From Chrysochromulina tobinii (Eukaryota): a stretch of DNA of 39,266 nt. Below are positions 1-39,266 of the stretch, piece by piece; the stretch's first letter is position 1; the number at the start of each line of letters is the position of its first letter. Where the stretch lies: positions 1 to 39,266 of the forward strand of contig JWZX01002728.1 of assembly GCA_001275005.1 (NCBI GenBank), in the 5' to 3' direction. Made by a program: the position numbers and the translations under genes. The notes under the pieces are model-generated. The model was not told where the DNA came from, did no database searches, and saw nothing but the letters and a program-made list of their open reading frames with translations.

Positions 1-2250
1 GCCGCGCAGCAAGCTGTAGTGATCCGGCGCGCACGTGAGGCGCAGGTAAGCGTCGACCCAGTCGGGCGCCGCGGCGAACGCGGCCTCGTGCTCCGCCAGC
101 GCCTTCTGCAGGCGCTGCACCTCGACGAGGATAGGCAGCAGGTCGCCGTCGATCGAGTGCATGATCAGCTGAGACATGAGCCATGTCTTGCCCGCCGCCG
201 GGCCTGCAGTGAGCAGCGTGCATGGGCTCGCACTCGCGTGCAGGCCTTGCAGCAACACACACAGCGAGCGTGCGTCGCGCACCGCGAGCGGCTTGCCGTC
301 CGCATCGTGCCCCTCCACGCCGATGGGCACGCACTGCGTGAGCGTGTTGAGCCGGTAGCCGGAGAGGGCGTCGGGGATGAACTCGTGCTGCGCGCGTAGA
401 CAGTTAAGGTGCCACGCGCGCATGGCCGCGACCCCGGCGGCAGCGGCGGGCATCGGCGGCAGCGCGACCTTCGAGCCGGTGGCAGCCTCGGCAGCGAGCA
501 TGAGCACGGATTGCACCACGCCGACGATGCGCGCGACGTAGTCACGGTAGAGGGTGGGCACCGTGTCCTTGTCGCCCTTGCCGGTGAAGGTGGCGCGCTC
601 GATGCTGGTAACCACCTCGGCGACGCGCGTCTCGAGCTGGCCGGCGGGCGCGACGCCCGGCTCGGTGGGCTGGCCGTTGCGCAGTACGAGCACCTTGGAC
701 GGAAGCGCGTCGAGCGCCTCCCGCACGCGCGGCACCGCGCCCAGCCGCGCGAGCAGCTCGTAGCTCACGGCGTTCTCAAAGACGCACCAGCCGCGCTCGT
801 CATATGGGCGCTCATTGTACAGCGTGTCGACGCCGTCGCACAGCACGGGCCACGGCCCCGCGCGCTTGGCGTCGAGCGCCATCTCGTGAGATGCGAAGCG
901 CACGACGGGCGGGTTGCGCGTAAGCTCGAACGCGACGATGGTCCCGAAGCTGCCGAGCGTCGCGCGGACGGCAGCCTCGCCTGTCGTGGGCTTCAGCCCG
1001 AAGAGGCACAATGCACCATCGAACGCCTTCGGCCGGGGCGGAATCTCGCGCGACTGCAGCACGGTGGTGCCAACGGCGGAGGCGTACACGTCGGCCATAA
1101 CCTTGATCGCGCGACCAAAGGCGGCCCTCTCGTCGGGCGTGCGCTCCCGGTCGGGCAGGTTCTGGAAGAGCGAGGCGTAGTCCCAGAAGACGCCCTCGAT
1201 GTGCGGGTGCTCCTCGAGAGCGGCGAGCACCATGTCCAGGCGCGCGCCGTCCGGGTCGCACTCGCCGGGCGACAGCCAGCCGTGGGTGAGCGCGCCAACG
1301 CCGCGGGTGCCACGCCGGAGCAGCGCGACGGCCTCCTCCGCCGAGAGGAAGGGCGACTTTTCCGCCGGTGCGAGGAGCAGCGCCTCGAGCTCCTGCCGCC
1401 GCTTCAGCCGCCGCCCGTTTGGCTGCCGCAGCAGCCGCCGCAGCCGCCGCAGCCACGAGACACGCAGCAGCTTGATGTCGCCGGCGCGGAGCACGTCAGC
1501 GAGCCGGTCGTCGAGTCCCGAGAGGACGCGAATCATCTCCTCGGAAGGAGCGCCAATGGTCACGGTGGGCCGCGCAGCGTCGCCGTAGTCAACGTCGATG
1601 TCGTCGAGGTTGGTGTCGTCCACGTCGTCCAAAGCATTGGGCTGCGTCGAGCCAACGGACGGTTCCTCCTTACTTGCGGCGCAGCCGCCGCCTCGAACAC
1701 GCATCATCCCCGTAAGTCGCTCCCTTCCCAGCTTCGCCACCGCCGTTGCTGCCTGAGCCGCTTGCGCCGCCACTGCATTGGCGTCGTCGATATCGTCGAG
1801 GTTGGTGTCGTCGTGGGTGTCGTCGAAGTTGGGAAGCTTGTCGAAATCGTTGACTTCGAAAGTGCCCGTCTTCATCCGCTCCCTCGAGATGGTAACCGCC
1901 GCTCCCGTACCAAATGCAGCTGAGCCCAGCCAGCTTCCTTTGCTCTGGGGATGCGGCGGGGGGCTCGGACGGTCGGCAGCCTTGGAGATGAGCTTGGTGC
2001 ACAAGATGATGAAGATAAGCACGGCGGAGAATACCACGAAAAGCCAGAGGCGAGGATTAATGAGGAACCAATTCAGAACTACGAGGATGGAGAGCGCGCC
2101 GTCCTTGTCGCGGTTGAACGCATTGAAGGCCACGAGTTCCTCGATGAATCGAATGGCCGGGTCGATGAAATACCACACGGTGGCACGCGGCTTCGCCCAG
2201 TGGCTTTGCTTCATGCCATCGAGAGAGCAGTTGTGAGAGGTAAGCCCCAT
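1..2250 (-). CDS. NLR-like protein (3' part outside window): N-terminal TM segment, HET/TIR-like domain with RRM-like insert, NACHT/STAND P-loop NTPase
   Basis: Frame open from ATG at 2250 to base 1; absent from the ORF track because it has no stop in the window. Manual translation gives hydrophobic LWLFVVFSAVLIFIIL; HET-like motifs VGALTHGWLSPGECDPDG, GVFWDYASLFQ, MADVYAS, PYDERGWCVFE and ATFTGKGD..V..LY; and Walker A TLLTAGPAAGKTWL (~184-220) followed by LLPILVEVQRL. Confidence 0.8.
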   Translation of the reverse strand, partial: MGLTSHNCSLDGMKQSHWAKPRATVWYFIDPAIRFIEELVAFNAFNRDKDGALSILVVLNWFLINPRLWLFVVFSAVLIFIILCTKLISKAADRPSPPPHPQSKGSWLGSAAFGTGAAVTISRERMKTGTFEVNDFDKLPNFDDTHDDTNLDDIDDANAVAAQAAQAATAVAKLGRERLTGMMRVRGGGCAASKEEPSVGSTQPNALDDVDDTNLDDIDVDYGDAARPTVTIGAPSEEMIRVLSGLDDRLADVLRAGDIKLLRVSWLRRLRRLLRQPNGRRLKRRQELEALLLAPAEKSPFLSAEEAVALLRRGTRGVGALTHGWLSPGECDPDGARLDMVLAALEEHPHIEGVFWDYASLFQNLPDRERTPDERAAFGRAIKVMADVYASAVGTTVLQSREIPPRPKAFDGALCLFGLKPTTGEAAVRATLGSFGTIVAFELTRNPPVVRFASHEMALDAKRAGPWPVLCDGVDTLYNERPYDERGWCVFENAVSYELLARLGAVPRVREALDALPSKVLVLRNGQPTEPGVAPAGQLETRVAEVVTSIERATFTGKGDKDTVPTLYRDYVARIVGVVQSVLMLAAEAATGSKVALPPMPAAAAGVAAMRAWHLNCLRAQHEFIPDALSGYRLNTLTQCVPIGVEGHDADGKPLAVRDARSLCVLLQGLHASASPCTLLTAGPAAGKTWLMSQLIMHSIDGDLLPILVEVQRLQKALAEHEAAFAAAPDWVDAYLRLTCAPDHYSLLRG

Positions 2251-2926
2251 CGCAGCCTCACGCGTCCACTGAGTGCCATGGGCTATGAAATCGGCGGTGA
2301 AAGCGCCGCTGCTTACCGTGGCTGCTGCCGCAGCAAGCGACGAGTTGTCGCGCTGCGGGGATGAAAAACGGGCCTGAGTGGCATTATCGCCAGCCAAGCT
2401 GACCATTGGGGTCGAAACCCTGCCAACGAGCCGATCGAGTCGAGTGGAGACCGTCAAGAGCGCGAGGAGAAAGCTGTACGCCATTCTCCCTATTCACACC
2501 TCTACGTTTTCCCCCTTCACAAAATGAGAAAAGGAGGGCCGGGAGCGACGAGCGTGCCGAGTCAGAGGAAACATCTCGTCTTATGTTAAGCTGACAGCAC
2601 GAATCACGAAATCAACATCTCGCGCCGTCTCGCACCTCTTCTCAAATCAAGTGTCCGTCTCACACGCGCAAGTCTCCGCCGCAGCGTCCCGCGCCGTCCA
2701 CAGCGACCGTCCACAGCTGTATCTAGACGAGCAACCTTCCTGTCAAGAACTCCGTCTGGTCCGCACTCCGGCCTCGCGCCGTGTGGCGTCGATCTCGCTC
2801 TATCTCCTCATCCCCATCGAAAGTCGTCATCTCGTCGCGATCTCATCTCGTCGCGATCCGCTCGCGTTCTTCTCTTCATCCGCCCCAAATATGGCAAGCT
2901 CAGAGTCCGCCCCAAATATGGCAAGC

Positions 2927-5900
2927 TCAGAGTCCGCGCACCTTGCCCTTCATCGCGCGCGCGAGGATCTCGATGCCGTGGTTGTCGCGGATCGCCTCGA
3001 GCAGATGAGCATTCTTGGCGAGTCGGCCGAGGGCGATCGCGGCGTTCTTCTGCGGGCCGTCCTTGCCATTGTGCGCGATGGCAAGGAGTGGCGGCACGAT
3101 CGGGAGCACCGCGAGCACCGCGAGACACTTGTCATTCTTGGCGCACTCGGCGAGGCACAGGGCGGCGTTGCCCTGCATCCCGGTATCCGAGCGCTGCAGC
3201 AGCTTGACCAGGGCTGGCAGCCCGCCGTGGTCGCACAATGCGAGGGCGCCGCGCTCGTGCGCCGCACACGCAGTCAGGATACGCAGCGCCGAGCCCACCT
3301 GGCATGCAGGAGGCCTTCAGAGGTCAATAGAGGTCCATCAGAGGTCATCAGAGGTCATCAGGAGTCCATCAGAGGTCCATCCCAGGCTGCCCGAATCCCT
3401 CCGAGATCGCCATCTCCGAGATCGCCATCTCCGAGATCGCCATCTCCGAGATCGCCATCTCCGAGATCGCCATCTCCGAGATCGCCATCTCCGAGATCGC
3501 CATCTCCGAGTCACTCCGGGCGCGTGGGTCGGTGCGTACCATCTCTTCCGCTGCCGCCGCCGCACTCTCCGCCTGCTCCTCCTCCTCCTCCGCCGCGTCC
3601 GCCGCCCCAGGCGCAATCTCGACGATCCGAGGTGCGTTCGAGATCGCCTCGTGCGACACGCCCTCCTCGACGAGCGCCTTGACGAGTGCGACGAGCACCG
3701 GGGAGCCAAGCAGCCGCTCGACGACCGTTGGAAGGCGCGCCGCGCACCTGTGTGGGGAAGCGACGGCGCCGTGGTGAGCACATGCATGCTCGGACGGGGC
3801 TCAGCCGTTGGAAGGCGCGCCGCGCACTTGGCGAGGATTCCCGCCGCGCGCCGCGCGAGCACCGGCGGCGAGCCGCCCGCGACGGCGCCCGGCGCCGTCG
3901 TGAGCGCCGTCTCGAGCCGCGGGATGAGCGCATCGGCCATCTCCTCGGTGGCGATGAAGCCAATGGCGTCCGCACTCAGCGAGCAGTTGTGCAGGGCCGC
4001 GAGCGCGTTCGGGAGCAAGATTTGCTCCGAGTGCGCCGCGTCGTGCTGGGCACCCCCCTTGGGGAGTGAGCTCACGCATTTGAGGAGCCCGTGGAGGGCG
4101 GGGCCGTCGATGATCAGAGTGCGAAACTTGGAGTGGGCCGACAGGTTGCCCAGCGCCGTCGCCGCCTGGGAGCGCATGCAATGAGAGTGGTCATCAGTGG
4201 ACCTCGAGGGTCATTAGGGAGGGTCATCAGTGGGCCGACAGGCTGCCCAGTGCCGTCGCATGCAAGGAGAGTGGTCATCAGGCTGCCCAGTGCCGTCGCC
4301 GCCTCCTCTGGTGAAGGTGACACACAGCGGCACTCAGCGGCCATCAGAGGCACTCGGCGACTATCAGTGGCACTCAGCGGCCATCGGCGTCATGATAAGC
4401 GTCGTCAGCGTCATCATGAGCGGCCATCAGCGTCATGACGAGCGTCATCAGCGTCATGATGAGCGGCCATCAGCGTCACTCCAGATGCATCTCCGCGCAC
4501 CTGCTCAGCCAGCGAGACCGATTTCGAAGTGACGTGTGTGCCCAGCGCCGCACACAACGGCTTCGCGAACGGGAGCAACTCAAGTTTCGTCCGCGCGCTA
4601 CCGGTACACAGGGCGGCAATGAGCCCGACGGCGGCGACGACGGCCTCGGCCGCGGCCGCCTTGTCAGCTCCCGAGGCCGAGATGGCGGTGGGTGGCGCGC
4701 CGGCGCCGTTTGGTTTGGCAGCAGCCGCGGCGGCAGCGGCAGCGGCGCCGGGGGGCGTCATGATGGCGAGAAGTCTCTCATAGGTGCCTTCACCTGATGA
4801 GGGAGGCAATCAGGGGAGGTGATCAGGGGAGGTGATCAGGGGAGGTGATCAGGGGAGGTGATCAGGGGAGGTGATCAGGGGAGGTGATCAGGGGAGGTGA
4901 TCAGGGGAGGTGATCAGGGGAGGTGATCAAGAGGTTCACCTGCAGCAAGCCGTCGCGTCTCCGTCGCCACGGTCTCGTGTGAACAGTTGAATGCGAGCAG
5001 CTTCAGCTGAGGTGCGAGCGCTAAGAGAGACGCCGGTGGAGGTGCCGCCGCCGCCGCCGCTCCCGCGCCTGCCGCCGCGCCCGCCGCCGCGCCCGCCGCC
5101 GCGGGCACGCTCACCACAGCGCTCACAAGCCTGCGGAGCTCGCGAAGGATTTGGGTGGTGCCTCCACAGACATGTACCTAATTAGGGAGAGGAGGGCGCC
5201 GTGGTGAGCACTTGCATGCCGAGAGGATTTGGGTGGTGCCTCCACAGACATGTACCTCGAGCTGATTGCGCCGCTCGAGGGAGCAGACGACCAGGAGCTG
5301 TGCGAGCTGGCCACCCCAGTGATAGAGCTCCGCGCTCGCCTCGGCGCGCCCGAGACGGCGCAGGTCCTGATGAGGGACGCAATCGATGCTCATCAGTCGC
5401 AGTGGTGATCCGTGGCCATCATCAGTCGTCATCAGTCGCCATCATCAGTCGCCGTCATCAGTCGACGTCATCAGTCGTCATCGGGGAAGCACTCACCTCC
5501 CGTCATCAGCCGTCATCAGTCGTCATCAGGGGAGATCTCACCTCCCGACCCGTCGCGCTCGCCTTCGCCTTCGCCCCCACCGTCCCCTTCCCCGCCACAT
5601 TCTCCTTCCCCTCCTCCACGGCCGCCGCCGCAGCCTCGTTGAGCTTGAGCGCGCGTTGGCACGTGCGCGCGAGCAGATCGAGAATGCGCTTGATCCCGCC
5701 CGCGTGACGGATGCACACACGGGCCGCAGAGGACTCGCGTGCGAGCGTACCTGATGAGGGACGCAATCAAGGGTGCCATCAGAGCCAATCCGAGCGCAAT
5801 CATGGCGCAATCATGGCGCAATCATGGCGCAATCATGGCGCAATCATGGCGCAATCGGAGCGCAATCAGAGCGCCATCAGAGGCCATCAGGCGTACTCAG

Positions 5901-7917
5901 GGAAGCGAGCGCCTTGGCGGCCGCGGCTTCGCTCTTCGTGCGAGCGACCGCCACGTTGGCAGCGCGCACTCGAGGATCTGTAACCGTCGCTGGGCCCCCT
6001 GCCTCGCCGCCGAGCAGCCGCGCTGTCGTGGGCGCCTCGCTGCCGGCCGCGGGGCCCGCGGGCTCAGCGGTGGCGGCGGCGGCGGCGGCGGCGGCGCCAG
6101 TTGCGGATTCCGCAACCGCGAGCTCCTGGTCAGCATAGTTGATGAGCACTTCGAGGGAGGACGCACCTGATGAGGGAGGCAATCAAAGCATATGAGAGGC
6201 CATGAGAGGCCATTAGGTTGATGAGCACGTCGAGGGAGGCAATCAAGGCGATGAGAGGCCATCAGGTTGATGAGGGAGGACGTTATCGAGCCTTCACATT
6301 CGGGTATTCACATTCACAGGGTGGACGTACTCGAGTCCGCGTTCGTATGGATCTGATCGAGCAGCTCGCGCACGCGACTGCGCAGCGCTTGGTGCTCGTC
6401 CGCTGCGAGCTTCGCATCCTCGCCCTTGCTCGCGCTACCCTTGCCCTCGATGGCGGCCTCCGCCTTGGCCGCTGCCAAATCCAGCTTCAGGATCGACTGC
6501 TGCCGCTTGATCTCCGCCTTCTCCGCCTCGGGCGCCATCGCGAGCGCGGTCGCCAAGTCCTCGGCCGCCTCAACGTACCTGCCGCGCTCTCCAGTTGGGC
6601 CATTAAATCGCTCTCCAGTTGGGCCATTCAAATCGCTCTCCATGGCACTCAACTCGATCGCACTCAACTGGATGGCACTCGATGGCACTGGATGGCACTG
6701 GATGGCACTGGATGGCACTGGATGGCACTGGATGGCAGTCGATGGCAGTCGATGGCAGTCGATGGCACTCGATGGCACTCGATGGCACTCGATGGCAGTC
6801 GATGGCACTCGATGGCAGTCCATCGCACTCCATGGCACTCCGTGGCACTGCATCGCACTCCATCGCAGTTGATGGGCGGCGCGACGCACCTGCCGAGCTC
6901 CGCCTGCGCGGCAGCGCGGCGCACGTATGCCTTGAGGACGGGCGGCGGCGGCGGGCGCTGCTTGATGTCGTTATCGAGGAACGTTGCGATCTCGATCACG
7001 CGAGAGCTGATGAGGGAGGCAATCCGCTCAGCACTCAGTACGGCACATCATCTTCGCAATCAATGCCCATACACGCAATCAATGCCCATCATCGCAATCA
7101 ACGCCCTTCTAACGCGCACCAGTCGTCGAGCGCCGAGAGCAAGGTTGCGTACCACGCACTCACTCGCAATCTCACTCGCAATCTCACTCGCAATCTCACT
7201 CGCAATCTCAACGCACCAGTCGTCGAGCGCCGAAAGGAAGTTGCGCAGCTTCAGGTGCGCCGCGGCGCGGTTGGCGAGCGACGTCTTGTCGCCCTTGAAG
7301 TGCTCAACAGCGCGCGAGTAGCCGGAGAGGGCCTCCGAGTACTGCCCCGCCTTGAACGCCAGGTTCGCCGCCTCGCGCTCCTTGGCACACGCGGCGATCG
7401 CACCTTTGCGCTGCTCGGTGCGCTGCTCGATGTCCTTGGCCATCGCGTCAAAGGCGCCCTGATCCTGCACGGCGGCCGGGTTGTCGGGATCGCCGAAGAG
7501 CTCCTCGTCCGGATCTTCCTCGAACAGGTCCCATCCCTTGTAGTAGTCCGAGAACGCGCGCGACCGGTTCGACTCACGGAACTCGAGCCACTTCTCACGG
7601 CGCGCCTTGCGCAGGTAGTAGCTCTCCTTGAGCTCCTGGAGCTTCTCGCGGTTGGCCTCCTTGGCCTCGTCGAGGCGCTTACGCTCGTCCACCTTCTTCT
7701 GGATCTTGGCCTGCTCCTCTGCCCGCTTCGCCGCCCGCTTCGCCTCCTTGGCCGCCGTCTCCTTGCGGATCTTCTCCTCCTTCTCGGCCGCCACCTTGTC
7801 GAGCTGGTCGATGTCGATGCTGCCGTCGGTCAGACCCTTGATCGTCTTGTTGATGTCCTCCACCTTGGACAGGAAATCGCTGAAGTCCTCTTCGTCGTAG
7901 TCGTTGCTACCGGGCAT
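2927..7917 (-). CDS. TTC12: Tetratricopeptide repeat protein 12-like (TPR + ARM repeats, axonemal dynein assembly factor), 11 exons
   Basis: Exons 7917-7217, 7006-6890, 6578-6331, 6166-5897, 5750-5542, 5366-5256, 5177-4940, 4793-4501, 4165-3828, 3747-3540 and 3298-2927 join in frame across GT-AG introns. N-terminal DFSDFLSKVEDINKTIKGL, TPR (EREAANLAFKAGQYSEALSGYSRA..LANRAAAHLKL) and C-terminal GNAALCLAECA..QKNAAIALGRLA..IRDNHGIEIL match my recollection of TTC12. Confidence 0.85.
3399..3510. repeat. 15-bp tandem repeat (CTCCGAGATCGCCAT) x7.5 inside TTC12 intron 10
   Basis: Read directly from the sequence. Confidence 0.95.
3748..3827 (-). mobile_element. Introner-like 80-nt intron: 23-nt copy of downstream exon + shared 42-nt 3' module
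   Basis: Intron starts GTGCGCGGCGCGCCTTCCAACGG, identical to the next exon start, and ends GCATGCATGTGCTCACCACGGCGCC-17nt(AG). Removal restores GILAKCAARLPTVVERLL. Confidence 0.75.
4811..4927. repeat. 13-bp tandem repeat (CAGGGGAGGTGAT) x9 inside TTC12 intron 7
   Basis: Perfect copies read directly. Confidence 0.95.
5178..5255 (-). mobile_element. Introner-like 78-nt intron: 32-nt copy of downstream exon + shared 42-nt 3' module
   Basis: Intron starts GTACATGTCTGTGGAGGCACCACCCAAATCCT, identical to the next exon start, and ends GCATGCAAGTGCTCACCACGGCGCC-ctcctctccctaattAG. Confidence 0.78.
5794..5856. repeat. 11-bp tandem repeat (GCGCAATCATG) x5.7 inside TTC12 intron 4
   Basis: Read directly. 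Confidence 0.9.
6671..6820. repeat. 10-bp tandem repeat GATGGCA(C/G)T(C/G) x15 inside TTC12 intron 2
   Basis: Read directly. Confidence 0.95.
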
Positions 7918-8178
7918 CGCGGCTCTTCTTTTGTGCACGGAGGGCCGTTGTCAATGTAGCGAAGAGCTTCACACGGGCCTTGGTTGGGGAAACTTCGCCG
8001 CTGTAACCGTCGCGACACAAACGCCTACTCTGGACGGTCTCTCAGCGTTCGGTTGCACCGCCGACGGGCGCAGTGTGGCGCCGCGTCGCTGTGAACTGCG
8101 AGTTGTGTTTATTCATAATGAACAGTGTTCGTCGCCCCCTGTGTGGCGGTCTCCTTCAAGGGGCAAGCGGGACCGACC

Positions 8179-9255
8179 ATGGCGACGCCTCTCGGCAAGC
8201 GCCCGCTCGAGCTCGATGGCTCGACGGGCTCCTCGAGCGACCAGCCCGTGCGCAAGGCGGCGCGCACCATCGACGTCGAAGACCGAATGGCTGTGCTGCA
8301 CGACATCCGTGACTCGCTGCGGTCGCTTGCGAGCAGCGGGCCGCTCACCAAGGCGCACGCGGACGTACTGGGCGCCATCGGCGTTCAGGTTTCCCTGCTG
8401 CGTGACGCCTTCACACGGGAGCAGGAGCGCATCCGCAACCGGCCCGTCTCCGAGGCGATGCTCGTCCGGACGGCGGACGTGCATGCCGACGGATCGTCGG
8501 TCTGGCACGAGGTGATTTTGCCGCCCGAAATGTTTGACCGCATCATCGGCTACCTGACGCCCAAGGAGATGGGGCGAGTCGTCTGCTTCAGCCGAGCATG
8601 GAAAGCGGCCGTCGACGCCAACGCGCACGCGCGCATCCGCGAGCTCGGCCTCGAATTAGAGCACCGGCAGAGGCTCACGATGCGCTTGCTGAGTACCCTT
8701 GAGGAGCAGATGAAGCGTGCGCCTTCTCTGCTGGCGGCTCCGCGTGGCGCCGGGCTGCAGACCTTATATGACAGCTTCGTGGATTTTGAGCCATGCGTCC
8801 TCCGTCGTCACCTCGACCAAATCGTGCCTCTGATCCCCGACCACCCTCGTGCTTGGCAAGTGCTCAAGTATTCGCGCCCGAGTGCCGAGTGGCTCGCACA
8901 GCACGTCGACTTGCTCGTCTCCGAGGTGGTGGCGCCCAAAAATGAGGATGATGATGATGATGTATGGCAAGAGCTAGCGGCTGACGCGGCCATTGGACTC
9001 TTCATTGAGCTCCCGCAGGCCATGATCGAGGCGAACGTCGCCCGGGTTCTCTCAGTACTCGACAGGCAGACGCCCCAAGATGCGCTCGAGATCAGCACTT
9101 ATCTCATCGTGCACGCCCTCAAGGACCTCTCGCCCGCGGTGCTCGCGCGCCTTCCTGGGCTGCGCGAGCGGCTCCAGCCGTTACTCGCGAGGACAGAACA
9201 CGGCATCGGAGAAATGGCTTCCGAGATCCTTTATCTCGCCAAGGCCATGATGTAA
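8179..9255 (+). CDS. F-box domain protein, intronless
   Basis: F-box motif LPPEMFDRIIGYLTPKEMGRVVCFSRAWKAAV followed by a helical C-terminal region; ATG at 8179. Confidence 0.7.
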   Translation: MATPLGKRPLELDGSTGSSSDQPVRKAARTIDVEDRMAVLHDIRDSLRSLASSGPLTKAHADVLGAIGVQVSLLRDAFTREQERIRNRPVSEAMLVRTADVHADGSSVWHEVILPPEMFDRIIGYLTPKEMGRVVCFSRAWKAAVDANAHARIRELGLELEHRQRLTMRLLSTLEEQMKRAPSLLAAPRGAGLQTLYDSFVDFEPCVLRRHLDQIVPLIPDHPRAWQVLKYSRPSAEWLAQHVDLLVSEVVAPKNEDDDDDVWQELAADAAIGLFIELPQAMIEANVARVLSVLDRQTPQDALEISTYLIVHALKDLSPAVLARLPGLRERLQPLLARTEHGIGEMASEILYLAKAMM

Positions 9256-9339
9256 TTCATTTTTTCACACACACTTCCATAAAAGAAGGCCAGGATGTAA
9301 AGACAGTGTGGATCCAAGGAATGCGCCCAACATGGCGCC

Positions 9340-10651
9340 ATGTTAGGCATGATGGGCTTCATGCTCGTGGTTCCCCATTGGCCTGCGTTGCCTGCGCACC
9401 TCGGTATCGCGCGAATTTTGCGTGGCGCAGAGCCGCAGCTGTGCATGCCGGCACACCTCTACGAGCCGTACACTCGCGCGGACGATCAGTACCTGTGGGC
9501 GCACCGAAACGAGCCAGTCGAGGTTTTGGCGGAGGCGCTCGGCCGCGGGCCCAGATCGTGCGTGGCTCGACTGAAACGGCTGCGAGACCCGAGCACTGAG
9601 GGTCACCGCCGCCTCTTTGGAGTCTGCGAGGAGGCGCTCAGCGACGCCAAGGAGACCGCGCTCCGGCCCGCGCGCGACGTGATCCAAAGGATCCTTCACG
9701 ATCCGGCACTGTCCGTGAGCGACTTTGTAGTGGGGTACCGGGACCGGTTCGAGACGGCGACGCTCGAGTGCCCCTTTGACGCGCCCAACGAGTCCATCCG
9801 CGGAAGGGAGCGCTCGATGGTCGCGGCGTTGCCAGAGCACCGTATTGAGTACTTTGTGTATCGGGGCCAGCTGATTTGGCACAAGGGCCAACGGTTGGAT
9901 GACGTCTTCGGCAGCCGCGGCGGCGCGCGTCTCAAGGACGTGATCGCCCAGCACGGCGCGTGGGAGCAAGTGCGCAAGCGCCGGCTGCGCTCCGCACGCA
10001 TGCATGCTCTGGCTGCCCTAGGAGGCTCCACTGCCAAATTAGGAAGCTTCGTTGAGAGTCTCGGGCAGGTGCGGCGCTGTGATGGGCACCGCTGGGCACT
10101 GATTGCGTCCGATGGCCTCTGCTTGACCTCCTCTGATTGACCTCCTCTGATTGCTCCAAATTTGGTAACAGGTGCTCCGTGGCGCGCTCAGTGTGGCACT
10201 GTGCGTGGAGGGGGCACTCGGCCCCCAGATGTTCGGAGCGGACGGTGGGACGTTAGGGAAATCCGGGCCTCGGATGCTCGGTGCGGACAGCGCGGACGGT
10301 GTTGGGGCGGGCGCTGTGGCTGGCGCTGCCAACACCGCCGGCGAGACGAACCCGACTGGCTCTGCGGACTTTGGTGTGGAAGAGGAGGGCGAGGCGGCGG
10401 TGATTGAGCTGGTGGCGACGCTGCCCGATCAGCACGCGACACTACGCGAAGAGCTGCTGCTTGCGTTCCGTGCGCACCTTAGTCGGCGGCGGGCTGCTGG
10501 ATCGCCTTCGAGTACTCCTCATTTGGCAGGTGGGCCTCGTCCGACTGATGCAACGGGCCTCGAACTGCGCGCGGCGGATGCGGGGGCGTTGCCGGCGGCG
10601 CGGCAACGCAGGAGCGAGAGAGATGTTCGAGTAGGTGTTGTCCGTCCATGA
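9340..10651 (+). CDS. MJ1316 (DUF504/LENG9-type RNA cyclic-phosphate-end recognition) domain protein with Myb/HTH-like module, 2 exons
   Basis: Exons 9340-10068 and 10172-10651 (GT-AG intron 10069-10171). LRPARDVIQRILHDPALSVSDFVVGYRDRF...LPEHRIEYFVYRGQLIWHKGQRLDDVFGS is the MJ1316 signature; YTRADDQYL...LAEALGRGPRSCVARLKRL is Myb/HTH-like. Confidence 0.75.
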
Positions 10652-10756
10652 TGTTCTAGCTCTAGAGGACTTGCATGCATTTGGTTCATGTTCGTGTCGG
10701 TTCGAAATCCACAACGCAAGTGCAACACGCAAGGAGTATAAACTTTCCGGATACGA

Positions 10757-12207
10757 ATGAACGCCGGGCCTGCACGTCGAGCCCGCCGCCCCTATGCAGC
10801 CACCACGACCACCGGTGCAACGGCCTTCGAGGCTGCCGCCAACACGACGTCGAGGAGCGATGACGATGATGACGATGCGCACGAGCGTGCGCACACCCGC
10901 TCGCTCTCTCGTGCTCTCCATGCGGCGGCTACACGTGACGAGGAGCGGATTGCCGAGTTGCTCGCCACACACGCTTGCCAGCACGTCTACATCGACGTCG
11001 GGAGCAATATCGGCGTGCAGCTACGCAAGCTCTTCGAGCCCGCCAAGTACCCAAAGGCCGCATCGACGCACGGCGTGTACGAGCGGTACTTTGGTCCGGT
11101 TGGCGATGCGCGCTGCGCCGTGTGCGCGATCGGCATCGAGCCAAATCCTCACCATCGGCCGAAGTTGACGAATCTGCAGCGGCGCTACCGCGCGGCCGGT
11201 GTGGGTGCGCTTGTGCTCTATGCCGCCGCGAGCGACGTCGACAGCGTGGCGCAGCTCGCGCTTGGTCATGCCGATCGGAAGGACCGGTGGGAGGACTTGG
11301 GTGCGTCGGCGAGCGAGGCATGGGCTGGGCTACGGCGCGTGGGGAATGCCAAGTCACTCACGGTGCCCGTGCGTGCGCTCGATCTCGGCCTCCACCTTGC
11401 ATGCAAGTGCTCATCACAGCGCTGCTCCCTCTCTCCACAGGTGCCCGTGCGTGCGCTCGATCTCGGCCGGGTGATCCACACGATCCATCGGCTGCTCCGA
11501 GATCGTGAGCTCGCGCGAGATTTCGAGCTCGGCCGCGAGCAGCTGCCGCCATTCGTGCAAGTTCGCGCTGGCCTGCCGGCGCTCGCCACGGCGCCACGTG
11601 CGCGCCGCACCGGCCGCATGGTGATGAAGCTCGATGTGGAGGGCCTCGAATTCGCGATCCTTCCCAGCCTTGTCCGCTCGCAGGCGCTGTGCGTGCTCGA
11701 CGCGGTGCGGATCGAGTGGCACACGCGCTTTTGGGACCGCAGGTGGCGAATAGACCTATGATTGACCTCTGATTGACCTCTGATTGACCTCTGATTGGCC
11801 TCTGATTGGCCTCTGATTGGCCTCTGATTGACCTCTGATTGACCTCTGATTGACCTCTGATTGAACTCTAATTGACCTCTGATTGACCTCTGATTGATCT
11901 CGGATTGACCTCTGATTTACCTCTGATTGACCTCTGATTGACCTCTGATCGCTTTGGGGACCGCAGGGTGGCCATGACCGCGGCGGCGGCTCGGAACTTG
12001 AGCTTGACTGACGAGGTGGGCGCCCACGCGATGGAGAGGCTCACAGAGACGATCCGGGGCAGCGTGCGCGCGATGCTACCGGCGAGCGACTGCCGCACGG
12101 TGCTGCTCGAGGCGGACGACGAGTCGTACATGCATGACCGCCAGCCGTGGCCCGTGGCGCCCATCTGCAACCGCACCGGTGGGCGAACCGAATGGGTTGG
12201 GGGATAG
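10757..12207 (+). CDS. FkbM-like (Methyltransf_21) SAM-dependent methyltransferase, 3 exons
   Basis: Exons 10757-11362, 11441-11742 and 11967-12207. Motifs HVYIDVGSNIG, AIGIEPNP, VMKLDVEGLEF, IEWH, DDESY. 5' end uncertain. Confidence 0.75.
11363..11440 (+). mobile_element. Introner-like 78-nt intron: 28-nt copy of downstream exon + shared 42-nt 3' module
   Basis: Intron starts GTGCCCGTGCGTGCGCTCGATCTCGGCC, identical to the next exon start, and ends GCATGCAAGTGCTCATCACAGCGCT-gctccctctctccacAG. The unspliced ORF shows VPVRALDLG twice. Confidence 0.78.
11760..11949 (+). repeat. 11-bp tandem repeat (GATTGACCTCT) x~17 in methyltransferase intron 2
   Basis: Read directly; minor variants. Confidence 0.95.
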
Positions 12208-13099
12208 AGGGGCATCACATATCTGCAACCGGCCAACCGCACCGGTGGGCGAACCGTATGGGTGGGAGGGATAGCGGATAGGGGAGCATCACATCTAAAA
12301 GCACCTTTGGGCGAACCGTACGTGTGGGCCCACACGCGCTGCCGCGTAGACCGTAGTGGTAGTCGAAAGGTTTCAGAGTCTCTTCAGACCGAATGTGAAA
12401 GCGCCGTTCACCGCCCGCGCGGCCTCCGGACCCGGGCCCTCGCCTAACTCCACACATGCGAGCGCTCACCGGATCGGGCGCCCACCTAACCGTCCAATAA
12501 CCATATAACCAACCCGGATCGGGCTTCCGGCATCCGGCGCTTATCCGGCGCCGTCGGCTTGGGGTTGGGCCCGAATTTTATGTTGTCGATCTCAGTTGAA
12601 GAACTCAGTTGTGAGTTGAGAGACGAGAGAGCGGTGAGAGCTGTGGCCGGCGAGAGAGAGAAGAGCGCGATCCTTCGACGTTCTCGAGAAGAGAGTGTTT
12701 CCGATGACGTTAAATCGTTAAGTTATTCGACGGACCGACGGACACGGAGTCTCTGATACAGAGACACACATACACACTCTATCACCCCACTCATCACCAT
12801 AATGCACGATTCATTAAGATTGATGATTCTACTGTCATCAATCTTCATTCCATCTTCAGTTGTATCTCCCGCCCACGACCGTTCCGTCATCATTGGCCCA
12901 TCATGTTGAACTCAGTTGTATCTTCCGCCCACACGACCGTTCCGTCGTCGTGGGCCCATCATGTTAGACATCACGGGCGGCTTGCATCTCAGTTGTTGTA
13001 TCTCAGTTGTATTCACTGTTATGCTCCCGGCCGCTTACTCAGCCGCGAAAGAACGTGCATCAGCCCTGCGCCCGTGCTACGCCCGTGCCCTCGAATTCT

Positions 13100-15277
13100 T
13101 CACTTCGCATTGTCACCGAATGCGAGGCCCTCTAGCCAGACACGGGCTGGAGACGGGTCGTCACCCATCGGAGGCTGCACTGACTGCCAGGGCTCACCGA
13201 CGACCTCTTTTGGCATGATGAGTGCATTGGCGGCGGGGTCGAGCGACGACTCAGAGAGTATCTGGAAACTGGCCATGGACACGCCACACGACTGTGGGCA
13301 TGCCGTACTGACTAAGCCACCGCTGGAGAACGAATATGAGCAGTAGCCGCTCGCCGCAAGGGCGCCGCAGTTAGAGAACCTGTTGGTTGGGCAGCTATGG
13401 CAGGTGTACCGGCAGTTATGGCTCACCCAGCTATTAGAGCCACAGTAGCCGACAGAGTTCCAGAACCAGCAGTGGCCGTTGGGCTGGTCGTTGGAGAGCG
13501 AGCTGCACAGCGAAGGTGGAGGTGGCGGCGGCGGAGAATGGCGGGGCGGCGGAGGCGGGGGAGACGGCGGAGGCGGGGGCTTGGGCGGCGGTGGAGAGAT
13601 TTCATCAGGGCTAGGGTACGCCCAGATCTGCTCCTGGATGCCACCATCGCAGCCGCAGCAGTACTGATTGCTTATGTATTGTTTGCAAGTCTCATTGTGG
13701 GTCCCATGCGTGCGGTAGAAGTCGCAGTCGGCCCAACTGCGACCGTCGTTCCACTCGGTGCCGTCATCGTTGGCCTTGTCGACGCATTGCCCGACCCCCG
13801 TAAGAACGCTTGCAGTGCATGAGTACTGAGCGCGCGCACAGGGGAAACAAGACGCTTGAGCACGCGAGCACAAGGATGCATGCGCGCGTCAGGGGGATTG
13901 AGCTCTCGCCTGCTCAGCTAGCTGGTCAGCATCGAGCTGCGTCATCCCTACACGATTGCCGAGGTGGTACTTGTGATATTCGGCCGGATTGCTCGTGTAC
14001 AGGCTGAATGCGGCGTCCTTGGGGTTGATTGTGTCACTCCCATCAATGGAGAATGCAGAGGCGCTGTAGTGCATGAGGGATAGCATGTCGTAGGGACGGG
14101 CAACGTCGTCCTCCGCCTGCACATGAAAGTTGTTTTCCTTTCCCGCAATGATCTTCGCGAAATTGACCGTCACGTAAGTGTCTCGGTCTGGGCGTGACTG
14201 TTCGTGCGTCTGCCCAAGTGCGTGGAGGAGCTCATGCATGGAAGTGCCGAGAGAGTCGCAGCCGGGCGATTGAAGATTCAGTGCCTGGGATGTCCAGTGA
14301 GTCAGCTCGCCCACGTAGGACCAGCAGCCTGTATCAAGAGACTGGATATAAATGGCAGGGCTGACGAGGCACTCCCCCGCGGATTTGTAGCCAACATCTA
14401 TGAGCATTCCATGAGGCAGCAGCGTAAGCTCAGACTGAGTCCACAGGCAAATGAAGGAGGCCATCCTTCTCATGGGAGGCAATCCCTTTAGGCGTCCTTC
14501 ACACTTCAGCAAATTATCGGAGGCCATCCTTCTCGAGAGGGCGCATGGACAAGGTGCTACGCGCGAGAGTGCAAGTGGCTGCGTGTGCATACCTTGCCAC
14601 TCGATGCATGGCAACACCTTCTCGAACATCTCGACAGAGCGAGCGATAACCTGGCGCACAGCAAGCTTGGCTTCGGCCGCAAAGCAATAGTTGACCTTCT
14701 TGTTTGTCCACGGCTTTCCGGCACCGGCGGTGTAGAGGCTCGTCGCACCGAGCACCCGAGGCCCTCCGCTGAATTCTGGTTCGGTGAGCTCCATGTCACC
14801 CTCGGTCGACGTCTTCTCGGTTTCGGACTCATGACCTGCGGCGCCGCCTTCCTCGAGGTCCTTTCCAGTAGTGCCACCCTCTCCAGCTGCCTCATCGGCG
14901 TCCGAGGCGGTGAACTCCAGCCCAGCTGCTGCGGCCGCAGCGGGCCCGAGAAGGGTACCGACCTCGGTCGCGAGGAGCAGCTTGTGCTCACCTGGCATTC
15001 TTCCGTTCGCCACGTGTGCATCGATTGCCTCTTGCGCCACTTTGAGGGTGAGGGACTTGTGTGCAAAGTGATTCTTCAGAGTGTACGCCATGCTGAGCAT
15101 GCGCTCATCATGCGTCCGTTTCGGGTAGTCCTCGTGCGTCCTGAGTTCCAGATTATCTTTGCCTGAGTCCTTGCTGCGGAGCTCCTCCAGCGCGGGCTCC
15201 AACGCAGGCTCCAACGGCGGTGGGGCGGCGCTGGAGAGTGCAAAAAGGAGCGCAAGCAGCAACATCACCTTGCGCAT
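13100..15277 (-). CDS. Secreted astacin (M12A) zinc metalloprotease with Cys-rich module, Pro linker and ShK-like domains, 3 exons
   Basis: Signal peptide MRKVMLLLALLFALSSA; HELLHALGQTHEQSRPDRD zinc motif; SLMHY Met-turn; GCWSYVG. Exons 15277-14593, 14397-13910 and 13825-13100; the second intron is GC-AG. C-terminal C..W...GYC...W...NCRYTCHSC is ShK-like. Confidence 0.88.
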
Positions 15278-15762
15278 GTTCAGAACGTACTTTCTGCGAG
15301 CGCGGTGGTCGCGTTTAGGGATCGCAGGAAGCGGTTCGCGTGCGGTTCGACATTGACTAGGCAACTTCCAAGTTTGGTTCGCTCTCCTTGATAACAAAAA
15401 TGGATCGGGAACGGAAATCACCATCTGCATGCATGCCCATGCATGCCCGCCTCCTCACATCCTATCCGTGAATCGTGTGAGGCGCTTTTGTATTTAGAAC
15501 CATAAAAGTATCACCAAATTCCCCCGCACTAAATCCTCGAACCAAGCCCCGAATCGTTAACAGCCCTTCCAACTGCTCTCCAACTGCGAGTCCTTCCACT
15601 CTACAGCTGTACACGTCGTCGACTGGCAGAGCACGTCGAGAGTGTGCATTACAGCTGCTTATCATGCTGTGTATTCATTGTTAAATGTAACAGTCCACGA
15701 TCAGTGTACGTCTACGGACTACGCGTATACGGAATACGGCTGTTTAATATGTTCAGCAATAG

Positions 15763-18392
15763 TTAGTCCACGGCCCTACTCACGACCCCGAGCCCAAAGA
15801 GCGATCGCGCCGCGCACGCGCGCAGCAGGTCGTCACGTGCCGCCAGCTCGGAGAGAGCGAACCTGATGAGGGAGGCAATCGGCAGGCAATCAGAACCGAT
15901 GCAGGTCGTCACGTGGGCGGCAATCAGCAGGCAATCAGCAGGCGATGCAGAACCTGTGTCCGACTGGGAGGGCGGCAAAGGCGTTCAGAGGATCGAACAA
16001 GCCCGCCGGCGCATGCATGTACGTGAGCGTGCCCGGCCCACCCGGCATTGGCACCGACTGTGCGATTCTTCGAAGGTCCGTCGGCGGCCACTCGGGTTCG
16101 GGTTCGATGAGCTCGAGAGGGACGAGCTTGATGAGGGTGGTGGCGGCGCTGAGGGAGACGGCACGAGGGTCGCCTGATGCAATCAGGGTCACTCCAGCGA
16201 CCAGCAGTGAGATTGCAGTGAGATTGCAGTGAGATTGCAGTGAGATTGTAGTGAGATTGCTAATGCAATCAGGGGCACTCCAGTGACCAGCAGTGAGAGT
16301 CGGTGATGGCACGAGGTCATCAGTGGTCATCAGTGGTCATCAGCGCGGTCATCAGTGGTCATCAGTGGTCATCAGCGCGGTCATCAGTGGTCATCAGTGG
16401 TCATCAGCAGTGAGAGTCGGTGATGGCACGAGGGGCGCGCTCAGAGTGGTCATCAGTGGCCATCAGTGGCCATCCGTTGTCATCAGTGCTCCTCCGTTGT
16501 CATCCGTTGCCATCAGACGTCAATCAGCAGGCAATCACGTACCTCCGCCGCTCCTCGCGACCAGCTGCGCAAAAGCCGCCTCGCTCTGGGAGAAGGCGTG
16601 CCTCTGCTTGTGCCGCTGCTGCCGCATACGGCGATGCAGCTCCGCCTTCGCCACCCCCTGCTGTGAAGACACTTGAGCGCGAATGCGCGCCCAAAGCATT
16701 TCAAATCGCTGACGCCAGACGCCCAAAGCGGCGCCGTGGTGAGCGCCAAATTTGGTCATGGAGCCGTCGTGGTGAGCACCCATTGTCGTGGTCGATGGTA
16801 TTGTCGTGGCGGCATGGGCGTTGGTATTGGCGTCGGCGGCGGTCGATATTCCGATCGCCGCCAACGACGGCGCGGGCGACACGGACGGCGCGGGCGACAC
16901 GGGCGGCGCGGGTGGCATCACAGCCAGCGCTGGCGGCGCGGGCGGCGCGGGCAGCACAGACGGCATCGGCATCGGGCCGAAGGGCAGCGCCTGACGAAAC
17001 TGGCGCTCGCCAAAGCATGCGGCCCGCACCTGATGAGGGGTGCAATCAGAGGTCATCAGCGAGGCCATCAGAGAGGCCATCAGAGCGCTTGCCAATGCAT
17101 GCGGCCCCGCTCCGCTCAACACAACGTGGCATGATCCGCACCGCATTGAGTGCTGTGGTACTCAGCGATAGGTCGGCTGTCGGAATGGCAATGGTCAGAT
17201 GCAGCGAAGCGCCCGACACAGCGCCCGGCACGGCGCTCGAAACGTTGCCGCTCGCTCCGCCACCGATCGCATCGCCACTGATTGCCTCTGATTGCCCTGT
17301 GCTGATTGCTACTGATTGCCCTGTGCTGATTGCCTCTGATTGCCCTGTGCTGATTGCCTCTGATTGCCCTGTGCTGATTGCTACTGATTGCCCTGTGCTG
17401 ATTGCCTCTGATTGCCCTGTGCTGATTGCCTCTGATTGCCCTGTGCTGATTGCCTCTGATTGCCCTGTGCTGATTGCCGTTGAGTGCCCAGTGTGAGCGA
17501 CGTGGACGACCCCGCGTGGAATGTAGAGCACATCCCCCGGCCGCAGCAGCACGTCCAGCTCTGGAGGCCCGAGGCTCTCCAGCGTCAGCCGCGAGGTCCC
17601 GTCCGGTAGCCGACGGCCATCCTTGCCCGCTTGCTCGTCGGCAAAGGGGCGGCGCTGCGAGAGCGGATGGACGGTCGGCCACACTAGCCAGTGCTTCGTA
17701 CCGTGCAGCTGGACGATGAAGACGTCGTGGTCGTCGCTGTGGGGCGGCACCGTCTGGCTGCCGGGCGGCGTCAGGTAAACGTTCCCGTACGCGTAGCGGA
17801 AGTCCCGAGCCAAGCGCGCGCAGAGCTCGTGCACCCTCGGCCACAGCTTGTCGACGCGGTTGATGATGAGAGAGGCACCGCTGGCATAGGCAAGGTGGGG
17901 CGTGGCATACTCGGTCACGTGCTTCAGGTCTTGGAAGATGAGCAGCTCGGCCGAAGTTCCCGGCAGCGACGCGCGCACGAGCAACTCGTCCATCTCGTCC
18001 AGCGTGAGCGGCGCGTCATCCAGAGGGCGGGCCCTGGCCGTGCGCTGGAGCAGCACCGACTGCCGGTCAAAGTGCTCCGACAGGAAGCGCTCGGGCGTCA
18101 GTGCAGCGCCGAGCAGCTCAGCGAGCGCCTCGAACCTCGATGCGAGCGGCCGTCCCGCGACGTCGGGGACCGCGCCATTGCTTTCTCTCGATTCCATGCT
18201 GCAGGTGGCGGCGAGCGTCACGCCCGTCGGGGCGCTGAGCTGCACGCGCGCCGAGCAGCGCGATGCGGCCTGTACTTCCCAAGCCGCGGGCGAGAACACG
18301 AGCGTCGGGAGAACAAAGTTGACGAGGCGTGAACGAGACGCAACCGGACTTCCAGGAAGCACGGCAGACATTGAAGACCACCCGCACCACAT
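15763..18392 (-). CDS. JmjC/cupin-4 oxygenase, NO66/RIOX/RoxA-like, 4 exons
   Basis: NVYLTPPGSQTVPPHSDDHDVFIVQLHGTKHW, LRPGDVLYIPRGVVHVA, SLHLTI, FRQALP. Exons ~18392-17142, 17029-16543, 16173-15954 and 15862-15763. Start codon uncertain (18461, 18392 or 18371). Confidence 0.8.
17278..17477. repeat. 24-bp tandem repeat (CTGATTGCCTCTGATTGCCCTGTG) x8, in frame within JmjC exon 1 (AISTGQSE repeats)
   Basis: Read directly; translation visible in ORF 17046..18461. Confidence 0.92.
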
Positions 18393-18484
18393 TGAGTTGT
18401 TACAAGAATTTAGAGTTACGTCAATCAAATGACGTGTGGCGCTCGCGAGTTTTGCCGTCATCGCATTTCTCGCCGACGCGAGGC

Positions 18485-18844
18485 ATGGAATACATGACCG
18501 TCAACATCGACTACAAGCATTCGAATTTCAACAATCAGTGCAAGGGCGCCCCGAATCCCTACACTCGGTGGAACAATGAGATGTTTGGCGCGGCACGGCT
18601 CAATCCTTCGCAAACAGCCGTGCGGCGAGCGGTCATAGGGGAACCGCCGCCGCTTGCGGCCGCATCGATGAAGGTTCCCGGCGGCATCGCACTCAGGGGC
18701 TCGTGGCCGACCGCGAGCGCATCGTTCGTACCGTCCGTGGGCTGGACGAACGATGAAAACGCCGCGCCAGCGTTCACTCCGCACAAGAAGCAGAACTTCC
18801 AGTGGCAACACAAGCACTTCGTTCGCCCCCAATCGCAATGGTGA
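18485..18844 (+). CDS. Hypothetical protein, 119 aa
   Basis: ATG-to-TGA ORF with C/G-ending codons and non-shadow composition (N, K, F, W, Y rich); no family recognised. Confidence 0.55.
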   Translation: MEYMTVNIDYKHSNFNNQCKGAPNPYTRWNNEMFGAARLNPSQTAVRRAVIGEPPPLAAASMKVPGGIALRGSWPTASASFVPSVGWTNDENAAPAFTPHKKQNFQWQHKHFVRPQSQW

Positions 18845-19342
18845 GACACGTGCCTGTCCTCGGCGGACCAAGCTTTGGAGTCGTAGAAGTGCAACTGTAA
18901 AGCGTGCGGCTCAAAGGTGAACGTGGAGTAGTGCGTGCCACGTATCGTAGAATAGAGTAGAGAGTCGAGTAGAGTGAGTGAGAGAGAGCGGAGCCGGGGC
19001 GTCGGGAGTCGCGAGGACGCGACGCGCCCGCCGAGCCGCCGTTTGGCGTGTGGCGCGCAATAGTCAACGCAAAATACTGTACCGCGACGCCCAATGACCG
19101 TCTTAGGCGACGAGAATCGAATGCCTACCGCCGTACGTCACGGCTCACGCGTATATTCGACAGACCTATCTCCAATTTTTGTGGTACGCGATACAGTAAG
19201 ACTGCGCTGAGCCCGCGGGACCGCTGTGAGCTGTACATGTAACCTGTATCTCAGCTCAAACACGCTACGCGGCTACAATAGTTCGGCGAACTTTGCGGTT
19301 TCAGAGTTTGCTTTCACGGCGCACACTTTCGTGCCGAGAGAC

Positions 19343-20749
19343 ATGCAAACGTCCGCAACGCCCATGGCGGCCCTCTTCACCGATGACGAGGCTGCGGCGG
19401 CAATCCAGTCGCGGATACGAGGCAGGCACGCGCGCGCCCAGACGAGCCACAGGGCGGCGCAGCGGGCATCCGCGCGCATCGACGACGAGCCATCGATCCC
19501 CTTCACGGCAGATCTCGCCAAGCAGCTTGCCGAGGCTGGCGGCGTCGGCGCGAGCGCGAATGGGATGCACGTCGTGTGCCCTCGGCTGGTCGCAACGGGC
19601 CATAAGCTGGCAGGCTCGCTTAGGACGGCGCTCCGTGGGTTGCCGCACCTCACGGCGGTCGACCTCTCCGACAACCGCCTCACCTCGCTCGCCGGCCTTG
19701 AGGCACTGCCGTTGCTAAACTCGCTCGTGTGCCGCAACAACCGTCTGATGGGCGTGCTCGACTACCGCGCACCGGCGCTCGGCTCGCGCCTGAGCTCCGC
19801 CGACCTACGCGACAATGCCATCGCGGGCGCCGTCAGCCTGCCGCCCGACGCCGACGGCCACGCCGTCGGCATCGAGGTACATACACAACTCGAGACGCTG
19901 CTCCTCGACGGTAACCGGCTGCGCTCCCTGCGCGGTGTGGGCGCCGCGCGCCGGCTTCGCACGTTCTCGGCCGCGCGCAACAGCATCCAGGACACGAGCG
20001 GCCTCGGCCCTCTCACACATCTCCGAGCGCTCGACCTGAGTGCTAACCAGCTCCACGCGTGCAACGAGCTCACGGAGCTGTGTACGCTCCGGACGCTCGC
20101 GCTGCATGGGAACCGGCTCGCGGCCCTACCGGACCTGACGGGCCTGATCGAGCTGCACTCGCTCACGCTCGCCTCCAATCAGCTCCTCTCACTCCCGGCC
20201 CTCGCAGAGGCCCTCACGGCCAACACGCTCAAGGCCTCGATGGATACCGATGGCGACGGGTTCATCGACGCGACCGAGCTCTTGGCATGGAAGGCAAAGG
20301 CGCCGGCGGCGCGCGCGCTGCGCTCGCTCACGGTCGCTAACAACCCCTTCCTCGACCGCCTTCTCGACGCGCGCCTCAGGATCATTCATGCCATCCCGAC
20401 CCTTGCGATCCTTGACGAAATTGACGTAACGCCCGAGGAGACGGTTGCCTGCAAGGGCCTCCACGGCGACGACGCGGCGCAGCTGCTTGCGATCCGACAA
20501 AGACTCTTTCCTGACGTGAACCATATGAACAGTCATAACTTCGAGAACCACCCGAAGCTCATGTTCAGCTACGCCCGCCAGCACTCTGAGCTTTGGCCCA
20601 GGTCGCATGACCTCATCCCGCCGCTCCAGGGCTTCAGCCACGCCGCCGAGCTCTCCGCCGAAAGGATACGCAAGGACACGTACGGGGAGGAGCTGCAACG
20701 GTCGCCTAAGCCTCCGCGCCGCACGGCGGAGCGCTTCGCGGAGCGCTGA
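19343..20749 (+). CDS. IQ-motif + SDS22-type LRR + EF-hand protein (LRGUK/LRRC23-like LRR region)
   Basis: AAAAIQSRIRGRHAR (IQ); repeated LxxLxLxxNxL; DTDGDGFIDATEL (EF-hand loop); LRR cap NNPF..ARLRIIHAIPTLAILDEIDVTPEE. Confidence 0.8.
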   Translation: MQTSATPMAALFTDDEAAAAIQSRIRGRHARAQTSHRAAQRASARIDDEPSIPFTADLAKQLAEAGGVGASANGMHVVCPRLVATGHKLAGSLRTALRGLPHLTAVDLSDNRLTSLAGLEALPLLNSLVCRNNRLMGVLDYRAPALGSRLSSADLRDNAIAGAVSLPPDADGHAVGIEVHTQLETLLLDGNRLRSLRGVGAARRLRTFSAARNSIQDTSGLGPLTHLRALDLSANQLHACNELTELCTLRTLALHGNRLAALPDLTGLIELHSLTLASNQLLSLPALAEALTANTLKASMDTDGDGFIDATELLAWKAKAPAARALRSLTVANNPFLDRLLDARLRIIHAIPTLAILDEIDVTPEETVACKGLHGDDAAQLLAIRQRLFPDVNHMNSHNFENHPKLMFSYARQHSELWPRSHDLIPPLQGFSHAAELSAERIRKDTYGEELQRSPKPPRRTAERFAER

Positions 20750-21471
20750 GGCACACCGAGTGTGTATCATCGACGCGCGCGCGGCTGCCCATCCAGTCCG
20801 GGCGGGAGATCTATGGGAGATCATTGTGCCGCAGCGAGCCCTGGCTCACGCGTGCCCTGCCGTGCGAGTGAGACGTGCACCGCGTGGCCCTAACCCGTGA
20901 CCGGCGTCGCCGTCGGGTCGACGCGGGCGGTGCGGTGTGCGAGTGCACCCCCATTTCAGAGACTCGTCCATGGAGTCGACAGTGCGTCTATTTGGTCTCT
21001 TTAATCGTTGGTAAGGTGAAGGTTATAGGTTTTATTTTTGTGAATCAAAACTTGACGTAATATGCGAACCCGGACGTGCGTTCCCAATGACTCCGCGTCC
21101 GGGGCACACCTCGAACTCAGAACAAGACGGAACTTCAAGACTTAAGCTGTTAAAAGTAACGAACGGCGCGGGCCTCCCACGAGTACCGCAACCCGGGCGC
21201 CAATCGCCATGCGCACACCACGCGCGATGGCCGCGTCGTGCGCGCCGACGCTATACCTATAGCGAATCCGCGCGAACGACTCGCGCACGTCCGCATCGCC
21301 GGCGCCAAATCGAACTCAATAGTAACTCGATAGCAACATCATCTCTGTGACTCTGACTCCCTAGGCGCTAGGTCGGTCGCTTGGTCGGTCTCCCCGAGCG
21401 CTGATGTCTCGGGATGTCTCGGGCGCCGTCCGCCCGTCGGTACTGTACACGGTGCCGCTCGAGGGTGCCCC

Positions 21472-22281
21472 TTAGGCGCCTTGGCCGAGCCTCTTAATCG
21501 AGTCGGCCATCGCCCTCTCCACCGCCTTCAGGCGCAGGTGCGCATTTGGCGCCATCAGCGCCGCGCCACGTACGTCGTACGCGGCGGCCGCCTTTCCGAC
21601 GGAAGGTCCAGCTGGCTGTAGCAGCCCGGCGACCCAGAGGGCGCGCGCCGAGGGCTGCTCGGCGTCGGGCATCGTGCCAAGGTTCGCGAGCACGCGCTCG
21701 AGCTCCTCGGGCGAAATCTGGCGAGATCCGATCCGGCGCACGAGGCCGAGCCACACGTCCACAGTCTCCTTGAGCGCCTTCGCGCGCTCGATGACCGAAG
21801 GCTCGGCCGGCTCGCGATCTAGGACGTCTATCCAGCGCGCGCGCGCGGGCCGCCCGAACCACGGGTTCCCAAAGTGCGGCATCACCTCCACGACCTCGAC
21901 CAGCCGTCGGGCCGAGATGACCACGTCCGCTGTGCCCTCTGGATGCACTGGCGAGACTGGGACCGGCGTGACGGACTCGAGCTCAATTGACACACCGTGG
22001 CTGTGCGGTCGCTCGCCCTGCCGGCCAAGCACGACGATCGGTGAGCTCGCGCTGCCAGACTGGAGCAGCTCGACGAGCTCAGGCGGCGCAGTCATAATGA
22101 GCTTCTGTCCCGGTACCATACTCTCGAGGACGACCAGCCGGCAGGAGGAGATGCCCCGTTTCACGTCGGCGATGCGCCGCTGCAGCAGATTGAAGTCCAT
22201 GCCGGGATCCGTCATGAATGCCACGTATCGCGGTCGAGCCGTCAGTGCCACGAGGGCGGCGAAGCGCAAGCTCGCCAGCAT
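21472..22281 (-). CDS. Lon N-terminal (substrate-binding)-like domain protein with hydrophobic leader
   Basis: Intronless ORF. LVVLESMVPGQKL and the C-terminal LGTMP..PSARALWVAGLL..DVRGAALMA....RL pattern resemble algal LON-N-like proteins; recognition is tentative. Confidence 0.55.
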   Translation of the reverse strand: MLASLRFAALVALTARPRYVAFMTDPGMDFNLLQRRIADVKRGISSCRLVVLESMVPGQKLIMTAPPELVELLQSGSASSPIVVLGRQGERPHSHGVSIELESVTPVPVSPVHPEGTADVVISARRLVEVVEVMPHFGNPWFGRPARARWIDVLDREPAEPSVIERAKALKETVDVWLGLVRRIGSRQISPEELERVLANLGTMPDAEQPSARALWVAGLLQPAGPSVGKAAAAYDVRGAALMAPNAHLRLKAVERAMADSIKRLGQGA

Positions 22282-22630
22282 TTCCCGTCCGATTCGCGAG
22301 GGAAGATTCGTCATCTCAATCCCACGAAGCCGCTATAAACTTGGGGCGTGAGGCTTCTGACTGCTAAGGACCGGACGAGTGAGGGAGAGCTCTGAATAGA
22401 GCCGTATTTCCACAACACTAGAATAATACGACCTCTCTAGTATGCGCACATAGAATCATACGAATGGTTCCATGTATGATTCTTCCACATCGCACATGTG
22501 CGTGAACTGCTAAGGTAAAGGTATATTGTGGGGGCGCGCCGCCGTCCAGCCGCCCCATGTTCTAGCATGCTATTGTGCGACTCACTCGCGCGCGTAGGCC
22601 CATAGGGGCGCTCCTCCGAAGCCACACCGC

Positions 22631-23377
22631 TCATTTGCGCTGCGACAGAGCCTGGATCACCAGGGCGTCGTCCCTCACGTTCGCCGAGTCGCCCACGAGG
22701 GCAATGGCCTCCACGTAGTCGCCGAGGATTTGCGAATGGTACTGGGGGAATTCCCGGATGAGTTTCTCCTGTATTCTGTAGCTGAAGACTTCGGCCGCTG
22801 TCTTCAGCCCAATATTCTTCTTCTGCTCCGCCGCCCATTGAAGGCAGAGGAGGACGAAGGAGATGGTGCCGAGTGGCGGCTCCATCCAGTTCCACGACCA
22901 CGCGCCGACCTCGAGCCACGTGTCCGTGTCACCGTGCTCCGGAGGCTCCGCGGTGACGAAGTATTCGTTGAATGCGGACGAGGCCTGGAGGCTGAACACG
23001 AGCGGGATCGAGCCCCAGCCAACGGCTTGCGCACCGAAGATCATCACTTTGCCCGACGCGTGCACCCTGCCCAGGCCCGCCTCCGCCAAGGTGCTGATTT
23101 TGAGGAGCGTTGCGGTGGTATCCGCGTGCGAAACTCCATCCACGTACATGATCTCGCGCCGCATCATCTCACGCTTCGCATCGACGTTGCCGCTCTTCGC
23201 CATCTTGAACAGGTCGGTGTTTTCGAGCTCCGAGACGTGAGTCACCCTGTTCTTCAACATATCGGCTTCGACCACAATAGCCATCGTCCGGACGGCCATT
23301 GGGCATCGATTCAGCAGTGAGGCATCAAGCCGGCGCGGCGCGGCGCGGTAGAGAACACGGGCCGCTGACGACATCAT
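22631..23377 (-). CDS. Conserved hypothetical membrane protein (paralog A, intronless), mitochondrial-type presequence
   Basis: Shares FN.YFVTAEPP..G..DTWLEVGAWSW.WMEPPLGTISF.LLC.Q with the gene at 24954-25977; Arg/Ala/Ser-rich N-terminus. Confidence 0.8.
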   Translation of the reverse strand: MMSSAARVLYRAAPRRLDASLLNRCPMAVRTMAIVVEADMLKNRVTHVSELENTDLFKMAKSGNVDAKREMMRREIMYVDGVSHADTTATLLKISTLAEAGLGRVHASGKVMIFGAQAVGWGSIPLVFSLQASSAFNEYFVTAEPPEHGDTDTWLEVGAWSWNWMEPPLGTISFVLLCLQWAAEQKKNIGLKTAAEVFSYRIQEKLIREFPQYHSQILGDYVEAIALVGDSANVRDDALVIQALSQRK

Positions 23378-23576
23378 TCCGAATTTAGTCTCTTTTCACA
23401 CTATCTTCCCCGTTTTCCCCACAGTGGAGTCGGCCCGGCGGGGCCGACTCTCGCTCGGCGTGGAAGCCCCCATTCACAATGAGAAAGGAGGGGCTGGACA
23501 TTTTTATAGGCTCTTTCCGTACCGCCGAAGGCCCTCTTCATAGTTCATCAATTGTAGTTCATACAGATACACTTCA

Positions 23577-23663
23577 GTGAGTGAGTGAGTGAGTGAGTGA
23601 GTGAGTGAGACACAGTCACTCACTCACTCACTCACTCACTCACTCACTCACTCACTCACTCAC
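23577..23663. repeat. Inverted microsatellite (GTGA)8-GACACAG-(TCAC)12
   Basis: Read directly; the two arms are reverse complements. Confidence 0.95.
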
Positions 23664-23779
23664 TCTAGTATCTTCCACTGTCTGTACCCATATGTGCCGA
23701 TTTCCCTACTTTGGCGAACGAATTCCATGTCATCCCTTGATGTCATCAGACACAACAGTCGGCGTCGCCCGTTTGCCGT

Positions 23780-24388
23780 TCAGGTGCCACTCGCCTTCAT
23801 CTGCTTCTCTTGCTCCGCGCCCACGACAACCGCCATCATGAAGCAAAACATGGCGCAAACCCCACAGCAGATGAACACCGGGATGAGACATAAGGACGCG
23901 ATAATGTACAGCTTCGATTGGTTGTACAAGACAGCGTCGCAGTGCGTCTCGTCGGTGCTGAACACCCAGATGCAGCCGATGATGAACCATACGAATAGGA
24001 TGGTGTTGAGCGGCGCACCAAGGCAGGTGAGGTAGCCCTGCATCGGTAACCGCACGCGGTCGGGAACGCAGCAGATCAAGGGGAGGGTCGCCAACGGCAA
24101 TAATGTGTTGACCGCTGAGATAGTGCCCCCCCACCAGAGCCACAACGGTAAGGGAGATCCGCAATGCGCGTGGTCTCCGTCGTTGGTGTAGTATATGGTC
24201 AGGTTCACGATCGCGGGGAGCAGACCGAGGACGAGGCCCACGAAGAGAAGAGTCAAGATGACCTGTGTGGAAGGGCCCTGCCGCACCTCCTCCTGACCGT
24301 TGAGAGGCGTATGCTCGTTCGCAGGCTTGAGGCTCTCGGTTGAAATCTCCTCCACCAGCTCCCCCGTCGCCGCGGAGTCAGCCAGCAT
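23780..24388 (-). CDS. Four-TM membrane protein, TMEM272-like
   Basis: Four hydrophobic stretches with C..PLPLWL..GG and LFVWFIIGCIWVFS....CD..LY pattern. Confidence 0.65.
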   Translation of the reverse strand: MLADSAATGELVEEISTESLKPANEHTPLNGQEEVRQGPSTQVILTLLFVGLVLGLLPAIVNLTIYYTNDGDHAHCGSPLPLWLWWGGTISAVNTLLPLATLPLICCVPDRVRLPMQGYLTCLGAPLNTILFVWFIIGCIWVFSTDETHCDAVLYNQSKLYIIASLCLIPVFICCGVCAMFCFMMAVVVGAEQEKQMKASGT

Positions 24389-24953
24389 CGGGTCGATAAT
24401 TCCCCACCCTTTTCTGGGAGATGCAACCCTTTTAAGGAACCGCGTGCGTCGTGTGTGAGAATGAGAATGAGCGGGCTGATGTGAGCGAGCTCAACTCTTC
24501 TCTGCTGCCGTGCAAAGACCTTGTAAAACAGACCTCACCCGGAGGCGCCTCAGCAGAACTTTCAAAGATATGAGGGCGGCGCGGCGCAGCCACCCGCCGC
24601 GAACACAGCCGCGCGATGCATCCACCCCTGGGGAGACCCCGCCCGCCGTCGCGCGGAGTCACCACATTTGCACACCAGGGGGTCCCTTCATCAGACATCA
24701 CTGTCGGCGGTAGCTTGTTTTGAAACATGAAAGAGGAACGGAAGGGATAAAAGTGTCACCGTCTAGCGTCGCTTATCACCGTCATGTCGTCGATGTTGAT
24801 GCGTTCTGAACGTTGTACGTTGAGTGAACGTGTTGCGCAAGTGTGCGCGGGGGTTCCTGTCGTCGGTGGCACACAGGCACACTGACACGACACAGCGTAC
24901 ACAAGGGCATCTGCTCTTCATTTAGTCGACTAGGCAGCCACCGATGGCACGAG

Positions 24954-25977
24954 CTATCGCTTCTGCAGCAGCTTGAGGATCTCCGCGTGCTCTCGCTCGA
25001 GCTCCTCAGTGTCGTTGACCATCGCGATGCAACTCACGTACTGACGGAGCGCGGGGCCGTCGAAGCGTGCAAAGGCCGCCTGACGAGCGATCCGACGCAT
25101 CAGTCGTAATCAGACGTAATCCGACGTAATCAGACGCAATCAGTCGAAGCGTGCAAAGGCCGCCTGACGAGCGATCCGACGCAATCAGTCGTAATCCGAC
25201 GTAATCCGACGCAATCCGACGCAATCCGACGCGATCAAGACGCAATCCGCGCACCTGGCGCGCGATCATCGCAATCTGCTTCTCCTGCATCTGCTCCACC
25301 ATTGAGAGCCCTCCGATACTCATCCGCTGATCGCGCGCGAACTGGATGCACAGGAGGAAGAAGGAGATGGTGCCGAGCGGCGGCTCCATCCAGCTCCACG
25401 ACCACGCGCCGACCTCGAGCCACGTGTCCGCCTCACCCACATCGGGAGGCTCGGCGGTCACAAAGTAGTCGTTGAAGATCGATGCCGTTGTGTAGTGGAA
25501 TACGAGCGGGAGCGACGTCCAGCCCGCCACGAGCGCCGTGTAGATCGACAGCTGGTACGGCGCCTTCATGAGCATCTGGTTCTCCACGCACGCCTTCGCG
25601 ATGCCAAGCAGCTGTCCAGGCTCGCAACGCGCGCAGTTAGTGCACGTCCTGCGCGCGCGATAGAAAAGGAGGCAAGGAGGCTGACGGCTGATGGGACTCA
25701 CGATGGGTGTCGTCTCGGAGTATGCGATCCGATCGATCCTCATGATTTCGCGACGCAGCCGCTCACGCGAGGCATCGAGGTGCTCTCCTCGCTCGGAGAG
25801 GATGACGAGTTGGTCACCCGTCAAGTCGCTCACGTGGCGCGGCATTAGCTTTGCATCCTCGATCGACGGCAACGGCTTCACCCGGCGGCTGACTGGAGTG
25901 GCTGCCGTGCTCATGGTGGTCGCGCACCGTAGCGCATGTAGCGGTAGCGATCTCATGCAGCGGAGGCGTGCGAACAT
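24954..25977 (-). CDS. Conserved hypothetical membrane protein (paralog B), 3 exons
   Basis: Exons 25977-25702, 25611-25255 and 25079-24954. The last exon AAFARFDGPALRQYVSCIAMVND aligns with paralog A REFPQYHSQILGDYVEAIALVGD. Confidence 0.78.
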
Positions 25978-26126
25978 TTTGTGCGATTCGGCGTGCGTGC
26001 GTGCGCGCGTGCACGCGTGGCTTGCGTGCGTGCGTCGGGTGGACGGTGCCCTGTTCGACTGCCGATCGCCAGCGATCGCGGGGGGATACTAATCAACGTT
26101 CATCAAAATGGCCTAATCAGGAACAT

Positions 26127-28604
26127 CTAATTAGTTTGCAGCGCGCGGCGCGCCAACCACGGCGGCGGACCCCGCCAGCTCTCAGCACTGAACTGTAGCC
26201 GAAGCGCGGCCTGGCGCTCCTCTTCGCCCATCGCCTCCCAGGCGGGCGTCTGCGCCCAGCCGTGCTCGTCGTCATTGTTCCAGCCGCTCTCGCCCGTGAA
26301 GCCGAGCTGCCGCGCATAGCCGCGCTCCACGTCGCTTAGGAAGCGCCACTCGCGGTTGAAGACCTTGCGGCGCAGATTCTCCTTGCGCTCGCGCTGCAGC
26401 CGCGCCGAGGGCAACGACGGCACCTTGGGCGGCGTCGTGAGCGCCTTCGTCGCGCCGGGACGACGCCATGCTGCCGGGTCCGTGGGCGCCGTCGTGAGCG
26501 CATTGGTCGTCGGCGGATGCGCTCGCGGCAGGGCGACCGAGGGCGGTGGGGCGGCGGCGGCCGATGCGGGCGGCGGGACGGGCGGCGCGGCGGAGGGCGC
26601 GGCGGAGGGCGCTGTGGTGGGCGCGGTTCTTGGCGCTGTGGCGGGCGCGGCGGAGGGCGCGGCTGCTAAGGAAACGCCCTTCGGCGGTCTGGGGTGTATC
26701 TCGGAGGTATCTCGCGCCGGGTTGCCCGGTTTGGGAGGGTTGCCCAATTTGGGAGGTTGCTTCAAATGGACGATCCTGGAGCTCATCGCGCCTCCGTTGC
26801 TGCTGCCATCAGGACTGCCAGCCTCGCCGGCAGCCGCGTTGCACCCCTCGCACGCCGCGCCGTGAGCAGCCCCCCCAGCAGCAGCAGCAGCGGACCCGCT
26901 CTCGCCCGCGTCGCTCGTGCCGACCCCAAGGCCTCGTAACCACTGGGCACACGGCTCCGCCCAAAACGGTTTGAGACCAAACCCATGGTCTCCGAAGTCA
27001 CGGCGTAGGTAGTGCACTCGCGTGCCTGCCGCGCGCGCCGCGGCCACGTAGGGGTCTGTGTCGGACTCGGGCGGGCATACCTGCATGCAATGAGGGAGGC
27101 CATCAGCATGCAATGAGGGAGGCCATCAGCATGCAATGAGGGAGGCCATCAGCATGCAATGAGGGAGGCACTCAGTGGGGTGGCACTCAGCGTGCAATGA
27201 GGGAGGCACTCAGCGGGGTGGCACTCAGCATGCAATGAGGGAGGCACTCAGTGGGGTGGCACTCAGCATGCAATGAGGGAGGGCACTCCGCATGCAATGA
27301 GGGTCTGTACCTCATCTGCTGTCGAGGCGACGACGAAGAGAGGCGGCGGCGCGACGAACGCGTCTCCAGCGACGAGTCTCTCCTTGCCCACCACGAGTGA
27401 CCGCACCTGCATGCAATGAGGGAGGCCATCAGCATGCAATGACGGAGGGCCATCAGCATGCAATGAGGGAGGCCATCAGCATGCAATGAGGGAGGCCATA
27501 AGCATGCGATGAGGGAGGCCATCAGCATGCAATGAGGGAGGGCCATCAGCATGCAATGAGGGAGGCCATCAGCATGCAATGAGGGAGGCACTCAGTGGGG
27601 TGGCACTCAGCATGCAATGAGGGAGGCCATCAGCATGCAATGAGGGAGGCACTCAGCATGCGATGAGGGAGGCCATCAGCATGCGATGAGGGAGGCCATC
27701 AGCATGCGATGAGGAGGCAATCAGCATGCAATGAGGGAGGCAATCAGCATGCAATGAGGGACCGCACCTGCTCTGAGTGTACGTCCGCACGCCAAAAGCC
27801 GCATGTGTCCTCGGTGAGCCAGCCGTCGGGGCAAGTGCATGGATAGATCAGCCCCAAGCCATCGGGTGTGCCCTCGCTGTCGGGTGCGGCGATGGACACG
27901 GCGCTTGCGTCGCCGCCATGGCCGCCGCTGCTGCCTCTCTGTAGACTCACACCGCTGGCTGCTGCGGCGGCGCCCGAGGCGCACACGTAGCCTCCCGCCG
28001 AGAAGCCGAACGCCACCACCGGCCCGCCGTTCGCGTGCCTGCGCGCCGCGCGCACGGCGCCGACGAAATCCGCATGCATCTGCGCCAGATCGTGCGAGGG
28101 CAGCAGCCGGTAGCGGAGGACAAAGGCGGGAACGCCGAGGGCCTCGGCGACCCAGCGCGCAATCGGCGCGCCCTCGCGCGGGTGCAGGAACTCCAGGTTG
28201 CCGCCGGGGCACACGATCGCCGCGCCCTTGCCCGCGGGCGTGCCGGCGGGTGGCAGGTACGGCAGCAGCGCGGGCGCGCCGTCGACAAAGAGGGGATCCT
28301 CTGCAAGCGGCGGGAAAGGACGCGCCTTGCCGCGCTCGTCGCTAAGCACGATCCAATCGGGCATCTCGGGCCACTTCTTGCGCTTCGCGAGAAAGCGCGG
28401 CTGCTCTGGCGTGGCCATCGGCATGCCGTCAAGATCGATCATGGGCGACTCGATGGCATTCTTGCCTGGAAGGCTCTTCTTGCGCGGTTTGGGCACCGCG
28501 CCCTTGGATGAGGCCCGCGGCGCACGAACCGGCGCAAACGCCGGCGGCGCCACGTGCAAGAGGTCGATAAGCCCGGCTAGCGCATCGAGCGAGTCTTCTC
28601 TCAT
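26127..28604 (-). CDS. Alpha/beta hydrolase (Aes/BD-FAE-like esterase) with Ala/Pro linker and C-terminal Trp-repeat module, 3 exons
   Basis: Exons 28604-27768, 27406-27311 and 27080-26127. AAIVCPGG, AFVLRYRL, GFSAGG (Ser), LIYP, STADEVC (Asp), GDHGFG (His). Confidence 0.82.
27081..27767 (-). repeat. Two introns filled with ~23-bp repeats (GCCTCCCTCATTGCATGCTGATG and variants)
   Basis: Arrays at 27081-27310 and 27407-27767, both ending CATTGCATGCAG at the acceptor. Confidence 0.92.
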
Positions 28605-28779
28605 AAACGGCCTCTTCGCAAGAGTTTCGTCAAGACAAGTCAGTTCAAGTTCGAGTCAACTCACGGCTGGTCTAGTCAGTCATGTCCATCCACGGCTCCT
28701 ATCTTGCAGCCGCTGTGAACGGAGAAGGCCGCCAACGCGAGCGACTATCGGCGCTCTGTCGCAGAGGCGCCTGACGCAA

Positions 28780-30332
28780 ATGAGCTCTGCCGCGGCGCCG
28801 AGCACGGCGGCGAAGGACAGTGGGCCGCCTGACGAGTACATCTCGATCGCGCAAATCCGATACACCGCCGCGCACGGCAAGCCGGCGGAGGCCGCGAAGG
28901 CCAAGGAGCAGCTGCTGGCGCTGATCAAGAAGCGCGAGATGGGCCCGCTGTACTCGGCTGTGTGCGAGCAGCTGGGCACGCTGCCGGACGCCGCACTCGC
29001 CGCCTCATTCGCCGCCGCGAACGCAGCCGAGCTCGCGCGCCTCGACGAGGCCATCGTGCGCTGCGACAAGGACGAGGGCGAGTCCGAGGTCCGCGAGGCC
29101 TACCTGGCCAAGTCAGAGTACCTGGTGCGCATCGGCGAGAACGAGAAGGCGCACGCGGCCATCGAGGCGACGTACACCAAGACGGTCGCCATCGGGCTGC
29201 GGCTCGACCTGCTGCTCTGCAAGCTGCGCGTCGCGTTCTTCTTTGACAACCTGAAGCTCGTCAAGGCGACTGTCGACCGGGCCAAGGCGTTGCTCGAGAC
29301 GGGCGGCGACTGGGAGCGGCGCAACCGGCTCAAGGTGTACGAGGCCGTCTTCCTCTTGTCCATCCGCGACCTCAAGAAGAGCTCCGCGCTCCTGCTCGAC
29401 TCGATCGCCACGTTCACGGCGACGGAGCTGCTGCCGTACAACACCTTCGTCTTGTACGCGGTCGCGACGTCGCTGGTGGCGCTGCCGCGATCGGAGCTGA
29501 GGCCCAAGATCATTGACTCGCCCGAGGTGCTGCAGGTCATCGGCGAGATCCCGCACATCGCCGGCCTCGTCAACGGCCTCTACGGCTGCTCGTACCGCAT
29601 GCTCTTCGCGTCGCTCGTCGAGGTCATCGATATGCTCCTGGCGGACCGGTAGCGCTGCACTCCTCGCTCTCCCCCGCTCTCCCCCGCTCTCCCCGCTCCC
29701 GCGCTTTCGGGAGCCCCGCGCCGACAACCAAATCCGCGCTTGCGAGCAGACTCACTTGTAGCGTGGCCGATACCGGCGCCAGAGCACACGCGCGCCCTCG
29801 GAGGCGGCATCGGCTCGGGCTGGCTTCGCCAACTGCGCGAGGCCTCCGCCGCCTCTGACGCTACAAAAGTCGCCCGTAGCGTGCCCTTGCTCCTCTGCGT
29901 CGTGCCACTGACTGCGTCGCTCCTCCGACAGGTACTTTGCGGCGCACGCGCGCTACTACTGGCGCGAGGTACGCGTGCTCGCCCAGAAGTGTCCCTACTG
30001 CCTCCCTACTTGCCTCCCTAATTGCCTCCCGAATTGCCTCTCCCTATTGCATGCAGGTACGCGTGCTTGCGTACACGCAGTTCCTCGAGAGCTACCGCGC
30101 AGTCTCGCTGCAGTCCATGGCCGCCTCTTTCGGCGTCTCTTCTGCCTTTCTTGACGCTGAGCTCGCCGCGTTCATCTCGGGCGGACGCCTCTCGTGCTCC
30201 ATCGATAAGGTCGCCGGCATCGTCTCGTCCACGCGGCCAGACACGAAGAACGCGCAGTACCAGGCCACCATCAAGCAGGGCGATCTCCTCCTCAATCGTG
30301 TGCAGCGACTCAGTCGCGTCGTCAACATGTGA
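28780..30332 (+). CDS. RPN7: 26S proteasome regulatory subunit RPN7/PSMD6, 3 exons
   Basis: [72 protein letters not shown]. Exons 28780-29648, 29932-29968 and 30057-30332. Confidence 0.95.
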
Positions 30333-31360
30333 GATTCGTCAACATGTGAGACGCCAATCGCTCAGGCACATGGCGGCCAGTGCGAGGGCGATGGCGGCGC
30401 GCGCTCTCGTGCCCTACTGACCGAGGACACGGGCGGGGCCACACGGCTCGCGCGGTCGCGCGCGCGGCGGCGGAGGACAAAAATATACCACGCGCTTGAC
30501 GGCCTGAACGGCTCGAGGCCGAGCATTCCAGGCCGAGCATTCCAGGCCTGGGGCCGGGCGCGCAGAATGTACAACTACCGAGAACTCCCAAACGAGATCA
30601 TAAAAGGAGTTGTAGTAGGAGTCAGAGGTGATTTTTTCGGTTGCGTTTACCCACATGTATCGACAGCTGCGACCTGCGTGTCTCGCAGTCGCACGACGGA
30701 CGGGGGGGCGGGGGGGCGTCCGCATCCGATGCCCCGCGCGGCCCGCCACGCGCCACCGCGCGCGCCCTCCCGTCCGGCCCGTGCAGAACCGGCGCACGCC
30801 GGCGCCCCGGCCGCCCCATACGCGCACCCTCATACGGCAACGAGACCCGATCCGTAGCGCGTAGCATGCGGTCGCGGCACGCGGGTCGGGCTCACACCAG
30901 ACCTCGCGTCCACGCGCAGGACTCGCCCCTCTCCGCCCCGAGCGTCGACATGCCTGACTCTCGAACACAGGTCACGAGCGCAACATACAGCGAAAGGGGC
31001 GCACACCACGCGCGGGGCATGCTACATGGTACTCGACGTCCTCACACGCACACAACGGATTGGCAGAAAGTTAACGGCCCTCCACGCGGGGCTCGATAGA
31101 ACAGCAGGGGTTATAGTTCCATAATAGGCAAGTCCGGAGGGCCACCTTCGTCGAGAAGGCCACCCGCCCACCACCCGCCATCTTGCAGTGCGGTGTGAAC
31201 GCCAGCTGTGAACGCCATCTTGCGGTGCACGCGCCGCCCGAGCGCCACCAGGCGGTGTCCCTCATAGGGCGAGGCGTCGCGTCGTTGTGAGCGCTCGGCC
31301 GTCATGAGACCTCGCTCGCGCACTCGCTGCCGACAGGGGCAGGAGCTGGGGCGGCATCGT

Positions 31361-33616
31361 TCACGCGTTCACCGCGGACAGGGGCTGCAGCTTGGGCGGT
31401 CCGCCGGGCTGGCCGCCGTAGAGCAGCTTGTCGACGTGGGCAGAGGCTTCTGAGGTGGTCGGGATTCCCGCGGCCGCATTCCGCGCCTCGGCAGCTGTGA
31501 ACTCCGAATGGTATGAAAGCGGTTTCGCGTCCGAGAGCACGTTCATGTTGAGCGCTGGGATGGGCGCGCCCCCAAAGGCAGGCGCCGTGGCGGGCGCCTT
31601 GGCGGCGGCGGCGGCGGCGGCGGGCGGCGGCTTGGCGGGCGGCGGTTTGTGAGTCGTACTTGAGGCGGCGGCGGCGGTGGAGAGGGCTGTCGAGCCCGGC
31701 GGCGCGCCGAGAAGCAGCTGCTTCTGCTCCGCGGGGGTGAGCGTCCGAGGCTGACCATTTTCACGCTCAAAGTACGGGTTCGCCTCGTCGTCCTCCTCGT
31801 CGCCGTAGTCGTCCTCCTCGCCCTCGTCCTCGTCCTCACCCTCGAGATCCCATCCCATCTGACGGAGCCTCTCGCGCGCCGCTGCTACCGCCGCCTGCAG
31901 GTGCTCCGGCACCTCCTTGCCCGCGGCCATCATCGCGGCCGCTTGCTCGATGGCGAGCATCCTCTCCTCGTCCTCGTCCTCGTCCTCGTCGCCATGCTCC
32001 GCCGCCTCGTGCGCCGCAGCCGCCGCCGCCTCCTCCCTCTCCGCCTTCGCATCCGCATCCCTCTGCGCGACGACAAGGCTCATGTCCAGCCTGCCCACGA
32101 TCGCCGGGCGCGTCACGATCGCCTGCGGCACCTTGGCGGGCAGATTGTTCTCACCGCCGAGCATGGGCGTCACGTCGCCAGGACGGGCCGACGAGGGCAG
32201 TTCCCGCTCGAGCTCCGCCGTGAGCGCCGCGTGCTCGGCCTGCGCCTGTGCCTCGGCCGCCTCCTCCATCTCCTTGGCGTGCGCCTGGTACGCCTTCACC
32301 TCGTCGCGCAGCCGCTTCTCGCGCTCGGCCAGTTTCGTCAACTCCGAGCACAGCAGAGCGTTCTCCTCCTCGAGCATCGTGCCTCGCCGCTTGAGCCCCG
32401 CATTCTCGCGCACGGCGCGGGAAAGCTCCGAGCGCGTGCGCTCGAGCTCGGGCAGCATGTCGGCCGGCTGCACGCCCGCGACGAGCGCGGCCTCGTACTC
32501 CTTGCGCACGCGCTCGAGGAGCCGCCCGAAAGGAACGTCGCGCTCGATGATGCGGCCGAAGAGCGCGCGGCATAGCTCAAGACGGCGCGACGCGACATGC
32601 GCACTACCCGTCTCCTCCTCCGCCTCGCCCTCCTGCAGCGCCTGCAGCTGCTCCGTCCAGCTCACCTCAAGCTGCAGAGCCTCCGATCGGAAGCTTTCGG
32701 CGCTCGCGCGACTGCTGCCGCCGCCGACCCGAGCGCCCACCGCAGCGCTCGCATCGCCCACGACGGCGCCCGACGCAGCGCCGCTAGGCAATCGTTTGGC
32801 GCCCATCGCGGCGCCGTGGTGAGCGCCCATGGCGGCGCTGCTCGCGCCAAACGAACCGATCGAGCCCATCGAGGCCGCCATCGCGCTGGTCGCGCTGCCG
32901 AGGCCGCAACCGGAGGGCGCGAGCATCCCGGTCGACGAGCAGCGCGACAAGCTGCGCCCGAGCCCGCCGTCGGCCCCAAAAGTGGTTACGCCGCCGGCGC
33001 CAAAACTGCCGCCGACGGGTGGGGCTCCGGGCGTGACCATCTGCGTCCTGGTAGGCAGCAGGCCGGACGAGGTGCGGAGCAGGCCCTTGTTCTGGCCGGC
33101 CCGGGCCGCTTGCATCAGGAGCGGATCGGTCGCCGATGAGTTCAGCGGGCGCACCGCTGCCATCCCCGCCGCCCACGAGGGCTTGGCCGCAATGACCGTG
33201 GCGCCGGCCTTGGATCCGACGCCGCCCGCGCCGCCGCCGTAGATGCTGGCCATGGTGGGGGCACTCGCCACGTTCGTGTCCGCCGAAGCCAGCGTCGAGC
33301 TCAAGCCCATCGATGGCGGCGTGCGTGCTGCGAGCTTAACGGCCGCCTGCTGCTGCGCACTGCCAGGCCGCCGCGGGGCGCGCACCACGGCCGCCTGCGC
33401 GGCGCCCGCGCCGCCGAGCGGGTTCGGCGCGCGCTTGGCTGGCGCGGCCCCGGCGAGGTCTTTGGGCCCGCCCCCCTGGGAACCTCGGCTCGGCAGCCGC
33501 TGCTGCGAGGCCGAGCCCTTGAGCGGACGCAGCGCTTGAGAGTTCGCCGTCGCGTCGTTGCCCGCCGCGCCGCCGCTGGCATCGCGCGGATCGGGCAATT
33601 GGAGCAGCCAGTCCAT
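31361..33616 (-). CDS. Low-complexity/coiled-coil protein with TSNAXIP1-N/C6orf118-like segment
   Basis: Long intronless ORF. RRLELCRALFGRIIERDVPFGRLLERVRKEYEAAL followed by a coiled coil and acidic tracts; family call tentative. Confidence 0.65.
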   Translation of the reverse strand: MDWLLQLPDPRDASGGAAGNDATANSQALRPLKGSASQQRLPSRGSQGGGPKDLAGAAPAKRAPNPLGGAGAAQAAVVRAPRRPGSAQQQAAVKLAARTPPSMGLSSTLASADTNVASAPTMASIYGGGAGGVGSKAGATVIAAKPSWAAGMAAVRPLNSSATDPLLMQAARAGQNKGLLRTSSGLLPTRTQMVTPGAPPVGGSFGAGGVTTFGADGGLGRSLSRCSSTGMLAPSGCGLGSATSAMAASMGSIGSFGASSAAMGAHHGAAMGAKRLPSGAASGAVVGDASAAVGARVGGGSSRASAESFRSEALQLEVSWTEQLQALQEGEAEEETGSAHVASRRLELCRALFGRIIERDVPFGRLLERVRKEYEAALVAGVQPADMLPELERTRSELSRAVRENAGLKRRGTMLEEENALLCSELTKLAEREKRLRDEVKAYQAHAKEMEEAAEAQAQAEHAALTAELERELPSSARPGDVTPMLGGENNLPAKVPQAIVTRPAIVGRLDMSLVVAQRDADAKAEREEAAAAAAHEAAEHGDEDEDEDEERMLAIEQAAAMMAAGKEVPEHLQAAVAAARERLRQMGWDLEGEDEDEGEEDDYGDEEDDEANPYFERENGQPRTLTPAEQKQLLLGAPPGSTALSTAAAASSTTHKPPPAKPPPAAAAAAAKAPATAPAFGGAPIPALNMNVLSDAKPLSYHSEFTAAEARNAAAGIPTTSEASAHVDKLLYGGQPGGPPKLQPLSAVNA

Positions 33617-33856
33617 TGCGAACGAGTGGACGCTTCGGCAACAACGGCCGGGAGCCGGGATGCGGCGTGGGCACGGCGAGTCTGTGCAGAGGGCAGTTTG
33701 CGATTGCGCTGGCGAACCTGCCGCGACAAAGTATTCGATCGTGAATATCCCCCTAATTGGATCGAAAGGCTGAATCGATGTGCGCAAAGATGAAAACATG
33801 TCAAACTCGACGCAAGCTCGGCCTTCGAGATTTTCCCCTCGATCGTCGCGAACTTC

Positions 33857-35455
33857 ATGGCGCCGGCGCAAAGGGCTCTCTCCCTCCTGTGCCTGCTCGC
33901 GTCCCAGACGTGTGCGCTGAATCTACCCGCGGCAGCCACCGCCGCGGGTACCTCGCCGCGAGCCCTGCCGCGCCTAGTGCGGCCCAATGCGCGCGCTCCG
34001 CCTCCGTCCGCGATGTGCGACACAACCTCGGAGAAGGCCGCCGAGCGCGAGGAGACGCTCGAATACTTCAAGACGCTCGGAGGCTTCTCGTTCGGGAGTC
34101 TCGGGCTGTTCGTCGCGCTCACCGCTGGCGCGGGCATGGAGGACGTGCAGGCAGGCAACCTGGTGCTCGTCGCGCTGTGCGTGTACGGCGCTTATCTGCT
34201 CTTTTTCGACGGCGGCGTGACGCAGAAGGCGCTCGAGAACCAGGCGATCCGTCAGCTGGCGGAGGAGGAGGGCGAGATCATGGAGGAGGCGCCACGCGCG
34301 AACGTGGGCATCTACACGGCGCAGGCCGCCACCGCCGACCCCGCTGCCACCGTCAACACCCTGGCGTCCGACGGCTTCGTGCGTGTCGATCAGGTTATCT
34401 CTCCAGCGACGGCGAGCGCGCTGCTCGCGTTCGTGAACGCGGAGCTGGAGCGCAAGCAGCAGGCGCTTGCGGCGGCCGACCTCACCGCTGAGGGCTCCTT
34501 TGGCGACGTCCTCATGCGCGAGAATCGTTATGACCTGCTGCTGGACATGGACCCCCCGGTGCGCGGACCCTCGGGCCTCTGATGGCCTCTGATGACGTCT
34601 GATGGCCTCTGAGTGCCGCTCTGATGGCCTCTGAGGGCCTGGCTGTATCTTGGCTTCTGAGTGCCACCCTCCGCAGGTGCGTGCGGCGCTCGAGGAGGCC
34701 CTCTCACCACTTCGCGCCGTATTGGGCGGATCGGTCGGCGAGGACGCGGAGCTCTTCGAGCTTGCCGCGCTCGTCTCGGATCCGCGCGCCCCTCGGCAAC
34801 CGGTGCATCCGGATACGCCCTTCAAGGCAGGCGACGGCGCGGCCATCGTCACAACCTTTGTCGCCCTGCAGGACGTGGACGAGACCATGGGGCCGACAGG
34901 CTTCATCCCTCAAACACACACGTCGGAGGCTCATGCGCGCTTCAACACCAAAGACGATGGCGGCCGAGAGCGAGTCGCTCTGCTGCGTGAACGGCCTAAT
35001 CATGTGGGGATTCTCTCCATCGGCGGCGCCAACCTGATCGACTCGCGCCTCTTCCACTGTATGCTGATTGCCTCCCTTATTGCATGCTGATTGCCTCCTT
35101 GATTGTGCGATCGACTCGCGCCTCTTCCACTGTATGCGCCGATGGCCTGCCGCGATGGCCTGCCTCTAAGCGCATCGAGTGTTGCCTCGTTAATTTCCCC
35201 TTGATTGCATCCCTCTCATCACTTGATTGCATCCCTCTCATCACTTGATTGCATCCCTCCACAGGCGGCGGAGCCAACAACAGCGGACGGCGCCGCGTGC
35301 TATTCTACTTCTCCTTCCGCCGTCGTGGCAAGGTCACTCCATCGGGTTCGCTCTTGTACAAGCTGCGCCGCGCCGGCTACGCTCTCGACAACACCGATCA
35401 GTGGCTCGTCGGCGCCAGCGCGACGCAGGGTCAGAGCGCCGCCGTGGTCACGTGA
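33857..35455 (+). CDS. PhyH-family Fe(II)/2OG dioxygenase with signal-like leader and two TM helices, 3 exons
   Basis: Exons 33857-34558, 34677-35058 and 35265-35455. DGFVRV, QPVHPDT, FVALQDVDETMGPT, DSRLFHCGGANNSGRRRVLFYFSF. Confidence 0.85.
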
Positions 35456-35724
35456 CCACAGAGCACAGACCCCCCCACTTGCGAACTCCGGCGACCGTAC
35501 GAAAGCGTACTCCATTTAGTGGGCTAGCCGGTGGCGAGAGTGTGTGCGTGCGCCGCGAGAATTTCGCAATTGTGGCGGTTTCATGTGCTCACTACGGCGT
35601 ACAAACTTGCCATCTCGACGACGTCGGACGAATTGGGTCGGCGTCGCCCGCCCCGGGAGAGGACAGTGAGAGTGGGACGATTCTCTACGTACCAGTCTAC
35701 CCGCTTCAGCACGGCATCGGAGCG

Positions 35725-36885
35725 ATGCCGATCGTGAGCTTCCGCAGCAAGCCTGCGGAGTCCCCACCGGAAGAGTACCCGTCGGCGCCTCGGGTGAAGG
35801 CGCAGACGAGCAATGAGGACATTGCAGCCGCCAAGATTGCCGCGGTCGCGCGCGGCAAGAAGGCACGCTTCGAGGAGGCGGAGAAGCACTATGCTGCGCA
35901 AAAGATTCAGGCGATCCAGCGCAAGCACAGTGGGTGGTCTGAGCCGACGCGCGCCGACTCAGGGAAGCAAAGGTATAGGAATGGCACCAGGTCGCCAGCG
36001 ATGAGACGGCAGCTCAGCAGGAAGGTGTCCTTTGGCTCGATCAAGTTTGACCCCCTTTTGCGTGAGCGCTCGTGGACCGACGACCTGCAGGACGCCATTG
36101 CCCGCTGCGCTGCGACGCTGCCTTGTTGGGCGCCGCCCTCAGCCCTTCCGATGGCGGGCTCGGAGGACGCGAGCAGTTACGTCTCGGGCAGCTCGAGATC
36201 GCCGGCGAGTAGCTTCAGGCCAGGCAGCTCGGCGCCGTCGACCGCGCCCCCGAAGAGCAGCATGAAATCGCCCGCCAGCAGCTTCAGATCGAGCCTGCGA
36301 TCGCCGGCCGTTTCAGACCGTAACCGCTCAAGTCCGCATGGCGCGTCGGTCGTTGTCGCGCCGACCGACGCCGACGGCGCCGCTCCCGCCACTTTGCCTG
36401 CCGCCGCCGCCGCCGCCGGGCCCGCGGCCGCGGCCACCATCGCACCCGCCGCCGGCGCACCCTCCGCCGAACCCGACGAGGACGACGACGAGGAGCACGA
36501 CGTACCGGTGGTCGCCTCTCGACTGACCGACACACCGGTGGAGCCAGCGTACTCGGGCGGCACCTCGAACAAACAGCTGCTCTCCGACGCGCTGTTCACG
36601 AAGGTCAAGACTCTCTTTGATAAGATGGACATAGACTGCAACGGCGTGATCACAAAGGAGGAGGCCCGCCAATTCTGGGGCACCAACTTCGCCAAGGTGA
36701 ACGCGCAGGCGATGTTCAACGAGGTCGACGTGGACGGGAACACGACGATCACCTTCGCCGAATGGGTGGGCTTTTGGGAGAATGTGATCTCGTCGAATTA
36801 CGAGGAGGACGACCTGCTCGACGAGATCGAGGAGATCATCCATGGGGGCAGCTGGGTCGATTTCGATGACAACCGGACCACGTGA
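35725..36885 (+). CDS. IQ-motif and EF-hand Ca2+-binding protein, intronless
   Basis: AAAKIAAVARGKKAR and AAQKIQAIQR (IQ-like); EF loops DIDCNGVITKEE and DVDGNTTITFAE. Confidence 0.8.
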   Translation: MPIVSFRSKPAESPPEEYPSAPRVKAQTSNEDIAAAKIAAVARGKKARFEEAEKHYAAQKIQAIQRKHSGWSEPTRADSGKQRYRNGTRSPAMRRQLSRKVSFGSIKFDPLLRERSWTDDLQDAIARCAATLPCWAPPSALPMAGSEDASSYVSGSSRSPASSFRPGSSAPSTAPPKSSMKSPASSFRSSLRSPAVSDRNRSSPHGASVVVAPTDADGAAPATLPAAAAAAGPAAAATIAPAAGAPSAEPDEDDDEEHDVPVVASRLTDTPVEPAYSGGTSNKQLLSDALFTKVKTLFDKMDIDCNGVITKEEARQFWGTNFAKVNAQAMFNEVDVDGNTTITFAEWVGFWENVISSNYEEDDLLDEIEEIIHGGSWVDFDDNRTT

Positions 36886-36889
36886 AGAC

Positions 36890-37071
36890 GCTCGAGTGGA
36901 GCTCGAGTGGAGCTCGAGTGGAGCTCGAGTGGAGCTCGAGTGGAGCTCGAGTGGAGCTCGAGTGGAGCTCGAGTGGAGCTCGAGTGGAGCTCGAGTGGAG
37001 CTCGAGTGGAGCTCGAGTGGAGCTCGAGTGGAGCTCGAGTGGAGCTCGAGTGGAGCTCGAGTGGAGCTCGA
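36890..37071. repeat. Perfect 11-bp minisatellite (GCTCGAGTGGA) x16.5 directly after the EF-hand gene stop
   Basis: Read directly. Confidence 0.97.
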
Positions 37072-37439
37072 CCACTTGGGCCACTCGCTCGACCTGCAGC
37101 AGCTTTGGGTGCTCCCAAATTTGGGAGGTCCCACACCCGCATACTTAGCACACTATGCATGCGCATGTATCTCCAGCTTGTGGGCTGTCGGCCGTCATGT
37201 GGTTGCCGTGATGTTAGTTCTCCATGTGCTCCCATCATCATGCGTGCCGTGTTAATGTGCCGTGTGTGGCCTCGCCCCGCTCCCGCGTGCTGGTCCCAGG
37301 GCGCCCCGCGGGTCGGTCAAACCGATCCCTACCCTAATCCGGTTGTACTCTCTATGTACGTTCCGCTGCCGCGGCGACCGTCACGCGCGCGGGGGGATTT
37401 GAAAACGGCTTCACCGACCAACGGAGCGTCACCTCAAAA

Positions 37440-38939
37440 ATGACTCTTTACATAGTACCGAGCACTTCTCTCTCGCGCGCTCGGATATCTGAAGAATGGA
37501 CATCGACATCGGCACCTTCGCATCTCATGACGGCGGCGCTCACGCTCACGCTGGCCTGGTACATCGCCTATTTTCACCTAAACAAGCTCGGTGTGGTGGT
37601 CGGCGCGGGCGCTGCTGTCGCAAAGGCAGACAAGGATGTGGTGGCCGCGGTGACAATAACGAGCAACATGGCCGTGCCAAGCATTGCCGAGCACGCCTTC
37701 CTCGATGCCGCCAAAAACTACGAGTTTGAGCACGTCAAGTCACTCGTCAAGTCGAATCGCCGGCTTATCAATGTTCAGCCCGGAGGTCGTTGGAGTGCAC
37801 TCCATCAAGCTGCGGCCGCCGGCGATGGATCCATGATCAATTGGCTGATCGCCAAAGGGGCGAGACTGGATCTTGTGACCCGCGACGGGAAAAAGCCGAT
37901 CGACGTCGCGAAGCCATCCGTCGTGGACATCTTGAAGCAGCACGCGTTCCTCAATGCCGCCAAAAACTACGAGTTTGAGCACGTCAAGTCACTCGTCAAG
38001 TCGAATCGCCGGCTGATCAATGTTCAGCCCGGAGGTCGTTGGAGTGCACTCCATCACGCTGCGGCCGCCGGCGATGGATCCATGATCAATTGGCTGATCG
38101 CCAGAGGGGCGAACCTGCATAGTCAGACTCGCGACGGGAAAAAGCCGATCGACGTCGCGATGCCATCCGTCGTGGGCATCTTGCAGGCTGAAATGGTGGC
38201 CAAACAGGCGCAGGGACAAGCAGGTCAGGCAAAGGCTCTAGCAGTTGTCTTTCCCCTGTCGAGGAGTGGGCGTCGCGTGTTCATGGCGAAGAGACCTAAT
38301 GGTCAATACATGACGTTCGGTGGAAAACGTGATCTTGGGGGTGAGCTTTGGTACGACGGCCAGGGGGCTGCCGAACATGCTGACTACCTGATGAGGCAAA
38401 CTGCCTCTCGTGAGTTCCGCGATGAAGGGGGCGACGTTCCGGGTGGCGTTCTGGATCTCACTGGCTGGACGGAAAGAATGGTCGAGGATCATCACGGCTC
38501 GACGACCTACTTCATCGGGCGAGCCCCGAAGGGCACGACCTGGAAGGATACTCAGAAGAATAAGGAGACCACCGGAGGGGTGTGGCTGTCACTCGATGAT
38601 TTGAAAGCTCTACATGCTGCAGGGCAGCTGAGGTTTGGCCATCATGTGTTGAACATCGCCAAGCAGGTAATGACCTGCGGCCCGCCCATCATTCCGCCGC
38701 CCATCATTCCGGCTGGTGCTGCCGGCTTCGGCGCTGGTGCTGCCGGCTTCGGCGCTGGTGCTGCCGGCTTCGGCGCTGGTGCTGCCGGCTTCGGCGCTGT
38801 TGCCGCCGGCTTCGGCGCTGGTGCCGCCGGCTTCGGCGCTGGTGCCGCCGGCCCGCCCATGCCGCCGCCGCCCATCATTCCGCCGCCCATGGCTCCACCG
38901 GCCTTCATTCCGATGTCCCTACCATACTACCTACTATAG
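37440..38939 (+). CDS. Ankyrin-repeat + Nudix-like hydrolase protein with Gly/Ala/Pro repeat tail
   Basis: WSALHQAAAAGDGSMINWLIAKGA...RDGKKPIDVA occurs twice (249-nt internal duplication); Nudix-like TFGGKRD...TASREFRDEGG; (AGAAGFG)x6.7. Start uncertain (37440, 37527 or 37668). Confidence 0.72.
   Translation: MTLYIVPSTSLSRARISEEWTSTSAPSHLMTAALTLTLAWYIAYFHLNKLGVVVGAGAAVAKADKDVVAAVTITSNMAVPSIAEHAFLDAAKNYEFEHVKSLVKSNRRLINVQPGGRWSALHQAAAAGDGSMINWLIAKGARLDLVTRDGKKPIDVAKPSVVDILKQHAFLNAAKNYEFEHVKSLVKSNRRLINVQPGGRWSALHHAAAAGDGSMINWLIARGANLHSQTRDGKKPIDVAMPSVVGILQAEMVAKQAQGQAGQAKALAVVFPLSRSGRRVFMAKRPNGQYMTFGGKRDLGGELWYDGQGAAEHADYLMRQTASREFRDEGGDVPGGVLDLTGWTERMVEDHHGSTTYFIGRAPKGTTWKDTQKNKETTGGVWLSLDDLKALHAAGQLRFGHHVLNIAKQVMTCGPPIIPPPIIPAGAAGFGAGAAGFGAGAAGFGAGAAGFGAVAAGFGAGAAGFGAGAAGPPMPPPPIIPPPMAPPAFIPMSLPYYLL
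38712..38852 (+). repeat. 21-bp coding tandem repeat (GCTGGTGCTGCCGGCTTCGGC) x6.7
   Basis: Read directly; encodes AGAAGFG and is flanked by PPIIPPP repeats. Confidence 0.93.
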
Positions 38940-39047
38940 ACTGCAACGGCGTGATCACAAAGGAGGAGGCTCGTCAATTTTGGGGCACCAACTTCGCCAA
39001 GGTGAACGCGCAGGCGATGTTCAACGAGGTCGATGTGGACGGGAACA
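38936..39047 (+). pseudogene. 112-bp duplicated fragment of the EF-hand coding region (36631-36742)
   Basis: 108/112 identical by manual alignment; no start codon, and similarity ends abruptly on both sides. Confidence 0.85.
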
Positions 39048-39266
39048 AGCTTTCCCGACGGCCGTGACGTGTTGCATGCCAGGTTGAAACCAAGCGCGTC
39101 GCTTTCCGACAAATGAATGAATGCGGGTCGTTAGTAAAGCCTACACACGTTACTGATGCGTGTACCTCCGGCCCAAGCATGTACGAGGTCGGTACAATAC
39201 TCGTTTGACCGGTCCCAAACGCCCACAGCGGACCCTCACGGCGGGCGCGCGGCCCTCTCTCAAGGG

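What the first reader, a model, noticed from the sequence alone, without database searches (positions are those of the whole stretch)
1669..1707. Ubiquitin-like RVRGG motif fused to a cryptic myristoylation signal inside the NLR-like protein
Seen: minus-strand codons 1707-1669 read M-M-R-V-R-G-G-G-C-A-A-S-K, lying between the N-terminal TM segment and the HET-like/NACHT part and flanked by two DDTNLDDID acidic repeats. Established: ubiquitin ends in LRLRGG, which deubiquitinases cleave after GG, and G-C-x-x-S-K is the classic N-myristoylation plus palmitoylation consensus, which needs an N-terminal Gly. Inference: a DUB or a pathogen protease could cut after RVRGG, release the NLR from its TM anchor and expose GCAASK for post-translational acylation, acting as a proteolytic relocalisation or activation switch.
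Basis: partly seen in the sequence, partly recalled or inferred. Interest (0 to 1): 0.8.

Follow-up and report, generated by a model that had tools for sequence, protein, structure and literature searches.

The report
Ubiquitin-tail cap hides lipid-anchor signal
An immune-sensor-like protein of a freshwater alga carries a short copy of ubiquitin's tail directly in front of a hidden fatty-acid attachment signal, a pairing kept in many distant relatives, so a protease likely cuts there to let the sensor be lipid-anchored, although the cut itself is untested.

Summary
The motif is real and in frame, in an open gene for an NLR-like protein (TM leader, unnamed domain with an RRM insert, NACHT, about ten WD40 repeats) of a Chrysochromulina-like haptophyte. 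The pairing is not chance. In 146 distant family representatives, 23 G-C-x-x-S/T sites lie upstream of the domain: 12 follow the initiator Met, 10 follow R-x-R-G-[G/A/S], and 1 follows neither. The control gave 0 of 24. In close paralogs DNA homology stops at the GG boundary, where a second, unrelated myristoylation start (M-G-A-G-A-S) replaces the first. The motif therefore most likely acts as a removable cap on an acylation signal. The TM anchor and acidic repeats are lineage-specific (most leaders are 7-25 residues). No ubiquitin fold precedes the site. USP21 does not cut the bare RLRGG peptide, whereas ZUFSP/ZUP1-type enzymes do and fit the fixed R-x-R. Cleavage, acylation, the enzyme and any switch role are untested, and many paralogs lack the motif. 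This scan noted a similar pairing before in NACHT proteins of other genomes (unchecked AI notes).

The parts
2446..2484 (-). First ATG (2484) and short hydrophobic N-terminus, signal-peptide-like (inferred)
   Evidence: three N-x-S/T sequons follow at residues 37, 50 and 88
1990..2097 (-). Hydrophobic, probable transmembrane segment (residues ~133-168), lineage-specific leader
   Evidence: KD peak 2.79; no such segment in 11 distant carriers
1786..1812 (-). First acidic repeat (residues 228-236)
   Evidence: found in close paralogs only
1687..1704 (-). Ubiquitin-tail-like site, P6-P1 = M-R-V-R-G-G (residues 264-269); predicted cut after 1687
1669..1686 (-). Cryptic acylation signal G-C-A-A-S-K (residues 270-275): Gly1 for myristate, Cys2 for palmitate (predicted)
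   Evidence: same register as the initiator-Met N-termini of 12 relatives
1594..1620 (-). Second acidic repeat (residues 292-300)
514..1536 (-).
   Evidence: model pLDDT 95; RRM Z 10.4, rmsd 2.6, 73 aligned; no HET hit
1..204 (-). Start of the NACHT-type NTPase (Walker A at 204-184); the gene continues beyond the window into NACHT and about ten WD40 repeat exons
   Evidence: L002 is identical to window 1-2600 and extends it

Best explanation
The R-x-R-G-G hexapeptide is likely a protease site copied from ubiquitin's tail, and a host enzyme that reads this bare peptide is predicted to cut after the second glycine and expose G-C-A-A-S-K for myristoylation and palmitoylation. Shown: the family keeps an acylation-type N-terminus either straight after the initiator Met or straight after this motif, behind leaders that are otherwise unrelated. 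Inferred: cleavage; N-myristoyltransferase action on the new Gly (after Met removal in the M-G-A-G-A-S class); membrane attachment of the NACHT-WD40 sensor. The most likely enzyme class is ZUFSP/ZUP1-like, or another protease able to cut RLRGG without a folded ubiquitin. In this paralog the cut would also swap a TM anchor for a lipid anchor. Whether the cut is routine maturation or a regulated switch is open; I lean to maturation or slow gating.
For: anchored on the acylation motif alone: 23 upstream sites in 146 representatives = 12 initiator Met, 10 after R-x-R-G-[GAS], 1 other. Control 0 of 24, Fisher p 6e-8 (sequences not fully independent). After dropping 6 of 146 proteins that fall below the list cut-off on domain score alone: 11, 8 and 1. 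Reverse test: 13 of 16 upstream R-x-R-G-[GAS] sites give Gly1 + Ser/Thr5 if cut after P1, 1 of 16 if cut after the P3 Arg, 3 of 16 if cut between P2 and P1. Carrier domains are only 28-65% identical (median 46%); capped and Met-start forms are interspersed on the tree, 7 changes, at least 3 forced. DNA identity between G-class and M-class paralogs is 83-97% over the 30 nt before the GG boundary and 22-28% over the 18 nt after it; two other breakpoints bracket the motif. In 13 carriers P4 varies (V5 L3 A2 C G F) and P6 is hydrophobic in 12 of 13; the two Arg are fixed by the search pattern. This fits the R-x-R reading of ZUFSP enzymes (PMC5824887; PMC8776766). RNA-library contigs of three studies bridge the site unspliced.
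Against: No cleavage or acylation data. P1 is Ala or Ser, not Gly, in 3 of 13 carriers, which is odd for a Gly-Gly-specific enzyme. The motif is dispensable in many paralogs: 6 of the 14 closest hits and 3 of 15 loci lack it. The closest long paralog, P0002, has lost Cys2. No ubiquitin fold precedes the site (acidic, Ala-rich 76-mer), and typical DUBs need one. A haptophyte ZUFSP was not shown: the passage seen lists Cryptophyta, Alveolata, Amoebozoa and Rhizaria and no own genome is held. The distant proteins are automatic gene calls whose starts I could not check on DNA.
Confidence: 0.6

Rival explanations
1. The motif is a decayed relic of an old ubiquitin-like fusion and is no longer cut; proteins are acylated only when translation starts at a Met just before the Gly.
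For: One carrier (P0087) has a 75-residue leader, the length of ubiquitin, ending in the motif. Ubiquitin fusions are common in algae (PMC6332867 abstract). The M class could start at its own ATG. Many paralogs lack the motif.
Against: The G class has no Met before the Gly, yet Ser5 and Lys/Arg6 are kept in register behind unrelated leaders at 28-65% domain identity. Breakpoints spare exactly the motif. The P0087 leader gave no ubiquitin hit in Pfam, the PDB or the Atlas.
Confidence: 0.14
2. The site is a tripwire for a pathogen protease (a viral di-glycine-specific or ubiquitin-directed enzyme): infection cuts it, and the freed sensor is acylated and activated.
For: NLR-like architecture with hypervariable WD40 repeats. 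Viral DUBs process polyproteins at di-glycine sites (PMC9741609 passage), and a Helitron VTD enzyme cuts the RLRGG peptide (same call).
Against: Relatives with a plain Met-Gly start would be acylated all the time (12 cases), so acylation alone is not an activation signal. P4 can be Ala, Gly or Cys, unlike LxGG-type viral sites (consensus recalled). The site is conserved, not diversifying: no changes in codons 256-275 against L004.
Confidence: 0.11
3. An Arg-specific protease (metacaspase-like; specificity recalled) cuts after the P3 Arg and leaves G-G-G-C as the new N-terminus.
For: Two fixed Arg; tolerance of Ala or Ser at P1 in 3 of 13 carriers; this cut also exposes a Gly.
Against: Ser/Thr5 falls in register for only 1 of 16 sites with this cut, against 13 of 16 for a cut after P1. 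The M class places Met exactly at P1'.
Confidence: 0.1
4. The leader is not translated: splicing or an unseen start puts Met next to the Gly, and the motif is only intron or UTR sequence.
For: The P3 codon is CGA in 8 of 8 loci compared, giving an AG before GC. Leader dN/dS is weak (0.59 for residues 4-130, 0.92 in the TM part; small counts).
Against: RNA-library contigs run unspliced across the site (X12 1560-1738, X13 1560-1769 with 0 differences, X14 1560-1828; DNA carry-over not excluded). Synonymous changes occur at P5, P4 and P2. Residues 171-255 have dN/dS 0.36, like the core's 0.39. The peptide pattern, not a DNA pattern, recurs in distant relatives.
Confidence: 0.05

Closest known systems
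AvrPphB / ORF4 / NopT (YopT-family effectors) with embedded acylation sites (PMC2708883, passages)
   Same: Proteolysis exposes an internal Gly(P1')...Ser(P5') motif with a nearby Cys for myristoylation plus palmitoylation and membrane targeting.
   Different: Those are bacterial proteases that cut themselves at a GDK-type site. Here the protein is an endogenous NACHT-WD40 sensor with no protease domain found in the part read, and the site mimics ubiquitin's tail.
Ubiquitin fusion precursors (Ub-eL40, Ub-eS31; algal fusions such as Ub-NiSOD, PMC6332867 abstract and passages)
   Same: An N-terminal part ending in R-x-R-G-G would be removed to define the partner's N-terminus.
   Different: No ubiquitin fold: the leader is 7-269 residues of unrelated sequence and only about six tail residues are kept. 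That paper's main text has no hit for RGG or myristoylation.
ZUFSP/ZUP1/Mug105 deubiquitinases (PMC5824887, PMC8776766)
   Same: Catalytic core reads R-x-R-G-G through two salt bridges and cuts the bare RLRGG peptide quickly; typical DUBs such as USP21 do not.
   Different: In the passages read, the substrates are ubiquitin chains and a model peptide, with no natural linear substrate named. Presence in haptophytes was not shown.
Fungal NWD/HET-E-type NLRs (bioRxiv 10.1101/2022.03.16.484565, passages)
   Same: N-terminal domain + NACHT + hypervariable, near-identical WD40 repeats.
   Different: The N-terminal domain gives no HET hit and holds an RRM insert; each WD40 repeat is its own exon; that preprint's main text has 0 hits for 'myristoyl'.

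Membership tests
Ubiquitin/UBL fusion precursor | C-terminal tail R-x-R-G-G before the partner | tested here: met
Ubiquitin/UBL fusion precursor | A folded ubiquitin-like domain (~76 aa) before the GG | tested here: not met
   No Pfam hit; the preceding 76 residues are acidic and Ala-rich; most relatives' leaders are 7-25 aa. P0087 leader inconclusive.
Ubiquitin/UBL fusion precursor | Cleavage after GG by a DUB | not testable with these tools
   needs a biochemical assay
Post-translationally myristoylated proteins | Gly1, small residue 2, Ser/Thr5 directly after a cleavage site | tested here: met
   28 of 29 non-redundant close contexts (consensus recalled from PROSITE, and GX2XXS in PMC2708883); 13 of 16 sites in the representative set
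Post-translationally myristoylated proteins | Demonstrated cleavage-dependent acylation | not testable with these tools
   needs labelling or N-terminomics
NLR-like STAND (NACHT + repeats) | NACHT NTPase | tested here: met
   Walker A present; own Pfam score below the cut-off, paralogs P0002, P0012 and P0087 above it
NLR-like STAND (NACHT + repeats) | C-terminal superstructure-forming repeats | tested here: met
   about ten 194-nt WD40 exon+intron units in L002; paralogs carry LRR, ankyrin or WD40
HET-domain (PF06985) NLR | HET/TIR-like effector domain | tested here: inconclusive
   0 of 74 members hit PF06985 at E 0.05; fold searches were filled by the RRM insert, so the flanking part was barely tested
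ZUFSP substrate | Arg at P5 and P3 with G-G | tested here: inconclusive
   pattern present, but P1 is Ala/Ser in 3 of 13 carriers; fit to the pattern is not proof of cleavage
ZUFSP substrate | A ZUFSP enzyme encoded by the host | not testable with these tools
   no genome held; no haptophyte name in the one supplement file searched

The most novel reading that the evidence does not exclude
Protists use a ubiquitin-free 'ubiquitin-tail cap': a six-residue R-x-R-G-G leader that a ZUFSP-type protease removes to license lipid anchoring of NLR-like sensors. It would be the first natural linear substrate class for the puzzling peptide activity of ZUFSP enzymes and a link from ubiquitin-protease activity to immune-sensor placement.
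Probability: 0.3. Interest if true: 0.9.

Novelty: new variant of a known kind. Interest (0 to 1): 0.74.

Why it matters
Cut-to-expose acylation is known from caspase substrates (recalled) and self-cleaving bacterial effectors (PMC2708883), and ubiquitin-fusion processing is known with a folded ubiquitin. A bare ubiquitin-tail peptide used as an exchangeable cap on an acylation signal joins the two. My searches found no description of it (open-access library only). It gives a direct test of what the ZUFSP peptide activity is for, predicts a hidden set of acylated proteins that Met-anchored predictors would miss in algae, and opens a handle on protist NLR-like immunity.

Tried and rejected
Own-genome search: no genome held. 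Generality outside this family stays open: a motif-region search with one distant carrier found 12 candidates and none at E <= 10; Atlas searches gave no usable hit; the viral-contig pattern scan gave 1 match, which lies on the strand opposite a long phage-type ORF and is taken as chance. A motif-only profile search was not run. Ubiquitin-like fold of the P0087 leader: no hit, not folded. Single-sequence model of the motif region: pLDDT 36, uninformative. HET identity: no hit; fold lists were filled by RRMs. The 16 hits all carry the motif, but the query was the motif region, so they show allelic range, not frequency. Summed contig depth peaks over the motif were not used, because depth mixes paralogs. 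Splice-based origin of the Gly start was considered and rejected (see rivals). The acidic repeats are not part of the mechanism (0 of 11 distant carriers). Supplements were not read except one search of PMC5824887, whose taxon figure may be a picture that the text search cannot see.

Full report
Observation. Window 1707-1669 on the minus strand reads MMRVRGGGCAASK, residues 263-275 of a stop-free frame of 831 codons that leaves the window at its start. Locus L002 is identical to window 1-2600 and extends the gene. The first exon encodes 1286 residues from the first Met, with a hydrophobic leader, two acidic repeats around the motif, a ~340-residue domain, a NACHT-type NTPase and the start of WD40. 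About ten 194-nt units follow, each a 129-nt WD40 exon plus a short intron, 82% alike and variable at two spots. Named hits are Chrysochromulina tobinii and C. parva gene models, so the host is a Chrysochromulina-like haptophyte. The architecture is NLR-like. The 'HET-like' label is unproven: no Pfam HET hit in 74 members, and the confident model (pLDDT 95) matched only through an inserted RRM (Z 10.4).

Close paralogs. Of the 14 closest hits, 8 carry R-[VI]-R-G-G upstream of the domain and 6 do not; none of the 12 weaker hits does, and for 9 of those my anchor for the domain start was not found. Of 15 loci, 12 carry it (3 are the window's own gene) and 3 lack it. In 29 non-redundant contexts, 28 meet a myristoylation consensus directly after the GG (16 source proteins came from a motif-region query). 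Two unrelated tails occur: G-C-A-A-S-K (23 begin with Gly) and M-G-A-G-A-S (6). DNA identity between the classes is 83-97% over the 30 nt before the GG boundary and 22-28% after it. The window-type tail departs from other G-class tails right after the Lys6 codon. In L013 homology begins only about 30 nt before the GG end. Three breakpoints thus bracket the motif, and one falls exactly on the predicted cut. Leaders differ widely (TM-bearing, a small beta-rich-looking domain, low-complexity), as do the C-terminal sensors (LRR, ankyrin, WD40, PUB plus OTU-like).

Distant relatives. A search of 1.84 billion cluster representatives with residues 255-660 gave 1663 hits at E <= 0.001; 146 of the best 150 were new. 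Anchoring only on G-C-x-x-[ST] upstream of the domain gave 23 sites: 12 after the initiator Met, 10 after R-x-R-G-[GAS], 1 other. In the six frames of the window, 0 of 24 other such sites have that prefix (Fisher p 6e-8; relatives are not independent, so this overstates certainty). The query held the motif, which could favour carriers; keeping only the 140 proteins that pass the cut-off on domain score alone leaves 11, 8 and 1. In reverse, 13 of 16 upstream R-x-R-G-[GAS] sites give Gly1 with Ser/Thr5 if cut after P1, against 1 and 3 for the two other registers (these 16 include two close M-class paralogs). Carrier domains share 28-65% identity, and capped and Met-start forms are mixed on a tree of 33 rows (7 changes, at least 3 forced; one capped member is sister to a Met-start member with 95/83 support). 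So the cap and the initiator Met are interchangeable ways to present the same N-terminus. None of 11 distant carriers has the acidic repeat or a TM-like leader, and 9 have leaders of 7-25 residues. One has a 75-residue leader, a possible decayed ubiquitin-like domain, but it gave no hit. These proteins are unnamed automatic gene calls, so their taxa and true starts are unknown.

Is the site translated? dN/dS against paralog L004 is 0.36 for residues 171-255, 0.39 for the core, 0.59 for residues 4-130 and 0.92 for the TM part, on small counts; codons 256-275 are unchanged.

Mechanism. Shown: the sequence coupling and its register. Inferred: a cut after GG, then myristoylation of Gly1 and palmitoylation of Cys2, as shown for AvrPphB-family proteins after self-cleavage (PMC2708883, passages). 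In the M class Met removal would be needed first (recalled). [quoted passage not shown] The free P4 with a hydrophobic P6 fits that reading. Against it: P1 is Ala or Ser in 3 of 13 carriers, and no haptophyte ZUFSP was shown. A VTD-family enzyme also cuts this peptide (PMC9741609, passages), and one paralog carries an OTU-like Cys box of its own, so other enzymes remain possible. Because 12 relatives present the same N-terminus with no cap, acylation is probably a standing requirement for membrane location, and the cap a way to keep it when extra N-terminal modules are added, or to delay it. A true activation switch is possible but unsupported.

Comparison and novelty. It works like embedded acylation sites and like ubiquitin-fusion processing, but it is not a ubiquitin fusion (no fold). 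Seven literature searches on the motif and the mechanism found no description of this pairing (listings only, open-access library); a search for haptophyte NLRs listed only fungal papers among the 15 shown of 38. Earlier notes of this scan report an LRGG plus lipidation-like pairing in NACHT proteins of other genomes; I could not check them, and no look-alike sequence was returned. Generality beyond this family is therefore untested here. Verdict: real, conserved and probably functional; a new variant of known processing logic; interest 0.74.

Noticed in passing
L002:9172-11073 (continuation of the window gene): About ten tandem 194-nt units, each one WD40 exon (129 nt) plus a repeated ~65-nt intron, 82% alike with two hypervariable spots; resembles HET-E-type repeat arrays but with one intron per repeat.
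   Followed up: partly
window 802-1041 (-): An RRM-fold subdomain is inserted in the unnamed N-terminal domain (Z 10.4; Pfam RRM_1 in 14 of 74 members); a possible RNA-binding element in an NLR-like family.
   Followed up: partly
L009:12514-12675 / P0013 C-terminus: A paralog ends in PUB domains and an OTU-like cysteine box (Pfam OTU E 0.003, below cut-off); the locus ends before the domain does. A candidate in-family protease or integrated domain.
   Followed up: partly
P0087 residues 1-75: Leader of ubiquitin length ending in the motif; may be a decayed ubiquitin-like domain and hint at the origin of the cap; no database hit.
   Followed up: partly
L013:5640-5680 / P0008: Paralog whose leader seems reduced to seven residues from Met, with unrelated DNA upstream.
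   Followed up: partly
family-wide: The same domain pairs with LRR, ankyrin, WD40, MORN, EF-hand, Mind-bomb SH3 or PUB modules; 1663 representative hits, with no Pfam family for the domain itself.
   Followed up: partly
window 2927-6000 (-): Upstream neighbour is an armadillo-repeat gene whose introns are filled with short tandem repeats.
   Followed up: no
window 13889-15454, 17046-18500, 19211-20749, 28114-29652, 35227-36885, 37338-38939: Ordinary eukaryotic genes by Pfam: astacin, JmjC, LRR, proteasome RPN7, EF-hand, ankyrin.
   Followed up: no

Follow-up and report, generated by a model that had tools for sequence, protein, structure and literature searches.

Chrysochromulina tobinii introns that join a long flanking-exon copy to a shared branch-point piece: a probable product of template switching

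The origin of new spliceosomal introns in bursts is a long-standing question, and intron-generating transposons (introners) have been described as the sole mechanism able to explain bursts of intron gain (PMC12130899). Introners leave related, multi-copy intron sequence in unrelated genes without a scar, and one splice site comes from the duplicated target. Introner duplications measure 3–9 bp and are characteristic of the family; the ends do not vary. Breaks can also be repaired with filler DNA inserted between direct repeats, for which a transposase is not needed. Such filler is unrelated DNA (e.g., mitochondrial pieces), its insertion is sporadic, and the repeats are short, reportedly 5–12 bp in the break-repair introns of Daphnia. 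The threshold for such repeats is 5 bp in one account (PMC3296678), which also includes tandem genomic duplication (the Rogers model) among the routes of intron gain; a potato case is also listed (PMC4974935). Under the Rogers model, a duplicated exon stretch yields splice sites and the protein is unchanged. The duplication is said to supply both sites, around AG|GT. Finally, in fungal introner-like elements and reverse-splicing transposition (PMC9860276, PMC11146597), intron-derived sequence multiplies into new exonic sites as whole introns, with no duplication.

The sequence studied here (39,266 nucleotides, the whole of contig JWZX01002728.1 in assembly GCA_001275005.1, hereafter the window) carries three introns for which an intron-generating element had been proposed. 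Sequence re-checking agrees that they lie in two genes on opposite strands, run from GT to AG, and measure 80, 78, and 78 nt. Intron 1 (3748–3827, minus strand) consists of an exon copy (3805–3827), a 15-nt linker, a core (3766–3789), and an 18-nt tail ending in AG; the exonic copy of its 23-nt duplication lies at 3725–3747. Intron 2 (5178–5255, minus strand) has its exon copy at 5224–5255, a 4-nt linker, the core at 5196–5219, and an 18-nt tail ending in TAG. Its 32-nt duplication has the exonic copy at 5146–5177, and the repeat also takes in the AG that precedes the donor, for a total of 34 nt. Intron 3 (11363–11440, plus strand) is made up of an exon copy (11363–11390), an 8-nt linker, the core (11399–11422), and an 18-nt tail, with the exonic copy of the 28-nt duplication at 11441–11468. 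Thus, the first 23, 32, and 28 nt of the three introns are exact copies of the start of the next exon. In all three, the 24-nt core is followed by 18 nt to the AG (the same 42-nt span), and the branch-like A of a CTCAY motif is at −28. The core matches the window three times, versus no match in 100 shuffles.

On this sequence evidence, the three introns are real as described. Splicing itself rests on protein homology because no spliced junction at these introns was found among 15 of the 171 joints listed in a comparison with contigs of sequencing runs, a comparison swamped by paralogous repeats. With the introns removed, the proteins align without gaps to haptophyte homologues at all three sites, as expected for scarless restoration. 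Retention of intron 1 would cause a frameshift and then a stop, that of intron 2 an in-frame TAG at the intron's end, and that of intron 3 would add 26 residues. Two RNA-run contigs, which may represent DNA or pre-mRNA, cover 5190–5543 unspliced. Both copies of the intron 3 repeat are covered by contigs (7181–11424 and 11395–11788) of a DNA run (X1) that may itself be the source sample.

Introns 1 and 2 interrupt a gene for a TPR and armadillo-repeat protein (2930–7917, minus strand), which we take to be TTC12-like; one homologue is labeled “unc-45 homolog B” in its source. The host of intron 3 (10757–12200, plus strand, 3′ end approximate) encodes an FkbM-methyltransferase-like protein, based on a weak Pfam match under the curated cut-off. 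Its next intron (11743–11966, plus strand) contains an 11-nt tandem array that closes with a near-copy of the end of the upstream exon, a mirror layout with another module. An 88-nt intron in an RPN7 gene (29969–30056, plus strand) starts with a 14-nt copy (one mismatch) of the next exon and has a different 3′ module. The intron at 6167–6330 (minus strand), from a second module family, starts with a degenerate 13-nt copy of the next exon that by itself falls below the significance threshold.

The expectation of further copies outside the window was borne out: We found 163 distinct strict-core matches in 142 sequences, dispersed and with few pairs that have common flanks, so that related intron sequence occurs in at least four unrelated genes, as in introners. 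The material is short-read contigs, metagenome contigs among them, or gene calls, from which 121 non-tandem copies were analyzed. Across these, the constant part is the 24-nt branch-point core alone, and direct repeats above the 99th percentile of 3000 shuffled pairs flank 99 of them. A separate module-free scan is used as a list only: Repeats persist when sequences are reversed, which leaves its reversed-sequence control uninformative, and its “other” class combines tandem arrays with opposite-strand matches. In 72 of the 121 copies (layout A), the repeat copies the downstream exon and supplies the donor; its length is 12–47 nt (median 29 nt). In 12 (layout B, the mirror form), a fixed head carries the donor and a copy of the upstream exon gives the acceptor. 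Other copies number 18, several with neither a fixed 3′ nor a fixed 5′ end, and core-only inserts occur.

Layout A introns contain an exon copy, linker, core, and tail, and nothing else. Their 3′ end is exact at AG and their 5′ end is variable, whereas layout B is the reverse, fixed at 5′ and cut at 3′. The 5′ extension in layout A is 0–69 nt, and seven of 54 extensions of at least 3 nt are suffixes of the layout B head. The core-to-AG distance is 13–38 nt with variable sequence, and just 14 of 72 copies show the 18-nt spacing of the window. Consequently, the original prediction is supported for an intron-creating insertion that is multi-copy and dispersed and whose long duplication is anchored at an exonic GT, but not for a fixed 42-nt element. 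Nor does the module always bring branch point and acceptor, as layout B brings the donor; a second, unrelated 3′ module behaves like the first, with exon copies of 18–45 nt in 14 of 44 cases (null computed without same-locus pairs). The downstream exon begins with GT in 64 of the 72 layout A copies, and the targets resemble a donor consensus, G|GTRCG, so that insertion “at any such GT” was too wide a claim. Duplication length and 5′ extension are negatively related (rho −0.54), which may reflect a minimum intron size and in part be a product of alignments that end at later mutations. The core is much better kept than the tail, a contrast inflated by the search pattern.

The present introns resemble introners in part. 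They differ in that between a third and half of the intron is duplication, neither end is fixed, a donor or an acceptor can be recruited from the target, and bases of the source exon can come along with the insert. Similarity up to both exon-intron boundaries, not into exons and with consistent boundaries, is part of the introner definition of Gozashti and is absent here: In layout A, the 5′ part differs from locus to locus, the ends vary, and in one pair of loci (L104 and L094) identity reaches into the exon. As in break repair, inserted DNA lies between direct repeats, but in this alga the filler is, time after time, part of another intron, and a family results. As in the Rogers model, the duplicated exon gives a splice site, although only one, and the imported piece gives the branch point. 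Compared with the fungal elements, partial introns are found between long duplications. The largest introner survey reports zero families for C. tobinii, and its filter demands similarity at both intron ends; the zero may be because this layout fails the introner definition and that filter. In the papers that our literature search covered, we found no description of the exon-copy and module layout. A 16-nt core motif had no occurrence in the introner-paper supplements searched (one 2022 file in part), tables that may hold no sequences.

The most informative loci are L104 and L094, which have 59 identical nucleotides in common. L094 has a Myosin_head match upstream (E 2e-15), and both ends of the common stretch are its own exon sequence. 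In L104, 6 nt at either edge are part of that locus's own 23-nt repeat; what remains is a 47-nt insert that copies the myosin-gene stretch exactly, including 7 nt of source exon past the AG. This copy thus has an identifiable source and 6-nt microhomology at both joints, the features of a templated insertion. It is one case, the single fully traced source-target pair, with the contigs from different data sets. The source exon bases exclude an excised intron or a circle as the template in this instance. Two other loci (L015 and L123) have 81 identical nucleotides, including exon-side bases, and three (L058, L087, and L132) have a common tail matching upstream exon ends, in apparently unrelated genes. 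At L094, units are repeated with different lengths, which also counts in favor of template switching.

Across the wider set, in which true sources lie mostly outside the sample, junction signals are weak. Similarity of elements and of exon starts was weakly correlated over 139 elements (rho 0.07 and 0.10; 45 and 16 of 1000 permutations), with 106 of 5000 in the nearest-neighbor form of the test. Microhomology at the 5′ joint was 2.48 nt versus 1.67 (27 loci; ∼0.4 nt of the gap is expected by chance extension), and at the 3′ joint of 13 short-tail copies the mean was 0.7 nt. Over positions −12 to −3 of the layout A re-entry point, microhomology did not exceed the shuffled level (2.86 against 2.90, n = 65). 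In culture-type contigs, similarity between neighboring copies did not exceed chance (271 of 1000 permutations); in the remaining contigs it did (0 of 1000), but differences between strains confound the comparison there.

Precise presence and absence among alleles, also anticipated, is observed directly: The site is empty at two of six allelic pairs and at intron 3 of the window. Among 27 proteins listed for the latter, 10 have the insert, 14 lack it, and three are too short. In one allelic pair (L066/L116), the intronic copy appears to keep an older exon state.

We consider it probable, if by no means assured, that these introns were made by microhomology-guided template switching in DNA repair or replication, likely with DNA or unspliced RNA as the template. 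A polymerase extending a broken end would quit the target, pair over a few bases with an intron copy already present elsewhere, and copy ∼25–75 nt of it, branch point included and in most cases one splice site as well. It would then re-enter the target ∼15–45 nt upstream, so that the stretch between exit and re-entry is duplicated. Re-entry at a donor-like G|GTRCG would let the left copy give the donor (layout A), and a duplicated stretch ending in AG would let the right copy give the acceptor (layout B). In exons, selection would retain products only if they are scarless and spliceable, and every product retained would serve as a new template; the family could therefore amplify without a transposase or fixed ends. 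The layouts, the variable ends, the empty alleles, and a single copying event from source to target are observed; we infer the polymerase (a Pol-theta-like enzyme is our guess), the choice between DNA and pre-mRNA, and the role of selection. Of the two mechanisms first suggested, templated repair is the better match, ahead of classical target-primed reverse transcription: The one traced insert has source exon sequence and microhomology at both ends. By its sequence, that insert points to a switch of template involving DNA or unspliced RNA rather than to an intron already excised or a transposon with fixed ends. Against template switching, the better-kept core could be what a dedicated enzyme recognizes.

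A reverse transcriptase supplied in trans by a retrotransposon, priming at a staggered nick and copying part of an unspliced pre-mRNA or intron RNA, is a rather unlikely source. The stagger would account for the long duplication and early termination for the variable 5′ end, and both the exact AG of layout A and the extensions that are layout B head suffixes suit it, as do the dispersal and high copy number. Long, variable target duplications are known in some non-LTR elements. Head-to-tail units (L015, L079, and L084) would be in keeping with circular introns as templates; spliceosomes can produce such circles (PMC11146597). However, layout B is cut at the 3′ end with its 5′ end fixed, and core-only inserts exist; the 3′ joints have no poly(A) or simple-repeat tail, ending in CAG or TAG or running straight into the target copy; the source exon bases of L104 exclude excised introns and circles there; and no reverse transcriptase is among the 21 window ORFs (a weak test).

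A non-autonomous transposon with defined ends, mobilized by a putative transposase that makes unusually long target duplications, seems improbable. It would explain the equal 42-nt span of the window copies, and introners without inverted repeats are present in marine Chrysochromulina MAGs. The core may also form a 5-bp hairpin whose pairing the common variants keep (pair 10–23: TG 138 and CG 12 of 151; pair 13–20: TG 124 and TA 25), but five variants break pair 12–21 and the pairing-friendly changes are ordinary transitions. The widely varying ends and duplication lengths, the latter outside the 3–9 bp of described introners and of TIR DNA transposons or MITEs, and the same layout in the second module argue against it, and the folding of whole introns is not stronger than that of shuffled sequences (z −0.1 to −1.05). 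As first noted, no terminal inverted repeats are visible at insert ends by inspection of the 121 copies. Rfam gave no match at E ≤ 1 in five loci. Searches of viral contigs gave no sign of viral carriage (one strict-core match; a looser pattern hit 59 loci, with the full core in that same contig alone). One core match in a prokaryote genome lies within a bacterial coding frame and was taken as chance.

We regard as quite improbable that local exon duplications overwrote the ends of older introns, the empty alleles being precise losses by direct-repeat recombination. Inserts at three loci (L018, L046, and L102) seem to sit at 3′ ends of existing introns (our flag for an existing upstream intron is too loose for counting), unit number differs between alleles (L039/L083), and an allele's SNP is present in both repeat copies (L089/L101). 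Repeat-copy mismatches show a third-position excess (32 of 65, p = 0.004), and therefore many copies are not new; the comparison of filled and empty alleles carries no gain-versus-loss polarity. Nevertheless, the GT starts and sparse content of layout A, homologues colinear without the insert, the excess of empty over filled alleles at intron 3, and movement between unrelated genes in L094/L104 oppose it. That duplications or empty alleles are assembly artefacts is highly improbable: The data are all short-read contigs or gene calls and a perfect 33-nt repeat (L019 versus L137) could in principle collapse, but 55 of 72 layout A repeats are imperfect, the copies in an allelic pair (L040/L043) are mismatched, filled and empty intron 3 forms each recur in at least 10 database proteins, and frame and stops fit splicing.

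Template switching thus remains our preferred account. In its fullest form, which we advance tentatively, Chrysochromulina multiplies introns without a transposon: Its own repair polymerase would copy branch-point pieces into breaks, a ∼30-nt exon duplication would supply the missing splice site, and the introns would be self-amplifying, traceable to their sources base by base, still segregating, and beyond the reach of introner pipelines. When copies are retained, gene models are corrupted, as with the 26-residue insert of intron 3 in 10 database proteins. The organism is cultured and has empty alleles, so source, direction, and enzyme are open to testing. The freshwater alga shows abundant, polymorphic gains whose anatomy unites intron copying, exon duplication, and break repair, three routes that had been proposed separately, in introns that fail the introner definition. 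If true, intron birth by DNA-repair copying would be a new large-scale route that involves no transposon.

The positions of three introns in the original prediction, 3748–3827 (−), 5178–5255 (−) and 11363–11440 (+), and the exact copies of the next exon with which they begin (23, 32 and 28 nt, respectively), were all reproduced. Each contains a common 24-nt branch-point core and then 18 nt up to the AG; this core occurs three times in the window and not once in 100 shuffles. Protein homology places introns 1 and 2 in a TPR/armadillo gene (−), which would be disrupted twice if they were retained, and intron 3 in an FkbM-like gene (+). Removal of the introns was predicted to restore the protein, and the alignments point the same way: without introns 1 and 2, the product is gap-free over both junctions relative to haptophyte homologues (10 of the 21 found were compared, and one homologue, P0007, aligns poorly in the spliced frame), and the 26 residues of intron 3 are present in one of 11 aligned relatives, and cleanly absent in eight, while two relatives diverge at this position. 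The spliced junctions of the three introns are not among the RNA-contig joints listed, a table dominated by paralogous repeats. One protein cluster that includes a product of the window is represented by a Chrysochromulina parva gene, which places the host in the parva/tobinii group of that genus.

From 163 distinct strict-core matches, we set aside 37 with a neighboring core and five near contig ends, leaving 121 copies that still include a few allelic duplicates. Of these, 99 lie between direct repeats that exceed the 99th percentile obtained from 3000 shuffled pairs. In the prevailing layout (A; 72 copies), the repeat duplicates the downstream exon and starts with GT in 64 cases and GC in three. 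It is 12–47 nt long (median 29), perfect in 17 of the 72, with 110 mismatches over the 2027 nt compared. Introns of this layout are 60–132 nt long, with a 5′ extension of 0–69 nt. A constant 17 nt between module and AG had been proposed, but the core-to-AG distance ranges from 13 to 38 nt and is 18 nt in only 14 of 72. In the mirror layout (B; 12 copies, nine above the repeat threshold), the core follows a common 30-nt head beginning with GT, and the AG comes from a duplicate of the upstream exon end. A further 18 copies carry a significant repeat that fits neither register; in some of these, little besides the core separates the two repeats. Another 19 lack a significant repeat. Target sites (n = 45) are donor-like, with G at −1 in 75% (background 29%), a purine at +3 in 93% (55%) and G at +5 in 66% (31%). 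In 52 confidently framed loci, third codon positions hold 32 of 65 copy-to-copy mismatches (p = 0.004), as expected from ordinary divergence following insertion. At three loci, L120 (−), L041 (+) and L004 (−), donor base 2 or 3 differs (the intron copy has GT, the exon copy GA or GC); hence either some events altered a codon or the donor was later tuned.

The most informative pair of core-bearing sequences, L094 and L104, shares 59 identical bases spanning linker, core, tail and 13 exon bases. L094 lies in a myosin gene (matched upstream of the intron site, which itself falls at the conserved LHIGN motif), and at either end the shared bases belong to the exons of this gene. In L104, the six outermost bases on either side fall within its own 23-nt repeat. 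On the simplest reading of these sequences, L104 would have taken 47 nt from the myosin locus, annealing at both ends. Because these include seven exon bases beyond the AG, the template could not have been an excised intron. Layout B counterparts (L015/L123 and L058/L087/L132) follow the same logic, with ~10 nt of target matching the element tail. Element similarity and exon-start similarity are weakly correlated, in agreement with annealing-guided copying; against it, general microhomology tests over the core copies were weak or negative, and a test for local copying in culture-type contigs was non-significant. We lean toward an origin by repair-type template switching, for which L094/L104 is the one fully traced source and target. 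Reverse transcription of unspliced RNA is a less likely route. Separately, the unrelated loci L118 (−) and L124 (−) carry tandem arrays, with two and three units, built on one common 24-nt spacer and core, so blocks of several units also appear to move.

Introners have target duplications of 3–9 bp (PMC9860276; 3–8 bp in a Polarella preprint), whereas the layout A exon copies span 12–47 nt. The Chrysochromulina example in PMC9860276, an introner from a marine MAG, lacks inverted repeats, brings its own donor and makes a duplication of 4 bp. The available part of PMC12130899, in which introner calling demands similarity reaching both intron ends, gives zero families for C. tobinii and, over 15 haptophyte rows, at most "10bp terminal direct repeats" in one Emiliania family. 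For intron borders at large, PMC11782384 reports nearby repeats of 4–30 bp (mean 11.4), and its accessible text mentions neither a module nor haptophytes; break repair and tandem duplication figure as sporadic routes of intron gain in PMC3296678, and the portion seen of the C. tobin genome paper (PMC4580454) mentions introns once. The exon-copy layout was not found in the literature searched, which covers few subscription journals, and the core could already stand as an introner consensus in some supplement. A transposon with fixed ends seems improbable beside the variable extensions and core-to-AG distances of layout A.

The core was found at 140 metagenome loci, in three of 64 parts of the collection, with ~3200 stretches by tool estimate, many being one strain re-assembled. 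In X1, a DNA run possibly from the same sample as the window, summed contig depth, which is not copy number, is 592 to 4589 in core bins and ~40–60 in repeat-free bins. By extrapolation, three copies per 39 kb would give thousands in a 59-Mb genome (PMC4580454). One IMG/VR contig (L001:2001–2050) ends in a core with normal tail, which may be host DNA or the flank of an integrated virus. Among six allelic pairs, two (L137/L019 and L040/L043) show exact whole-intron presence/absence, the target stretch occurring just once where the intron is missing, one differs in unit number, and three have the insert in both alleles. Among 27 intron 3 proteins listed (three clusters, the largest represented by 15 of 39 members), the insert is in 10 and absent from 14, and three are too short; because 12 of the 14 continue into the next intron unspliced, they look like genomic empty alleles, not mRNA. 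That old introns were remodeled and then lost in such alleles is slightly less probable still than a transposon, and an artefact is very improbable. One layout B intron is represented by two alleles (L089:167–252 and L101:255–340), each with an allele-specific base that is identical in both repeat copies, which suggests that repeats are re-copied from each other or that one site was hit by two insertions.

An unrelated second module, with 3′ end CCTCATCAG, has exon copies of 18–45 nt in 14 of 44 cases (69 minus 25 with repeats following), and window introns 29969–30056 and 11743–11966 are shorter or mirror versions of the exon-copy layout; the layout therefore characterizes this genome rather than a single element. 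Longer introns at 4155–4500 (−), 7007–7217 (−), 25075–25255 (−) and 34999–35265 (+) contain internal 20–40 nt near-copies of an adjacent exon end, some twice. Tandem arrays of 10–24 nt units (3399–3510, 4801–4929, 5794–5879, 6667–6875, 11753–11949, 16315–16407, 17278–17493 and 27409–27761) lie mostly within apparent introns, are commonly made up of branch-point-like words (CTGAT, CTGAC), and may be leftovers of the second module expanded by slippage. The window also holds a perfect 11-nt array (36890–37071, 16.5 copies) past a stop codon, a ~90 nt inverted repeat of facing AGTG and TCAC tetranucleotide arrays (23576–23665), a 249-nt coding duplication within an ankyrin gene (37690–38183), an ORF with an MJ1316 RNA cyclic-end recognition domain (9340–10140 (+), E 2.5e-16), and two similar ORFs, 22631–23377 (−) and 25006–25977 (−), apparently paralogues, without a Pfam match and with a common stretch near their C-termini.

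In the membership tests that could be run, the feature fell outside introners, MITEs and standard retroposons. It is real, polymorphic and introner-like in its working, and there is a fair chance that it represents transposon-free, self-templating intron gain at genome scale.
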